A DNA stretch of 64,000 nucleotides, from NCBI GenBank assembly GCA_001782045.1, contig MFNK01000003.1, forward strand, positions 269,049 through 333,048. Direction: 5' to 3'. Position 1 is the stretch's first letter. Each line of letters opens with the position of its first letter. The notes under the pieces are model-generated. The model made no database searches and was not told the origin of the DNA. It saw nothing but the letters and a program-made list of their open reading frames with translations. Shown here one piece after another: positions 1-64,000 of this stretch. Position numbers and translations under genes: made by a program. This stretch comes from Candidatus Levybacteria bacterium RIFCSPHIGHO2_01_FULL_36_15b (GTDB lineage Bacteria > Patescibacteriota > Microgenomatia > Levybacterales > UBA12049).

Positions 1-1819
1 AATCGGGATGATACTTTTCTGAAAAGTTTAGATAAAACGGTTCAGTTTTTTTGTCAAGAGTAATTGAATAATGAGAAGTATTATTGGTAGTGAAATTTGA
101 TTTCTTAAATGTGCCTTCATTATGCAGGCTTTCTTTTTCTGGTGTCATATAAATAAGGGGTCTTAAGTTATTATTTCTAAAAACTGCAATGCTTTCAGTA
201 TCAATATTCACTTGTTCTAAATAATCTACAGTGCTCAAATACTCTCTTAAACTATCCCAGGATTTTGCACTTATGTCTGAGTCTGCGTGTTCATTACTCT
301 TCAGAGTTATAACTACGTACCCATAAGAGCCTAGGGATAGCAATTTCTTTCCTATTTCAGATGCAAAAAGAGTTTTAAGCTTCTCTCCTTCAACGTTAGA
401 AGAATCCAAATCTATAGATTTATCAAGGTCCTCTATTGATACTTTCCAGTTTTTTAATGTCGCGACATTTGCCGAAATTACTGGAGTTTTATTACTCGAT
501 ATATCCCAGCGATGATCCATATTTATCCAGAACACCCTTGAATATTCATCTTGCCCTGTTAAAAAAGTATTCAGTTTTTCAACATCGGAAGGAACAGTTT
601 TCGGAACAAACACAGTTCCTATAGAACCTGTCAAAAATGGAACGGTATTCCATAGCGGCAACAAAACTATTAAAAATATAATTATGTATTTTGCAAATTT
701 ATGGTTTTCTAAATAATTAAACAGCCAAAGGGCAAAATAGCCTATCAATACCGAATAGCTCAACACAATTAAAAAATAAAACTTACCTGCTTCCCTAAAG
801 GCACTGAATCCCGGTATATAATCGTAAAATAAATTATAGATTTGTCCAAAAGGAGCACTATCTTGTTTTGCCAAAAAAATTCCAACTAATGCAAGTAGGC
901 CGAAGAAAAAAACTTGCTTATTTCTTCTACCAACTATTAATCCTAAGAATGCAACAATAGGAAATAACCAGAAATGTATTAGAATTGGCTGGACTACAAA
1001 CCAGGTTGTTTCTATTCCTGTCCAAAATGGATAAAAAAGAGAACCAACATTTTGAATATTAAAAAAATTACCTTCTATGATGGGTCTATTTAAAAATTCA
1101 TTGTTTGCAAGAGTGCCAGTTGTAAGATTAGGAATTATCCAATAAATATTCAGTATTAATAAGAGGATGAAAACAGAAAAAAATAGAGACAAATTTTTCT
1201 TGAGTTGAGTCCGCCAATTTTTTTCCAGAAAAAACTGATTGTAGAAAAAGTAAAGTAAAATAACTCCACTTACTATATAAAAAGTTCTAAAATCAACGGA
1301 TCCAGACGCAAACAATAAAAGTGTTGTAATCGGTATAAATAGTTTTTTCTTAGTTTCAAGCAAATAAATAAAAGAAAGAAAAGCAAAAGTACAACAAATA
1401 AATCCTAAAGGCAAAAATACGTGGCCCTGAGTTAATATTGAAAGAAAGTAAGTATTGTATGTGAAAATCAGTGACCCAACAAATCCTGCAATATTAGAAT
1501 TTGTAATTTTTCTTGTCAGCAAAAATCCCGCAATAGTACCTAGTATTGCGATTGGCCAGAATATTAAAAACTTCTCGGCAATATTTCCATCAAACCCTAA
1601 CTGTCCAAATAAACCGTATAGAAATCTAAAAGGATATTCCCATAACGTTACCCCCCCTTTCCAAAAGGAAGGGAAAATAAAATCCTTAATTGCGGCATTC
1701 GAACGGAAAACCCAGTCAGCATAAGAAAAGACAGAGAATGAAAACCATTCTTTATACACGATAATAGAAATAATCAACAGAAACTCAAGGGGGAGAAATT
1801 TCAATAATAATTTTTTCAC
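1..1819 (-). CDS. Partial (C-terminus off the left edge) paralog of the ~730-aa polytopic membrane protein family A, probably a GT-C-like glycosyltransferase with a C-terminal extracytoplasmic domain
   Basis: Manual minus-strand translation from a GTG/TTG start near 1819 gives ...KKLLLKFLPLEFLLIISIIVYKEWFSFSVFSYADWVFRSNAAIKDFIFPSFWKGGVTLWEYPFRFLYGLFGQLGFDG.... The frame stays open wherever I checked down to position 1. The product parallels 2813-4993 and 14826-17048 (shared ...FxAFREA.KFY... and ...EPFYLNFSES... segments). It is absent from the ORF track only because no stop falls inside the window. Confidence 0.6.
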   Translation of the reverse strand, partial: MKKLLLKFLPLEFLLIISIIVYKEWFSFSVFSYADWVFRSNAAIKDFIFPSFWKGGVTLWEYPFRFLYGLFGQLGFDGNIAEKFLIFWPIAILGTIAGFLLTRKITNSNIAGFVGSLIFTYNTYFLSILTQGHVFLPLGFICCTFAFLSFIYLLETKKKLFIPITTLLLFASGSVDFRTFYIVSGVILLYFFYNQFFLEKNWRTQLKKNLSLFFSVFILLLILNIYWIIPNLTTGTLANNEFLNRPIIEGNFFNIQNVGSLFYPFWTGIETTWFVVQPILIHFWLFPIVAFLGLIVGRRNKQVFFFGLLALVGIFLAKQDSAPFGQIYNLFYDYIPGFSAFREAGKFYFLIVLSYSVLIGYFALWLFNYLENHKFAKYIIIFLIVLLPLWNTVPFLTGSIGTVFVPKTVPSDVEKLNTFLTGQDEYSRVFWINMDHRWDISSNKTPVISANVATLKNWKVSIEDLDKSIDLDSSNVEGEKLKTLFASEIGKKLLSLGSYGYVVITLKSNEHADSDISAKSWDSLREYLSTVDYLEQVNIDTESIAVFRNNNLRPLIYMTPEKESLHNEGTFKKSNFTTNNTSHYSITLDKKTEPFYLNFSEKYHPD

Positions 1820-1845
1820 TTTTTTTTCAAAGACTATTACGTCTT

Positions 1846-2715
1846 CTAGGAGTTTTTATTTTTAAACTTTAAGTCAAATAGTTGGTAAATTACTCCAGCG
1901 ACCAACACAAAAAAGGCTATTACTGTAAGGTCCATAGAGAGCTGCGTTTTTTTTAGGTAATATACAATTGCTGCTAAGTTAATTATTAAAATTCCAAAGA
2001 TAATAATTAATGCTGACATGTTCTTTTTTGCCCAGCTTAAATTAAAAATTTTTAATTGATTTAAACCAAGATTAATTAAAAATAAGGAAAGAATTATAAA
2101 ATTAACATAAATTCCAGTTCCTATTAAGGTTGGGAAGCCTAACTCTATCTTTTCAATTTTTTCCTCCATTATATAACCTACTAGATTAGAGGGATTTGAA
2201 AACAGATAACTTTTAGGATATTGGTATAAAACTGCGCCCAAGGGTTCTACAGAACTAATACCGATTGAATGTTCCGGTTTCCCATCCAAAGACTCAACTT
2301 CAAAGATATAGGTTTTTGCTTTAGAATTAGAGATAACAGGAAAGCCAAAAGGGAAAAGCATATTAGGTTGAAACTGGCCTGTTGTGTATGCGCTTTCATA
2401 ATACCAATCTTTGGCTCCTTCTTCTTTAATCCTGAAAACAACACTATCCGGATTGATTCTCTGGAAGTTGTAAAAACGAATAGAAACCTGTCCCAAAAAA
2501 TCGTTAGTTGCAATAAAGCTACCTTGAAGCTTCTCACCTTTTATTAGTTCTCCGTAGTCAACGTTCTCAACCTGAAAGTTGCCCGGAGCCTTGGTTGTTA
2601 CAGAAAAAGCTTCTTCCCCTAAGTTGGTTTGAACAACAGTTAAATTAGATGCACTGTAAATATAAACAGCAGTCAAAAATATGAAAAATAATAAGAGTGT
2701 AATTTTTTTTATCAT
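1846..2715 (-). CDS. Hypothetical exported, membrane-anchored protein (N-terminal signal anchor, ~200-aa extracytoplasmic domain, 3 C-terminal TM helices)
   Basis: 289-aa ORF. It has a hydrophobic N-terminus (LLLFFIFLTAVYIY) and a hydrophobic C-terminal third. The stop at 1846-1848 was verified. It sits between two family-A membrane genes. Confidence 0.55.
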   Translation of the reverse strand: MIKKITLLLFFIFLTAVYIYSASNLTVVQTNLGEEAFSVTTKAPGNFQVENVDYGELIKGEKLQGSFIATNDFLGQVSIRFYNFQRINPDSVVFRIKEEGAKDWYYESAYTTGQFQPNMLFPFGFPVISNSKAKTYIFEVESLDGKPEHSIGISSVEPLGAVLYQYPKSYLFSNPSNLVGYIMEEKIEKIELGFPTLIGTGIYVNFIILSLFLINLGLNQLKIFNLSWAKKNMSALIIIFGILIINLAAIVYYLKKTQLSMDLTVIAFFVLVAGVIYQLFDLKFKNKNS

Positions 2716-2812
2716 GGTTCTTTCTTATAAAAATATAAAGATGAGTCCAATATTATTACTGTTAAGACAGCATCATTATTATAAAGCTTTTTACCTGAAA
2801 TGAAATAGTTCT

Positions 2813-4993
2813 TCACTCATCTTTCCTCTTCTTAATATTCATTACACCGTAATAAGACAGATATCCAGTGACTGCCAGTAAAGTAGTAAGACTCACTATT
2901 CCACCAAGATAGAGGTATAACTGAGGTTTAAAATAAACCGTCGCTTCGATATTATAACTGCCATCAGAATTTTGCTCGCAAGCTATTTGCTTGCAAATAG
3001 ATATGGGACTTAAGAGAAATGAATTAAGGGTAGCATCATTTTCAAAATGATTGCTGTCTGGAATTTGAATCATGGAGTCTTTATGTTCGGAAACTGTGAG
3101 AACTTTCCACCATGCAAAGTCTCCTACGTAAACTGTCCAATCGGGATGGTAACTTTCGGAGAAATTTAAGTAAAAAGGTTCTTTAACATTTTTTAAACTC
3201 ACAGAATATTGTGTGGGATGAACAAACTCATATGAAACCTTTTCAAAAGGAATTTCTTTTCTGATTGTTTCCTTCTCTTGTGTTATGTATAGATGGGGCA
3301 TAAAGTTCTCATTTTCATAAACAGCTAAGTCTTTCGTTCCTATATCTATTTTCTTAAGCCAAGTAATCTTATTCAGACTGTTTATGTAGTACTGTCTGGG
3401 TTCCCCGTAGTGTACAAAAAAGTCATCATCATTAGCCTTATCTTGGATTGGAACATAAACATATCTTATCGAAGACAATTTAAACAAATTTGGAGTATTT
3501 TTATAATTCAAAAAAGATAAAGTTTGCTGGGCTTGATTTGAATTATCATCTGATAAGAAGCTATTAAATAGATTCTTCCACTCAATATTTACAATATCAA
3601 TCAAGCTAATTTCCGGGTGAATATTTGTAAAGAAAGTCCACTTTGAAACTTTAGGTATCCAAAGAGTTCTAAAATAATCTGATTGTTTATTTATAAAATC
3701 TTTATTAACTATATAATCTTTTGGTATCGTGCGTGTGACAAAGAGGGTTCCTATCTCCCCTGTGATCAAAGGTTTCGTATTCCATAAAAATATTGCAATG
3801 ATTAGAATCGTAAGAAAATATTTTCCATAAACACTCATTCTAGTTTTTTTCCAATTCTTCCATAACCATGCCACAAAACCGGTAATCAGTACAGAATAAC
3901 CCAGAGCTGTAAGGGGATAAAACTTACTTGCTTCCCTAAAAGCATCAAATCCTGGCAAATGCAAATAAAGCCACAAATACAAACCTGGAAAAGGGGCTCC
4001 TGATTGTTTTGTTAGTAGAATACCCAAAAGAGCAAGTAAACCAAAAAATATTACAATTTTATTCTTTCTATTTAGATATAATCCCAAAAATGCAACAATA
4101 GGTATCAACCAATAATAAATAGGGATTTGTTGAGGATTAAATACTGCAGGTAAAGAACCTGACCAGAATGATTGGTAAAGCGTAATTGAATATAAAATGT
4201 TTGAAAATCCATCACCGAATAAACCTCTATGGAAGAGATCACTATTTGTTAAAGACCCCGAATGGGAAAGTCCCATTATCCAATAAGAACTAAGGAGAAA
4301 AGCGATTATTGCGGGTACCAGACCGACAGTAAATTTGTGAATTAAATGCCGTAATTGTTTTTTATTATTAATAAATAGTAAGTAGTAAATAAAATACATA
4401 GATAATATAATTCCCATTACATATCCCGCCCTAGTCTCATAAGAAATTATGATAAATAAAGATAGGGCTGTGAGCAATATATAAACTAATTTTTCTCTAT
4501 CTAGACTCTCTATGTAAAAAAATATTACTAGAGGAAACAAGGCAAAAGCTGCCATTAAGGTTAAGGTTCCAGTCTGCAAAATAAGAAAATACGTATTGAA
4601 ACTATAAATCAGAATACCTGTAACTACTGCGGCCTTATTCTTAAATAATTTATTAAGAAGAAAATATGAAGAAATTGGAGATAAAATTACAGCCGGCCAA
4701 AAATGAATGAGTCTTTCCGACAAAGCATAACTTAAGCCAAAATACTTTGAGAGTATTCCATATAACGCGTACGTTGGTGCTTGACTAACATCTACAATTA
4801 CACGACCAAAAGAAGCATCTCCTAACCATAGTGTGAAATAATATAAACGAAGACTGCTCATGGTTTCTTCAAAGAAAAAAATCCAATCTCCGCTCGTTAA
4901 AATTTCCAGGTTCAAGAACCAAGTGTGGTATACCACCATATAGATGACTATTAAAAAAATCATCCAGGACAAATGTTTTATCTTGTTAAACAT
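2813..4993 (-). CDS. Family A polytopic membrane protein (726 aa): N-terminal ~12-TM domain plus ~300-aa C-terminal extracytoplasmic domain and a terminal TM; putative GT-C-like glycosyltransferase
   Basis: Long hydrophobic N-terminal half and a hydrophilic C-terminal domain ending in the TM LYLGGIVSLTTLLAVTGYL. Paralogous to 14826-17048 and to partial 1-1819, with nucleotide-level similarity (e.g. aaacttac(c/t)tgcttccctaaa). Confidence 0.8.
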   Translation of the reverse strand: MFNKIKHLSWMIFLIVIYMVVYHTWFLNLEILTSGDWIFFFEETMSSLRLYYFTLWLGDASFGRVIVDVSQAPTYALYGILSKYFGLSYALSERLIHFWPAVILSPISSYFLLNKLFKNKAAVVTGILIYSFNTYFLILQTGTLTLMAAFALFPLVIFFYIESLDREKLVYILLTALSLFIIISYETRAGYVMGIILSMYFIYYLLFINNKKQLRHLIHKFTVGLVPAIIAFLLSSYWIMGLSHSGSLTNSDLFHRGLFGDGFSNILYSITLYQSFWSGSLPAVFNPQQIPIYYWLIPIVAFLGLYLNRKNKIVIFFGLLALLGILLTKQSGAPFPGLYLWLYLHLPGFDAFREASKFYPLTALGYSVLITGFVAWLWKNWKKTRMSVYGKYFLTILIIAIFLWNTKPLITGEIGTLFVTRTIPKDYIVNKDFINKQSDYFRTLWIPKVSKWTFFTNIHPEISLIDIVNIEWKNLFNSFLSDDNSNQAQQTLSFLNYKNTPNLFKLSSIRYVYVPIQDKANDDDFFVHYGEPRQYYINSLNKITWLKKIDIGTKDLAVYENENFMPHLYITQEKETIRKEIPFEKVSYEFVHPTQYSVSLKNVKEPFYLNFSESYHPDWTVYVGDFAWWKVLTVSEHKDSMIQIPDSNHFENDATLNSFLLSPISICKQIACEQNSDGSYNIEATVYFKPQLYLYLGGIVSLTTLLAVTGYLSYYGVMNIKKRKDE

Positions 4994-5021
4994 ATAGGTT
5001 TAGCTAAATTTGAATTTATAT

Positions 5022-6212
5022 CTAGTTTACTCTCGCAATATCAGATAAGACTTTATGAAGACGCTTATATATTCTTCCTGGGTCGAATCTAGCCTCGGTA
5101 ATTTCTTTAATCAATTCTACTTTAAAAATACCCTTATTTCTTGAAATTTGGATTATCTTTTTTGCAAATTCCTTATTACTACTGACAAGAAATCCCGTTT
5201 TATTCTGCTCGATTATATCACGAGGACCTGCGGGCATATTAAACGCAATTACGGGCAATCCTGCCGCCTGAGCCTCCAGAACACTATATGAAAACGTTTC
5301 CCACTTACTAGTACAGATAAATAAATCATTTTCTTTATAAATACTCGGCATGTATCTATGCTCTACGGATCCCATATAATTCACGTTATTCCATCTCTCA
5401 GCTGACTTAATAATTTTCTCTCTAAGAACCTTACTTCCGTCACCAATAATATTAAAAATAAACTGATTTTCATATCCTCTTAAATTAAGATAGTCAATCA
5501 CGGACAATAAGTCAGGAATTCCTTTCCCTTCTGCAAGTCTACCGACCCATAGAATATTGAGTTTTTTCTTATCCCAATTATGGTTAAACTTACTGTTTCT
5601 TCTAGTATTATTTGTTTTAAAATCTAAGGCATTATAAATCTTAACTATGTTCTTAGCGGGCATTAACCTTCTAAGATATTGCTCATCAGAACTGTTAAGC
5701 ACGTGAAACGCCTTAACATCTGATGTTAAAAATCTGTAAATGAAACCGCTATAGAGAAAATTATGCAGTTTCGATTGTAAAGATTTTGTTTCCGGGTAAT
5801 AAAAAGGTGTATGACAACCAAATATAACTGGAGGTAAATTTTCATATCCAACTAGGAATTTTAAAATAAAGGCTTCCAGAACTTCATTTTTGCTGTAAAT
5901 TACATCATATTCCTGAAGCTTCTTTCGAAGTGATCTTATAGAATCTACTTTAAAATAACCAGCGTCGCCTAAATTTTCCTCGATGTTCTTTTTGCTCTCT
6001 TTATAAATAAGACTCATGTCCATTTTTGATACAAAAGATAAATAGAATATATGAGTCAATCTCATGATTGTTAAGGCGAACTTATCATCCATGGTGACAA
6101 CGTCTGCTTTGACCGAAGGTAATTTAGATAAATTAGATGAGGTTTCGATAAAATACTTCGCAAGTCCTCCACCATGCTCTAGAAAAAATACAGTAAAAAA
6201 GGCTACTTTCAT
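5022..6212 (-). CDS. Glycosyltransferase family 4 (GT-B fold)
   Basis: GRLAEGKGIPDLL... and the E-x7-E region ...TFSYSVLEAQAAGLPVIAFNMPAGPRDII. Confidence 0.8.
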   Translation of the reverse strand: MKVAFFTVFFLEHGGGLAKYFIETSSNLSKLPSVKADVVTMDDKFALTIMRLTHIFYLSFVSKMDMSLIYKESKKNIEENLGDAGYFKVDSIRSLRKKLQEYDVIYSKNEVLEAFILKFLVGYENLPPVIFGCHTPFYYPETKSLQSKLHNFLYSGFIYRFLTSDVKAFHVLNSSDEQYLRRLMPAKNIVKIYNALDFKTNNTRRNSKFNHNWDKKKLNILWVGRLAEGKGIPDLLSVIDYLNLRGYENQFIFNIIGDGSKVLREKIIKSAERWNNVNYMGSVEHRYMPSIYKENDLFICTSKWETFSYSVLEAQAAGLPVIAFNMPAGPRDIIEQNKTGFLVSSNKEFAKKIIQISRNKGIFKVELIKEITEARFDPGRIYKRLHKVLSDIARVN

Positions 6213-6291
6213 CTTGCGTTTAGATTGGAGATTGTAAGTTTTGTATGTATAATAAGCTTAATTATATATTGAGAGTCAACGCAAGACAATA

Positions 6292-7284
6292 ATGATAAAC
6301 CAGCATATTACAATATTCATTCCAACATACAATAACGAGACAACTATTTTAGATACCCTACAAAGCATAGAAAGACAGAAAACAAATCAGATTCGTAAAA
6401 TAATCATTATCGATGATGGGTCAACTGATCAAACTATAGATCTTATTAATAATCATATTAAAACTTCTCACATTGAATTCAATTTTATCAAGAACACCAA
6501 ACCAACAGGATTGTCTAGAAAATATAATAAGGCAATTGATTTAGTTAAAACAGAGTTATTGATAATAATGCACGCTGATATTGTAATAGAGAGAAATAAT
6601 GCTATAGAAAAATATTATAAAATTATGGAAAACGAAAGCAATGTTGCGGCCATAAGTAAGATTAGACATAGATTCGAAGACTGGAAAAAATTTACTTTTT
6701 GGGAAAAATGTGAATTCGATAGATTCCTCATGTCTCAAAGGCATTTTCTTGCTGCCAAATTTGATATTTATAGAGTTTCTGCTCTTAAAAAAGTCGGTAA
6801 GTTTGATGCAGAAAAATATTACGCGGGAGGAGAGGATGCTGATTTGTGGTTAAAACTAGAGAAATTAGGAAACATCATAAAATCAGAAAACGTGTATATA
6901 CATAAACAATCTTTCGCTAAAGATTATTCTCTTTTTAGATTAATTTATAGAAGTGCAAGATATGCAGAAGCGGCAGGGGCAGTACTTAAAAACCATTACA
7001 GTCAATATAGTCTTATAGATCTAATGTTACTTTTCTTCAGAGAATTTCTAACTTTATTTTTCGTAATTGGACTTGTCATCTATTTATTATTTGAAATATC
7101 TCTATTGCTAATTGCAGCAATATTTTTATTTATATTGTTTTCTTTTGCAAACACGAAAAATACTTATTTATATTCTGGTATGAACCCAAGAATTTTAATT
7201 TTACCTTTCGTCAATGTTTGCTTAATCTTTGTAAGCAATTTTTTTGTTCTCAGAGGGTTCATAAGGGGTAAAGAAGTTTTATAA
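6292..7284 (+). CDS. Glycosyltransferase family 2 with C-terminal transmembrane segments
   Basis: N-terminal IFIPTYNNETTILDTLQSI...IIIIDDGSTDQT (GT-A DxD region). The C-terminal ~80 aa are hydrophobic. Confidence 0.8.
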   Translation: MINQHITIFIPTYNNETTILDTLQSIERQKTNQIRKIIIIDDGSTDQTIDLINNHIKTSHIEFNFIKNTKPTGLSRKYNKAIDLVKTELLIIMHADIVIERNNAIEKYYKIMENESNVAAISKIRHRFEDWKKFTFWEKCEFDRFLMSQRHFLAAKFDIYRVSALKKVGKFDAEKYYAGGEDADLWLKLEKLGNIIKSENVYIHKQSFAKDYSLFRLIYRSARYAEAAGAVLKNHYSQYSLIDLMLLFFREFLTLFFVIGLVIYLLFEISLLLIAAIFLFILFSFANTKNTYLYSGMNPRILILPFVNVCLIFVSNFFVLRGFIRGKEVL

Positions 7285-7315
7285 GTCCAATTGCAAAGGC
7301 TTCAAATGTTGTTCA

Positions 7316-8167
7316 CTATAATGTATTTTCCTTCAAAAATCTTCTTAGTCCGTCCTCCCATCTTGGTAAAACAATACCCATCTCCCTGGCCTTCGTATTT
7401 TTTAAAGGTGAGAATAATGGCGGCTTAGATGGCCTGTCAAAATCTTTTAAACTTATTGGAATTATGTTTATTCCATCTACATCGGAAAGTGCAAAAGCTT
7501 TTTTTGCCAACTGTAGCCTAGAAGCCATACCCTCGTTAACTAAGTGATAAAGTCCGAATTCATCAGATAATAATAATTCCTTAATAGCAGCAGCAAGATC
7601 TAGGGAATATGTAGGTGAGCTTATTTCATCTTTAACTATTCGAATTTGCTTGAGTTCCTTAGCTTTGCTAAATATTACATAAAGAAAATTGCGGCTCCAT
7701 TTACTGTATAACCAAGAAGTTCTAATGATAAAGTATTTTTTTAAATTCTCTTTTATGATATTTTCGGCGTGAAATTTTGTTTTACCCGCAATCGTTATTG
7801 GATTTGCCTTATCTTTTTCGATGTAAGCAGACTTCTTTTTGCCATCAAATACCTCGTTAGTACTTACAAAAAGAAGTGGAATGTCAAATTTTTTACATAC
7901 CTCCACAATATTTCTTGTTCCCTCTACGTTAATTCTATATGCTAGATCAGGATCTCTCGCGCAGTCATCGGCTCGAGTTAAAGAGGCAAAATGAAAAATC
8001 TTTCTAGGCTTAATTTTCGAGATTATCTTTGATACAAGATTTTTGTCTGTTACATCAAGCTCACTTTTAGTGGCCAAATAAAGTTCTCTTTTGGGGTATA
8101 CATCTAACATCGATTTTGCCAGTTGTCCATTACCTCCTGTTACCAATATGAGATTATTTAATTCCAT
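7316..8167 (-). CDS. RmlD-family NAD(P)H-dependent 4-keto-6-deoxy-sugar-nucleotide reductase (dTDP-4-dehydrorhamnose reductase-like)
   Basis: 283 aa. LILVTGGNGQLAK (Rossmann), AGKTKFHAE (YxxxK-like), IIRTSWLYS, GLYHLVNEG and LPRWEDGLRRFL align with RmlD. Confidence 0.75.
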   Translation of the reverse strand: MELNNLILVTGGNGQLAKSMLDVYPKRELYLATKSELDVTDKNLVSKIISKIKPRKIFHFASLTRADDCARDPDLAYRINVEGTRNIVEVCKKFDIPLLFVSTNEVFDGKKKSAYIEKDKANPITIAGKTKFHAENIIKENLKKYFIIRTSWLYSKWSRNFLYVIFSKAKELKQIRIVKDEISSPTYSLDLAAAIKELLLSDEFGLYHLVNEGMASRLQLAKKAFALSDVDGINIIPISLKDFDRPSKPPLFSPLKNTKAREMGIVLPRWEDGLRRFLKENTL

Positions 8168-8275
8168 TAAATTTTTGAAAAAGTATTAAACTTGTGTACA
8201 TATTATCATTTTTTATACATCTATTCTACATTCGTAGGTATTTCACTTTTTAAAAAAACATGATATATTTGCAAA

Positions 8276-9355
8276 ATGGCGGCAAAGAGAGCATTAATTA
8301 CAGGAGTTACAGGGCAGGATGGCTCATACATGGCAGAACTTCTTCTGGAAAAAGGCTACAAAGTATACGGTCTTCAGAGACACGCAAGTTATCCAAATAC
8401 ATCACGTATAGACCATTTACTTAATAATGCTAAATTTCCAAATTTCCAAACTGCCTTTGGCGATCTTTCCGATAGCGCAAACATTGCTGCAATTATTGAC
8501 AAGGCGGAGCCCGATGAAATTTATAATCTTGGAGCGCTTAGTCATGTCGGAGTTAGTTTTACAATGCCCGAGTATACAGTGGATGTTACAGGATTAGGGG
8601 CACTACGTATCTTAGAAGCCATACACCAGTTAAAGGCACCAACTAAATTTTATCAAGCTGGATCATCAGAAATGTTTGGAGCCGTTGAAAAACAGACGTT
8701 TCAGAACGAAAATACTCCATTTAATCCTCAATCTCCATATGCTATGTCAAAAGTTCTTGCTTTTCATACAACTCGGATATATAGAAAAAGCTACAATATT
8801 TTCGCAGCCAATGGAATTCTTTTTAATCACGAATCACCGCGACGGGGGGTATCTTTTGTTACACGGAAAATAACATTGGGTTTATCCCGAGTGAAGCTAG
8901 GACTGCAGGATGTACTTATGCTTGGTAACTTAAATGCTAAAAGAGATTGGGGATACTCAAGGGATTATGTTGAAGGAATTCATAAAATATTAAATTACAA
9001 AACGGCAGATGATTTCATCCTGGCAACTGGTGAGACACATACTGTACGTGAGTTTGTTGAGAGTGTTGCCAAGCAATTGGGATTTGATTTGGCGTGGAAA
9101 GGAAAGGGCCTAAAGGAAAAAGGCATTGATCGTAAGACTGGGAAAAAAATTATAGGCATAGATCCGGTCCACTTTCGTCCTGCAGAAGTAGATTATCTTC
9201 TCGGCGACTCATCAAAAGCAAGAAAGCTCCTTGGCTGGAAACCTAAAGTTAATTTCCAACAATTAGTTGAAATCATGATCAAGCATGATTATGATCTTAT
9301 GAAAAAAAATTTGGGAAAGGGACATAAATTAGTAACTAGACACCGTTTTTATTAA
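8276..9355 (+). CDS. gmd: GDP-mannose 4,6-dehydratase
   Basis: ALITGVTGQDGSYMAELLLEKGYKVYG, GSSEMFG, SPYAMSK, ILFNHESPRRG, FVTRKIT and DPVHFRPAEVDYLLGD are near-identical in pattern to bacterial Gmd. Confidence 0.95.
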   Translation: MAAKRALITGVTGQDGSYMAELLLEKGYKVYGLQRHASYPNTSRIDHLLNNAKFPNFQTAFGDLSDSANIAAIIDKAEPDEIYNLGALSHVGVSFTMPEYTVDVTGLGALRILEAIHQLKAPTKFYQAGSSEMFGAVEKQTFQNENTPFNPQSPYAMSKVLAFHTTRIYRKSYNIFAANGILFNHESPRRGVSFVTRKITLGLSRVKLGLQDVLMLGNLNAKRDWGYSRDYVEGIHKILNYKTADDFILATGETHTVREFVESVAKQLGFDLAWKGKGLKEKGIDRKTGKKIIGIDPVHFRPAEVDYLLGDSSKARKLLGWKPKVNFQQLVEIMIKHDYDLMKKNLGKGHKLVTRHRFY

Positions 9356-9380
9356 ACACAACTAACTAAATTCACATAAT

Positions 9381-9761
9381 GTGGAAAAAATAGCATATAA
9401 AAATAACTTAATAGCTCTTCGGCTAAAAAAAATTAAAAATGGAGTAATGTCTTTTACTGAACCAAGCGAGCCGATACAGCTTGTAACTCATAAAAGGTCC
9501 TTGGGAGAATACACAAAGGCGCACCTTCATTCACCCAAGAAACGTACTACGAATAAACTGCAGGAGTGCTTAGTTCTTATAAAGGGAAAGATAAAAATTG
9601 ACTTATATAATAGTGAGAAAAAATACTTCAAGTCTATTTTCATATCAGCAGGAGAAGCTGTTATATTCGTTAGTGGAGGACATGGTGTGCATATACTCGA
9701 GGACAGCGAAATTATAGAGATTAAGAATGGCCCTTTTATCGAAGATAAGGTTTTAATTTAA
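9381..9761 (+). CDS. Small cupin-fold protein, WxcM/FdtA-like sugar-nucleotide ketoisomerase/epimerase-like
   Basis: 126 aa with a His-x-His region (KAHLHSP) and C-terminal ...GGHGVHILEDSEIIEIKNGPF. Paralog of 18191-18589. Confidence 0.5.
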   Translation: MEKIAYKNNLIALRLKKIKNGVMSFTEPSEPIQLVTHKRSLGEYTKAHLHSPKKRTTNKLQECLVLIKGKIKIDLYNSEKKYFKSIFISAGEAVIFVSGGHGVHILEDSEIIEIKNGPFIEDKVLI

Positions 9762-9775
9762 ATTAAAACAATATT

Positions 9776-10435
9776 ATGAAAATTCTGGTTTTTGGAGGGG
9801 GAAGCGATCTTGCACAACAAATATATACCATGCAGAGGAACACTATCCTTGTGGAGCATGATGCCTGCGATATAAGTAGACCCAAGTCTGTGAAGAAGTT
9901 TATTCAAGCTCATAAGCCTGAAGTAGTAATAAATTGTGCTGGTTTGGTACAATCAGGATTAGTCAAGCAGCAAGATTTCGAGGATTGGAAAAATCAAGTT
10001 TTCACTAATTTAATTGGTAGTTTTAACATAGCTCAAGCAGCCACTAATAATGACGTAAAAACAATTATTTTAGTTGGCTCAGTTACGGGCTTATATGGAA
10101 AACCCAAATACAGCGCCTACTCAGCTGCAAAAGCCGGTGTCATTTCACTTGTCCAGTCTCTAGGTATGGAAGGAATTAACGCATATTGTGTCTCACCTGC
10201 TCGCATAGATACAAAGATGCGAAATAAAGAATTTCCCAACGAAGACAAGAGAAGCAGACTAACAACTCACGATGTGGCTAAGGTTATATTTGACTGCATT
10301 AATGGTAAATATAGGGCCGGAGATAATGTAATTATACTAAAACGGAAGTTCAGAAAGATTACCAGGGTTGACAGTGGACAGCCTTGGAAAGAATACCTAA
10401 ACATTAAACCTTACGAAACAGCTAAAACAATATAA
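9776..10435 (+). CDS. Short-chain dehydrogenase/reductase (SDR), probable sugar-nucleotide ketoreductase
   Basis: MKILVFGGGSDLAQQI (Rossmann), YSAYSAAKAG (YxxxK). Confidence 0.7.
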   Translation: MKILVFGGGSDLAQQIYTMQRNTILVEHDACDISRPKSVKKFIQAHKPEVVINCAGLVQSGLVKQQDFEDWKNQVFTNLIGSFNIAQAATNNDVKTIILVGSVTGLYGKPKYSAYSAAKAGVISLVQSLGMEGINAYCVSPARIDTKMRNKEFPNEDKRSRLTTHDVAKVIFDCINGKYRAGDNVIILKRKFRKITRVDSGQPWKEYLNIKPYETAKTI

Positions 10436-10483
10436 TATTTGAGAAATTTCTTAAAAAGAAATATAATCAAACCTTAATTCCTT

Positions 10484-11710
10484 ATGTTGGCAAAAAAATG
10501 CATTGTCTGCAGTAAATCAAATTTAACAAGAGTGATTGAGCTAGGTTTTCATCCATTAGCTGACACTTTCCTCAAAAAAGAACAACTATTGACTCCCCTA
10601 AGTACGTATCCACTCAACTGCTTACTCTGCAAAAACTGTGGACATTTACAGAATGAATACTTTACCTCAAGAGAAGAAAGATATATAGAAAGTAATTATA
10701 GCTATACATCTTTCAATTCAGAAACGGCAATAAAACATTGGATTGAGTTTTTCAATAATGTAAGTAAATATACTAACTTAAGCACTTCCGATCACGTAAT
10801 AGAATTCGGCTCAAACGACGGACATTTGCTTTCACATTTCAAAAAGAAAGGCGTTAAGGTGACTGGCATTGACCCTTCCCCCATTATGACCAGCCAGGCA
10901 AGAAAAATAGGCGTTGACTCAATAGCGGGGTTTGTAGGAAAAGATACAATCTCAACTGCTATAAAAATTAAAGGTAAAGCAAAAATAATCATGGGAAATA
11001 ACGTTCTGAATCATATTGAAAATTTAAAATCAGCCATGGACGGAGTAGTACAAGGCCTAAAGAAAGATGGCTATTTTGTTTTTGAAGTACCATCTTTAAA
11101 AGATACTTTAGAAAAATACTTGTTTGATATGATATTTCATGAGCATGTTTCTACGTTTAGCGTGCGCTCGGCAGATACGATGCTTAAAAGATACGGGCTT
11201 TACATTACGCATGTTGAGTACATAAACTACCATGGTGGCTCGCTAAGATTCATTTCTAGTCTAAATTCATCAGACTATAATTTCTCTCTTGTAAGTAAAT
11301 TTATTGAAGCGGAAGAGAAAGCAAAAATATTCAAACCAGAAACGTATACCAAGTTTATGGCAAAAATAGCTAAAGACCGGAATGATGTTTTGGCAAAGAT
11401 ATATAGCCTTAAGAAGCAGGGTAAAAAAATAGCCGCCGTTGGGGCTGGCGCAAGAAGTAATACGCTCCTAAACTTCTATAGACTCGATAAATATTCAGTC
11501 GAATTTGTTACAGACGCTTCAATGCATAAGATTGGAAAGTATACCCCCGGATCTTTTTTACTTATAAAAGATGACACTAGCCTTAAGAAAGAAAATATCG
11601 ACGTGGTTTTAATAACCGCTTGGAATATTGGTAAATATTTAACTCAGAAAATAAAGAATATAAATGATAAACTAGAAGTTATTGTCCCTGGAGAAAAAGA
11701 ACTATTGTGA
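10484..11710 (+). CDS. NDP-hexose C-methyltransferase-like (TylC3/NovU-type: Zn-ribbon + class I SAM MTase + C-methyltransferase C-terminal domain)
   Basis: N-terminal CIVCSKS...CKNCGHLQ zinc-ribbon-like Cys pairs and the SAM motif VIEFGSNDGHLL. Its 408-aa length is typical of sugar C3-methyltransferases. Confidence 0.65.
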   Translation: MLAKKCIVCSKSNLTRVIELGFHPLADTFLKKEQLLTPLSTYPLNCLLCKNCGHLQNEYFTSREERYIESNYSYTSFNSETAIKHWIEFFNNVSKYTNLSTSDHVIEFGSNDGHLLSHFKKKGVKVTGIDPSPIMTSQARKIGVDSIAGFVGKDTISTAIKIKGKAKIIMGNNVLNHIENLKSAMDGVVQGLKKDGYFVFEVPSLKDTLEKYLFDMIFHEHVSTFSVRSADTMLKRYGLYITHVEYINYHGGSLRFISSLNSSDYNFSLVSKFIEAEEKAKIFKPETYTKFMAKIAKDRNDVLAKIYSLKKQGKKIAAVGAGARSNTLLNFYRLDKYSVEFVTDASMHKIGKYTPGSFLLIKDDTSLKKENIDVVLITAWNIGKYLTQKIKNINDKLEVIVPGEKELL

Positions 11711-12141
11711 AGAAAACTAAAATTAAAATAGCTACGGAAGATGATCGAGGTAATATCTCTGATATTTTTTATAACCATCCGATTGATCACGTGGCAATTA
11801 TCCGTTCAAAGAAGGGAACATTCCGCGGAGACCACTATCATAAATTCACTACCCAGCATATATACATGGTGAAGGGGAGTCTAAGGTATTATTTTCGAAA
11901 AGTAGACGAAGATAATAGCAAGGTAAGAAGCACTATTATCCACGAGGGAGAACTAGTAACAACTGTCCCCAACGAAATACATGCTCTCGAAATGATTGAA
12001 GATAATCAATTCATAGCTTTTTCAGAAGGCAAGAGAGGCGGAGATGATTATGAATCAGATACTTTTCGGGTCTCTCCATCTATAATGAAAAACTACAGAA
12101 AAATTCACCCTACTGGCTCTGCAGGAAGACCTAAAAAATAG
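11707..12141 (+). CDS. FdtA/QdtA-like cupin (NDP-4-keto-6-deoxyhexose 3,4-ketoisomerase-like)
   Basis: 144 aa with the R-G-x-H-x-H motif (FRGDHYHKF) of FdtA-type isomerases. Confidence 0.6.
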   Translation: MKKTKIKIATEDDRGNISDIFYNHPIDHVAIIRSKKGTFRGDHYHKFTTQHIYMVKGSLRYYFRKVDEDNSKVRSTIIHEGELVTTVPNEIHALEMIEDNQFIAFSEGKRGGDDYESDTFRVSPSIMKNYRKIHPTGSAGRPKK

Positions 12142-12164
12142 ATAGAGACTATTTTCTGAAAAAC

Positions 12165-13292
12165 CTATCCCCTTTCCAGAAATTTAAACTTTCCTTGGTA
12201 ATAATTCTCATAATAAAAATGCCGATTGAACCTCTTTACGCCTTTAATGTAGCCTAGATAATTCATCTTAATATTTTTTACGGCATTAGTTAGAGAAGGT
12301 TGAGTCCTTTCAACTATTTCTCCTGCTTTATATTCTTGGATATAAGAAGCGATGCTTGGTATATTAGACATGATAACTGGCAAGCCTAGTTCCAAATACG
12401 TCTTGACTTTACCTGGATCAGTGTAATAAGTAACGTTTGAAGGATTATCCTCATAGAGTGCTATTCCTATCTGACACTGTCTAGATATATCAATTAACTC
12501 ATCTTCTGAAAAAAATCTATTTGGAAAGTATACCCGATCCTCTATCTTAAGTTTTTTTATTACTGTCATATATTTTGAAAATAAATTTTTCTCACATACT
12601 CCAATTATCTTTAATTTATATTCTCTGTTGTCTTTTAAGAAATCAAAAAATAATTCAAGACCCTGAGACGGCTTTATTAATCCTATAAATAGAATATTAA
12701 GTCCTTCCCTTTTTAAAGTTCGCTTAATTTCTTTTGGGTTAACCCCCAACATAACCGTCTTACGATTCATATTGCTTAAAACCTGTCCATTTAGAATTTT
12801 ATTAATCATATTACTTGCATAACAGGAATATGACACCCTGTCGTGATAAAATTTTTTTAGCCTCTCGAATAAAAGAATGAATATATTATTTCCCGGAAAA
12901 TAATCCCCTACCCAATAAACGAAATCAATATTTCTCCAAAAATTTTGCATTGTGGTTCCAAAAAAAAATACCGGATGAAAAACCACTGCAAAAAAACGTT
13001 CTTTTCTGGTATAGTATTTCCTTAGTGCTTTAAGATATTCGAGATACCATACTAAATAGTATAAAAAAACATTTTGAGATAAAATGAATGGCTTTTCTTC
13101 AATAAGTTCTCCGTATTTGTATAGCCTTACTGTATTATCTTTATTTTTTACTCTTGGCATTACGATAAATACGACAAGTTTCTCTGTGTGTGCGATAAAA
13201 TACTCAAGCGTGTTGCCTATGAATTGATGACTAGATTGAAGGAAAATATTTTTGTATCTAAAAATTGGTTTATCTTTTTTATTATCCGGCAT
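12165..13292 (-). CDS. GT-B fold glycosyltransferase (GT4/GT1-like)
   Basis: C-terminal ...DISRQCQIGIALYEDNPSNVTYYTDPGKVKTYLELGLPVIMSN... resembles the donor-binding domain of family 1/4 glycosyltransferases. Confidence 0.6.
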   Translation of the reverse strand: MPDNKKDKPIFRYKNIFLQSSHQFIGNTLEYFIAHTEKLVVFIVMPRVKNKDNTVRLYKYGELIEEKPFILSQNVFLYYLVWYLEYLKALRKYYTRKERFFAVVFHPVFFFGTTMQNFWRNIDFVYWVGDYFPGNNIFILLFERLKKFYHDRVSYSCYASNMINKILNGQVLSNMNRKTVMLGVNPKEIKRTLKREGLNILFIGLIKPSQGLELFFDFLKDNREYKLKIIGVCEKNLFSKYMTVIKKLKIEDRVYFPNRFFSEDELIDISRQCQIGIALYEDNPSNVTYYTDPGKVKTYLELGLPVIMSNIPSIASYIQEYKAGEIVERTQPSLTNAVKNIKMNYLGYIKGVKRFNRHFYYENYYQGKFKFLERG

Positions 13293-13297
13293 AAAAT

Positions 13298-13996
13298 TTA
13301 AGTATTTACTTTCTTATATTTAATAAAAATCCCCATAAAACCCTTTTTATTTGAATCATACTCCAATATTTCTTTATTAATTAAATTTCTACTAAAGAAT
13401 GGTCCCCTTCTGAATAACCATTTAGATGTATACAGATTTAAAAGACTTATTAACGTCCATATACCACCTTTTACAAATACCTCTTCTACTTGAAAATTGC
13501 TCTTCATTCCCAAATTTATAAGCTTCTCTGAGGTATAGTGCCTATGGCCAATTAACCACCAAGCGGGGTCTAAATACTTAGATAAAATTGAATCGTAGGG
13601 AGTAGACAAATAAAACTTCCCATTCTTTTTCAAAACGCGATTTACTTCTCTGAACATTCTATTTTCTGAATTATTTGGAATGTGCTCTATTACTTCCCAA
13701 GCAACAACAGTATCAAAATATTTATCTTTAAATGGTAGTTTTAATGCTCCACCGATTTTAAAAATTGCTCTATTATCTTTAATTGTTTTAGCAGCTTTTA
13801 AATCTTTTTTTGTTATCTCTATTCCGGTTATTTCCTTTACTCCTCTATTTAATGCATTCAACTCAAACCAACCAAAGCCACAACCTATGTCTAACACTTT
13901 TTTGTTCTGTATATCCGAATCATTAACAAAATTTATACTTTGCCTCAGTCTGGCATTTAATTCTAACACCGGCTTTTCATTCAAAATATTTTTCAT
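13298..13996 (-). CDS. Class I SAM-dependent methyltransferase
   Basis: VLDIGCGFGWF (motif I), ...KKNGKFYLSTP (motif post-II). Confidence 0.75.
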   Translation of the reverse strand: MKNILNEKPVLELNARLRQSINFVNDSDIQNKKVLDIGCGFGWFELNALNRGVKEITGIEITKKDLKAAKTIKDNRAIFKIGGALKLPFKDKYFDTVVAWEVIEHIPNNSENRMFREVNRVLKKNGKFYLSTPYDSILSKYLDPAWWLIGHRHYTSEKLINLGMKSNFQVEEVFVKGGIWTLISLLNLYTSKWLFRRGPFFSRNLINKEILEYDSNKKGFMGIFIKYKKVNT

Positions 13997-14826
13997 TTTC
14001 TTAGAATATAACCTATACCACCTACTGCAAATTCACACGTTTTCATAAATAACATTCCGATTCCGAGAAGTGGATTTGAGAATAGTTTACTGGGATTGGA
14101 GAAAAATAACTCATATCTTTTAATCAAACTCAGTTGTTGTTTTGTTTTTAAATTGTTTATTTTTTTAGAGGAATAACTATTTAACTGTTTAGAGTAATAC
14201 ATTTTCTTACTTAAAAGAGTCCCAAGAGATAGATTTCCTTCATTATGATTTATATAGCTTTTTATCCTTCCCAGTTGGTATTTTTTTTCAACTCTCTGGC
14301 TTAAATCCCAATCTTCTCCGCTAACCAAGCTGTCATCATATCCACCAGATTCGTTAAAAACATTTTTTGGGAAAAACCTAGCTGCCTCTAGCCAACCCAC
14401 CCCTTCATAGAAACTTCGCTCCAGAGCCTTGCATTGTGCCCAAAAACCTTTTCCAAAAGATTTTTCAGGAATAATTATACCTCCAATTTTTCGATCTGCA
14501 TTTTTTATTCTTTGTTCTTTGATGATTTTTACACAATCCTGTGCAACCCTTGGTGTTAATTCCATATCGCTATCTATGAAAAGTAGATGTTCGCCTTTTG
14601 CCTTTGATGCACCGAAGTTTCTCTGTACGCTTCTTTCCGGACCTTTATTAAAAACTAGTTTTGTGTACTTCTTTGCAATTTCTTTCGTTTTATCAGTAGA
14701 ATAATTATCAACAACTATTATTTCAATATTGTCATATGTCTGGTTCTTTATACTTTTAATACAAGCATCCAAAAAAACAGCAGAATTTTTTGTTGGAACA
14801 ATAATAGATAGTAAAGGATTTATCAT
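13993..14826 (-). CDS. Glycosyltransferase family 2
   Basis: LLSIIVPTKNSAVFLDACIKSIKNQTYDNIEIIVVDNYSTDKT and a FIDSDME acidic motif. The start overlaps the upstream stop by 1 nt (TAATG). Confidence 0.8.
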   Translation of the reverse strand: MINPLLSIIVPTKNSAVFLDACIKSIKNQTYDNIEIIVVDNYSTDKTKEIAKKYTKLVFNKGPERSVQRNFGASKAKGEHLLFIDSDMELTPRVAQDCVKIIKEQRIKNADRKIGGIIIPEKSFGKGFWAQCKALERSFYEGVGWLEAARFFPKNVFNESGGYDDSLVSGEDWDLSQRVEKKYQLGRIKSYINHNEGNLSLGTLLSKKMYYSKQLNSYSSKKINNLKTKQQLSLIKRYELFFSNPSKLFSNPLLGIGMLFMKTCEFAVGGIGYILRK

Positions 14827-17048
14827 TATTTTCCTATTATTTTAAATTTTAATCGCTTTGCACGAAATACTATTTTCAAAATATAGACAATCAGATAAAT
14901 AAACACTCCTATAAAAGTCGCCAGGGATATATACGTTCCAATATTTACTAGGTCTTGAGGTATATAGTAAAGTCTTAGATTAAAGTTTATACTTCCATCT
15001 GTATTTTTAGTGTAAGATTCTGTACTGTAATTTTTTATAATGTCTGTGGGGTTGATATAAAAAACATTAAATTGCATGTCTGTTTGCAAATGATCTTTGT
15101 CAGAGAGTTGATGCTTGCCTTCTAATTCCAAAGCCCAATCTTTCGCATAGGTATTATTAAAATTAAGGTACAGCGGTTTGTTTATATTTTTTATTTCTAT
15201 TGTGTATTCTGCAGCATTTATATACTTATAATCTACAACTTTATATGGAACTTTTTTATAAACAGTTTCCATTTCTTCTGTAATGTATATAAGAGGTTTA
15301 TAATTAAAATTTTCATATGCTACCATATCTTTTGTCCCAATATCTATTCTTTTAATAAAGTTTAAATTATCAAAAAAGTTAATAATAAAAGGACGATCGT
15401 TTATGCTTGTACCCAGAAACATATCGTCATCAGGAGTATCTTTATATTGTGGTGGGATAACAATATATTTCGTGCTAGTTATATCTAAAAAATTGTCGGA
15501 AAAACTTTGATTTAGTACTTCAAAATTCCAGGGTAGATCGGGAGCTACTTTAGTGGTGTTATATACATGTTCCTTATATTTAGGATTTTTTTTGAATTCC
15601 AAATACCACGCATAAGCATCGTAGTATATTACATAGCGTGGATGAAGATTGTCAAAATAGCTCCACTTGCTAAGCGCAGGAAACCATAATGTTCTAGAAA
15701 ATTGAGTATCATTTTCTAAGATCTCTGCCAAAATTTTGTAATCAGCTGGAAGACTGATGGTATTAAATAATCTCCCGATTTCTCCAGTGAAAAGAGGTTT
15801 TGCATTCCAAATAAAAACACTTGCTATTACAACAAGAATTAAATAACGAGCATAGAAGAAGTAGTTTCTACTTACTTTGATCTGCATTAGTGATTTTACA
15901 AAAGCTCCAATCAATACGCTATAACCAAGCGCTACTAGCATATAGAATTTGCTTGCCTCTCTATACGCATTAAAACCCGGAAAATGATTGTAAAGCCAAA
16001 GATATAAATGTGGAAAGGGGTTGTCCTCCTGTTTTGCCAGTAAAATTCCCAATGCCGCTATGAAAGCAAAAAACCAGACTTTTTTATTTCTATAGTTAAA
16101 TATCAGTCCGAGTGCTGCTATATTTGGTATTAACCAAAAATAGAATGGGATTTGTTGTACGGTAAATACCTTTAGGGATTCCCCTGTCCAGTAAGGATGA
16201 AAGAGCGTTACAGCATGCGAAAGATAGAAAAAATGACTTCCAAATAACGCACGGTCGAATGCCACATTATGGAATAAAGTATCAGAAAGATAAAAAGGCA
16301 TTATCCAGAAGGAGTTCAAAAGAAACATGACTACAAAAGGGATGATTCCAAACATCAAAGTAGAAAAAATTCGTTTAAAGTTACGGTTTTTTATATTTGA
16401 AAAAACCTTATAAACAACATAAAAGAGCATTATCCACAGTACTATATATAGTATTCTGAAATCGTAGGAACCTGCTATAAAGCCCACTAAGCCCACAATT
16501 AGGCTTAAAATCAATTTCTTATTATCGATGCTCTTTATGAATAAATAGAGGATTAAAGGGGTGAATCCATAAGCTACGGCCCATTGAGCTGTGCCTGTCT
16601 GTAAAACAAGTGCAGGCACATTATAACCATATACTAATGCACCAACAATAGCGGCAGTCTTATTTTTCAATAGATATGATATGAGCATAAAACTTCCAAT
16701 GAGAGACAGTATCGCCATGGGAACGAGATATACTAACTTAGAAGCAATTATTGTACTTTGGAAAAAAGTACAGAGACTACCATACATTAAACTGAGAGAT
16801 GGGTACATCGAAAGAACGAAGTTTATCCTACCAAAGCCGGAACCACTTGTGTCTAAGGTCCAAGCGCTAGGAGATGAATAGATATCTCTACAAGTATTAA
16901 TAAACCAACTGAATTGGGAGGTATCCCCGGAGGAAAAAATTTCATTCATGAAAATCCACCTCCAGTGTGTAATTAACGCTATAAGGACAAGAATCATTAC
17001 TGGATAATATTTTTTTATTATATGCACCATATAGATTACGATGTTCAA
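14826..17048 (-). CDS. Family A polytopic membrane protein (740 aa), paralog of 2813-4993
   Basis: Same architecture and shared segments (FNAYREASKFY, IDIGTKDMVAYENFNYKPLIYITEE, PLYLNFNNTY...). Confidence 0.8.
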   Translation of the reverse strand: MNIVIYMVHIIKKYYPVMILVLIALITHWRWIFMNEIFSSGDTSQFSWFINTCRDIYSSPSAWTLDTSGSGFGRINFVLSMYPSLSLMYGSLCTFFQSTIIASKLVYLVPMAILSLIGSFMLISYLLKNKTAAIVGALVYGYNVPALVLQTGTAQWAVAYGFTPLILYLFIKSIDNKKLILSLIVGLVGFIAGSYDFRILYIVLWIMLFYVVYKVFSNIKNRNFKRIFSTLMFGIIPFVVMFLLNSFWIMPFYLSDTLFHNVAFDRALFGSHFFYLSHAVTLFHPYWTGESLKVFTVQQIPFYFWLIPNIAALGLIFNYRNKKVWFFAFIAALGILLAKQEDNPFPHLYLWLYNHFPGFNAYREASKFYMLVALGYSVLIGAFVKSLMQIKVSRNYFFYARYLILVVIASVFIWNAKPLFTGEIGRLFNTISLPADYKILAEILENDTQFSRTLWFPALSKWSYFDNLHPRYVIYYDAYAWYLEFKKNPKYKEHVYNTTKVAPDLPWNFEVLNQSFSDNFLDITSTKYIVIPPQYKDTPDDDMFLGTSINDRPFIINFFDNLNFIKRIDIGTKDMVAYENFNYKPLIYITEEMETVYKKVPYKVVDYKYINAAEYTIEIKNINKPLYLNFNNTYAKDWALELEGKHQLSDKDHLQTDMQFNVFYINPTDIIKNYSTESYTKNTDGSINFNLRLYYIPQDLVNIGTYISLATFIGVFIYLIVYILKIVFRAKRLKFKIIGK

Positions 17049-17210
17049 TTAATCATTTTATATTAAAATAGTCAATAACACGATAAGGCATCAATTACCT
17101 TTATTAGGTTAATCATTAGTATACTAAAGAAAAAAGGATTTATCTTGGGCTAAAGGCTCATTTTATATTTACTGTACACAATGGAAAAATATCAACTACT
17201 CCAATTCTTA

Positions 17211-17239
17211 TTGACTTGCCAAGTTAAGCTCAATATAAT
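17211..17239 (+). promoter_or_regulatory. Sigma-70-type promoter, TTGACT-N17-TATAAT, upstream of the fcl operon
   Basis: TTGACT at 17211-17216, a 17-nt spacer and TATAAT at 17234-17239, about 25 nt upstream of the ATG at 17265. It lies in the largest intergenic region of the window (17049-17264). Confidence 0.5.
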
Positions 17240-17264
17240 TTAGTGAGCAAAAAGGTATAATTTT

Positions 17265-18194
17265 ATGAAAATATTAGTTGCTGGCGGAACCGGATTCCTG
17301 GGACTCCACGTTGTAAATAGATTAAAGAAGGAGAATTTACCCTTTATAACTGCTTCTCTTTCTCAAGGTATCGATTTTAGAAATTATAAGCAGACGGAAA
17401 AATTCTTTAAAGAAAATAAAATAGATACTGTGATATATTGCGCTGCTTTTGTGGGAGGAATTTCCTATGGCTATGAGAAACCGGCAGAGAGCTATTACAA
17501 CAATATCCTGATGGCTACGAATTTAATAGAACTCTCCAGAATATATAAAGTTAAAAGGTTTATAAATCCTATCTCAAATTGCTCGTATCCAGGACACCTA
17601 ACGAAAAAACTCAAGGAAGAGTTATGGTGGGATGGACCACTTCATGAGTCTGTACTGGCCTACGGAATTGCTAGAAAAGCAAGTTGGGTACAGACTTGGG
17701 CATATAACAAGCAATATGGTATGGATTTTATTAATCTGATACTACCCAATATGTATGGACCTTCGGATCACTTCGACGAAAAAAAGTCTCATGTAATAGG
17801 TGCACTAATAATGAAGATGTGTGACGCAAAGGCAGAAGGTAGGAAAGATGTAATTGTCTGGGGTAGCGGAAAACCGATCCGAGAGTGGTTATACGTAAAA
17901 GACGCTGTGACGGTTATCTTAAAATCTATATCAATAACCCCAACTATAGAGCCAATAAATATTGGGATAGGCGAAGGTATTTCTGTAAGAGCACTCGCCG
18001 AATTAATTAAAGATATTGTGGGCTATAAAGGGAAGCTAGTTTACGATCCTACTAAGCCAGATGGGGCGCCCTATAAAATAATGGACAACAAAAGGATGAT
18101 TAAGCATTTTATGGGCTGGATTCCGCCCACTAAATTGAGAGATGGGATAGAAGAAACTGTTGAATGGTATTTGAATAATAAAAAGAAAGCATGA
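17265..18194 (+). CDS. fcl: GDP-L-fucose synthase (GDP-4-keto-6-deoxy-D-mannose 3,5-epimerase/4-reductase)
   Basis: MKILVAGGTGFLG, NMYGPSDHF, SHVIGALI, VIVWGSGKPIREWLYVKD and KPDGAPYKIMD all align with E. coli Fcl. Confidence 0.85.
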   Translation: MKILVAGGTGFLGLHVVNRLKKENLPFITASLSQGIDFRNYKQTEKFFKENKIDTVIYCAAFVGGISYGYEKPAESYYNNILMATNLIELSRIYKVKRFINPISNCSYPGHLTKKLKEELWWDGPLHESVLAYGIARKASWVQTWAYNKQYGMDFINLILPNMYGPSDHFDEKKSHVIGALIMKMCDAKAEGRKDVIVWGSGKPIREWLYVKDAVTVILKSISITPTIEPINIGIGEGISVRALAELIKDIVGYKGKLVYDPTKPDGAPYKIMDNKRMIKHFMGWIPPTKLRDGIEETVEWYLNNKKKA

Positions 18195-18589
18195 ATATAA
18201 TTAAAGGTGGGAAATTGTTTGCAATCATTCATAAGAAAGAGGATTGGAAAGAAGAATTAAACTTTCTCACTCCAAATGACATGTTTTGTCAAGTTGGAAC
18301 ATGGTGGTATCAAAAGAATAAACATCTTAAGGCACATAAGCATATTTATAATCCTCGTAAAGCTTCAATGACTCAGGAATGTGTGATCGTTATTGTTGGC
18401 AAAATTAAAGCTACAATTTTCGATAACAATGATAAAATTATTCATACGGATATACTTACAGCAGGAGACTTACTTGTTTGCTTCGAGGGAGGCCACAGCT
18501 ACGACATTTTGGAAGATGATACAAAAGTTATTGAATGCAAGAATGGACCATTCGTTTCTGTGGAAAAAGATAAGGTAACAATTGAATGA
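18191..18589 (+). CDS. Small cupin-fold protein, paralog of 9381-9761 (WxcM/FdtA-like)
   Basis: 132 aa with KAHKHIY (H-x-H) and ...EGGHSYDILEDDTKVIECKNGPF. Translationally coupled (ATGA overlap) to fcl. Confidence 0.5.
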   Translation: MNIIKGGKLFAIIHKKEDWKEELNFLTPNDMFCQVGTWWYQKNKHLKAHKHIYNPRKASMTQECVIVIVGKIKATIFDNNDKIIHTDILTAGDLLVCFEGGHSYDILEDDTKVIECKNGPFVSVEKDKVTIE

Positions 18590-19308
18590 TTTCAAATATA
18601 GTTTTATTTTCAGATAGAGAAGATGTTAAGCACTGCATCGCTTATTTAAGAAAAAAGGGAGTGCCTATTCTATATATAGTTTCCAACAAATTAAAAGACA
18701 GCAATTATAATTTAGAGATTAGAAAGAATATTGTAGATAGAGATTATAAAAATTCAATCTTAATATCATATTACTACGGAAGTTTAATAGAGAAAAAAAT
18801 TTTTAATCGTTTTAAGGTAGCAATCAATTTCCACCCCGCACCCCTCCCTTTATATAGAGGAGTTAAATGCGGTGTTCATGCAATACTAAACGAAGAAAAA
18901 AAATTTGGTGTCTCTTGTCACATCATTACTGAAAGATTTGATGATGGTGAAATTTTGGGCAAACTAGAGTTTCCAATAGATGATATTGAAACAGGATATT
19001 CAATTAATATAAAAAGCAGAAAGAAACTATATGATTTATTTAAAAGATACATAAATAAATATATATTTGGGGAAAATGTAAATATGTATGAAATACTAGA
19101 TAATATTAGTTATAATTTATCATCTCCAACTTATTTTTCTGGAAAAGATTTTGAAAAACTAAAATGTTTGGATGGAATTAATCCTTATTCTGTTTATGCA
19201 AAAAAAATAATAAGAGCTATGTGGCATCCTAAGTACATGGACACTTATTATACAAATAAAAAAAAGGAGAAAATCTATCTTTCACATACACCAGCTGAGG
19301 TGAGCTAA
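18586..19308 (+). CDS. Formyltransferase-domain protein, probable sugar N-formyltransferase
   Basis: INFHPAPLPLYRG (the N-x-H...HPS/A-LP-x-YRG N10-formyl-THF motif of Fmt/PurN/ArnA), followed by an Asp (DDGEI) at the expected spacing. Confidence 0.65.
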   Translation: MISNIVLFSDREDVKHCIAYLRKKGVPILYIVSNKLKDSNYNLEIRKNIVDRDYKNSILISYYYGSLIEKKIFNRFKVAINFHPAPLPLYRGVKCGVHAILNEEKKFGVSCHIITERFDDGEILGKLEFPIDDIETGYSINIKSRKKLYDLFKRYINKYIFGENVNMYEILDNISYNLSSPTYFSGKDFEKLKCLDGINPYSVYAKKIIRAMWHPKYMDTYYTNKKKEKIYLSHTPAEVS

Positions 19309-19310
19309 AT

Positions 19311-20417
19311 ATGAAAAACAAGAACAACAAGAAAATTGACTTTATACCTCAAATGGAACCCTCTTTTGATGAAAATGAAACTAATCAATTAATAAAGTAC
19401 ATGAGAGGAGGGGGATGGGTCACAGAGTTCAAAAAAACCCAGGAGTTTTCAGAAATGGTGCGCGACTATACAAAGTCAAAGTTCTGTTCTATCGTGTCCA
19501 ACGGCACTGTAAGCTTATATATAGCACTTATGGCATGCGGAGTAAGAAAGGGGGACGAAGTTATTGTTCCTGATTACACTATGATTGCAAGTCCAAATGC
19601 AATAGTTCTTGCTGGAGCAAAACCAGTTTTTTGCGATATAGAAAAAGCGACACTTTGTTTAGATTTTGAGCTATTTAAAAAACTCGTCAATCCTAAAACG
19701 AAGGCTGTAATGCTGGTAACAGTAAATGGAAGATACCCAACAAAATATATGGATATAGTTAACTTTTGTAAAGAAAATAAAATATTCTTAATAGAAGACG
19801 CAGCGCAATCATTTGGATCATTTTATAAGAAGAAACATCTTGGAACGTTTGGAGATATTGGAAGTTATTCATTCAGTGCTCCAAAAATAATAACTACCGG
19901 GCAAGGAGGAGCCTTAGTTACAGACAATCCTGAACTTTATGAAAAAATAAGAAAGATCAGGGATTTTGGACGAGAAAATCCAGGCAATGACCATTATCTT
20001 ACTCTTGGCTGGAATTTTAAATTTACTGATCTCCAAGCTGTCATAGGAATAGAACAACTAAAAAAAATGAAATTCAGAGTAAAAAGAAAAAAAGAGATAT
20101 ATAAATTATATACAAAATTATTGAGGAACAATAATAAGATTGAACTTATACCAACAAATCTTGAGGATACATCACCATGGTTTAACGATATTCTTGTGGA
20201 GAAAAGGACTGAATTAATAGAATTTTTAAAAATGAGTAATATAGGGACTCGGGAATTTTATCCAGCACTTCATTCAACCCCGGTATATAATATAAGAAAA
20301 GAGTTCCCGATTACTGAAATGGTTGCCAGAAAAGGCCTATGGCTACCATCCTCTGTCAAATTAACGGACGAAGATATAGCGTACATCTGTTCTAAGATAA
20401 ATGAATTTTATAAATAA
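19311..20417 (+). CDS. DegT/DnrJ/EryC1/StrS-family PLP-dependent sugar aminotransferase
   Basis: ...SAPKIITTGQGGALVTDNPELYEKIRKIRDFGRE... (PLP-lysine region). Length is 368 aa. Confidence 0.85.
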   Translation: MKNKNNKKIDFIPQMEPSFDENETNQLIKYMRGGGWVTEFKKTQEFSEMVRDYTKSKFCSIVSNGTVSLYIALMACGVRKGDEVIVPDYTMIASPNAIVLAGAKPVFCDIEKATLCLDFELFKKLVNPKTKAVMLVTVNGRYPTKYMDIVNFCKENKIFLIEDAAQSFGSFYKKKHLGTFGDIGSYSFSAPKIITTGQGGALVTDNPELYEKIRKIRDFGRENPGNDHYLTLGWNFKFTDLQAVIGIEQLKKMKFRVKRKKEIYKLYTKLLRNNNKIELIPTNLEDTSPWFNDILVEKRTELIEFLKMSNIGTREFYPALHSTPVYNIRKEFPITEMVARKGLWLPSSVKLTDEDIAYICSKINEFYK

Positions 20418-20424
20418 TATTTAG

Positions 20425-21207
20425 ATGAATACAAAATATGCAATTTTAATTTTATCTTCCGATAAATATCGTGATTTATGGGTTCCTTTTTTTGAACTTT
20501 TTTGGAAGAACTGGCCAAGTTGTCCATTTAATGTTTACTTGGGCAGTAATTCTCACGCTTTCTATCACAAGAGAGTAAAAAATATATTAACGGGAAAGGA
20601 CATTAATTGGTCTACAAGTTATAAAAAGATATTAAAACAGATTCCTGAAAAATATATTTTTGTTTTATTGGAAGATTCAATTATTACAAGCAAGATAGAT
20701 ACTGCTTTGTTCATAAAGTGCTTTAATTTTGCTGAGAGCAATGAAATAAACCATCTAAATTTTACCTCTTTACCTAGTTCTGCAATTACCTCCAAAAATC
20801 CAAAATTTATACCTGTAAAAAGATTCATACCATATAGAGTCCACGTTATTGGTTTCTGGAAAAAAGATTATCTATATGACCTTCTTCTCGAAGGAGAAAA
20901 TCCTTGGAGCTTTGAAATTATGGGCTCATATAGATCTTCCTACGATGACGGATTTTATTCTACCAAGTATCCTATTTATTCATCTATACACTTAGTTAAG
21001 AAGAATAAATGGATCCAGAATGGCTTACAATACTGTAAAGATAACGCAATAGGGATCGATATTTCTAAGAGGAAAAGCTTATCTATGTTCGAGCAACTTT
21101 TGTATAATCTCCATGAATATTATTTCAAATTTATTTATTTTCATTTTGATTGGAAAATTCGAGTGGGATTTATGAATATATTAAGAAGAGCACTGTTAAG
21201 TTACTAA
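20425..21207 (+). CDS. Hypothetical protein, possibly a nucleotide-diphospho-sugar transferase-fold enzyme
   Basis: 260 aa. ILILSSDKYRDLW...FVLLEDSII (acidic DxD-like motif). No confident family assignment. Confidence 0.5.
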   Translation: MNTKYAILILSSDKYRDLWVPFFELFWKNWPSCPFNVYLGSNSHAFYHKRVKNILTGKDINWSTSYKKILKQIPEKYIFVLLEDSIITSKIDTALFIKCFNFAESNEINHLNFTSLPSSAITSKNPKFIPVKRFIPYRVHVIGFWKKDYLYDLLLEGENPWSFEIMGSYRSSYDDGFYSTKYPIYSSIHLVKKNKWIQNGLQYCKDNAIGIDISKRKSLSMFEQLLYNLHEYYFKFIYFHFDWKIRVGFMNILRRALLSY

Positions 21208-21896
21208 TTATAATTTTTTAATGTCCAGTTTTCCCAAACAAAAGGAAATTGATAAGATAAACTATGTGTTTCTTTAAGTTCATTTTGGATCTTACTCGCT
21301 CGTAGTTCGGCATTAGGAACAAAAGTGTGAAACTGAACTTGTATATTTTTAAACCTCTTTATAAGACCTGCCTCAAGCAGATACTCGAGTAGTTCATATT
21401 CTCCTCCTTCAATATTTATCTTGATGAGATCGACTTGCTTTATTTCGTAATCCTTCATAAATTGCTTAATGCTAACTACTTTGGATTTAACCAATTCCCC
21501 TGATTTTCCAAATTCTGATGTTTCATTGTCTGACATTCGCAAGTAGATATTTCGTTTTTTACCCGACAGACCATAAGGAAAAACTTTAACATTTTTAGAG
21601 CCTCGGAATCTAACTTCTATTTTTTCTACATATTCTTTAACCGGTTCAAAGATATAGATATTACAGTGATATTTTTTTAGGATGGTTTCAGACCAAATAC
21701 CCTTATATCCTCCAAGATCAAAAACTATTGAGTTTTTTTTTAAATGATAGTTTATCCATAAGGTATTGTCTCCATCAATGAGCTTCCATTGTAATACAAC
21801 TAAAGAATGTGGAGAAAGAAAAGTTTTACCACATATTAATAAAAATGGAATAAAAATTTTAGGTATTTTAGCTAGGAACTTATTTATCATATTCAC
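21204..21896 (-). CDS. FkbM-family SAM-dependent methyltransferase
   Basis: FDLGGYKGIWSE...IYIFEPVKEY...KINIEGGEYELLEYL (FkbM-domain pattern). Confidence 0.65.
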   Translation of the reverse strand: MNMINKFLAKIPKIFIPFLLICGKTFLSPHSLVVLQWKLIDGDNTLWINYHLKKNSIVFDLGGYKGIWSETILKKYHCNIYIFEPVKEYVEKIEVRFRGSKNVKVFPYGLSGKKRNIYLRMSDNETSEFGKSGELVKSKVVSIKQFMKDYEIKQVDLIKINIEGGEYELLEYLLEAGLIKRFKNIQVQFHTFVPNAELRASKIQNELKETHSLSYQFPFVWENWTLKNYN

Positions 21897-21931
21897 GGAT
21901 TGTTTACTACATTTTTTGCATGCACATTATC

Positions 21932-22804
21932 TCATATATATTTATTGCTTCTTAAGAAGTTATAAAACCAAATTCTAATTCGAGATGGAAATATCCAAAG
22001 CGTAACGAATTGTATTAAGTTATAAAGAAAATCAAAAAAGGTAAAATGATATTTGTATTTTTTAAGAGCATTTAATCTGATTTTTAATGTTAAAATCTCT
22101 ATTGCTTTTAAGTCTGCATGACTACTGGACTCTGCATTAAACCTATATTTCAATAGTGGTTTTGATATGCTAGCAAATTCATATTTACTTCCTATTTCAA
22201 ACCATAGATCAATATCTTCACAAGGATAAATTCCTAGTTTATATCCTCCAAACTCCTTAAACACAGATTTCCTAATCATTATTGCAGGATGAGCAAATGG
22301 ACTATATCTAAACCAAATTTTCTTAAGCTCCTTAGAATCAGTTGGATAATCTCTCTTCAGTATCACCGTATCATGCTCGTCGATTATAATTATATTTGAA
22401 CCCACTACGGCTACTTTCGGATTTTTCATAAGCAATTTGTATTGAAGTTCTAATCTCTGAGGATGAGCTAGGTCATCTATATCCATTCTCGCGATATAGT
22501 TCGCCCGCGCAGAGCCTATGCCGATATTTAAAGACTGTGCAATTTTAAGGTTAGTGTTATTTTTGATTATTTTTATTCTTGGATCTCTTTTTTGAAAATT
22601 TTTTATTATTTCTAATGTTTTGTCTGTTGATGCATCATCAATAATGATTAACTCAAAGTTTTTAAATGTTTGATCTAAAACGCTTTGTATGGATTTGGTA
22701 GCAAATTTTTCCGCGTTATACGCTGGCATAACAACGGATATTAAGGGTTTTCTCGTCATATTTCTGTAAAATATCTGATAATAGCTTCGTGTAATTTTCT
22801 CCAC
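21932..22804 (-). CDS. Glycosyltransferase family 2
   Basis: LISVVMPAYNAEKFATKSIQSVLDQTFKNFELIIIDDASTDKT. The real start is probably the internal Met at ~22759 (MTRKPLISVV), which gives a 4-nt overlap with the upstream gene instead of 49 nt. Confidence 0.8.
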   Translation of the reverse strand: MEKITRSYYQIFYRNMTRKPLISVVMPAYNAEKFATKSIQSVLDQTFKNFELIIIDDASTDKTLEIIKNFQKRDPRIKIIKNNTNLKIAQSLNIGIGSARANYIARMDIDDLAHPQRLELQYKLLMKNPKVAVVGSNIIIIDEHDTVILKRDYPTDSKELKKIWFRYSPFAHPAIMIRKSVFKEFGGYKLGIYPCEDIDLWFEIGSKYEFASISKPLLKYRFNAESSSHADLKAIEILTLKIRLNALKKYKYHFTFFDFLYNLIQFVTLWIFPSRIRIWFYNFLRSNKYI

Positions 22805-23835
22805 CCTGGCTTTAAATTGGAATTTATTATTAGAGGCTTTTTAATTTTTCTTAAACATTCATATATAGCATGAGGGGTTTTATCTACTATCAGATTATTT
22901 GCTGACGAGTTTAATGCACTATCTCTCAGGCCTGCTGAATCATACGCCACCACTTGTGTTCCGGCATAGTTTGCTTCAGGAACGATCATTCCCCAACCTT
23001 CCCTACTTGATGGAACAAGTAAAATCCAAGCTCGTGACATTTCTAAAAATTTTTTACTCTCTGAAACATAACCCAGAAACTTAACATATTTTTTTATTCC
23101 AAGACTTGACACTTTATCTCTAAGTTTTTGCTCGAATTCATCTGTACCTCTCCCAATTATCCTGAGATACCATTTTTTATCAGAATTAGAATTCAATAAA
23201 GCGATCGTTTCTATAGCATCTTTTATTCCTTTTACCTCGGCGAGTCTGCCCACGAATAGCGCTGTAGGTGTGAAGTATTTTTTTTGCTTATTTATTTCCT
23301 CAGGTGCATCAAACCCCATAGGTAATATCTTAATTTTTTCACTTCTTACTCCAAGGGCTATCAAATCCCTCTTAGTAGACTCTGATATTGTTAAAATCGT
23401 GTTTAACCCATAGATTTTAAACATAATATGTTTCTCTATAAATTTACCTATGTTACTTGTAGGAAAAGATAACATTTCATCCCAGATGTTTTTTGCGACC
23501 TCACAAATAACAGTAGTTTTCTTGATACCTAATGCGAATATAGGAGAATAGTAGCCTGTACCATGTATGCAGTCTATTATTAAATCTACCTTACCAAACT
23601 TACCCGCCCAGAGGAAGATTGGCCAAAGAAGAAAATGAGTGAATCTGTTTCCATAACGAATAATTTCTATTTTTCCAAACTGGCCACCTGACGATAAATT
23701 TTCTTCTCTCATTGAGTACCACTTAACTTTGTCTCCTTTTTTAATGAAGGGGGCGAGTATCTGTAGATTCAATTTTTCAGCTCCCCCTGATAAGGAATTT
23801 AGCGGATCACGCCAGTTGAGAATCAAAATATTCAT
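22756..23835 (-). CDS. Glycosyltransferase family 4
   Basis: GRLAEVKGIKDAIETI... and SSREGWGMIVPEANYAGTQVVAYDSAGLRDS (E-x7-E). Confidence 0.8.
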   Translation of the reverse strand: MNILILNWRDPLNSLSGGAEKLNLQILAPFIKKGDKVKWYSMREENLSSGGQFGKIEIIRYGNRFTHFLLWPIFLWAGKFGKVDLIIDCIHGTGYYSPIFALGIKKTTVICEVAKNIWDEMLSFPTSNIGKFIEKHIMFKIYGLNTILTISESTKRDLIALGVRSEKIKILPMGFDAPEEINKQKKYFTPTALFVGRLAEVKGIKDAIETIALLNSNSDKKWYLRIIGRGTDEFEQKLRDKVSSLGIKKYVKFLGYVSESKKFLEMSRAWILLVPSSREGWGMIVPEANYAGTQVVAYDSAGLRDSALNSSANNLIVDKTPHAIYECLRKIKKPLIINSNLKPGWRKLHEAIIRYFTEI

Positions 23836-24584
23836 TTCTTATCGTAATATCTTAAGATTTTCAAACGATAGAAAACTGCCATTGTATCCCAGAGCATCCA
23901 AAAAATAACACGCCAGAAAGAAGACGAGGTGATACTAGATATGTTTTTAAAATTAATTCTGACCGGAGCTTCAAAAATTCTGTGGTAGCCTAATTTATAA
24001 GCAACCGCTAATACCTCTATGTCAAAAGCGAATTTCTTGACAACAATTCTTTTAAAAACATCTTTGGCTGCTTTTTTTCTAAAGATTTTTAAACCGACCT
24101 GTGTATCTTTTATACCAAAACCGAAAAGAAACTGAGTTAAGCTTCTATAGCCCCAGGATAGAATTTTGCGCCATAGAGGATAGTTAACTTTTGATTCGGG
24201 ATGTAATTTACTTCCAATTACAATATCTGCCTTATTCCAGTCCATAATGTCTAACATTAAGGAAATTTGAGTAGGATCCAAATCCCCTCCTGCATCTATA
24301 AATCCAATTACGTCCCCCGTTGCCCTTTCAACCCCTTTTTTAATAGCAAAACCCTTCCCTTCATTTTTTTCATATCCCAAAGCAACAACCTCAATATTTT
24401 TGAGCTTGGATAACTTTTGCATTGTTTTGTCTAAATAACCATCCACCACAACAATTAATTCGTGTTTTAGGGGAAGCGCAGAAAGAGCTTTATCAAGATT
24501 TTTTACATCCTTTGCGATAGTTTTTTCTTGTTTATATGCCGGAACAACTAATGAAATGGAATTTGCTCTCATTAATAAATGCAA
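23832..24584 (-). CDS. GT2 polyprenol-phosphate-sugar synthase-like (DPM1/GtrB/ArnC-like)
   Basis: ISLVVPAYKQEKTIAKDV...LIVVVDGYLDKT, ...FGIKDTQVGLKIFRK. The 250-aa length is typical of Dpm1-like enzymes. Confidence 0.7.
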   Translation of the reverse strand: MHLLMRANSISLVVPAYKQEKTIAKDVKNLDKALSALPLKHELIVVVDGYLDKTMQKLSKLKNIEVVALGYEKNEGKGFAIKKGVERATGDVIGFIDAGGDLDPTQISLMLDIMDWNKADIVIGSKLHPESKVNYPLWRKILSWGYRSLTQFLFGFGIKDTQVGLKIFRKKAAKDVFKRIVVKKFAFDIEVLAVAYKLGYHRIFEAPVRINFKNISSITSSSFWRVIFWMLWDTMAVFYRLKILRYYDKK

Positions 24585-24596
24585 AGTTATTTTAAC

Positions 24597-25853
24597 TTAT
24601 ATTCCAAACTTTTTGAAGTAGTAGGAAAGAAGCGCTATTAATAATATCGATGAGGAAAAAATTGAAACATAAATGATTTGATAGAAATCAGCATGATATA
24701 AATAAATGAAAACTATCTGAAGAATAGCTACGGGTATAACTAGCAACCAAATTTTAGTCTGGTTAAAAGAAAGAAAAAGGTTTACACATACATTAACCAT
24801 GCTAAATATAGTTAAGAATAATCCGAAAAGACCAAGAAATTTAGCTATTTCTAAATATTCTCTGCCTCCTAAAAATAGAGTTATCACAAACTGAGGGTAT
24901 AGATAATAAAACGTAGTGATAAGCGCTGCCGGAAGAAAAACTAAAACAAGAGCAAGATAAAATAGTCTTTTATAACTAGCTCCAATAGCATGTCTTTTAA
25001 TTAGAAGTGGAAACAAAACTGAGGGAATTGGCATGGTAAAGTAGAATATCACTTTTCCAATTAGAGATAATCCAGCATAAAAACCTGCTTGCTTTGCTTC
25101 AAATAGATGTCTTACAAGAATTACATCAATGGAGGTAAACGATGTGAGAAACAACATAGTAAAAAAAGCCGGAACCGAATAAGATAAAATCTCTTTTTTA
25201 GGGAGGTTTATGCTTTGATTAAACTTTAAATTTATAAATGATCGCAATGGAAAAAATGAGATAAGAAATGAACCTAATGTCATAAAAAATATTGCAATCA
25301 AACCGGAATAAGCCTTAAATCCTAAATAAACAAGTAGTACACCTGCGGCAAGTTTTATGATACTAGAAACAACAGCAATTACAGATATTAATGGGAATTT
25401 TAATAAACTTTGAAGAAAAGATTGATTAAGACTACTTAAATAGACGATTGAAACAATTGCTCCTACCACAACCAAATACCAGATGCTATCCAATTTTAGA
25501 AATAATGAGATTGGAAAGGTTAATGCGCAGAAAATCGCAAACAAAGTGATTGAAAAAATCAGTAAAAATTTTGCACACAGATTATAAAACGAGGAAAATT
25601 TATCCAACTTTCCTTGTGCATAATAATCCGTTGCAAATTTTACAATAATTGTACTAATTGAGCCTGCCGGAATAAGTGCTAAGGAAATAATTGCAAGAAG
25701 ACTTGCAAATATTCCATAATCGGTCACTGACAAATTGCGTGCCAGAAAAAGGTTAAGAAGAAATGCCAAGAAATTCCCCGCCATCCCCCCTAAAAATAAA
25801 TAAAATGAACCTTTTATCAGGTCATGGCGTAGTAGCTTTGTTAATAAATTCAT
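24597..25853 (-). CDS. Wzx-like oligosaccharide/polysaccharide flippase (MOP superfamily)
   Basis: 418 aa, ~12 predicted TM. N-terminal LIKGSFYLFLGGMAGNFLAFLLNLFLARNLSVTDYGIFA is typical of Polysacc_synt family proteins. Confidence 0.7.
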   Translation of the reverse strand: MNLLTKLLRHDLIKGSFYLFLGGMAGNFLAFLLNLFLARNLSVTDYGIFASLLAIISLALIPAGSISTIIVKFATDYYAQGKLDKFSSFYNLCAKFLLIFSITLFAIFCALTFPISLFLKLDSIWYLVVVGAIVSIVYLSSLNQSFLQSLLKFPLISVIAVVSSIIKLAAGVLLVYLGFKAYSGLIAIFFMTLGSFLISFFPLRSFINLKFNQSINLPKKEILSYSVPAFFTMLFLTSFTSIDVILVRHLFEAKQAGFYAGLSLIGKVIFYFTMPIPSVLFPLLIKRHAIGASYKRLFYLALVLVFLPAALITTFYYLYPQFVITLFLGGREYLEIAKFLGLFGLFLTIFSMVNVCVNLFLSFNQTKIWLLVIPVAILQIVFIYLYHADFYQIIYVSIFSSSILLIALLSYYFKKFGI

Positions 25854-26902
25854 ACACTTTTATAAACATCGATTGTTTCCTGTGCGGTTTTTTTCCAAGA
25901 AAAACGCTTTACATTTTCTAAGCCTTTCTCCTGAAACTCTTTTTGTAGTTTTTCGTCTTCAAAGACCTCTTTAATTCCTTCAGCCATTTTTTCGTAATTA
26001 AATGGGTCAATATAATAAACACTGTTTCCGCCAACTTCTAAGAGAGATGCTTCTTTTGTTGTAATAACCGGAGAACCACATGCCTGTGCTTCAAGAACTG
26101 GGAGTCCGAAACCTTCATAGAATGATGGCAGTATAGAAACTGTAGCGGTATTATAAAGAGACACTAAATCTTCCTGGGTTACAAAACCAAGAACAGTAAT
26201 AAGATTTGAATTTTCAGTTTTAAATTCGTCGATTTGTTGATGTACACGAACGAGATCCCTATTCCATAAGTTAGTTTTATCGAACTCAGAGACAAAAGCC
26301 TTACCAACCAAAACAAGCGGTATGTTCGCGGCTTTAATCGCATTAAGAAGTCTTGGAAGATTTTTATTTGGGGTCACATCACCAACATACAATACAAACT
26401 TCTCAGGTAGATTATACTTTTTCCTAACTTCCATTTTCCATTTTCCACCTTCAAGAACTCTAAACTCTTCCCCCGCGGCTAAGTAGACAACGTTTACCTT
26501 ATTTTCTTTCGCCCCAACATACTTAAGAATGTCGCCCTTGGAATTTTTGGAATCTGTTATTATTGCATTCGCTTGCTTTAGAGAAAATCTTTGCATCTGC
26601 CATTTAAGCTGACCTTTAAAACCTCTTGGAAAAAGATTGGGAAAAACTATTGGAGTTAAATCGTGGACTGTAACAACTGTTTTATATCTTTTGTATAAAG
26701 GAAGCGCAAGAAAAAACGGTTCGAAATAAGGAAAATGTACCAAATCTACTTTGTTAGGTAATTTATCTCCCGTATTAAAAAATATGTATTCATTTTCCGG
26801 AAAGTAATTAACTAAGGAGCTCTTAAGATGTTCTAAATAAAACCCAACTCCTCTAACTTTATGACCTGTTTGTAGCGGTGAAACATCGATTGCAACTTTC
26901 AT
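25850..26902 (-). CDS. Glycosyltransferase family 4
   Basis: ...SFYEGFGLPVLEAQACGSPVITTKEASLLEVGG. Confidence 0.8.
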   Translation of the reverse strand: MKVAIDVSPLQTGHKVRGVGFYLEHLKSSLVNYFPENEYIFFNTGDKLPNKVDLVHFPYFEPFFLALPLYKRYKTVVTVHDLTPIVFPNLFPRGFKGQLKWQMQRFSLKQANAIITDSKNSKGDILKYVGAKENKVNVVYLAAGEEFRVLEGGKWKMEVRKKYNLPEKFVLYVGDVTPNKNLPRLLNAIKAANIPLVLVGKAFVSEFDKTNLWNRDLVRVHQQIDEFKTENSNLITVLGFVTQEDLVSLYNTATVSILPSFYEGFGLPVLEAQACGSPVITTKEASLLEVGGNSVYYIDPFNYEKMAEGIKEVFEDEKLQKEFQEKGLENVKRFSWKKTAQETIDVYKSV

Positions 26903-28041
26903 AAGTATCTTTTGAGTTTTGGAAATTTAAAAACTAAAAACTCATAAACTCCGTATGTTGCAATTATATATAAAACAGGGATCAGAATTACAAAATATCT
27001 AGCGCTTGCATCGCCTAAGCTCATTAAAATTAAATAACTTAAAGACCAAACAAGCAATATCTCTATTTCTAGCTTTGTATTTCTTGCTATAAAACTTCTC
27101 ATCAGAGTTAAAAAAGATATCACAGTTATGAGAGGCCAAGTGATGAACCATTGAGGATCGTATGCAATTGCATTTCCGTTGTACCATTTATTAATAAGCA
27201 AAAGTGGCCAAATAGTAAATGGCTGTCTTAAATGCCCAGTGTTGTAAAGAAAAATCCATTTTTGAATTCCCAAAAATTTGTTTAATGGGTAACCATCTAA
27301 TAGTACTTTCAAATAAGTTGAATATAAGAATAATACTGCCACTGGTAGGCTGATTATTAGTTGTTTAAGCCTCATATAATCTTTATGTATCAAAAGTGGA
27401 ATTACTAAGGCAACTATAATTGCCGCTCCACTTCCGAAAAATTTTGTTGATATAAAAGCGCCTAAAAATACAGCAGATAAAAAAATATTAAAAAAACTAT
27501 TTCTTGTAATTCTTGCTCTATTAAAAAAATAAAAAATTAACAGCAAGAAAGATAGCTGCATCAAATCTAATAAGGGCGTATAAATCAATTGATTCTTAAA
27601 AATTGGTTCAAAACTAAACAAGAGAGGTGGCAAAGAGGCAATTAAGGAATTTCCGAAAATTTGTTTCCCAACAAGATACATGAGAAACAATGACAGAAGG
27701 GAAAATAAAAATATAACAACGTTTGGATTATTAAAAATAAGAATTGAAGCTCCAATTAAATATTTGCCAAGTGGCGGTGCTTCTGGGTTCGTAATTATGG
27801 GACTTTCTCCTTTAATCAATGCTCCTGCGGAATATGAATATAAATAAAAATCCTTTATAAAATTTCCATGTTTATTCTTATAAACAGAGTCGTAGACCAT
27901 TTTTTTCAGATCAGAGAAGTTATGCCAATAATTGAACGTATATAAATCTTTGTGCGAGTAAACTACAGAAAAAACGTTATAAAAAATCAGCGCAATAAGA
28001 ATAATTTTGATATATTTTAAATTTTTGAGTGCCATTTCCAT
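26899..28041 (-). CDS. Polytopic membrane protein, GT39/PMT_2-like lipid-carrier-dependent glycosyltransferase (divergent)
   Basis: 380 aa with ~10 TM and a first-loop region YSAGALIKGESPIITNPEAPPLGKYLIGASI resembling ArnT/PMT_2 proteins. Confidence 0.55.
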   Translation of the reverse strand: MEMALKNLKYIKIILIALIFYNVFSVVYSHKDLYTFNYWHNFSDLKKMVYDSVYKNKHGNFIKDFYLYSYSAGALIKGESPIITNPEAPPLGKYLIGASILIFNNPNVVIFLFSLLSLFLMYLVGKQIFGNSLIASLPPLLFSFEPIFKNQLIYTPLLDLMQLSFLLLIFYFFNRARITRNSFFNIFLSAVFLGAFISTKFFGSGAAIIVALVIPLLIHKDYMRLKQLIISLPVAVLFLYSTYLKVLLDGYPLNKFLGIQKWIFLYNTGHLRQPFTIWPLLLINKWYNGNAIAYDPQWFITWPLITVISFLTLMRSFIARNTKLEIEILLVWSLSYLILMSLGDASARYFVILIPVLYIIATYGVYEFLVFKFPKLKRYL

Positions 28042-28982
28042 GCGCTTTCAATAATTGTTTTAAGATCTGAATTTATTGGATTAAAACCTAAAATATTTTT
28101 TGCTTTTGTATTGTCTGCAAAGATTTGTGGTGGATCGCCAAATCTTCTATCTTTATATGCAATTTGCAAATCCTTTTCGCTCACCTTTTTTACCATTTCT
28201 AAAACTCCTAGGTTAGAATATCCCTTTCCTGCTCCAAGATTAAAACTATCGCTTGTGTTTTTATCCTTAAGATACGAAAGTGCCTGTAAATGAGCCTCTG
28301 CCAAATCTAAAACGTGGATATAATCCCTAATACAAGTGCCATCAGGTGTTGGATAGTCCTTGCCAAAGAGCGTAAAGGGTTTGTTTTCAAGAATAGCGAT
28401 TATTGCGTTTGGAATAATATGGGTTTCAGCTTCATGGTTTTCCCCCATTGAGCCATCCAAAGCTGCTCCCGCAGCATTAAAATAGCGAAGATTAATGTGT
28501 TTGATATTGTAAATTTTATCGTACCAGAACAAAACTTTCTCAAACATTAACTTAGACTGTCCATAAACACTTTCCGGCTTCTTAGACTCATCCTCGCTCA
28601 CCGGTATTTTCTTCGGTGTACCATATATAGAGCATGTAGATGAAAAAACAAAGTGAGAAGTTTTTCCTTTCATCGCATCAAGCAGGTTAAGACCACCCTG
28701 GATGTTATTCTCAAAATACTTTTCGGGTTTTTCCATTGACTCTCCTGCTAAAGCATAAGCGGCAAAGTGAATTACAGCATCGAATTTGTTTTCGGAAAAT
28801 ATTTTTTTGACAAATTCTTTGTCTAATAGGTTTCCTTCGTAAAGCTTAACTTCCTGTGGAACAACCTCCCTGTGCCCAACTTCTAAACTATCCAAGACAA
28901 TAGGCTCGTCTCCGTTTTCGATGAGTCGCTTTACCATGAAACTTCCGATGTAACCTGCTCCTCCTGTTACTAATATCTTCAT
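28017..28982 (-). CDS. galE: UDP-glucose 4-epimerase
   Basis: MKILVTGGAGYIGSFMVKRL, YGQSKLMFE, RYFNAAGA, GTCIRDYIHVLDLAEAH and FNLGAGKGYS align with GalE. Confidence 0.9.
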   Translation of the reverse strand: MKILVTGGAGYIGSFMVKRLIENGDEPIVLDSLEVGHREVVPQEVKLYEGNLLDKEFVKKIFSENKFDAVIHFAAYALAGESMEKPEKYFENNIQGGLNLLDAMKGKTSHFVFSSTCSIYGTPKKIPVSEDESKKPESVYGQSKLMFEKVLFWYDKIYNIKHINLRYFNAAGAALDGSMGENHEAETHIIPNAIIAILENKPFTLFGKDYPTPDGTCIRDYIHVLDLAEAHLQALSYLKDKNTSDSFNLGAGKGYSNLGVLEMVKKVSEKDLQIAYKDRRFGDPPQIFADNTKAKNILGFNPINSDLKTIIESAWKWHSKI

Positions 28983-28996
28983 TCTTCTATTTTACC

Positions 28997-30550
28997 TTAT
29001 CTGAAAATTAAATTCTGGAAATAATTTGGATCTACTTCTAATTTATCCTTGGAAAGATCTATTTTCTCAACAACTATACCACTGTCAAATCTTTTAAAAG
29101 TTGCGGGCTCCGCTTGCGTTCTAATTACGTTTTCCTTCCAGAATAAATGAGCATTATCATCATTCTGACGGGGCGGATACATTATTAAATACGTGTTCTG
29201 TGATTTTCTATTCTCGAGCTGGTTTAACCTATTTTCTTTTGAGAAATACCAAATTAGGTAATCCATATTATAGGTTAAAATACCCGGTGAATATACAAAG
29301 TATCCCGCGTCTTTTCGTTTAGAATCATTAATAACCCACTCGGCAACCTCTTTCTGATTTATGTAAGTTCCATTGCTTACTGATTTATATTCTTGATTTT
29401 GAAGATATACAGTACTGAGATAATTCAAAGGCGCTATGACTGCAATTAAAAGAAAGGCTAAAACTAGGAAACGAAGAAAAGGAATTTTCCAAATGATTTT
29501 TATTGATAAGCTTACGATAAAAGAAAAAATTACAGCAATTGGAAGAAGATAGTGGGACCACAAAGGGAAAGGGTAAATTATGTAAAAACCAAAGATCAAG
29601 ACAGGAGAGAACAAAAGAAAAATAAACTCTTTATCCAACTTTTGAATTCTTGAGCTTCTAATTTTTTTGGTTAAAAAGAATAATGCAGAGAAAATAATAG
29701 AAACCAATAATATTTCTGAAATTATATTTTTTTCATATAAAGGCGAGAAAAAACTATCCCACAAAGCATTTGCCCTATCACCCACCCTAAATATAATATC
29801 TGAATACTGTTCGTAACCGGGAAGTGGTTTATGTGTATTTGTGAATAATTTAAATACAGAAGAAGTCATTAAAAACTGATGCCTTAAGTCGAAAAGAATA
29901 AAAGTAGATACTGCCAATACCGCGCTTAGAAAGCCTAAAAATAAATATTTGATTCTTGGAATTCTTCCTGCAAAAAGAAAAGCTAAAATAGTTACCGGCA
30001 GAAGAAGGACAGAAAATGCAGACTCAAACTGAAAACCCAGTCCTATTGAAAAGAGTGCAAGTATAAAATATTTTTCCTCCCCTCTGATAAATTTAACTAT
30101 TGAAAGAAGATATAAAAGAAACACAATGGGAAGTACTTGAGCGTTAGTAGTAATTTGAGTAGATGCAATAAGCTCACCTGATATGGTAAGAAAAAAAGCA
30201 ACAAGCAGTCCTAGCCAGTTGTTATACAGCTTCCATCCTACAATAAAACCGGCTGCAACAATTCCTAGATTTACCAAAAGGAAAAGCGGAATGAGGGTAA
30301 GGAAAGGATTTCCTCCAGACAAGATAAAGAATGGAACTATAAAATATATCCATAACACCCCATGAAATAAGCCTCCGAAGCCCGTACGTCCTCCTATAAG
30401 AGTTAAATCGTGGTCCACTGCAATTGACTTAGCAATAAGCAAATCCCTTGCCTGGTCTACCAAATAAAAAAAATCTCCGTTCAATAACATATTTGACCTT
30501 AGCAAAAAAGCAATCAAAAGAATTGCTATGAATAAAAGGAGGGTCTTCAT
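28997..30550 (-). CDS. Family B polytopic membrane glycosyltransferase (ArnT/GT83-like with DQARD loop motif)
   Basis: 517 aa. The first extracytoplasmic loop ...FYLVDQARDLLIAKSIAVDHDLTLIGGRTGFGGLFHGVLWIYF aligns with the ArnT DEARYAEIAREML...KPPL region. Confidence 0.7.
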   Translation of the reverse strand: MKTLLLFIAILLIAFLLRSNMLLNGDFFYLVDQARDLLIAKSIAVDHDLTLIGGRTGFGGLFHGVLWIYFIVPFFILSGGNPFLTLIPLFLLVNLGIVAAGFIVGWKLYNNWLGLLVAFFLTISGELIASTQITTNAQVLPIVFLLYLLSIVKFIRGEEKYFILALFSIGLGFQFESAFSVLLLPVTILAFLFAGRIPRIKYLFLGFLSAVLAVSTFILFDLRHQFLMTSSVFKLFTNTHKPLPGYEQYSDIIFRVGDRANALWDSFFSPLYEKNIISEILLVSIIFSALFFLTKKIRSSRIQKLDKEFIFLLFSPVLIFGFYIIYPFPLWSHYLLPIAVIFSFIVSLSIKIIWKIPFLRFLVLAFLLIAVIAPLNYLSTVYLQNQEYKSVSNGTYINQKEVAEWVINDSKRKDAGYFVYSPGILTYNMDYLIWYFSKENRLNQLENRKSQNTYLIMYPPRQNDDNAHLFWKENVIRTQAEPATFKRFDSGIVVEKIDLSKDKLEVDPNYFQNLIFR

Positions 30551-32859
30551 TTGTTAAGATTTATTTTTTCAATTAAGTATTTTTGCAATGAAAAAGTGGA
30601 TTTCAGTTGGTATTTATTGAGCCAGCCTACCAAATCGTCATAAACCGTGGGTTGATTAACGTTAATCCATATTTTTTTGTCTTTTTCAAAATCTTGGCTT
30701 TTAACGCTACCCAAATCAACAAGCAAAAAAACTTCTTTATTTACCGCCGGAAGTCTTTCTTTGGAACAACCATCTTCTTCTATGCAGCTAAAACCTATTT
30801 TTTTGCCGTTGACGTCTGATATTCCCCTAAAACTCATTATTAAACTTAAGCCCATGCTTTGACCATAAAATTTATAAGTATAATCGTATAAAGAAAATTT
30901 TGTGTTAGGAAATTTTTTTGTTAAATTGTTAATAACTTTTTCATATCCAAATCTCGGACTCGGATAATTAATTACAATAAGTATATAAGTCACACTAAAC
31001 AGAATTATTAGAGCCATAGATAAAACAACAAAGGCTTTGGACAGTCTTATGTTTAAATTCCAAATTTTATATAAAACAAAAGAACTAAAAATTAATATAA
31101 AAGGCAATAAGTAAATTAAATATCCCTCACTTCTTTCAGCTCTATAAAATCTGTTTATAAAAACAAATAATAAGAATATAAAACCCAATACTAATAATTG
31201 TGCAGATACTTTCTTTTTGAATGCATAAAAAAGAAAAAAAACGGAACTTGTAAAAAATAGAACCAGTCCTAATACTGGAAGTCGTCCTACAACAAACGAC
31301 CAATATGCAGGAAAGTCCTGAAATAAATAAAGCTTCCAGCTATTTGGAACATAAATTCTCCCTACTCCGATTAAAAAGTAATCTAAAATATTTAATGTGT
31401 TTGCAAAGCCCTGTTGGCTATCCCAATAAATTATTGGCAAAGACGCAATGAAAAATCCTGTCAAGGAAAAGAATAATGCTTTAACCTTGTCTTTAACTGA
31501 TAAACTAGTTATGAAGAAAAGAGCAAGAAAGAATACAAGAAGATTAATTGATTGATAATGCATACTTAAGGCAACTCCAACTGATAACCCCATTAAAAAT
31601 GAGTAGATGTGATTTTTTTTCTTCCAAAGCAGTAAAAAACAAATAATTGAAAGTGCAGAAAAAGTAGCTACAAAAGTATGCTGACCCAGGCTTAAAGATC
31701 TAACTACAAGTTGAGGGGAAAAAGCTGCCAAAATACCCATTATTATTGAAAACTTTTCATCAATCAAAATTTTGCCCAAATACATTAACAAAACTACTGT
31801 AATAATGCTTGTTATTTCCATCATTACCCATGGAGCTCCTATAAAAAAGGGCAAAGCCAGATAAGAAAGCATTATAAACCAGTAAAATATAGGACCAAAA
31901 ACAAATGGACCTGCGCTGCTAAAAGACCCTGTCAGGGGCAGCTCAAGGCGTTTTATTGACTCTAGAGCGATGATTGCATCTCTACTATCGTCTCCGCCAA
32001 GCCCCCATCGCAAAGGAAAGTTCCAGAGCCTTAAAATTGATGCAATTATGATAATTACTGCCGCCAAGAATTTGTAAGTACCAACGTATTTTATGTATGA
32101 GACTGGAAATCGGAGAGCTGAAACAAAACTGAATAAAAATCCTTGCCACCCATCCATAAACCCCTTGTGTCTAAAATATGTCGTAAAAAACCAGTGAGCA
32201 GGTCTGACTAGCAAATACATAAAACCGTAGAAAGTTTTCTGTAAAAAGTTCTTTGTTTTTTGTTCTTCTTTTATTTGGTGGGAATAAAAATTGTTATAGA
32301 AATTCCATTTTTTTAAGTAATGCGAAAAATTTTTATAAGGATAATGAAGTAGCGCTGATTTTAAATACCCTACTTTTCCATCTATTACTGCCTGTTCGTG
32401 AACATCTTTTTGTGGCAGTTTTCCTTTACCATTTCTATATAGACGAATTGTATAATCAGGGTATTGTCCGCCTTTCATTAAAAATCTTCCCAAAAACCAG
32501 TTTTTTCTGGGCATCCAGTAGCCATTGATTTGCTGATGGTTGATTGTTGATGGTTGATGGTTAAGAATGCTCTTTATCTCCTGCGCCAATTCGGGAGACA
32601 CTTGTTCATCCGCATCCATTTGTAACACCCAATCCGACGTTGCAATATCAATTGCCATTTGTTTATTTATATGGAAGTTTTCTTTATTAGTGGTTATTTT
32701 TACTTTAGCCCCGTATTTTTTTGCTATTTCCACCGTTTTATCCGTTGAGGCTCCATCAACTATTATTATTTCATCGGCAATATCTTTAAAACTTTCTATG
32801 CACGAAGCAAGATTTTTTTCTTCGTTAAAAGTTGCTAAAACTACAGATAGAGTTTTCAT
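30547..32859 (-). CDS. Fusion protein: N-terminal GT2 (WaaE/KdtX-like) domain + C-terminal family B GT-C-like membrane domain (770 aa)
   Basis: N-terminus LSVVLATFNEEKNLASCIESFKDIADEIIIVDGASTDKTVEIAKKYGAKV...QMDADEQVS. After ~aa 250, 11+ TM helices with ...GGDDSRDAIIALESIKRLELPLTGSFSSAGPFVFGPIFYW (the family B loop motif). Confidence 0.75.
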   Translation of the reverse strand: MKTLSVVLATFNEEKNLASCIESFKDIADEIIIVDGASTDKTVEIAKKYGAKVKITTNKENFHINKQMAIDIATSDWVLQMDADEQVSPELAQEIKSILNHQPSTINHQQINGYWMPRKNWFLGRFLMKGGQYPDYTIRLYRNGKGKLPQKDVHEQAVIDGKVGYLKSALLHYPYKNFSHYLKKWNFYNNFYSHQIKEEQKTKNFLQKTFYGFMYLLVRPAHWFFTTYFRHKGFMDGWQGFLFSFVSALRFPVSYIKYVGTYKFLAAVIIIIASILRLWNFPLRWGLGGDDSRDAIIALESIKRLELPLTGSFSSAGPFVFGPIFYWFIMLSYLALPFFIGAPWVMMEITSIITVVLLMYLGKILIDEKFSIIMGILAAFSPQLVVRSLSLGQHTFVATFSALSIICFLLLWKKKNHIYSFLMGLSVGVALSMHYQSINLLVFFLALFFITSLSVKDKVKALFFSLTGFFIASLPIIYWDSQQGFANTLNILDYFLIGVGRIYVPNSWKLYLFQDFPAYWSFVVGRLPVLGLVLFFTSSVFFLFYAFKKKVSAQLLVLGFIFLLFVFINRFYRAERSEGYLIYLLPFILIFSSFVLYKIWNLNIRLSKAFVVLSMALIILFSVTYILIVINYPSPRFGYEKVINNLTKKFPNTKFSLYDYTYKFYGQSMGLSLIMSFRGISDVNGKKIGFSCIEEDGCSKERLPAVNKEVFLLVDLGSVKSQDFEKDKKIWINVNQPTVYDDLVGWLNKYQLKSTFSLQKYLIEKINLNK
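32534..32561. repeat. Heptanucleotide tandem repeat (TGATGGT)x4, one imperfect unit, inside the coding sequence of 30547-32859
   Basis: tgatggt tgattgt tgatggt tgatggt (28 bp). It encodes ...STINHQQINGYW... on the minus strand. Confidence 0.7.
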
Positions 32860-34508
32860 TATTTATCCTTGCTGTAGGTAGTATAACATGTGAACCTTGG
32901 ATTGACCTTTATGATACTTTTAATTGAATCTATTTCTTTTTTACCCAAGCCTTGGGTGTCTTTGAAGGTACTTAAATCCTGGTTTAAAATACGCTTTTGT
33001 ACAATAAGATCAGTATATTTCTTCTCTTCAATGAGGCTTGATGTATTATCTTCCATGTATATAAATACCGGTTTTATGAAATCTGAAATGCCAGCATTCG
33101 GCTCTAAAATAATAAATCTCAATGGCACGTGATTTTTATCATACGGAAGATTATTAGAGTCTACTACCTGTTCTTGACCTGCCCAATACGGAACATAACC
33201 ATATGTGTTTTTGCCATATGTACTATATAAATATGACCAGAGCACGTTAATATATAACGGATTTGTCAAAGCGCATATACTAAATGGCTTACCTTCAGCA
33301 GAGATGTATGTGTAATCAATTAAATTCTTCTCATCTTTTAATGTAAAATTTTGAATACTTAAAAGCTTTATTGCTTTAAAATTATCTGAAACAAACAAGT
33401 ACATATTAGAAACAAAAACAATAAGAATCCCCAGTATTAGGATGATATTTTTGGCAGATTTGATATTTACAAGTACATAGGCGGCAAGTATTGATAGTGG
33501 AGCAAAAAAAGTTGTATTTATTAATTGAGTCTCATGAACCCCGCTGAATGTCAAAAATAGTGGAGCTGTTGCGAACAGCCAAATGAAAAAAAAGATTTTA
33601 GTTTTAGACACCTTAATTTTAATCCAGGAAAATATTGAAAAAGATATAAACAATGCAAATGCAATTGTTGTGTCAAAGGCAAGAAGTGAATAGCGGATAG
33701 CCTGTGATATTTTAACTATATACCTATTTATTCCTCCAATTAAATCAAAGGTTTGCTTGTGGGATAGCACATAATTAAGCAACGATTTTGTCATCATAAA
33801 ATTCCATTTTAATTCTGCAATTAAATACGGCGAAAAGAGGGCAAACAGTAAGACAAAATTTAACAATAATATCCTTAAGCCTATCTTTGGTTTAAAAATC
33901 AAAAAATAAACGATGTAGAAAATTAGCTGATAAAATAGGTAAAAATTTGTCTGGACACTTAATGCAAAACCGATTACCGAGATTGTTAAGCCAATGTTTT
34001 TCTTTTGGAAAATAAATATTGCAAGCCCGATAAAAAACAATAACGATGCTATTCCCATAGGGGATGCATTAGATATAAATTTTGAGAAATTTATCTGCTC
34101 ATAAGAAACTGCCCAGAAAAAAGCAGCAAGCAATCCCACTCTCTTATCATTAAATAAAATGATGCTCGTAAAATATATTAAAAATATTGCGCTGATATTG
34201 ATAAGTGACAAAAATATTGCAGGAAAATTTGGATTAAATCCGCCTATTAAATAAACTATTGCTAGAACGTAGTAAGATAAAACTCCATGAAACACACCCG
34301 GTATATCAGATTCCTGTCCTAATAACTTAAAATTCTTAAGGTTAACAATGTCTAACATTCTTTGTGCATCTCTCGCTTGATCGTAACCAAAAGTAAAATT
34401 ATCCCAGATATTAAATAGCCTTAAGCACGCTCCAAAGGAAAATATTAACAAGAGGATAAATAGCGGATTTTGAAACAATTTCTTTATAAATTTTAAATTA
34501 ATTTTCAT
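32859..34508 (-). CDS. Family B polytopic membrane glycosyltransferase (ArnT-like, DQARD motif)
   Basis: ...FGYDQARDAQRMLDIVNLKNFKLLGQESDIPGVFHGVLSYY.... 549 aa, ~13 TM. Confidence 0.7.
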   Translation of the reverse strand: MKINLKFIKKLFQNPLFILLLIFSFGACLRLFNIWDNFTFGYDQARDAQRMLDIVNLKNFKLLGQESDIPGVFHGVLSYYVLAIVYLIGGFNPNFPAIFLSLINISAIFLIYFTSIILFNDKRVGLLAAFFWAVSYEQINFSKFISNASPMGIASLLFFIGLAIFIFQKKNIGLTISVIGFALSVQTNFYLFYQLIFYIVYFLIFKPKIGLRILLLNFVLLFALFSPYLIAELKWNFMMTKSLLNYVLSHKQTFDLIGGINRYIVKISQAIRYSLLAFDTTIAFALFISFSIFSWIKIKVSKTKIFFFIWLFATAPLFLTFSGVHETQLINTTFFAPLSILAAYVLVNIKSAKNIILILGILIVFVSNMYLFVSDNFKAIKLLSIQNFTLKDEKNLIDYTYISAEGKPFSICALTNPLYINVLWSYLYSTYGKNTYGYVPYWAGQEQVVDSNNLPYDKNHVPLRFIILEPNAGISDFIKPVFIYMEDNTSSLIEEKKYTDLIVQKRILNQDLSTFKDTQGLGKKEIDSIKSIIKVNPRFTCYTTYSKDK

Positions 34509-34510
34509 TT

Positions 34511-36151
34511 CTATTTTATTTTCCTAACTTTTGAATATATAAAAAGTGAAAAGATAGAAATCAAAGATAATAGAGATATTATATTCGATATCATTCTTAA
34601 TTTTGTTTCCTCAAATCTTGCAACGGTTTCATAGCTACCCTTATTTAGAAAGAAAGTCATAATTCCTTGATAATCTTTATTTTGGAAATAAACTTCAACA
34701 GGTAAATTATTTGCTGTTATTTTCCAGCCGGGAAAGTACAGCGTATTTTCCCTAAAAAGTGTTTTTGCATCTACTTTAATTTGATATTTGTGATATGTAG
34801 AACTTCTTTCAATCTCCTCAATTTCGGCATACCCATCTATAATTTCTAAATGGGCACTGGGCCGATGCTCCATAAATCTTACCGACCAAATTGGAGCACT
34901 TTCTCCTGTGTCCGTTGTGCTTTCATAAATCCCGGTATAAAAACTTTCGCTTTTTTCCTGATAAGCTTTTGGCTTAGCATAGTTAATGCTAATTAATAAA
35001 ATAATAATGATGGCGGAGATAGAAACCAGTTTGACGTTAATTTTTTTATTTAGTGAGTCTAGAAGTAATGCTCCTAATACAGATGTAGTAAAAAGCACCA
35101 TAGCTAAAAATCTCCAAGGGAATTGAAAATTCTGAAGAATAATTATTTTCGACCAAATAAAATTAGAAACCGGAAGCATAATAAAAATTGAAAATATACT
35201 AAAAGCAATTAAAATAAGTGCGAGATAAAATTTGTACTTATCTTTTTTACCAAAAATTAGTACTAAAGGAGAAAGAAGTAATGAAATCCAGGATAAAGGC
35301 CCAAATTGTAAAGTAAATTGTCCTGTAATTCCATAACTCCACGGTCCATAAATTAATTGTTCAAAATTAACAAACCTATTTATATATGTACCTGCGGTTA
35401 CAATGTCTCTTAATGTATATTTACCCTCTAAAAGTGCCGGTATCCAAAAAAATGCTGATAGCGCAAGACCAAGAATTATTAAAAAGACAAGATTAATAAT
35501 TAATGTTTTTTTGTATTTAGATAGGTAGATTAATAATAAGGAGTAAAGCAATATAAAAGGCATCAGTATAAGGCTTATGGCGTTATGAGACAGGATTAAA
35601 AAGGATAAAGAAAAGCTTCCAAGGATAAAATATTTTAAATCCTGATTTTTATACAACCTGTATATAAAAAAGAGAGTTAATGGAATAAATGGAAATGCAA
35701 GATTTTCTCCTACATCACCTCTTACATAAAGATCAACAAACCTATATGGTGCATACGTAAATAAAACTGCTCCAAACAAAGCGGCGTATTTAGAAGTAAA
35801 TTCTCTAAGCCATAAATACATAAAAGGCAAAGACAAAAACATTCCTAGGCCCATAACGATTTTTGTAGAATTTACAAATGAAAATCCTAGAAAATGGAAA
35901 AGAGAGGCAATATAAGAAGGCAAGGGATATAAAAACATTAAAATTGGATGCCCATATCCCCAATTTAAATTAGAAGCCCATCGTGGAATTAAGCTTCCTT
36001 GTTCAAGGTTTAAATAGAAATTGGCAATTCGTGCAACATGATCCTGTCCATCGTGGGTTATGGGAAAACCCGAAGGAAGTAGGGCAAGGATTGGAAACAA
36101 AGAAAGGAATATTAAAAGTATTTTGAAATGGTGTTTTACTAAGAAATTCAT
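34511..36151 (-). CDS. Family C polytopic membrane protein (HDG...RW...GYGHP motif), putative GT-C-like glycosyltransferase
   Basis: ...GFPITHDGQDHVARIANFYLNLEQGSLIPRWASNLNWGYGHPILMFLYPLPSY...YAPYRFVDLYVRGDVGE.... Paralog of 53762-55429 and 55417-57054. Confidence 0.7.
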   Translation of the reverse strand: MNFLVKHHFKILLIFLSLFPILALLPSGFPITHDGQDHVARIANFYLNLEQGSLIPRWASNLNWGYGHPILMFLYPLPSYIASLFHFLGFSFVNSTKIVMGLGMFLSLPFMYLWLREFTSKYAALFGAVLFTYAPYRFVDLYVRGDVGENLAFPFIPLTLFFIYRLYKNQDLKYFILGSFSLSFLILSHNAISLILMPFILLYSLLLIYLSKYKKTLIINLVFLIILGLALSAFFWIPALLEGKYTLRDIVTAGTYINRFVNFEQLIYGPWSYGITGQFTLQFGPLSWISLLLSPLVLIFGKKDKYKFYLALILIAFSIFSIFIMLPVSNFIWSKIIILQNFQFPWRFLAMVLFTTSVLGALLLDSLNKKINVKLVSISAIIIILLISINYAKPKAYQEKSESFYTGIYESTTDTGESAPIWSVRFMEHRPSAHLEIIDGYAEIEEIERSSTYHKYQIKVDAKTLFRENTLYFPGWKITANNLPVEVYFQNKDYQGIMTFFLNKGSYETVARFEETKLRMISNIISLLSLISIFSLFIYSKVRKIK

Positions 36152-37677
36152 TGTTCAATTCTTGTTTGTATAACTACTCCACTAGGCAATGTGTAAGACT
36201 TGATTATTTTCCCATTTTTTTCTCTATCCCTAAGCCACCATTTTGGCCTATCCTCGTAACCCGGATCTGGCTCTATTATAAAAAAAGAATATGTAGCATC
36301 CTTAGTTTCTTCAGTTGGAAGATATTTATATTTTTTTTCTCCATACCACATAAATAAATATCTATACGTGTAATCAAAAACTGGGGGAGTATATGCTACA
36401 AATTTAAAATCCTTGCCGTTTGCTTCTTTATAGACGTAATCAACCACTGCAAGCTGATTCCTATACACAGATGCATTACCTATAAATTGTGGGCTCATGA
36501 ATGACTTTAGTTGTCGTATTGGATCGAAATTAATAATAAATAATAACGACACGGCTAAAATGATTAAATATTGATATTTTTCTTGCTTTGGAATCATAAA
36601 AAGCGCTAGCGTAAATAATAAAATATAAATAACCGGAAGTCCTACGAGATAATGTGGCCACAAAGCTCTGCCAAACGAAATTGTTCCAATAAAGAAAACA
36701 ATAAGAATAGTAAAGAGTGTGATCATAAATTTTTTAAAAATTTCACTTGATCTTTTATAAAATAAAATTGCAGATATAACTGTGAAAACAATGAATACCC
36801 AAGCAAGTATTTGGTTATTAAAGGTAAGTGAGGAAGCATACATATCAACAAAGGAATTAACCCTATTTTCTACAAGTTGAGTAAAGGTAATTGGGTCTTC
36901 TATCGTATTCTTGCTTGTAATAAATGTTATTAAAGATTTGCTCATCTGAAAACCGTGTTTTATTTCAAAAAAAATTCTTGGAGAAGCAATTAAAATCATT
37001 CCTAATGCAAATGAAAATATTTGTTTGATTTTGATTTTTTTATAAAGAAGGAAAAAGAGTGACAGTATGGTACCAATTGTAAATAGAATACCCCAAAGGA
37101 TTTCTATATCTATATTTAATGCAAGCAAGATCCCAAGAAAAAAGAAATATCTTAAATCTTTTTTTTCAAATTTATAGATTTTATATAAGCAATAAAGCGT
37201 TAACATAACAAATAAAGGCGCTATGTTAGGATTCCAAATCTGAACAGATAATGAAACTAAAACAGGAGAAACGCTAACGAATGCGGCAAGCCCCAAGCCT
37301 AAAAAAATTCCATCTATTTTTTTTCCTAAAATGTAAGAGACAATAATGGATGCAACGCCTACTATAGCCATTATTAAAGCAATTCCAGCGGGATCGCCTC
37401 TAAAAATAATGAAAAATGGAACGAGCATGTAGTACCACCAAGGACCATAAAATACTCCTGGAATTCCGGTCGTTGCGCCTATAAACATTAGATCATGGTT
37501 TACTACAATATTCTGCAATGCGAGCATGTCGCGCCCTACGTCATATGTAAACGCAAAAGAATTAGTTAGTACTCCTTGAAGCCTTAAAAAAGAACCAACA
37601 ATAACTAAAAGAAATAAAATTACCAGTTCTTTTTTAAAAATAATTTTTTTAAAGTCCATAAGCTTAGGTACCTGCAA
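36148..37677 (-). CDS. Family B polytopic membrane glycosyltransferase (ArnT-like; DVGRD variant)
   Basis: ...FAFTYDVGRDMLALQNIVVNHDLMFIGATTGIPGVFYGPWWYY.... 509 aa. Confidence 0.7.
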   Translation of the reverse strand: MQVPKLMDFKKIIFKKELVILFLLVIVGSFLRLQGVLTNSFAFTYDVGRDMLALQNIVVNHDLMFIGATTGIPGVFYGPWWYYMLVPFFIIFRGDPAGIALIMAIVGVASIIVSYILGKKIDGIFLGLGLAAFVSVSPVLVSLSVQIWNPNIAPLFVMLTLYCLYKIYKFEKKDLRYFFFLGILLALNIDIEILWGILFTIGTILSLFFLLYKKIKIKQIFSFALGMILIASPRIFFEIKHGFQMSKSLITFITSKNTIEDPITFTQLVENRVNSFVDMYASSLTFNNQILAWVFIVFTVISAILFYKRSSEIFKKFMITLFTILIVFFIGTISFGRALWPHYLVGLPVIYILLFTLALFMIPKQEKYQYLIILAVSLLFIINFDPIRQLKSFMSPQFIGNASVYRNQLAVVDYVYKEANGKDFKFVAYTPPVFDYTYRYLFMWYGEKKYKYLPTEETKDATYSFFIIEPDPGYEDRPKWWLRDREKNGKIIKSYTLPSGVVIQTRIEQ

Positions 37678-39331
37678 CTCTAATTACCGGCGTGCCGTCG
37701 AGGTTATAAATAGTTTTTATTTCAGTGCCACTTGGAATCTCATCAGTATTCCCTATTAAAAGAGTATTAGGCATTTTAGAATCAGAAGACCAATCAATTG
37801 GCCTAAACTCATACTTACCAAAAGAATGGTGAGCTGCGTATCCACCGGCGCTATTTTGACCTATCTTTTGATACTGTTCTGGTGGGTACTTTAAATAAAA
37901 TAAAAAGAACATATATGATTTATCCATCGGCTGATCGTCCGATACAATTATTTTATCGTATTTAGTATCTAAAGCCATAGCAATGTCAACTGCCTCCTTA
38001 TAGCCATATTGCCAGTAAAAGGAGGAATAGTAATTCTGTTGAGCAAAATACTGATTAAGATAAAACATGAAATTAAACATAGCAAGCAACGCAAAGGCAC
38101 CGGTAAATAAAAGATAGGGAATTTTTCTTAAGTCTTTGCCTTTAGACCAAATTAGTAAATTTAGTGCACCAAGTGCTGCAATTATTTGCCACGTGGGTAA
38201 GAAATTAAGCGTTCTTACAGCATGAGGAACCTCGGTTGTAACTGATGCAGGCAATGGAGCGAGTAGAACCCAAGAAAAAAGAATTAGCTTTGTTTTAACA
38301 TCGATTTTTCCAAATAATAAGAAGTAAATACCAATTAAAATGAGCGGCAATTCAAATAAATACAGCATTCCCATATTTGGTGCATGATGTCTTGCAATAT
38401 CGCCTTTTAAAAATAGCCAGTTTGGGTCAAAATGTGAGATATATCCTGACACCATAGTTTTTGCATAAACTATTCTTCTGTTATCCAGGATTAAGCCTAA
38501 TTTATCATTGCGAGCCTTATCTTCCTCAAGTCTTTGAATATTATTTTTTAAAAGCTCCGTTTGATATGAAAAAATACTTGTTCCTGTAACCCGCAAAAGA
38601 GCGGCGCTGTTGGTAAAAATATAAAAAACCATAGGAAACACTAATAGTAATCCCAATAAAAACGATGAAGATAGATATTTTTTGCTAATAGAAAATAGTT
38701 TTTTCCTATAAATTAAGATAAGTGCTAAAACCAAAAGTGGAGTGAAGACCTTTTCACTTTGATATGCATAAATAGAAAAAGCTGCAAAAGATGCTGCCAG
38801 CATTAAAAATTTAGGTTTTTGTAGACCTTTAATAAAAAATAGTACTGTTAGAATATTTAATACGGCTCCGACATTTGCTTCAAATCCTACCCTTGAAAAT
38901 TGCAAAGACCATGGAGAAATAGCCATTAGCATTGCCGATATCAATGCTGTAATTTCTAATTTCCAATTTCCAATTTCCAATGAGGTCCTCAATAGTTCCT
39001 TAACTAAGAAATAGACGGCAATTACGGAAATAATTCCAAAAATTGCCGATGGAAACCTAACTGCGAAAGTATTTAGACCAAAAATTAAGACTGATGGAAT
39101 CGTAAGATATGTATATAATGCGGGTTTATAATCGTCAAACGATCTTAAAACAACTGGTAAAAACTTTCCATATTCGTCTTTTCCTGTTTGAATTATCGAA
39201 TAAGCATTGTATGCCAACGCTGCCTCGTCCCAATCAGGCGAGGGAGGAATATCTCCAAGTTGCCAAATTCTTAAAACCCCAGCAAGGATTAATATTGCTG
39301 ACAAAATAATTAATACTAGTTTTCTATTCAT
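37664..39331 (-). CDS. Glycosyltransferase family 39-like (PMT/ArnT superfamily; PMT_2-type) membrane protein
   Basis: ...LRIWQLGDIPPSPDWDEAALAYNAYSIIQTGKDEYGKFLPVVLRSFDDYKPALYTYLTIPSV...RFPSAIFG.... The DE motif in loop 1 is the hallmark of PMT/ArnT. Confidence 0.8.
   Translation of the reverse strand: MNRKLVLIILSAILILAGVLRIWQLGDIPPSPDWDEAALAYNAYSIIQTGKDEYGKFLPVVLRSFDDYKPALYTYLTIPSVLIFGLNTFAVRFPSAIFGIISVIAVYFLVKELLRTSLEIGNWKLEITALISAMLMAISPWSLQFSRVGFEANVGAVLNILTVLFFIKGLQKPKFLMLAASFAAFSIYAYQSEKVFTPLLVLALILIYRKKLFSISKKYLSSSFLLGLLLVFPMVFYIFTNSAALLRVTGTSIFSYQTELLKNNIQRLEEDKARNDKLGLILDNRRIVYAKTMVSGYISHFDPNWLFLKGDIARHHAPNMGMLYLFELPLILIGIYFLLFGKIDVKTKLILFSWVLLAPLPASVTTEVPHAVRTLNFLPTWQIIAALGALNLLIWSKGKDLRKIPYLLFTGAFALLAMFNFMFYLNQYFAQQNYYSSFYWQYGYKEAVDIAMALDTKYDKIIVSDDQPMDKSYMFFLFYLKYPPEQYQKIGQNSAGGYAAHHSFGKYEFRPIDWSSDSKMPNTLLIGNTDEIPSGTEIKTIYNLDGTPVIRVAGT
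38951..38978. repeat. Heptanucleotide tandem repeat (AATTTCC)x4, first unit imperfect, inside the coding sequence of 37664-39331
   Basis: aatttct aatttcc aatttcc aatttcc (28 bp). It encodes ...SLEIGNWKLEITAL... on the minus strand. Confidence 0.7.
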
Positions 39332-40950
39332 CTTGTATATGCTACCAAAGCCGGTACTCCGTTAAGTAAATAGAAAGTTTTTAAAATAGTAATATCTTCC
39401 GGTAATTTGTATGGAGTATTAATATACAGAACTTTACTAGAAGAACCGCGAGAATAATCATAGTTTTCCGGAAACAAATACTTTCCTACCTTTTCCACTT
39501 TTACAAATCCAAAAGCTTCTCTTTTAATTTTTGAGCTATTTCTAAATTCTTCTGGGCTTGATTTATTATAAAAAAGGTAATAAATATAAGGCCTGCCAAG
39601 GGCAGTGGTAACTTGGATATAGTCATAGTTTTTTTCTACAGACTTAACATAATCAACTGACTGTTTATAACCGAATTGCCATTCTCCAGAGTATGCCTTA
39701 GGATAATGCGCATAATAGTAGTGTGAAAAGTAAGCTACATTAACAAACAACAATGCAAACAATACCCCATAAACTGCTTTTTTATATCTATTAATCATTT
39801 CAAACACGCTTACGAATCCAAAAGCAGCTATTATTTGGAAAGCAGGAAGAGTCGTTTCTATTCTTAAAGCATGAGGGGTTTCTCTTGCAGTTGCTGCAGG
39901 AAGTATGCCTATTAAAATCCATAATGGTATGATCCACCAATTTCCCTCTCTTTTTCTAAATAACAAAAATATTCCACCCACAAAGAAGATAATGTCCCAA
40001 ATATACATTTGCCCTACTTCTTGTGTAGAAAATTTTGGATTTCCGTCTCCTTTTATAAATAGAAAACTAGGCGACAAGTTATCAAGGTAATGCTTTGCAA
40101 AATCTAATGAATATAAAACTCTTCTATTATTGAGTAACTTAGACCATAAGGCGTTATTATCATTTTCAATTTGCTGATTAGCTTTTTTAACAATTTCAGG
40201 ATTACTAAAGATATTTACCTCTTTAAAACGCAATGATGCCTGAGGAGTAAGAAGAAATGGGATTAAGGGCAACAATATTAAAAGTCCAATGATAAAAGAT
40301 AAAAAAACTTGCTTTTTGTCTTGCCAAAGCACTTTTCTAAAAACAATTGCAAGTAATATAACCAAAAGCGGTGCGACTATCCTTGAAGTATTAAACGTAT
40401 GCATTGATAGCGCAAAAGAAACTGCTGAAATGATTAAATACCATTTTTTATCCTGCACTCCTGATAAAAATGCCCATATTCCCAAAACTATGAAAAAAGA
40501 GGCAACATTTGCCTCAAATGCGCCTCTTGAAAGCAAAATATGCCACGGAGAAACAGCAAGAAACAATGACGAAACCAATGCTATTAATTCTGCGTTTCTA
40601 GATTTAGAAAAAATTCTTTTAACTAAAAAATACGTTAGAAGCACAGTCAAAACACCAAAAAAAGCAGAAGGAAATCTGGTAGCAAATTCATTTAGGCCAA
40701 ATATTTTAATTGGAATTACATCTAAATAGGCATACATTACGGGCTTAAAATCACCGAATGACTCAAAATAATCAACAGGTAAAAATCTACCAAACTCATC
40801 CTTACCGTCAATCCCTAAGGAATAAGCATTGTATCCCCAAGCCGCTTCATCCCACGTAAGTGAAGGAGGGTTAGAGCTTAGTTGATAAAACCTTAAAAGC
40901 ATAGCTATGACAATGATTAAGCCTAAAATAATAAATTTATATTTTTTCAT
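39328..40950 (-). CDS. Glycosyltransferase family 39-like (PMT_2-type) membrane protein, tandem paralog
   Basis: ...LRFYQLSSNPPSLTWDEAAWGYNAYSLGIDGKDEFGRFLPVDYFESFGDFKPVMYAYL...RFPSAFFG.... Confidence 0.8.
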   Translation of the reverse strand: MKKYKFIILGLIIVIAMLLRFYQLSSNPPSLTWDEAAWGYNAYSLGIDGKDEFGRFLPVDYFESFGDFKPVMYAYLDVIPIKIFGLNEFATRFPSAFFGVLTVLLTYFLVKRIFSKSRNAELIALVSSLFLAVSPWHILLSRGAFEANVASFFIVLGIWAFLSGVQDKKWYLIISAVSFALSMHTFNTSRIVAPLLVILLAIVFRKVLWQDKKQVFLSFIIGLLILLPLIPFLLTPQASLRFKEVNIFSNPEIVKKANQQIENDNNALWSKLLNNRRVLYSLDFAKHYLDNLSPSFLFIKGDGNPKFSTQEVGQMYIWDIIFFVGGIFLLFRKREGNWWIIPLWILIGILPAATARETPHALRIETTLPAFQIIAAFGFVSVFEMINRYKKAVYGVLFALLFVNVAYFSHYYYAHYPKAYSGEWQFGYKQSVDYVKSVEKNYDYIQVTTALGRPYIYYLFYNKSSPEEFRNSSKIKREAFGFVKVEKVGKYLFPENYDYSRGSSSKVLYINTPYKLPEDITILKTFYLLNGVPALVAYTR

Positions 40951-41531
40951 TTTTCTGCTTTAAACCACATATTAAATCCTAATTCAAAATACCCGCTTTT
41001 TATATTCTTAAATCCGGTGTTTTGAACCATATCTATTATTGTTTTTCTACTATGATGGCTTTTGTGATCATGAATTTCTTCCTCAGATATTAAATTAAAT
41101 TTTGACATCTGATGTAAAAGTTTGTCAGACCATGGAGGCGGAGTGGTAATTATAAAAATACCGTTCTTTTTTAAGATTCTGTATATTTCATTTAAAACAA
41201 GTGGAATTTTCTCTTGATCTATATGTTCAAAAACAGCCAGCATTGTTATTGCATCAAAAAAATTTTCTTTGAAAGGAATTGGCTTTTGCGAAATATTGGA
41301 TTTTATTAATTTTATCCCGTCGATATTTATATTTGAAAGGGAGGGGTCGATCCCATATTTGTCTTTGAATTCTGTTTTTGTTAAGAAGTAAGGATAAAAA
41401 CCACATCCGACATCCAAAATTCTTCCCGTTCGATATCTGTTAGGTATTAAATAGTTAGCTTTTTGAGCTCTTTTTTTAGAGAGAAAGTGTTCAAGAATCC
41501 CTGAACCTCGGGTAACTTGGCCATTGGTCAT
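40947..41531 (-). CDS. Class I SAM-dependent methyltransferase
   Basis: ILDVGCGFYPYFL, LKKNGIFIITTP. Confidence 0.75.
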   Translation of the reverse strand: MTNGQVTRGSGILEHFLSKKRAQKANYLIPNRYRTGRILDVGCGFYPYFLTKTEFKDKYGIDPSLSNINIDGIKLIKSNISQKPIPFKENFFDAITMLAVFEHIDQEKIPLVLNEIYRILKKNGIFIITTPPPWSDKLLHQMSKFNLISEEEIHDHKSHHSRKTIIDMVQNTGFKNIKSGYFELGFNMWFKAEK

Positions 41532-41533
41532 AT

Positions 41534-42244
41534 TTAATCTGTGAATCTATATTTAAAAAGGTACCAGATTGCTTTGCTTCCGTCCTTTACTGCGCTTATC
41601 TTCTTTCCTTCTTCATATCCCCGCGGTTTAACCTCTATTGGAAGTTCCATAATTTTATATCCTCTTTTTAATAGCTTTGCAGTAATTTCCGGTTCAAACT
41701 CAAACCCCTTAGCATTCATTCTTACACCGTTAAGAGCAACTTTTGGAAAAAGCTTGTAGCAGGTTTCCATATCTGTTATCCATTGACCATACAAGATGCT
41801 TGTAACTAGGCTTAGGAATCTGTTTCCAAAATAATGTAGCAAAAACCTAAAAGTTTTCTCTTCTCCTGCAAGACGAGGGAGTCTTTTTATTCTCGTTCCA
41901 TAAACTACTTTTGATTTTTTTTCTAATATTGGTTTTATTAACTGCCTGATAAACTTTGGATCGTATTCCAAATCGGCATCTTGAATAATTATGTATTCCC
42001 CGGTTGAGTTTTTAATACCTGCAAGAACTGCAGCTCCTTTTCCCTGGTTTTTATCTTGCAATATGGTTTTAAAAGATTTTGATTGAAGTTTATTTAATTT
42101 TTCCCGCGTTTCATCTGTTGAGCCATCATCAACTACTATAATTTCTTTTTCAACTCCAGGAATTTTTTCGTTGATAACTTTTTTTAGAATTTCTTCTACA
42201 GTTTTTCCTTCGTTATAAACAGGAATAATTATAGATAATTTCAT
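41534..42244 (-). CDS. GT2 polyprenol-phosphate-sugar synthase (DPM1/GtrB-like)
   Basis: MKLSIIIPVYNEGKTVEEILKKV...IIVVDDGSTDETREKL, ...DADLEYDP..., ...ITDMETCYKLFPK. 236 aa, no TM. Confidence 0.8.
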   Translation of the reverse strand: MKLSIIIPVYNEGKTVEEILKKVINEKIPGVEKEIIVVDDGSTDETREKLNKLQSKSFKTILQDKNQGKGAAVLAGIKNSTGEYIIIQDADLEYDPKFIRQLIKPILEKKSKVVYGTRIKRLPRLAGEEKTFRFLLHYFGNRFLSLVTSILYGQWITDMETCYKLFPKVALNGVRMNAKGFEFEPEITAKLLKRGYKIMELPIEVKPRGYEEGKKISAVKDGSKAIWYLFKYRFTD

Positions 42245-43161
42245 TGATACTTCCTTACCACTTGTTGATCGGATAATTTGAAAATTTTAAGATTGGCATT
42301 TCTAGATTTTATAATTTTGGGCAGCATTTTTAAAGCATTAAAAAAACCTAAATTAAAAGCAGTATCCAGGTTTAGTATCGCTTTAATGAAGTGATAAGGG
42401 AGCCATAAAAAATGCTCCAGCATTAATTTAGAATCGGTTAAGTTGGTCCACGCAAATATAAATTGATTTCTGTAGGCTGTGGCCTTAACTTTGAAGGGGG
42501 AAAAGTTTCTCTTTATAGTTCCCTTTTCGTGCTCGTGAAAAACAACGCTTTCTTTTTCAAAAAGAACATCATATCCTGCTTTTTGTGCGCGATAAGACAA
42601 ATCTATATCTTCCCAATAAAAAGGTGTGTAAAGCTCGTTAAGTCCCCCTAGCTGGTCCCAAAGAGACTTTCTGAAAGCCCCACTTCCTCCACTTACCCAT
42701 AAGGTATCGCTTTTATCTACCTCTCCCCTTTTGTGAACCAAAAATCCCCTTTTCCAGGTTCCTTCCCCTCTTCCTCGCAATACTATTGTATTTTCCTCAA
42801 CGCTTTTATCCATACATCCGACTGCAAATACCTTCTCGCTTTTAAAATGATCAAGAAGGGGCTTAAGAAATCCAGACTGCGGATATACATCATTATTTAA
42901 TAGAATTAAAATTTCTCCTGTTGCGTTTTTTGCCCCTTTATTTACTGTTATCGAAAATCCTAGGTTCCTATCGTTTTTTAATAGCTTAACTTGGGAAAAA
43001 TTGCTTACCACTTTAACTGATTGGTCTGTTGATCCATCATCCACTACTATTATTTCCGCATTGCCTTCTTTGTAGTTTTCAAGTTCTTTAACAAGCTTAG
43101 GTAAATTTTTCGACAATAAATTTTGTCCCTGGTAATTTGGAATAATAATGCTTAAATTCAT
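42241..43161 (-). CDS. Glycosyltransferase family 2
   Basis: LSIIIPNYQGQNLLSKNLPKLV...EIIVVDDGSTDQS, LLNNDV, YWEDIDLSYRAQKAGY. Confidence 0.8.
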   Translation of the reverse strand: MNLSIIIPNYQGQNLLSKNLPKLVKELENYKEGNAEIIVVDDGSTDQSVKVVSNFSQVKLLKNDRNLGFSITVNKGAKNATGEILILLNNDVYPQSGFLKPLLDHFKSEKVFAVGCMDKSVEENTIVLRGRGEGTWKRGFLVHKRGEVDKSDTLWVSGGSGAFRKSLWDQLGGLNELYTPFYWEDIDLSYRAQKAGYDVLFEKESVVFHEHEKGTIKRNFSPFKVKATAYRNQFIFAWTNLTDSKLMLEHFLWLPYHFIKAILNLDTAFNLGFFNALKMLPKIIKSRNANLKIFKLSDQQVVRKYQ

Positions 43162-43162
43162 A

Positions 43163-45412
43163 TTAAAAAAGAGTGTTTTTGAAAATTATCTTATGATTTC
43201 CCTTTGGAACAATTATTCCCCTAAAATTATAATCGGTCAAGTAAATTCGAGTTGGCACACTATCTATTTCAGCTTTCCACGTAGGATAAAAACTGTCAGT
43301 TAAGACTAAATACCCTTCATTCTCGTTTCTAGTTGATATAACTATTCTATTTTCACTGTATTCATCGATAACAACTTTGCCAACGCTCCAGTTTTTGGAA
43401 AGACTTTGTGAAGCTTCTTCAATAACCGCCCTTTGCTTAAAAGGATAATCATCAAACATTAAGTTAATTGCCTCATTTTTATCACGAGCAACTGTGGTTT
43501 TTCCTACAAAAAATGCTCTATCTATTACACGCGAATTATTGTAAATTTTTGTTTGTCCCTCCTGATAAACTTTTTCTAAATACGGCTCATTTATATCCTC
43601 CAAGCTTAAGATATATTTGACTCCGAGTAGATCAATTAATGGTGACTTGAAGTTTTGAGGCGTAATAATCCTATTGAACCCAAAAGGAGGTTCTATATTT
43701 GGCTCATTCCTTCCAAGTGCTGCCATAAGCTCAGCATATCTTCGTAGATACAAAGGGTCATAACCATCCAGAGTTTGAATTTTGTAATAAGTGGCAAAGT
43801 TAGGCGGAAAAATTTCTGCACTTGTAGACATAAAACGATAATTATTTAAATTCTCTTGTAAAAAGTTAGTTGTTTTTGTACTTGGAAATAAATATTTACT
43901 TTCCGCAAAGGTTGTATATTTCCAACCGAATCTGAAAAGGTCAAATAAAGTAATAACGACAATTATAATAAATAAAGTCTGAATAGCTTTCTTATTTTCT
44001 GATATTTTCTTAATAAATAACGTCACCATTAAAACTGACGATATAAATAGAAACAAAACCGTAGGTAACATTAAATTTCTTTTGGAAACGGCTAAATTTT
44101 CAGCTGTTATAAAGTCCTTTCCAAAAACTGGAGTAAAAGCCCAAAGAGAAGAAAATAGTATGAAAATAAATGATATTATAAAAATTATTTTTTTCTTTTC
44201 TTTGGTTTTTATAAAATAATCAACTCCAATAGCTGCAAGAACGCTTAAGCAAAAATCGATTACAAACATAAGTCTTGTTGGTTGCGAAGTAGAGATAAAA
44301 GGTATAGAAAATTTATAGGGTATTTTGGCAATAATACTCGGGTAAGCAAAAATAAATGCTACCAGTAAAATAAACCAAAAGAAAGCTGTGGTTTTATCTT
44401 TTTTAAATATTGAGAATAAAGCCATTATTAAGGGGAGTATTCCTACGTATCCGACAAACTCACCATAATTAAATTCCCCAAAATAATTAAGCGTTGCGGG
44501 GTTGCCAAAAAAATCAGGTGATAGGAATTGTACGAGATTTTGCCAAGGTACAAACCAACCAGCTATATTCCAATTAACTTGATCAATTGCTCTGGCAGAA
44601 TTTTCTATAAACTGTAACGTCGGAAGCCACTGTGGCAATGCAATAATTGTGATGGTCAAAAGGTAACCAATAAATAACAAAATAATTCTCGTACTTCTAC
44701 CGTTTTCAATCCATCTAAAGATAAAGTATGCAAGAGATACAGCAAACACATATGAAAATATTTGAAGGTGCCCAGCAAAAAAAGAGAAAAGGCTTGCAGT
44801 TGCCAATACTAACCACCAAATTGAGAACCTATTAAGATTTTTTAGAATTTTATCGATAGACAATAGCATCAAAGGAAGCCAAAGCGCAGTATGTAAAATA
44901 TTTCCCCATTCAAGCCAGGCAATAGCAAACCCAGAGAATGCGAAAGTAACTGAACCAAAATACGAAGCTATTTTGCTCATTCCTAAATTTCTTAGGAAAT
45001 AAAATAGGAAAAAACAAGCAAGCAGAGGCTGCAAAAATATAAGTAAGGACCAGGATGAAGAGAAAGGAAATATTAAGAATAGAATATTTAAAGGGTAGAA
45101 TGCTCCGGATTGGAAGTTTGCCAAAAGCGGTGTTCCGGAAAAGCTATACGGGTTCCAAAGAGGAAGCTGAAGTTTTTTCTCTAAATCTAGCACCAAATTT
45201 TTCCATGAAATTTGTTGCCTAACTGGATCTGTTATCAAAAAATTTTTAAAAGGAATTCCTCTGGGATAATCTTTCGCATAAAAATCCAAATAGGGATGAT
45301 ACAAACCGACTATAGTATCAGTAGGTATAGGCAATAAACCTTTAAACAGAAATTGCCAAAAGAAAATTGTGACAGTTGCTAAAATTAATAAACCTGGCAA
45401 AAATCTATTCAT
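43163..45412 (-). CDS. YfhO-family-like GT-C membrane glycosyltransferase (749 aa)
   Basis: N-terminal ...LPLWNPYSFSGTPLLANFQSGAFYPLNILFL... matches the conserved YfhO N-terminal motif. ~13 TM plus an extracytoplasmic C-terminal domain. Paralog of 46697-49051 and 60335-62722. Confidence 0.7.
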   Translation of the reverse strand: MNRFLPGLLILATVTIFFWQFLFKGLLPIPTDTIVGLYHPYLDFYAKDYPRGIPFKNFLITDPVRQQISWKNLVLDLEKKLQLPLWNPYSFSGTPLLANFQSGAFYPLNILFLIFPFSSSWSLLIFLQPLLACFFLFYFLRNLGMSKIASYFGSVTFAFSGFAIAWLEWGNILHTALWLPLMLLSIDKILKNLNRFSIWWLVLATASLFSFFAGHLQIFSYVFAVSLAYFIFRWIENGRSTRIILLFIGYLLTITIIALPQWLPTLQFIENSARAIDQVNWNIAGWFVPWQNLVQFLSPDFFGNPATLNYFGEFNYGEFVGYVGILPLIMALFSIFKKDKTTAFFWFILLVAFIFAYPSIIAKIPYKFSIPFISTSQPTRLMFVIDFCLSVLAAIGVDYFIKTKEKKKIIFIISFIFILFSSLWAFTPVFGKDFITAENLAVSKRNLMLPTVLFLFISSVLMVTLFIKKISENKKAIQTLFIIIVVITLFDLFRFGWKYTTFAESKYLFPSTKTTNFLQENLNNYRFMSTSAEIFPPNFATYYKIQTLDGYDPLYLRRYAELMAALGRNEPNIEPPFGFNRIITPQNFKSPLIDLLGVKYILSLEDINEPYLEKVYQEGQTKIYNNSRVIDRAFFVGKTTVARDKNEAINLMFDDYPFKQRAVIEEASQSLSKNWSVGKVVIDEYSENRIVISTRNENEGYLVLTDSFYPTWKAEIDSVPTRIYLTDYNFRGIIVPKGNHKIIFKNTLF

Positions 45413-46476
45413 TCTAAAATAATTTCTTTTAATTCTCTACAAAATCTTTCGCCTGCAAAATATTCCGCTCTTTTCTTTGCTGCAATAGATAATATATTTA
45501 ACTTTCTTTCATTTTTAGCTAATTCAATAGTTTTTTTCTTTAACTCTTCAATTGAGTTCCAAAGATAACCGTTTTCTCCATCTGTTATTATTTCTTTTTG
45601 TCCACCAGCATTAATTACAACGGGTACACATCCTGCTCCCATTGCCTCAACAGTTGATATGCCAAAATGCTCGGCAAATTCGGGATGTAAATTTAAATCT
45701 TCTCCAAAACCTGTTGCGTGCCAATATATTTTAGCTTTTGAGTAAATATCCCAAAGCTCGTCATTGCTTTTATTCACCAAAAATTCAATCGGATAACCAT
45801 TTGCAATTTCTTTGATCTTATTAAAATTTTCCTCGTCCGCACTATTAAGACCAACACATAAAACAAATTTCCAGTCTTTAAAACCTCCGTCAATCATTTC
45901 TTTAAAAGACTGTACCATCATGCCTTGTCTTTTATAATCTTCGTTGTTTACCCTTGCGTCTCTAAACCTCCCCACATGGAGAATATAATTTTCCTTCTTT
46001 TCCAGTCTTGCCTTAATTTCAATAGACGGATAAAGCACTTTACTTTGAATTCCAAGCTCTTTGTCCGCGAAGCTTTTTGTAAACGTTGAATTGCAAAAAA
46101 CTGCATTTATTCGTTTGAGCTTTAAACTACTTAATAAATTTGTCCTTACATTAGGAAGCGGTTGTTGAATATGTATAAATGTTTTGTTTGATAGGGTTAC
46201 GGGGATACTTCCATCGGAAAGGAAAATTATAATATCAAATTTTTTAGTTTCAATAATCTTTTGAATAAAACTGAATTTCGAGGAAAAAATATTTTTGTAG
46301 AAATTGACTTTCGATAGATCTATTGAAAATCTCCTCGTCAAGTTCTTAAACACTTCTTGGTCGTCCCAAAATACATAAACTTCATTATCTTTAGAAAGAC
46401 AAGATGCCAATGTCATCATGTATTTTTCTCCTCCACCAATATCGTCCAAATAAGGATCGAAAATTCCTATTCTCAT
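45409..46476 (-). CDS. Glycosyltransferase family 4
   Basis: ...AEHFGISTVEAMGAGCVPVVINAGGQKEIITDGENGYLW. Confidence 0.8.
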   Translation of the reverse strand: MRIGIFDPYLDDIGGGEKYMMTLASCLSKDNEVYVFWDDQEVFKNLTRRFSIDLSKVNFYKNIFSSKFSFIQKIIETKKFDIIIFLSDGSIPVTLSNKTFIHIQQPLPNVRTNLLSSLKLKRINAVFCNSTFTKSFADKELGIQSKVLYPSIEIKARLEKKENYILHVGRFRDARVNNEDYKRQGMMVQSFKEMIDGGFKDWKFVLCVGLNSADEENFNKIKEIANGYPIEFLVNKSNDELWDIYSKAKIYWHATGFGEDLNLHPEFAEHFGISTVEAMGAGCVPVVINAGGQKEIITDGENGYLWNSIEELKKKTIELAKNERKLNILSIAAKKRAEYFAGERFCRELKEIILE

Positions 46477-46537
46477 AGACTAATTCTATCAACTTTCAAT
46501 TTTTATTGCATAAAACTAAGACCTTCTCTATAATTAA

Positions 46538-46771
46538 GTGGTGAATAATTTTCTAATTCCGCAAATTCCCTCATTGCTTCTTTTTGCAGCTTTCCTTTGG
46601 ACTTTGCTTTGGAAAGGCATAGCACTATGGAGAGCCGCCAACTTAAAACAAAAGAATTGGTTTATAGCAATTCTTGTTTTAAACACGTTAGGAATTCTAG
46701 AGCTTGTTTACTTGTTTTATTTTGCTAAAAAAAGGCTTACCATACAAGAACTTAAATTTTGGGAAAAATAA
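46538..46771 (+). CDS. Possible small 2-TM membrane protein (77 aa, GTG start), PLDc_N-like pattern
   Basis: Two hydrophobic helices (LLLFAAFLWTLLW / WFIAILVLNTLGILELVYLFYF). Its 3' end overlaps the convergent gene 46697-49051 by 75 nt, which lowers confidence. Confidence 0.3.
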   Translation: MVNNFLIPQIPSLLLFAAFLWTLLWKGIALWRAANLKQKNWFIAILVLNTLGILELVYLFYFAKKRLTIQELKFWEK

Positions 46772-49051
46772 CATTAAAATAAAACCTAGGCCTGCAAGAA
46801 AAAGTCCTAAAACAAAAGATTTAGGAAAATAATTAAACTCTATTAAATGTTCTCCTTTTGGAATAGATACTGCTCGGAACGTAAAATCACTTCGTAATAT
46901 TTCTATTTCCTTCCCATCTACAAATGCCTCCCAACCAGGGTAGAAAGGGTCTGATATGAAAAGCAAGGAATTTCCATCAGTGTTAGTTTTTATCTTTATC
47001 TTATTGGACGTATAGGTAAGTAAATTAAGTTCTCCTTTTTTAAAATTTGGTTCACTTTGGGGATCTTTTTCTAAAACGACTGTTTCTCTCAAGTTTAAAT
47101 CCTTTGTAAACATCTCGTTTAGGATTTCTTGGGAGTTTGTTTTGACAGAATATTTATCAAGAAGAAAGGCCTTAGGATAAGCTTTAATGTTCTCATAGAT
47201 TTGATAAGCTACATCATCATAAGTTAATTTAAAACTATCTGGATAATTCCAAAAAGGATACTCCCAAACAGCATTACCATCTGATTTCTTGTGAATTAAA
47301 TAATTAACTCCCAATAAGTTTAATCCCTCATCTGAATTCAGTCCGTTTTTGGGAAATGCCACGACTGAACGAGCTGCAGGCGTTAAGTCACCATTATTTA
47401 GAGACGATATGAATTCTCCGTACCTTCTATTGTATACAGCGTCATATCCTCCTATTGTCGGTACTTTATAGACTACCGAGGCTTCTGCGCCAAAATTTGC
47501 TAACGCACGATCTTTATTCTGAATTTTAGCCAACTCACTTGAAACTTGTACATTTGGATAAAAATGGCTCTTGAGAGCAAATGGCTGCCATTTAGTCGCA
47601 AATCTAAGCATATCTAATGCTGTAAGAAGAATAAGTATAAATAGAATAATATTTATTCGCCTTGTGAGTTTACTAAAAATTATAAATAAACCGATTGTGC
47701 CTAAAAACGCTACAAAAATAAGCGTAGGTAGGATTAGATTTTGCCTAGCAATAACGGATTTTTCCAAACCTAGTACTTTTAAAAACACTATTAGCCACAG
47801 AGTTATAAAAATTATTGAGATAAGTGGTAAAAAGAGTTTCAATTTTTTTAACACTTTCTCTCTTAAATCCTTTTCCAGTTTTTCATAACCAAAAGCCGCA
47901 AGAACTGCGGCCGAAAAACTAAATAAAACTATTACTCTTGAAGCAGCGCTGGTTGATAATACAGGAATTTTAAGCAATACAACTAAATTTAAAAGTGGTG
48001 TTTGAAAAGAAAGAAATATTGCAATTAATGAGGAGACTAGGAAAAAAAATATTTTTTTGTTTTTTACGTAAAATAGACTATATATAGCAAGGAGTATTGG
48101 AACAAGTCCTAAAAAGGCATTCCATTCGGCATAATGCCCATACCAGTCGTTTCTTGTAACCGGATTGCCAAAGAAGTCTGGAGCAAAAAAAGTTGCAACA
48201 TAGCTCCACGGTATTACTTCAGCTTTTTGAAAGATAGAACTTCTTAAGCTTTGAGTATATGCTTCGACAGATGGCAAAACCTGAGGCAATGTAAGTAAGG
48301 CTCCAAAAGTTAAATAAGCAAAACAGAAAAAGGTTAATTGCTTATCTCTTGTTTCATAAAGCTTAAATAATAAATAAATAACTATAAAAAAAAGAAAATA
48401 TAAACTGATCTGAAAATGTCCGCTGAAAAAAGACAAAGGAAAAGTGAGCGATAGCATAAACAAATACTTAAATTCTCTTTCACTATAATATTTCTCTATA
48501 AAAAAAAGGGCGAGCGGTAAAAAAAGTATTGCATATCCAAGCGTTGCATAACCCATCCATGAGGTAATGAAGCCGCAAAACATAAAAGACACTGCTCCTA
48601 TTAAAGATGATTGATTTCCTAATTTAAGATTTTTTAAAAAAACAAACATAAAAGTTCCTGCAAGAAGCGGCTGGAGTAAAACTAAAATACTCCATGCATC
48701 TACAAAAGGGAGTAAAAGGAATAATAAATTAAACGGTGAAAGTACTGCTGATTGATAATTGGCAAGATGTACCGTCCCGGAAAAACTATAAGGATTCCAG
48801 AGCGGAATTTCACCACTTTTTAATGTATCTATAGTAAACATTTTCCACGGGACAATCTGACCTATAACATCGGGCATAGCATTGTTTTTTACAGGTCCTG
48901 CAAAACCGGGATAAGCATTCCATGGAGAAAAGAAATTAACAAGATAATCTGAAGCAAAAGGAATTTTATTTTGAACAAAATAGGGAGCAGAAAAGATTAG
49001 CCATATAAAAAAAATAAATAGCAGTGGCCAAAATTTATTTAATAATTTCAT
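46697..49051 (-). CDS. YfhO-family-like GT-C membrane glycosyltransferase (784 aa)
   Basis: ...IPLWNPYSFSGTVHLANYQSAVLSPFNLLFL..., with a C-terminal TM LGLFLAGLGFILMLFF. Confidence 0.7.
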   Translation of the reverse strand: MKLLNKFWPLLFIFFIWLIFSAPYFVQNKIPFASDYLVNFFSPWNAYPGFAGPVKNNAMPDVIGQIVPWKMFTIDTLKSGEIPLWNPYSFSGTVHLANYQSAVLSPFNLLFLLLPFVDAWSILVLLQPLLAGTFMFVFLKNLKLGNQSSLIGAVSFMFCGFITSWMGYATLGYAILFLPLALFFIEKYYSEREFKYLFMLSLTFPLSFFSGHFQISLYFLFFIVIYLLFKLYETRDKQLTFFCFAYLTFGALLTLPQVLPSVEAYTQSLRSSIFQKAEVIPWSYVATFFAPDFFGNPVTRNDWYGHYAEWNAFLGLVPILLAIYSLFYVKNKKIFFFLVSSLIAIFLSFQTPLLNLVVLLKIPVLSTSAASRVIVLFSFSAAVLAAFGYEKLEKDLREKVLKKLKLFLPLISIIFITLWLIVFLKVLGLEKSVIARQNLILPTLIFVAFLGTIGLFIIFSKLTRRINIILFILILLTALDMLRFATKWQPFALKSHFYPNVQVSSELAKIQNKDRALANFGAEASVVYKVPTIGGYDAVYNRRYGEFISSLNNGDLTPAARSVVAFPKNGLNSDEGLNLLGVNYLIHKKSDGNAVWEYPFWNYPDSFKLTYDDVAYQIYENIKAYPKAFLLDKYSVKTNSQEILNEMFTKDLNLRETVVLEKDPQSEPNFKKGELNLLTYTSNKIKIKTNTDGNSLLFISDPFYPGWEAFVDGKEIEILRSDFTFRAVSIPKGEHLIEFNYFPKSFVLGLFLAGLGFILMLFFPKFKFLYGKPFFSKIKQVNKL

Positions 49052-49787
49052 TTTTTTTATTTTGAAATTCCCAAAGTTTTGCGTATGTTATAAAAATACT
49101 AAAAGCTTGATAAATACTTTCTATTAGTCCTGTGCCCCTTGCCTTATATCCACCTTGCAATATGTAAGAATTGACAAAAGCAGACAACATAACTCTTGGG
49201 AATCTCCACCAACTCATTTTAGGATGATTAGCCCTTAAACGTAACTCTGCTTCAATACTAGACCAAGCAGCAGTTTTTTCAACCATTGATTCCAAGTTTT
49301 TATGAGTTTTATGTATTAAGAAACCATCAAAAATTGCAGTTTTACCCTCAACTATTGGTGTTTCGTGGATTTTACCCTCCCATCTTTTTAAATTGCCTTT
49401 TCTAAAAAGTCTTAACATCTTTTCTATATAGGGCCATTCATAATTTCCTAAATAAAAGTTTTTCCTTCTTAGATAATAAGCGCTAATGTTGTCATTTTTA
49501 ACGGCTTTGAGAATTTCACCCTTTAAAACTTCATCGCATCTTTCATCAGCATCAATATACAAAACCCAATCAAAACTCGCATGTTTAAGCCCAAAATTGC
49601 GACTCTCTGAAAAGTTAACTGTGGAGTCAATAAATACTTTTGCTCCTAAGCTTTCTGCTATTTTCTCTGTATTATCTGTTGAGCCGTTATCTACTACGAT
49701 AATTTCATCACAAAAAGATAAGTTATCAATGCAATCCCTTATATTATCTATTTCATTCTTTGCAAGAATAATCGCTGAAATTTTCAT
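49035..49787 (-). CDS. Glycosyltransferase family 2 (WaaE/KdtX-like)
   Basis: MKISAIILAKNEIDNIRDCIDNLSFCDEIIVVDNGSTDNTEKIAESLGAKV...IDADER. Confidence 0.8.
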   Translation of the reverse strand: MKISAIILAKNEIDNIRDCIDNLSFCDEIIVVDNGSTDNTEKIAESLGAKVFIDSTVNFSESRNFGLKHASFDWVLYIDADERCDEVLKGEILKAVKNDNISAYYLRRKNFYLGNYEWPYIEKMLRLFRKGNLKRWEGKIHETPIVEGKTAIFDGFLIHKTHKNLESMVEKTAAWSSIEAELRLRANHPKMSWWRFPRVMLSAFVNSYILQGGYKARGTGLIESIYQAFSIFITYAKLWEFQNKKNEIIK

Positions 49788-50692
49788 CTTTTATAACTAC
49801 CCTTACCTAGTATTCGCAAATAATAATCCCGCACGCCAATCTTTTGCCATTTCCTTCCTTCGTACAAAAGCCGTATGCTTTCTTTCAATAATGCCAACTT
49901 GGAGTAAAAAGGTCCATATTTGATACCGAATATCAGTCTATTGCGTGTTATGTAATAATCTTGCAGTTCCGAGCCGGAACCCCCGGTGGCCGCAGCATTT
50001 TTATGCCATAATTTTGCAGCAGGTTCAAATTGAATTTTAAATCCTTTAATTTTTGATCTGATACTAAAATCTGCATCTTCATAGTAGAGAAAATACCTAT
50101 CATCCAAAAGTCCCACATTTTCAAAAACTTCTTTTTTGATCATCATGCAGCAACCTGTAGCTATTTCAGTTTCGCTAGTTTTAGAGTATTTATTGCTATC
50201 TACTTCATCGACTCCAGTATGTTTTCCTAAAATATTTTTCCAGTCTATTTCTCCTCCCGCATACCAAATAATTTTTCCTTTATCTTTTTCGCTGTATCTT
50301 TCTTTGTGATATTCAAAACCTTTAGCAAAATATATTTTAGGAACCACTATTCCTACATCGCTTTTGAAAGCTTTCAGCATATTTGTAATTAAATCCTTAT
50401 CTACTTGTGTATCGTTGTTTAAAATAACGATATAATCAGCACCATTCTGCAGGGAATATTTGATTCCAATGTTGTGCCCTCCACTAAACCCTAAGTTTTG
50501 ATTACTCCTTATAATCTTTAGTTTAAATTCTTTAAGGCTTTCCCGAGAGACAAATGGTTCTACTGAGGCATTATCAATAACTACCACATTAAGCTCTATG
50601 TCTTTTCTATCTAACTTTCTAATACTCTCAAGACATTCAAGGGTAGATTCATTATCATTAAATGTAAGCAGAGAAATAAAAACTTTGCTCAT
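49784..50692 (-). CDS. Glycosyltransferase family 2 (WbbL/rhamnosyltransferase-like subgroup)
   Basis: ...VVIDNASVEP..., NQNLGFSGGHNIG, ILNNDT, YFLYYEDADFSIRSKIKGF. Confidence 0.8.
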   Translation of the reverse strand: MSKVFISLLTFNDNESTLECLESIRKLDRKDIELNVVVIDNASVEPFVSRESLKEFKLKIIRSNQNLGFSGGHNIGIKYSLQNGADYIVILNNDTQVDKDLITNMLKAFKSDVGIVVPKIYFAKGFEYHKERYSEKDKGKIIWYAGGEIDWKNILGKHTGVDEVDSNKYSKTSETEIATGCCMMIKKEVFENVGLLDDRYFLYYEDADFSIRSKIKGFKIQFEPAAKLWHKNAAATGGSGSELQDYYITRNRLIFGIKYGPFYSKLALLKESIRLLYEGRKWQKIGVRDYYLRILGKGSYKR

Positions 50693-51604
50693 CTAGATTT
50701 TTATCTTTCCTCTTATTTTTTCAATATTTTTTTTGAAGGGATTTTTAATATTTTCCAATTTTTCTTTTCTTATCCAGTAATTTATATCCCGCCCATTTCT
50801 TTTGAATTCATCTTCAACTTCGGATAAAAAGTTTTCACCATTGCGCTCTACAAACCCTTTCTTTTCCCAAATAAACGCAAAAACTAAAAAATGATAAAAA
50901 GCCATCAAAAAAGACAACATTAATCCATGAAAACCGTCTTTATATCCTTTTCTCGAAAAAAACCACTTAAGAAAATCGTCAACTGGAAAGCGAATTGCAT
51001 CATAATATGAGAATTTGTATCCGTTCTTGATATATTCTTCTGCCTCATTTGGAGCATATATCATAATTTTATTTACAAACTGAGCAATAGATTCATAGTT
51101 ATGGTGAATTATGTAGCTGGATAATTTTTCCGTGTGTCCTCCTAGCTTAAGATCTTCATGAACATGCTTGCTTTCATATTTTCCTTTTCCTTTCTTGAAT
51201 AACCTCAATTGATAGTCAGGATACCATCCAGTATTTTCGCTTATCCACTTTCCAAACATAAAGTTTTTTCTTGGTATCCAATAGCCAGATGCGTCTTTTG
51301 AGTTCTTAATCACAGATTTTATTTCTTCTGCAAGCTCACTTGACACTTCTTCGTCAGCGTCTAGGCTTAATATCCAATCATTAGATACTTTATCAAAGCC
51401 GAAGTTTTTTTGAATATCTATATTTTGAGGATCGTTTTTTTGACTATAAACTTTGTCCGTATATTTTTTTGCAATTTTAAATGTATTGTCAACCGATTGA
51501 TTATCAACGAAGATAATTTCATCGACAAACTTTAAGGACCTAAGACATCTATCTATATTTTTTTCTTCATTGTATGCGCTTACGACTGCCGAAATTTTTG
51601 GCAT
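50693..51604 (-). CDS. Glycosyltransferase family 2 (WaaE/KdtX-like)
   Basis: MPKISAVVSAYNEEKNIDRCLRSLKFVDEIIFVDNQSVDNTFKIAKKY...LDADEEVS. Confidence 0.8.
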   Translation of the reverse strand: MPKISAVVSAYNEEKNIDRCLRSLKFVDEIIFVDNQSVDNTFKIAKKYTDKVYSQKNDPQNIDIQKNFGFDKVSNDWILSLDADEEVSSELAEEIKSVIKNSKDASGYWIPRKNFMFGKWISENTGWYPDYQLRLFKKGKGKYESKHVHEDLKLGGHTEKLSSYIIHHNYESIAQFVNKIMIYAPNEAEEYIKNGYKFSYYDAIRFPVDDFLKWFFSRKGYKDGFHGLMLSFLMAFYHFLVFAFIWEKKGFVERNGENFLSEVEDEFKRNGRDINYWIRKEKLENIKNPFKKNIEKIRGKIKI

Positions 51605-51607
51605 ATT

Positions 51608-53062
51608 CTAACTCCTTAGGTTTTCTCTTATAAGTAATAAATCGGTTTTTAAACGTTCTTTTCCTATAATATATACTGTAAAAAAGTATATCACAGCTCC
51701 GATTACAATGACCGAAATTAAGCCAAGTAAATTAACCGAAATAAAAGGACTTATTAGGTAAACAGCAATTCCCATAAGAATTGATCCGAAAATTGGATAA
51801 GAAATCGCACTTGCTACATTAAATTTAATTTGTCTTTTTGTTATATAAATAACTAAAACTACTGAAACTGAAATTATCGCAGAAGCAATTGCAACTCCAT
51901 TAAAACCAAATAGTACAATTAGTAGTGGCGTTAAAACCCAAGTTGATAAGGTCCAAAATACCATAAGATATAGGGTGGTTTTAATTTTGCCTATTGCATT
52001 CAAAGCATTCGTAAGCGGCGTAGAGATAGAAGATAAACTTGCGTTTATAGAAAAAAATAAAAGAGACAAAAGCGCAGGCTCCCATTTGCTGTACCTTGGA
52101 ATGAGATCAATAAAATATGGGGATAAAACCACCAGTCCCACAAGCGAGGGAAAAATAAGGAAACTTGCTGCGAATATTGATTTTTCTATTGCTTTTGAAA
52201 GAATCTCTTTTTCATTCTGAAGTCTTGAAAAAGAAGGAAAAGTTATTCTTATAACATTATCCATTACTAATCTTAAAGGCATTAAAGACCACTTTTGCGC
52301 AAACCCAATATAGCCTACTTGTGAAAAAGGAAGTATTTTGCCCAAAAAAGCTATAAACAAATCATCTTTTATTAAGGCGAGCAAGCTATTAAGCTGGAAT
52401 GGAACCCCAAAGGTTAAGAGTTTTTTTGCACTATCTTTTGAAAATCCAATACCAACTCGCCAGGGACTTATTATATATATTGTAATAAGTCCTGAAATTC
52501 CCCGAGCCAGAACTGCAAAACTAAAGCTTGAAATTCCGAATCCATTAATTGCCAAAATCACAACTGTAATATTAAAAAATAAAGCTTCTACTAATTGAGG
52601 CACTACCAGTTTTGTAAAATTTAATTCCCTCTCTAATATTATCGATGGTATGGTTTTAAGGGAAGAAAGAAAAAACGATACGGCAAGAGCTTGGAAGAGA
52701 AATACCCCGTCTTGTCCTAAATTATAAAACCTTCCAATACTGCTCGAGAAAAAAAGTGCTAATGCAACAAGTGATAAAACGAGAATCTGTTGGATGGTGA
52801 AAGTAGTCTTTAAATCATCATCTGTTATATTTTCTTTTTTTTGTATCAGAGCAGCTGCAAGTCCAACATCAGAAAAATACGAAAGAAAAGCAATGATAGC
52901 CGAAACAATAAAAAACACCCCAAAAATTGAAGGAGCCAGAAAAATTGTAAGTAAAAAATTAGCAGAAAAATTTACAACTTGTATAAAAAACGTTCTTGAA
53001 GTAAGTGCTATTATTCCACGAACTGATTTCTGCTTAATTGTGGCTATATCAACTTCTTGCAT
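51608..53062 (-). CDS. Wzx/MurJ-like (MOP superfamily) polysaccharide flippase
   Basis: 484 aa, ~14 TM. ...SVRGIIALTSRTFFIQVVNFSANFLLTIFLAPSIFGVFFIVSAIIAFLSYFSDVGLAAALIQK... is typical of Polysacc_synt proteins. Confidence 0.7.
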   Translation of the reverse strand: MQEVDIATIKQKSVRGIIALTSRTFFIQVVNFSANFLLTIFLAPSIFGVFFIVSAIIAFLSYFSDVGLAAALIQKKENITDDDLKTTFTIQQILVLSLVALALFFSSSIGRFYNLGQDGVFLFQALAVSFFLSSLKTIPSIILERELNFTKLVVPQLVEALFFNITVVILAINGFGISSFSFAVLARGISGLITIYIISPWRVGIGFSKDSAKKLLTFGVPFQLNSLLALIKDDLFIAFLGKILPFSQVGYIGFAQKWSLMPLRLVMDNVIRITFPSFSRLQNEKEILSKAIEKSIFAASFLIFPSLVGLVVLSPYFIDLIPRYSKWEPALLSLLFFSINASLSSISTPLTNALNAIGKIKTTLYLMVFWTLSTWVLTPLLIVLFGFNGVAIASAIISVSVVLVIYITKRQIKFNVASAISYPIFGSILMGIAVYLISPFISVNLLGLISVIVIGAVIYFFTVYIIGKERLKTDLLLIRENLRS

Positions 53063-53765
53063 GATTAAAATTCAAATCTTTCCATAACGTCAAACTTTCC
53101 TTTATTGCCCTAAGAATTACCCGTAAGTTTCCCCCGCTTTGATCTCCATAAATACGTGGATAATGATGAACTTCAACTTCTAGAATTTTTAATTTTGCTT
53201 TTCTTGCCCTGGCTAAAATTTCCGTGGTTATCATAGCTCCTTCGGATGAAAGAGGAAGAATTTTATTTACTGCTTCTTTCTTAAATAGCTTAAATCCACA
53301 ATCTATATCTTTAAACCTAAATCCAAAAAATATATAGTCCCAAATCTTAAGTAGCAACATTAATAAGTGTCTAAATGGATGATCATGTCTTTTTTTCCTG
53401 AAACCTACTACTATGTCAGCGTTGTCTATTTTTTCCATAAATTTTGATATTTCCGAAAAATCAAACTGCCCATCACCGTCATTAAAAACAATATGATTGT
53501 ATCTTGATCTTTTTAACCCGGTTTTTAAAGCAGCTCCATATCCCCTGTTTTCTCCATGAGCAACCGTAATAAGTCTATTGTCTCTTTCTGATATTTTTTT
53601 CATAAGTTCTAGCGTATTGTCAGAAGATCCATCATCCACCATTATAATTTCCCATTTTTTTGCTATTTTATTAGCAACGGGAATTGCCTTATTTATAACT
53701 CTTTCCAAATTTTCTTCCTCGTTCCAAAAGGGGAAAAAGATTGATAATTCCTCAAATCTGCTCAT
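53049..53765 (-). CDS. GT2 polyprenol-phosphate-sugar synthase (DPM1/GtrB-like)
   Basis: LSIFFPFWNEEENLERVI...IIMVDDGSSDNT...HGENRGYGAALKTG, ...DIDCGFKLFKK. Confidence 0.75.
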   Translation of the reverse strand: MSRFEELSIFFPFWNEEENLERVINKAIPVANKIAKKWEIIMVDDGSSDNTLELMKKISERDNRLITVAHGENRGYGAALKTGLKRSRYNHIVFNDGDGQFDFSEISKFMEKIDNADIVVGFRKKRHDHPFRHLLMLLLKIWDYIFFGFRFKDIDCGFKLFKKEAVNKILPLSSEGAMITTEILARARKAKLKILEVEVHHYPRIYGDQSGGNLRVILRAIKESLTLWKDLNFNHARS

Positions 53766-55429
53766 CTGGGTCTTTTTATTATACCAAGAGCAAGGAGCAC
53801 AATGCCAGATATGCTTAAAATATTACCAATTGTCTCAGTTTTTGTTTCTTTATAAGCAAACACTAGATTATTTTTTCCTGGTACAAGTTGTACGCTTGTG
53901 CCCTTAGTAGCTTCTTTTGTACTTACTTCTCTTCCGTTTAGATATGCTCTCCATGCCGGAAAATATGCCAAGGGGACAACAACGTTTGTCTTTTGAACAG
54001 TTCTTAGATTTAATTCTATTCTGTTAGTTTTTTTACTATAGCTTTCCAATCTAATGTTGTTATTTTCTACTGATTTCAAATTTGCTATTTGAGATATGTT
54101 TTTGGGTTTCATAAATTTCTTTGGCATGTATTCGCTAGTTATTTTAGAAATATCCCAATTCAAAGCATTTTTCGACACATAATCAGATGAATCTTTAGCA
54201 AGAATTGTTTGGGGAGAAAAGAATTTAAAATTTAGAAAAACTACTGCGATACAAGCTGAAAAAATAACTATCATATATATTCTAGGATTAATATATTGTT
54301 TTAATAATAAAAATAAACCACCGCTAAGGAAGGACACAGAAAAAGACGCTATCAATAAAAATCTCCAAGGATACTGAATATATTCCATTGCAGGTAAACT
54401 ATCCCAAATAAATTGAGACGCCGAAAGCATTAGAAATACACTTAAGAGTAAAAATGATAAAAACAATGTTACTATTTGAATTGTGTCTTTCTCCAAAACT
54501 TTAAAATTTCTTTTTAGAAGTAAAAAGAGAGTGGCAAGTATAGATAATACGGAAGCTAATATATGATATTTACCTATCATAAAGGAAATACCATCGATGC
54601 ATCCTTTTGCTGAACCGCCAAATCCCCATTGACTTGTCCAAAACTGCGATAAGCATACGAAATGATCTCTAAAATTTGCTCCTCCGCCAACTTGAGACAC
54701 AACATTTGTATAATTCATTTCTAAAATAGCCGGGAGCGAGTAAAATGAAGAAAGTAAAACTCCTAATCCTAAAGCTATAAATAAATTAGCTCTATTTTTG
54801 TTTTTTATAAAAAGAAAAATAGAAAACAGTAAGTAGAAAGGGGTAATTATAAAAGCAGTTAAATTGTGGGAAATAATAACAAGTGCAAAAAAAAGTGCCA
54901 CAAGAAATACATGTTTATATAAATTTTCCTTGTATATTTTATAAAGACCCAAAAAAACAAGAGGAACAAATCCATAGGCATAAAATTCCGCAACGTCTCC
55001 CCTGACGTAAATATTTACTGCATGATATGGGGCATATAAATAAAGCAACCCGGCGACAAGGCCCGCAGGCCTTCCAAAAAACTCTTTAGCCAATAAATAC
55101 ATAGAAATTCCTGCCAGTATAATGCCAATAATCATCATCGCTTTTGTGGCGTCAAGAGGATTTAAGCCCAATAAGTTAATTACTGCTCCAGTATAGTAAG
55201 CAAATGGTGCATAAAAATTAAATATTGGATAGCCGTACCCAAAACCCAAATCTGCGCTCCATCTTACGGGCACCATTCCATCTTTTAGGGCACTTGCCAT
55301 TTCAAAAACCCTAGAGGGTTGCGTATCGTCATGCATTGGGAAAAATCCGTTTAATAAAAGTGGTCTTATTGCAAAAAAAGATAAGATTATTATTAAAAAG
55401 AATGGAAATAGTTTTTTTAATGATTCCAT
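53762..55429 (-). CDS. Family C polytopic membrane protein (HDD...RW...GYGYPIFNFY), putative GT-C-like glycosyltransferase
   Basis: ...FFPMHDDTQPSRVFEMASALKDGMVPVRWSADLGFGYGYPIFNFYAPFAYY...YAPYHAVNIYVRGDVAEF.... Confidence 0.7.
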   Translation of the reverse strand: MESLKKLFPFFLIIILSFFAIRPLLLNGFFPMHDDTQPSRVFEMASALKDGMVPVRWSADLGFGYGYPIFNFYAPFAYYTGAVINLLGLNPLDATKAMMIIGIILAGISMYLLAKEFFGRPAGLVAGLLYLYAPYHAVNIYVRGDVAEFYAYGFVPLVFLGLYKIYKENLYKHVFLVALFFALVIISHNLTAFIITPFYLLFSIFLFIKNKNRANLFIALGLGVLLSSFYSLPAILEMNYTNVVSQVGGGANFRDHFVCLSQFWTSQWGFGGSAKGCIDGISFMIGKYHILASVLSILATLFLLLKRNFKVLEKDTIQIVTLFLSFLLLSVFLMLSASQFIWDSLPAMEYIQYPWRFLLIASFSVSFLSGGLFLLLKQYINPRIYMIVIFSACIAVVFLNFKFFSPQTILAKDSSDYVSKNALNWDISKITSEYMPKKFMKPKNISQIANLKSVENNNIRLESYSKKTNRIELNLRTVQKTNVVVPLAYFPAWRAYLNGREVSTKEATKGTSVQLVPGKNNLVFAYKETKTETIGNILSISGIVLLALGIIKRPR

Positions 55430-57054
55430 ATTTTTTTTCTATATACCCAAAATAAAATCGTAGTTACTATAAATGAAATTATTGAAATAAAATTACTTAA
55501 GCTTCTTAAAGGAGTTTCTTCAAAGCGTAAGCTTACATCGTTACTGCCCTTGTTTAATCTTAACCTTATTACTCCTCTTGGGTTATCATAGTCTATTTTA
55601 GTGCTTATTCCATTAACGTAAGCATTCCAACCTGGATAATATATCAAATTCACCTGAACCGTTCTTTCTTTTTCTAGAAATGTGCTAAAGCTGATTTTAT
55701 TTGCAAGCGTTTGTGATAATATTATTTTTTCATTTCCGTCTAAAATTTCTACTTTCTCGCTCGCCTGTTGTCTAGGCATTGTTTTTACCCATAAGGGCAT
55801 TAGCTCATTTGAAGATGTAGTAGTCGCTTGATTTGTAGTATAAAATGAGTCTTCCCTTACTATAATAGATTGCGGCTTTGCATGTGGAATAACCAATACA
55901 AATGCAAAGATTGCAAGAAATATAGACATTGCAATAAATCTTTTATCAATTGTTGTCAAATATCCAGCGAGCAGGCTTATCAAGAAAGTAATTACTGCAA
56001 GAAGTGTCCAAGGATAATTTATTTCAGAAATCAGTGGCACGTTAGACCATATAACTGAAGAGAAGGAAAATAAAAGTATAGAAATAGCTAAAGTCGATAA
56101 AATTAAATAAATTGCAATTCGCGAGTCTCTGCTATTGAATCTGAAAAGAACTAAGAAAAAAACCGTGATAAAAACTAAAATATAGGGTAGTCCTATTTGA
56201 TAACCGAAGCCGTTAATATCGGTTGGCGTACCATATCCCCACTTTGGAGTAATTAAATCCGAAAGGCTTACAAAATACTGGCTTCTGTCTGCAATTGGAA
56301 CCTTAGAAAGTAATATTAAATTTTTTTCAGCAAAAGCCGGTATCCAGAAAAATGCGGCAAGGCAAAGGGAAAGAACAATAGAAAATATAAGATTTAATAA
56401 AAATGAAATATTTTTTTTGAAAATTGCAAAAAACGAAACTAACAATAATACTAACCCAAAAAGAACTGCCATAATGTTATGCATTAGCATTAATAAACAG
56501 TAAAGAATTCCAAATATAAGAATGTCTGGAATAGAATTTGGTTTTTCATAAATTTTCTTTATCCAAAGCAGAATGAGCGGAAAAAGAACAAATGACAAAG
56601 ACTCACCAAGTGAGCCTCTAACATATAAATCCACTATGTGATATGGAATATATATATAAAGAGTTGCGCATATAAACCCCGCTAAGTTATTTTTCCAAAG
56701 ATTTTTTGCCAAAAAAAACATTGAAAGAAACGATAAAACTACACTTAATGCAAAGAGAATTTTTATACTTGTAATAAATCCAAGCTTAAGAAAAACAAAA
56801 ACCAGTCCTAAATAATAAGGAAGTGGATATGTAAAGTTAAAAAGTGGATAACCGTATTGAAAATTTAGATAAGTACTATAACGCGCCGGAATCTCGAACG
56901 ACTTAAATTCCCTATACATTTCTGAAAGCCTTACAACTGCCCACTCTCCATCGTGTGTGGGAAAATAACCAGATTTAAAATAAGGCAGTATAAGAGGCAG
57001 ACTTATTACAAAGGATATTAGTAAAATTACAACAATATTTTTGAATTGCTTCAT
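55417..57054 (-). CDS. Family C polytopic membrane protein, tandem paralog
   Basis: ...YFPTHDGEWAVVRLSEMYREFKSFEIPARYSTYLNFQYGYPLFNFTYPLPYY...YIPYHIVDLYVRGSLGES.... Confidence 0.7.
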   Translation of the reverse strand: MKQFKNIVVILLISFVISLPLILPYFKSGYFPTHDGEWAVVRLSEMYREFKSFEIPARYSTYLNFQYGYPLFNFTYPLPYYLGLVFVFLKLGFITSIKILFALSVVLSFLSMFFLAKNLWKNNLAGFICATLYIYIPYHIVDLYVRGSLGESLSFVLFPLILLWIKKIYEKPNSIPDILIFGILYCLLMLMHNIMAVLFGLVLLLVSFFAIFKKNISFLLNLIFSIVLSLCLAAFFWIPAFAEKNLILLSKVPIADRSQYFVSLSDLITPKWGYGTPTDINGFGYQIGLPYILVFITVFFLVLFRFNSRDSRIAIYLILSTLAISILLFSFSSVIWSNVPLISEINYPWTLLAVITFLISLLAGYLTTIDKRFIAMSIFLAIFAFVLVIPHAKPQSIIVREDSFYTTNQATTTSSNELMPLWVKTMPRQQASEKVEILDGNEKIILSQTLANKISFSTFLEKERTVQVNLIYYPGWNAYVNGISTKIDYDNPRGVIRLRLNKGSNDVSLRFEETPLRSLSNFISIISFIVTTILFWVYRKKIWNH

Positions 57055-58700
57055 GTACCAACTATTCTAAACGCAACGCTGCCGTCTAAGAAGTAAATAG
57101 TTTTAATAAGTCCGGGTGCGTTTTCTGGAATCTCATTGGGACTGCCTATTAAAAGAGTGTTTTTAAGCTGACTATCCTGACTATAGTTTATTTTTCTGAA
57201 TTCATATTTACCGATAACCCTTCTCATCCTCTCAACTTGTCCGCTACCTTGATAGTTCCAATTTTTTTGATACCAAGAAGGTTCAATTTTATTATGGAAT
57301 AGATAGTAAATATATGGCTGGTCATAAATGTAAGTAAAAAGAATTTTGCTGTATTTATTTTCAACTGACTTAGCTTCTAAAACTGCTTCTTTGTTTCCAT
57401 ATTGCCACCAATGACTTATCTGGCGAGGAGTATGGACATAATACTGATGGAGATAATAAGCAAAGTTAATAACGAAAAGTCCGGCAGTTATTACAAGAAG
57501 AATTTTGTATTTGTAATTATTTCTATTTAAGAAAAAATAGTACACGCCAAGTGCTGTAAATATAGAGAATGCCGGTGCCATGGCAATAGCTCGTACTGGA
57601 TGCGGCGTACCTGTACTAACTGCTGAAGACAAAGGTGCAATTAAAAATAGAACCAAAATCAATAATGATTTTTTAGTTCTATCCCTAAAAATAAAATATA
57701 TTCCAAATATAATAAAGGGCAATTCCCATAGGTATTGCATTCCCATGTTTACTGCATGGTGTTGTCCACCGCCATCTCCATTAAAAAATAAAAAATCAGG
57801 ATTCCAATGATCAAAATACCCCTTTGCAAGAGCTAAGAAATAGACAACTCTTCTGTTGTCTAGAATCGCGCCTATTTTGTCACTGCGAGAATAATCGTAT
57901 TCAAGCCTCTTTATCGAAGGATTTATTGTTTCACCTGTGGCAAAAATTGATACCATAGAAAGCCTAGAACCGGATCCACCGATTGATATAAAGCTTGAGT
58001 AAACCGGCAGAGAAATAATTAAGCCGAAAAGAAGTGAAACAAGATAGTATTTTTTGTTAACGAGTATATCTTTCCAAAAAAGAAGCGTAAAGGCGGCAAT
58101 GAAAAGAGGCGTAATCAAAACAAAACTATGGTAGGAATATATGCTTAAAACAAAAGAGATTGCCGCAAGAATTGCCAGCCATTTCGCTTTTAAACTTTTA
58201 AGAAGCAATAAAAATGCCAATAGAAAAAAGAATATCCCTGCATTACCTTCAAACGCAGCTCTAGAAAATTGCAAACTCCAAGGGGAAACTCCCCAAAAAA
58301 ATGCAGCTAATATTGCCAATATCTCTTTTTTGTTTTTTTCTAATTTAGAAAAAATTTCTTTTGTTAAGAAGTAAATTGTAATAACTGACAAAAATCCCAA
58401 GATCGCTGAGGGAAGTCTAACTCCCATTTCACTCAAGCCGAATAAGGCAATGCTGGGTACTGAAAGATAAATATAGGCAGGTGGTTTATAATCGCCAAAG
58501 GATCTAATTGATAATGGAAGTTTATTTCCATATTCATCGGCTCCAGTCTTAAGAATCGAATATGCATTATATCCGATGCTCGCCTCATCCCAATCTAAAG
58601 AAGGAGGATTTACTCCTAAATTATAAAATCTTAGAAAAAAAGCGAGTAAAAACACAAACGTTAAAATAATCAAATATATATTTTTTTTAAATAGATACAT
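57051..58700 (-). CDS. Glycosyltransferase family 39-like (PMT_2-type) membrane protein
   Basis: ...LRFYNLGVNPPSLDWDEASIGYNAYSILKTGADEYGNKLPLSIRSFGDYKPPAYIYL...RLPSAILG.... Confidence 0.8.
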   Translation of the reverse strand: MYLFKKNIYLIILTFVFLLAFFLRFYNLGVNPPSLDWDEASIGYNAYSILKTGADEYGNKLPLSIRSFGDYKPPAYIYLSVPSIALFGLSEMGVRLPSAILGFLSVITIYFLTKEIFSKLEKNKKEILAILAAFFWGVSPWSLQFSRAAFEGNAGIFFFLLAFLLLLKSLKAKWLAILAAISFVLSIYSYHSFVLITPLFIAAFTLLFWKDILVNKKYYLVSLLFGLIISLPVYSSFISIGGSGSRLSMVSIFATGETINPSIKRLEYDYSRSDKIGAILDNRRVVYFLALAKGYFDHWNPDFLFFNGDGGGQHHAVNMGMQYLWELPFIIFGIYFIFRDRTKKSLLILVLFLIAPLSSAVSTGTPHPVRAIAMAPAFSIFTALGVYYFFLNRNNYKYKILLVITAGLFVINFAYYLHQYYVHTPRQISHWWQYGNKEAVLEAKSVENKYSKILFTYIYDQPYIYYLFHNKIEPSWYQKNWNYQGSGQVERMRRVIGKYEFRKINYSQDSQLKNTLLIGSPNEIPENAPGLIKTIYFLDGSVAFRIVGT

Positions 58701-60396
58701 ATATTATCCTAAAGGCCCTTGTACCATCTTTCCTATATAGATTCGTGTGCTTTAAAAGGTTCAAGCCTTTATAATCCTTACAGTTTCCACTGTCGATAAT
58801 AATCGTATTTTTTGCTATGGGAATTGACGGGTCAAGATTATACGAGGGACATTCCGAATTCGCAAAATAAAACTTTCCAAACCCCTTACCAGGCTTATCT
58901 TTTGGAGAACCTTCTTTTTGATATTGTACTGGATCATACTGCATATAGAATAAAACCAGCGGATATATTCCACCGAAAGATTTACTAATAATAATCCCAT
59001 TTGTATTTAAGTAATTATCCTTAACAATTTTCATCATTTTGTCGAAACCTTCGTATCTGTACCAATTTCTATGGACCTGAGTTTGGATAAAATATTGATG
59101 TAAAAAATAGGAAAAATTATAAAGTAGGAAAATTGCAAAAATTGCAATAAATAATTTAGATAATTTTCCTGGATACTTCTCAATAATCTTAACAAAGCCA
59201 AGCGCTACAATAAGGCCAATTATAGGAAACATTACAATCGCTCTTTGTAGGTTTGGAACATCATCAACAGTAATTGCAGCAACAACTGGAGCAATTAAAA
59301 GCCACACAAGAGGCAGTTTGTGAAAGATATCTTTTGAGAGAAGTAAGTAAAAAATACCTACAATAATAAATGGAAGTTCAACTAAATATAGCAAGCCCAT
59401 GCCCGGCACCTTATACCAATTGGGCCAACCTCCCTGAATAAATAAAAACTGCCCTGAAAAATATTCTAGATAATTTGAAACAAACGCTATGGAATAATTC
59501 GTTATCTTATTATGCGTAAACCTTGTAATAAGTTGCGAGATGTTTTGATTTCCATCTTCGCGAATTTGCTCATCCAAAATAAGCTGTGTTCCTGGTGCAT
59601 TAAAAATATTTACCTGAGAAAATCTTCCTGTTCCTCCTTTAATTAGAAATACGAGCGAAAAAGAGATCAAAGAGACGACTAAAAATGAAAAAATTAAAGA
59701 CATCTTAACGTTTTTTGAAAACTTACCCCAAACGGGAAAAAGAAAAAGTATAAAACATAAGAATAGTAGAGGTACAAAAACTCTTGGCGTATGGTAAAAG
59801 AAAAAGCTAAGCGAAAGAGATATTGCTCCGGCAAAAAAATAAATCGGGCTTCTCTTTTGTATCCCCGCTATTACAAGAGCAAACCCAGAAATTATCCAAA
59901 ATAGCGAAACTATTGTCTCAGCGCTAGCGCGAGACAATACAATACTCCATGGAGCCATAGTCACCAAAATTGCAGCAAGTAAACTTACTCTTTTGTTCTT
60001 AAATAAAAGCTGGGAAAAAAAATAGATAGGCAAAATCATTAATATTCCAAATAATGCCCCTGGTAATCTTGTAGCAAATTCATTTAGTCCTAAAATTTTT
60101 ATTGGCAATATTGTCAAATAATGATATCCAGATGGCCTGTTGTCGCCGAACATGTCTATATACAGCGGCAGACTATTGTTATTTTCATCTTTCCCTGTAA
60201 GCAGGAGGGAATAAGCGTTGTATCCCAAAGAAGCCTCGTCGATGTGAAAACCGAGAGGAACAGAACCTAAGTCATATAATCTTAAAAACGACGCAAATAA
60301 TAAAATGATTCCAAGAATTAACCAAGTTTTTAAATTATTTTTTGATAATTGAATTCTTCCTAGCATAAGCAAATCTAACATTATTATATCCCACAA
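58687..60396 (-). CDS. Glycosyltransferase family 39-like (PMT_2-type) membrane protein, tandem paralog
   Basis: ...LRLYDLGSVPLGFHIDEASLGYNAYSLLLTGKDENNNSLPLYIDMFGDNRPSGYHYL...RLPGALFG.... The annotated start overlaps the upstream gene by 62 nt. The true start is probably an internal Met/Leu near ~60366. Confidence 0.75.
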   Translation of the reverse strand: MWDIIMLDLLMLGRIQLSKNNLKTWLILGIILLFASFLRLYDLGSVPLGFHIDEASLGYNAYSLLLTGKDENNNSLPLYIDMFGDNRPSGYHYLTILPIKILGLNEFATRLPGALFGILMILPIYFFSQLLFKNKRVSLLAAILVTMAPWSIVLSRASAETIVSLFWIISGFALVIAGIQKRSPIYFFAGAISLSLSFFFYHTPRVFVPLLFLCFILFLFPVWGKFSKNVKMSLIFSFLVVSLISFSLVFLIKGGTGRFSQVNIFNAPGTQLILDEQIREDGNQNISQLITRFTHNKITNYSIAFVSNYLEYFSGQFLFIQGGWPNWYKVPGMGLLYLVELPFIIVGIFYLLLSKDIFHKLPLVWLLIAPVVAAITVDDVPNLQRAIVMFPIIGLIVALGFVKIIEKYPGKLSKLFIAIFAIFLLYNFSYFLHQYFIQTQVHRNWYRYEGFDKMMKIVKDNYLNTNGIIISKSFGGIYPLVLFYMQYDPVQYQKEGSPKDKPGKGFGKFYFANSECPSYNLDPSIPIAKNTIIIDSGNCKDYKGLNLLKHTNLYRKDGTRAFRIIYVSI

Positions 60397-62722
60397 AAGA
60401 CACTAAAAATATAAGAGATAATGCACTGATGCCAAGCCCTAACTTAAAACTTTTGGGATTATAATAAAATTCTACTTTATGATTCCCCTTTGGGATTTCA
60501 ACGGCTCTAAAAGAATAATTGGCAATAAGAATTTCTTTTTTATTCCCATCTATTTTTACTTCCCATTCGTTGTAATAATTATCCGATAAGAATAACAGCG
60601 AGGGCTTATCTGCTAAGGCCTGAATGACTATTTTATTTGGAGAATAAGAAACTAAATTAGCTTTTTGAGCCACAGTAAAAGCCGCTTGAAAGCTTGGGCT
60701 TTTCTCTAAGATTAAAGTTTTTCGTAAATCCAAGCTTTTATCATATATTTTTTCCAGTGCTTTATTTTTTGATACAACTATATAATCAGATGTAATAAAA
60801 AATCTTGGCAGTGCGTCTTTATTTTCATAAATTTGCCATGGACTATCTTGCCAAATAAGCGAATATTGATCTTTTGGAAATACTTCTTCGTTAGGTTGCC
60901 AACTATTAGATAGTAGGTTGTCTTTAAAGGTAATATATTTAATTCCTAAAAGATCAAGAAGTTCTTTTCTATAAACATTTTCCCCTAACGATTTTCCGCC
61001 TTGAGAAATATTTACATCAGATCTTGGAATAGTCTTTAGAATTTTTCCGTCCTTTGCCATAGTTACTAACTCCATATACCTTTTTATTATTAAAGGGTCG
61101 TATCCCTCAGCTGAGTAAATTTTTTCATGAGTTTGGAAATTTGTTTCTATATATCCACTTCCATAACCCCAAGATCTATCTATCCCCGAAAGATTTTTTA
61201 TTTCCTTAACTACCTTAGTTTGTGGATAAAAAAATTGAGCTGGAGAAAAAGGAGTTATTTTATTAAAAAAATAAAAAAGGTCAAAAACAATAATTATCAA
61301 AAAAATTGTGGCAATGTTTTTATATTTTCGAAAAGGAATTAACGCTAATAAACTTAAAATAAAAATAGATGATGGTAATATTAAATTCTTTTTAGAGACT
61401 AACAAATCTGAAATCCATGGATATTTTAAATAATAAGGAGCAATAAAAACAAAAATCCATAAAGATAAATATATAAACCCAACGATAACAAGAGGCTTAT
61501 AAACTATTTTTCTTTCTTTTAACCAAATATTTAATCCCATAGCAGATAGGACAGAGGCTGAAAAAGAAAAAAGAAAAATAATTCTTGTGGGAACTCCTGT
61601 ACTTATAAATGGAATATGTAAAGAATTAATGAATAATCCAAAAGGCGTGTTTAATGTAAAAATATAAACAAAAAAAGCCCATGCAAAGAAAAACCAATAT
61701 GGTTTAAATTTTTTCTGAAAAAAAGAAATGAAGATAAAAATTAACGGTAAAACTCCTATATAAGTTACCCTTTCAATATATGTTCCGTTTAACCAATAGT
61801 TTCTAGTTGCTGGATTTCCAAAAAAATCAGGTACAAAGGTAGTTACCGTGTGATACAGGGGAATTAATAAGTTTTTAATAGCATCAATTGAAAAACTACT
61901 TCTTGCAGATTGAGAAAATAAATCAAAAGTAGGAAGCAATTGAAAAGCAGAAAGAAATAAGGGTAAGATGAAAACTGGCAGGTAGTTTAAAACTAGCGTT
62001 AATTTCTTTTTCTCTGAAATTATTTTGTAAATTAAATAAGTAAATGAAAATATAAATACATAAATAGAAACCTGAATATATCCAGCAAGAATTGATAAAG
62101 TAAGAGATAAAATCAATAAAAAGGAAGTTGATATTGTAAGTTTCTTAATATTCTTATCTATTAAGAAAAGTATTATAGGTAACCAAAGGACAGCATGACC
62201 AATAATTCCATATTGGAGCCATACAACCATATACGAGGAAAAAGCAAAAGTGATTGCGCCAAATATAGAGGCAACTTTATAAAGATTATTTTGCCGTAAA
62301 AAAAGAAAAGTAAATATTCCGGCAAGAATTGGCTGAGCAATAATATACATAGCCCAACCTGGAATAATTCCAAATATTAACAGCAATAAATTAAAAGGAT
62401 AAAAAAATCCACTTTGAAAATTGGGCATAAAAGGAGTACCTGAAAAATTATAAGGATTCCATAACGGAATCTGCCAGGTTGCCAGGCTATTTATTGCAAA
62501 TTCTTTCCAAGGAAAAGTCATTCTAATAATGTCAAAACCCTGACCCTTATTGGGTACGCCGCCAGGAGCAATTCCAAAATAAGAGTTTGAACTATATGGA
62601 GAATATTCTCCAACTAAAAGATCTCCAGGAAAAGGGATATATCCTTTAAAAAGGGGGTGGAAAAAAAGAATTACTATAAATCCTATTAGGATATAAGGCC
62701 AAAGCTTTTTAAGCTTCTTCAT
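60335..62722 (-). CDS. YfhO-family-like GT-C membrane glycosyltransferase (795 aa)
   Basis: ...IPLWNPYNFSGTPFMPNFQSGFFYPFNLLLL..., with a C-terminal TM LGLGISALSLIFLVSFVGY. Confidence 0.7.
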   Translation of the reverse strand: MKKLKKLWPYILIGFIVILFFHPLFKGYIPFPGDLLVGEYSPYSSNSYFGIAPGGVPNKGQGFDIIRMTFPWKEFAINSLATWQIPLWNPYNFSGTPFMPNFQSGFFYPFNLLLLIFGIIPGWAMYIIAQPILAGIFTFLFLRQNNLYKVASIFGAITFAFSSYMVVWLQYGIIGHAVLWLPIILFLIDKNIKKLTISTSFLLILSLTLSILAGYIQVSIYVFIFSFTYLIYKIISEKKKLTLVLNYLPVFILPLFLSAFQLLPTFDLFSQSARSSFSIDAIKNLLIPLYHTVTTFVPDFFGNPATRNYWLNGTYIERVTYIGVLPLIFIFISFFQKKFKPYWFFFAWAFFVYIFTLNTPFGLFINSLHIPFISTGVPTRIIFLFSFSASVLSAMGLNIWLKERKIVYKPLVIVGFIYLSLWIFVFIAPYYLKYPWISDLLVSKKNLILPSSIFILSLLALIPFRKYKNIATIFLIIIVFDLFYFFNKITPFSPAQFFYPQTKVVKEIKNLSGIDRSWGYGSGYIETNFQTHEKIYSAEGYDPLIIKRYMELVTMAKDGKILKTIPRSDVNISQGGKSLGENVYRKELLDLLGIKYITFKDNLLSNSWQPNEEVFPKDQYSLIWQDSPWQIYENKDALPRFFITSDYIVVSKNKALEKIYDKSLDLRKTLILEKSPSFQAAFTVAQKANLVSYSPNKIVIQALADKPSLLFLSDNYYNEWEVKIDGNKKEILIANYSFRAVEIPKGNHKVEFYYNPKSFKLGLGISALSLIFLVSFVGYNNVRFAYARKNSIIKK

Positions 62723-62724
62723 TT

Positions 62725-64000
62725 TTAATTTGATATTACCTTGTAAACCCTATAAAACGAGCCCGTATTTCCCTGCTCCACTTGAAAAATTAATTCTAAT
62801 GGAAATTCAGGAGGAATTGGATCATGCTCTTTTTGATAAAAAACATAGTAAGTAGGCATTTTTTTAGCCCTATCTAAAACTTCTTTGGAAATATTATCCA
62901 CTGGCCAGTATCCTTTTATAGTAATATTTTTATTATCTACTAGGTACATTTCAAGAGCAAAAGGCATTAAGCCAAAGGTGCCCTCTGTTGCAATATAAAT
63001 TTTTTCTTTCTTAGCTGCTTTGGAAAAATAATCAATACTTTCTTTCACTCCCCAACCCGCTGCCCAGCTATTAATATATTGACTATTGTCCGCTTTGGCA
63101 ATTCTTGAATTGATAGGGTCATATATAAATTGAATCGAAATAAAAGCCGGAAAGACAAGAAAAAGAATTAATAAGGCTAAGGTTAAATATTGTTTGCTTG
63201 TTTTGTATTTTTTAAATAAAAACTCAATTAGGTAATTTAATCCCAAAGCAGCAAGCGGAATTAGCATTATGCTCATAAAAAATATAAACCGCGGAAAAAT
63301 TACTTTTCCAAAAAGCGCAAGCGCAATAAAAGGAAGTAAAAAATAGATTATGAGTATTAATTTTTCCTTTGCAAAATCCCTAAAATTAATTAAAGAAATA
63401 ATAATTAATACAATGTAGGGAATTTTTAAATATTCGTACAGCCAACTCCAAAGACCATTTAGATTTCCGACGAAAAAGGTAAAAGGATGCTGTAACCATT
63501 CCGAAATCGGATAGACAAAAACAGCATTCTTTGCACTAATCATCTGAAAAAGAGGAGAAAGTCTTAGTACGTTGTAAAGACCATAAGCAATTGCTACGGA
63601 AAAAGCAGATAACAGAGCAAATCGCAATATCTTTTCTTTCCACTTTTTGTCCTTAAAATTAAAAAACAATAAAAAGAACGGTAGGAGATAAATACTAAAA
63701 AAATTTGCGGTTTTTGTTAAAATTCCTCCTCCGATTACAAATCCAAGAGTATAAGCAATTTCAAGTTTTGGCGTCCGTAGTAATAGAATCGATAAATATA
63801 AAGACCAGACAAAAAATGCTGCAACCATGCTATCGTATAGAGCCATTCTGTCTAAAACCACCGCAAGAGGAAAAAATATATAAAGCAAAGATGAGATAAA
63901 TGCAACTTTTTTGTTTTTGAAGAGCTCTAACGTAAGAAACCACAACCCAGCAATTGTAAAAAAGCCTGAAGCCACAGAAACAAGTCTTCCGGCAATTAAA
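62725..64000 (-). CDS. Partial (N-terminus off the right edge) GT39/ArnT-like membrane glycosyltransferase
   Basis: The frame is open to the window end. Translation upstream of the listed GTG start reads ...LIAGRLVSVASGFFTIAGLWFLTLELF..., so the true N-terminus lies beyond 64000. The pattern ...LAVVLDRMALYDSM...GGGILTKTANFF resembles the ArnT/PMT mid-region. Confidence 0.6.
   Translation of the reverse strand, partial: LIAGRLVSVASGFFTIAGLWFLTLELFKNKKVAFISSLLYIFFPLAVVLDRMALYDSMVAAFFVWSLYLSILLLRTPKLEIAYTLGFVIGGGILTKTANFFSIYLLPFFLLFFNFKDKKWKEKILRFALLSAFSVAIAYGLYNVLRLSPLFQMISAKNAVFVYPISEWLQHPFTFFVGNLNGLWSWLYEYLKIPYIVLIIISLINFRDFAKEKLILIIYFLLPFIALALFGKVIFPRFIFFMSIMLIPLAALGLNYLIEFLFKKYKTSKQYLTLALLILFLVFPAFISIQFIYDPINSRIAKADNSQYINSWAAGWGVKESIDYFSKAAKKEKIYIATEGTFGLMPFALEMYLVDNKNITIKGYWPVDNISKEVLDRAKKMPTYYVFYQKEHDPIPPEFPLELIFQVEQGNTGSFYRVYKVISN

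Follow-up and report, generated by a model that had tools for sequence, protein, structure and literature searches.

The window (the whole stretch of DNA analysed, 64,000 nucleotides from a Candidatus Levybacteria contig) holds an island with three genes for membrane proteins of one family, which we refer to as famC. Two of them stand in tandem, next to genes for a putative lipid-linked sugar pathway, and the third lies elsewhere on the island, in its second operon. The genes that matter here are the following.

53762-55429, minus strand: famC copy 1, 555 aa, predicted GT-C glycosyltransferase of the PF10131 family, best-conserved ortholog group
55417-57054, minus strand: famC copy 2, 545 aa, tandem paralog upstream of copy 1, which it overlaps by 13 nt
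34511-36151, minus strand: famC copy 3, 546 aa, in the island's second operon
53049-53765, minus strand: 238-aa soluble GT2 without a TM segment, resembling polyprenol-phosphate-sugar synthases (ArnC/GtrB/DPM1/PpgS-like; Pfam GT2), overlapping copy 1 by 4 nt
51608-53062, minus strand: Wzx-type MOP flippase, 484 aa (Pfam Polysacc_synt_3, E 1e-47), overlapping the GT2 gene by 14 nt
49035-51604, minus strand: three further GT2 genes (Pfam), 303, 302 and 250 aa, part of the conserved module
46697-49051, minus strand: YfhO-family GT-C, 784 aa (Pfam YfhO, E 2e-34), which closes the first operon and is followed by a 220-nt gap

The three paralogous reading frames of the original prediction were all recovered, with pairwise identities of 28-31% over ~530 aa (BLASTP, E about 5e-54 to 3e-67; copy 2 against copy 1, 31% and E 3.6e-66). 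At the sequence level this likeness is far above chance and is that of true paralogs. The operon is tightly packed, with overlaps of 4-14 nt between neighbors (the famC pair, the GT2 and the flippase). All these genes are read towards lower coordinates, which puts the pair directly upstream of the GT2 and flippase genes and not downstream, as had been written. The presence of a polyprenol-P-sugar synthase and a flippase as neighbors was nevertheless borne out, since an ArnC/GtrB/Dol-P-Man-synthase-like GT2 adjoins the pair and the Wzx/MOP flippase comes next. This GT2 matched ArnC in the PDB (E 6e-23 over residues 5-217), as well as GtrB and DPMS, and gave full-length NCBIfam matches to ArnC, AglJ, PpgS and Dol-P-hexose transferase, none of which reached its equivalog cutoff; it is presumed to be the maker of the lipid-linked donor. 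The flippase matched the NCBIfam models for MOP flippase, O-glycosylation flippase and TuaB, also below cutoffs. No small membrane protein of the GtrA or GacJ type is encoded in the operon, as the gene packing leaves no space for one, and none of the annotated ORFs of the window was recognized as an initiating phosphoglycosyl transferase (WecA or WbaP type). The island as a whole holds at least 15 GT-C genes.

The famC proteins had been put forward as a possibly undescribed GT-C subfamily. This novelty did not hold, since all three match the catalogued family PF10131 (PTPS_related), which a 2021 paper lists as a member of unknown function in the Pfam GT-C clan CL0111 (PMC7801869), and NCBI already had an identical protein, deposited from a MAG of Candidatus Levybacteria. 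The scores were 51.6 bits for copy 1, 43.2 for copy 3 and 26.0 for copy 2, the last 0.4 bits short of the gathering threshold of 26.4 bits, and 56 of 56 tested relatives matched at E<=1e-3. The match is limited to model positions 1-312/315 of 621 (protein residues ~70-406). TM1 and the HD/DD loop (before residue ~70) thus fall outside it, and the C-terminal half of the model has no counterpart in any of the three proteins. The family is very large: clustered at 50% identity, it gives at least 6,787 clusters under a cutoff of E<=1e-30, and 23,869 under E<=1e-3. Close relatives of famC carry the PTPS-related name in the sources, a misnomer that wrongly evokes pterin metabolism. Since a search of the literature and of structures found no characterized member or solved structure of PF10131, the activity, donor and acceptor of famC are extrapolated from other GT-C families.

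The statement that these proteins could not be matched to YfhO or PMT also went too far. In profile-profile comparison (hhalign) famC aligned with the YfhO paralogs of the window at 97.2% probability, over residues 1-413 and 389 columns, i.e., the whole TM core, and the HDD motif fell, one residue off, on the Asp that is invariant past TM1 in those paralogs. The comparison with the PMT_2 paralogs of the window reached 96.5%. By profile, YfhO and PMT_2 are the nearest families. For the three window proteins, the kinship to YfhO is seen only in such profile-profile comparison and in the C-terminal domain. The YfhO model found no match in the three famC proteins of the window at E<=0.1, while 17 of 56 relatives did match it; in the PF02366/PF13231 test none of the three had a PMT match and none rose above threshold, the PMT_2 model giving 17.3 and 20.5 bits for two copies (cutoff 26.1) and nothing for the third.

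AlphaFold models of two famC copies were confident (pLDDT 90.1 and 83.6; pTM 0.91 and 0.88). They show 11 core TM helices and one C-terminal TM helix, 12 in all instead of the about 13 first counted, a multi-pass core within the 7-13 helices of GT-C enzymes. In Foldseek the only matches at E<=1e-3 were STT3, PglB, AglB, AftD and Pmt4, so that the models resemble solved GT-C structures. Taken with D34, the invariant Asp that the first outer loop carries just past TM1, where GT-C enzymes have a conserved acid, and with the place of PF10131 in the GT-C clan, this upholds the GT-C reading: the famC proteins are predicted to be membrane sugar-transferases of the GT-C fold, and in the models their architecture looks essentially like a shortened YfhO. 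The main features of copy 1 are listed below.

55160-55354, minus strand: first extracytoplasmic loop (EL1), residues 26-90, with HDD33-35, R40, R56-W57 and GYGYP64-68 (translation, conservation, AF2 secondary structure); putative catalytic and donor-binding loop
54986-55042, minus strand: Y-x-Y-A-P-Y-H-x-V-x-x-Y-V-R-G-D-x-x-E, residues 130-148, where TM3 ends on the outer side and TM4 begins (translation, conservation, topology)
53852-54055, minus strand: domain forming an extracytoplasmic beta-sandwich, residues 459-526, followed by the C-terminal TM helix 530-552; the YfhO paralogs have a homologous C-terminal region

The shared loop signature was largely confirmed: HD(D/G) at residues 33-35 (8-9 residues past TM1 in the AF2 models), GYG(Y/H)P at about residues 64-68 and Y-x-P-Y-(H/R)-x-V-(D/N)-x-Y-V-R-G at residues 132-144 are common to the three proteins. 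Several details had to be amended. The Asp of HD(G/D) is invariant but position 33 is H or D, so that the motif reads HD or DD; the Arg of R-W is kept but the pair is really R-[W/F/Y], with R-Y in copy 2; and F-N-F-Y is kept only in part, copy 3 having PILMFL instead. Conservation was measured over 158 sequences from the three paralog groups and 80 species. D34, R143, G144, G66, K96 and H188 were found in 100% of the sequences of all three groups, R56 and P233 in at least 98%, R40, P68 and E148 in at least 94% and N189 in at least 92%. By the AF2 model and the positive-inside rule the conserved loop residues were assigned to the outer face. The models support a location of the acidic and basic ones beside TM1 and TM3/4, where GT-C active sites sit.

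The arrangement around the tandem pair is conserved well beyond this genome. We compared 80 species representatives of Patescibacteria, with one locus counted for each. The famC pair was in tandem in 72/80, a GT2 gene followed directly downstream of the copy-1 ortholog in 74/80, the MOP flippase came after it in 71/80 and further GT2 genes after the flippase in 64/80. YfhO was present in 41/80, a count limited by locus length, and often, not always, at the end of the module. A second DPM-like GT2 was found just upstream of the pair in 19/80. Only one famC was seen in ~12/80, some of these being contig ends and others genuinely single. Orthologs of copy 3 lie ~5.6 kb downstream of the tandem pair in ~9 related loci. 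There are also natural fusions, proteins of 1093 and 1116 aa with two famC units, one of them found with the same length in three independent sources. The conserved order famC-famC-GT2-Wzx-type flippase-GT2s and the famC fusions appear to be new here.

We consider that the famC proteins are probably the outer-face transferases of a multi-component system of the Gac/Gtr type that uses polyprenol-phosphate sugars. The soluble GT2 would load a sugar onto polyprenol phosphate at the cytoplasmic face, the adjacent Wzx-type MOP flippase would move the lipid-linked sugar to the outer face, and the famC enzymes would pass it to an acceptor at the cell surface, be it a glycopolymer of the wall or membrane that the island makes, or Ser/Thr-rich surface proteins. 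D34 may be the catalytic base or a metal ligand, while R40, R56, K96, R143, E148, H188 and N189 may bind the phosphate and the sugar. Of the two tandem copies, each would most likely add a residue or linkage of its own, or the two would form a heterodimer. The co-encoded GT2 synthase expected of a three-component system is present, as judged by homology only. Classical Wzx substrates are diphosphate-linked oligosaccharides. One precedent is a flippase of the MATE family that acts on a polyprenol-P-sugar (PMC11127046), and the side-chain glycosylation of Streptococcus pyogenes, with GacI (soluble GT-A), GacK (Wzx-type flippase) and GacL (GT-C), is a precedent for the whole scheme (PMC8035078).

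The Wzx-like flippase and the three extra GT2s are also the reason why an en-bloc oligosaccharide pathway fits equally well. Here the GT2 would start a glycan on polyprenol phosphate, the three GT2s would extend it, the Wzx-type protein would export it and famC would be the oligosaccharyltransferase, ligase or polymerase acting onto protein or wall, i.e., an archaeal Agl-like route in a CPR bacterium. The module famC-famC-GT2-MOP-GT2 (x2-3) contains exactly the required parts and, with no WecA/WbaP-type initiator among the annotated ORFs, the AglJ model picks up both DPM-like GT2s of the window (57 and 116 bits, below cutoff) and the flippase is hit by models for Wzx and for O-glycosylation flippases. 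However, famC has neither WWDxG nor a C-terminal domain of the OST type, the STT3 Pfam model reaches only 3 of 56 relatives, the nearest profiles (YfhO and PMT_2) belong to users of monosaccharide donors, and the second upstream DPM-like GT2 in 19 of the 80 loci better suits one synthase per transferase, so that we find this route rather doubtful. Its most specific version, a monophosphate-linked Agl-like pathway in which a famC heterodimer (fused in some lineages) delivers the whole oligosaccharide to S-layer, pilin or wall acceptors, is decidedly unlikely; if true, it would be a new, WWDxG-less class of bacterial oligosaccharyltransferase, characteristic of the envelopes of Microgenomates (CPR).

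A refinement that is compatible with the monosaccharide-transfer reading is that the tandem copies form a PMT-like obligate heterodimer for protein O-glycosylation, like Pmt1-Pmt2 of yeast. The copy 2-copy 1 order is kept in most loci, every signature residue is retained by both copies, and the single-chain fusions have a consistent topology, in which the C-terminal TM brings the chain back to the cytoplasmic side ahead of the second TM1; besides, Ser/Thr-rich proteins are glycosylated by YfhO-type GT-Cs in streptococci (bioRxiv 10.1101/2024.05.05.592596). We hold it to be unlikely, as the PMT and PMT_2 scores were under threshold, no candidate acceptor protein was identified, and some lineages have a lone famC beside the GT2 and flippase (L011, L015 and L028), genuinely single loci that mean that the heterodimer cannot be obligatory everywhere. 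That famC is a transporter, a scaffold or a degenerate GT-C-like protein, or that one copy is a catalytically dead partner, is very improbable given the invariant Asp after TM1, the invariant or nearly invariant Arg, Glu, His and Asn of the outer face in all three groups, the active transferases that are the best structural matches, and the tight co-conservation with the gene of the lipid-sugar synthase.

As part of a known Pfam family, famC is ordinary in kind, and its kinship to PF10131 is not new. The proposed system would extend a known paradigm of multi-component glycosylation to another GT-C family, which is not very surprising to a specialist. Its interest lies in that PF10131 is very large and misleadingly named, and the candidate active-site set (D34, R40, R56, K96, R143, E148, H188 and N189) could guide its first biochemical characterization, as could the conserved partners (ArnC/GtrB-like GT2 and Wzx-type flippase) and the tandem or fused arrangement. 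CPR bacteria are uncultivated and their envelopes almost unknown; the number of GT-C genes in this island indicates an elaborate extracytoplasmic assembly of glycans.

Compared with PF10131 at large, the proteins of Levybacteria and Gottesmanbacteria are a compact subgroup of 545-570 aa with their own beta-sandwich and terminal TM. They differ from STT3, PglB and AglB (GT66) in lacking the OST periplasmic domain, the C-terminal domain being a small beta-sandwich; no W[WY]DxG was found by regular expression in any of the three proteins, and the Foldseek TM-scores to these enzymes were only 0.4-0.48. While the signature of PMT (GT39) and ArnT (GT83) is a DE loop motif, that of famC is HD/DD...R...GYGYP...YVRG, and there are no MIR domains. 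YfhO (PF09586), with examples in Bacillus subtilis and Staphylococcus aureus YfhO, Listeria Lmo1079, streptococcal PgtC2 and PgfM1/PgfM2, is homologous also in the C-terminal extracytoplasmic domain and last TM, but has 750-850 aa against ~550 aa in famC. The YfhO enzymes have as partners a flippase and a GT2 that makes the polyprenol-P-sugar, e.g., CsbB/GtcA/YfhO (PMC8035078), and in Streptococcus mutans PgfS and two YfhO-type GT-Cs, PgfM1 and PgfM2, are found in one operon and glycosylate proteins (bioRxiv 10.1101/2024.05.05.592596). The partners differ, a soluble GT2 and a Wzx-type flippase for famC versus a membrane-anchored CsbB and a GtrA-type flippase for YfhO. The GacI/GacJ/GacK/GacL system has the same layout of soluble GT-A synthase, Wzx-type flippase and GT-C transferase (PMC8035078), although GacL is of the PMT_2 type and the famC operon, without a GacJ-like protein, has two GT-C paralogs and three extra GT2s.

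Three copies of the membrane-protein family that we call famC were found in the window, as the original prediction had proposed, each as an open reading frame (ORF):

53762 to 55429, minus strand: famC copy 1, ORF of 555 aa
55417 to 57054, minus strand: famC copy 2, ORF of 545 aa
34511 to 36151, minus strand: famC copy 3, ORF of 546 aa

Pairwise identity was 28–31% over about 530 residues (BLASTP, E from 5e-54 to 3e-67), and all three carried the motifs HD(D/G) at residues 33–35, R-[W/Y] at 56–57, GYG(Y/H)P at about 64–68 and YxPY(H/R)xV(D/N)xYVRG at 132–144. We measured conservation over 158 famC sequences from 80 species representatives, divided into three paralog groups. Residues D34, G66, K96, R143, G144 and H188 were found in 100% of the sequences of every group and R40, R56, P68, E148, N189 and P233 in at least 92% of each, with position 33 being either H or D. 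This conservation across the three groups indicates that the signature is real and under strong selection. The overall signature first described therefore stands, with two corrections of detail: its R-W is properly R-[W/F/Y], and its FNFY is kept only in part.

The Pfam scan assigned famC to PF10131 (PTPS_related), with 51.6 bits for copy 1, 43.2 for copy 3 and 26.0 for copy 2 (gathering threshold 26.4 bits), the match spanning residues ~70–406, i.e., model positions 1–312 of 621. All 56 relatives in a wider alignment matched PF10131 as well, 25 of them also matching PMT_2, 17 YfhO and 3 STT3. A 2021 analysis of TMTC proteins counted PF10131, function unknown, as one of the 19 families in the Pfam GT-C clan CL0111 (PMC7801869). 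Therefore, the family was already catalogued and already assigned to GT-C; the earlier intuition of a GT-C protein was right, and the suggestion of an undescribed family was wrong, the family being PF10131. A full HMMER scan with a cutoff of E ≤ 1e-3 gave 23,869 clusters for the family at the 50% identity level, and with a cutoff of E ≤ 1e-30 it gave 6,787. A Candidatus Levybacteria MAG (RIFCSPLOWO2_01_FULL_36...) has an entry, annotated as a hypothetical protein, that is 100% identical to copy 1 (555 aa). No meaningful match was obtained in an NCBIfam scan of the three proteins. Profile searches of the PDB, run with alignments of 3 and of 56 sequences, gave nothing beyond one noise match (E 1.3), and they found no solved structure of any sequence-detectable famC relative. 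In the literature on PF10131/PTPS_related we found no functional study, only one cataloguing mention and two Clostridium acetobutylicum transcriptome tables (CA_C2581, CA_C2526), and a search for Candidate Phyla Radiation (CPR) together with GT-C glycosyltransferases found nothing. What still appears undescribed is the function of the family, and also the signature, located in a loop outside the coverage of the Pfam model.

The AlphaFold models of copy 1 (pLDDT 90.1, pTM 0.91) and copy 2 (pLDDT 83.6, pTM 0.88) found their structural matches among GT-C enzymes. The listed scores were, for copy 1, Pmt4 21.5, Pmt2 20.7, STT3B 20.5, PglB 18.8, AftD 17.3, AglB 17.2, ArnT 16.5 and AftA 16.0, and for copy 2, AglB 22.2, AftA 20.5, Pmt4 20.3 and AftD 20.2. 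In both models the elements follow one order, beginning with TM1 and followed by a first outer loop of 65 residues with the HD motif at its start and two short helices, ten further TM helices, of which TM7 is followed by a long flexible loop, and a C-terminal extracytoplasmic region that ends in a beta-sandwich before the final TM helix. This makes 12 TM helices, instead of the approximately 13 initially estimated. The topology was drawn from DSSP strings and the positive-inside rule, with which an N-in orientation fits; all the conserved polar residues would then be located on the outer face.

Profile-profile comparison with the three YfhO paralogs of the window gave a 97.2% probability (E 3.7e-11, 389 columns, famC residues 1–413) and aligned HDD33-35, offset by one residue, to their invariant Asp after TM1. 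The PMT_2-type paralogs of the window matched at 96.5% probability over TM2–TM6, and the C-terminal domain of the YfhO paralogs was matched by the famC HMM (i-E 2.8e-10). The YfhO profile match and the common C-terminal domain make famC look, at the sequence level, like a compact relative of YfhO. Membership of the known families themselves was rejected in each case: the three proteins are not members of YfhO by its own Pfam model, they score under threshold for PMT, PMT_2 and ArnT, and they lack the WWDxG motif of STT3 oligosaccharyltransferases (OST) and are not members by the STT3 model. A transporter or other non-GT identity was rejected too, the profile and fold searches having returned no match of this kind ranking above the GT-C matches. 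The Caldicellulosiruptor bescii protein Cbes_1864, a characterised GT39 protein glycosyltransferase of 556 aa (PMC6151902), was considered as a possible family member.

The famC pair belongs to an operon that starts beyond 63975 and extends down to 46697; its genes overlap by 4–14 nt and come in the order PMT_2, YfhO, PMT_2, PMT_2, copy 2, copy 1, a GT2 of 238 aa, a Wzx-type MOP flippase, three GT2s and YfhO. The PMT_2-type ORF at 62725–63975 (minus strand) opens with GTG right at the edge of the window, and Pfam aligns it from model position 31 onwards; this gene probably extends past the edge, which leaves the start of the operon out of view. All genes here are read towards lower coordinates, which places the pair upstream of both GT2 and flippase, the reverse of what had been stated. 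The GT2 of 238 aa (53049–53765) has no TM segment; among solved structures it comes closest to ArnC (E 6e-23, across the catalytic domain in full), GtrB and Dol-P-Man synthase, and in NCBIfam it matches ArnC, AglJ, PpgS and Dol-P-hexose transferase over the full length, each time under the equivalog cutoff. By these matches it is classed as a polyprenol-phosphate-sugar-synthase-type enzyme, a type assignment that does not extend to the sugar. A small membrane gene of the GtrA/GacJ type was sought in the operon and is absent, as the overlapping genes leave no space for it. Copy 3 is found in a second operon, from 46476 down to 21204, together with further PMT_2-like proteins, a second MOP flippase, GT4s, methyltransferases and a second DPM-like GT2:

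41534 to 42244, minus strand: second soluble DPM1/AglJ-like GT2, 236 aa (AglJ model 116 bits, below cutoff)

This gene is four genes (~5.4 kb) upstream of copy 3; a methyltransferase and three PMT_2-type genes separate the two. The second GT2 could supply a lipid-linked donor to the GT-Cs of the second operon.

Nearly the whole window (21204–63975, also 2813–4993 and 14826–17048) forms a single island for glycan biosynthesis, in which at least 15 genes are GT-C-like, including the three famC, five PMT_2-like and three YfhO. Other genes of interest are:

36148 to 37677, 32859 to 34508 and 28997 to 30550: separate paralog trio, the first matching PMT_2 weakly, the other two without Pfam match
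2813 to 4993 and 14826 to 17048: paralog pair (E 1e-140) without Pfam match, matched by the famC HMM only weakly and on the TM core
30547 to 32859, minus strand: GT2-GT-C fusion of 770 aa, N-terminal GT2 domain and PMT_2-type membrane domain
8276 to 9355: Gmd, above NCBIfam cutoff
7316 to 8167: RmlD, above NCBIfam cutoff
28017 to 28982: GalE, above NCBIfam cutoff
17265 to 18194: Fcl-like reductase
19311 to 20417: sugar aminotransferase, adjoining a formyltransferase at 18586 to 19308
10484 to 11710: sugar C-methyltransferase

The GT2 domain of the fusion is paralogous (E 1e-48) to the stand-alone GT2 at 50693–51604, part of the conserved famC module, and the fusion suggests that this type of GT2 also works with a GT-C partner. 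The aminotransferase and formyltransferase may make a formamido sugar, and the sugar-nucleotide genes are a hint that the glycan contains deoxy, amino or formylated sugars.

Scanning a single genome from each species retrieved 561 relatives, and the loci of the best 80 were annotated by phmmer. Among these 80, a DPM-like GT2 was found immediately behind the copy-1 ortholog in 74 and a MOP flippase behind that GT2 in 71; the tandem famC pair, usually copy2-like followed by copy1-like, was present in 72, additional GT2s behind the flippase in 64, and another DPM-like GT2 just ahead of the pair in 19. The exceptions were mostly at contig ends. By record title the loci were mostly Patescibacteria, Levyibacteriota or Gottesmanbacteria, with many others titled "uncultured Gammaproteobacteria" and one each Pacearchaeota, Saccharimonadales and Lysobacterales; given the shared synteny of the module, these outlying titles (among loci L004–L079) appear to be errors of taxonomic labelling. 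In Microgenomates-type CPR bacteria the famC-famC-GT2-Wzx module is conserved, and it still appears undescribed.

The conservation of the pair makes it plausible that its two members act as a heterodimer. Natural fusions of two famC units in other genomes, of 1116 and 1093 aa, point the same way, the latter being found again, unchanged in length, in assemblies from NCBI, ENA and Logan; the topology agrees with such a fusion, since the final TM of one unit brings the chain back to the cytoplasm ahead of the next TM1. However, the pair is not universal, three loci (L011, L015 and L028) having a genuinely single famC. Longer multi-unit gene calls of 1670 and 3329 aa may be real or gene-calling merges. 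The main rival for the pathway itself is en-bloc transfer, in which the GT2s would build a lipid-linked oligosaccharide and famC would transfer it. The composition of the module is compatible with such a pathway and some of the structural matches are OST-like, but famC lacks OST motifs and has its kinship with YfhO and PMT_2, and we consider this alternative unlikely.

The most likely setting for famC is a multi-component glycosylation system, a type that combines a soluble GT-A charging polyprenol phosphate with a sugar, a flippase of the Wzx type and an outer-face GT-C transferase (PMC8035078). For the famC module the analysis shows the paralogy, the fold, the family, the conserved residues of the outer face, the operon structure, the synteny and the fusions; from these we infer the donor, the flippase substrate, the acceptor and the individual residue roles, all of them putative assignments. 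CsbB/GtcA/YfhO is the precedent for teichoic acids (PMC8035078), and a MATE-family flippase acts on polyprenol-P-pentose together with the new GT-C family GT136 (PMC11127046). In the streptococcal systems PgfS/PgfM1/PgfM2 and GtrB/PgtC2, Ser/Thr-rich proteins are glycosylated by YfhO-type GT-Cs (bioRxiv 10.1101/2024.05.05.592596).
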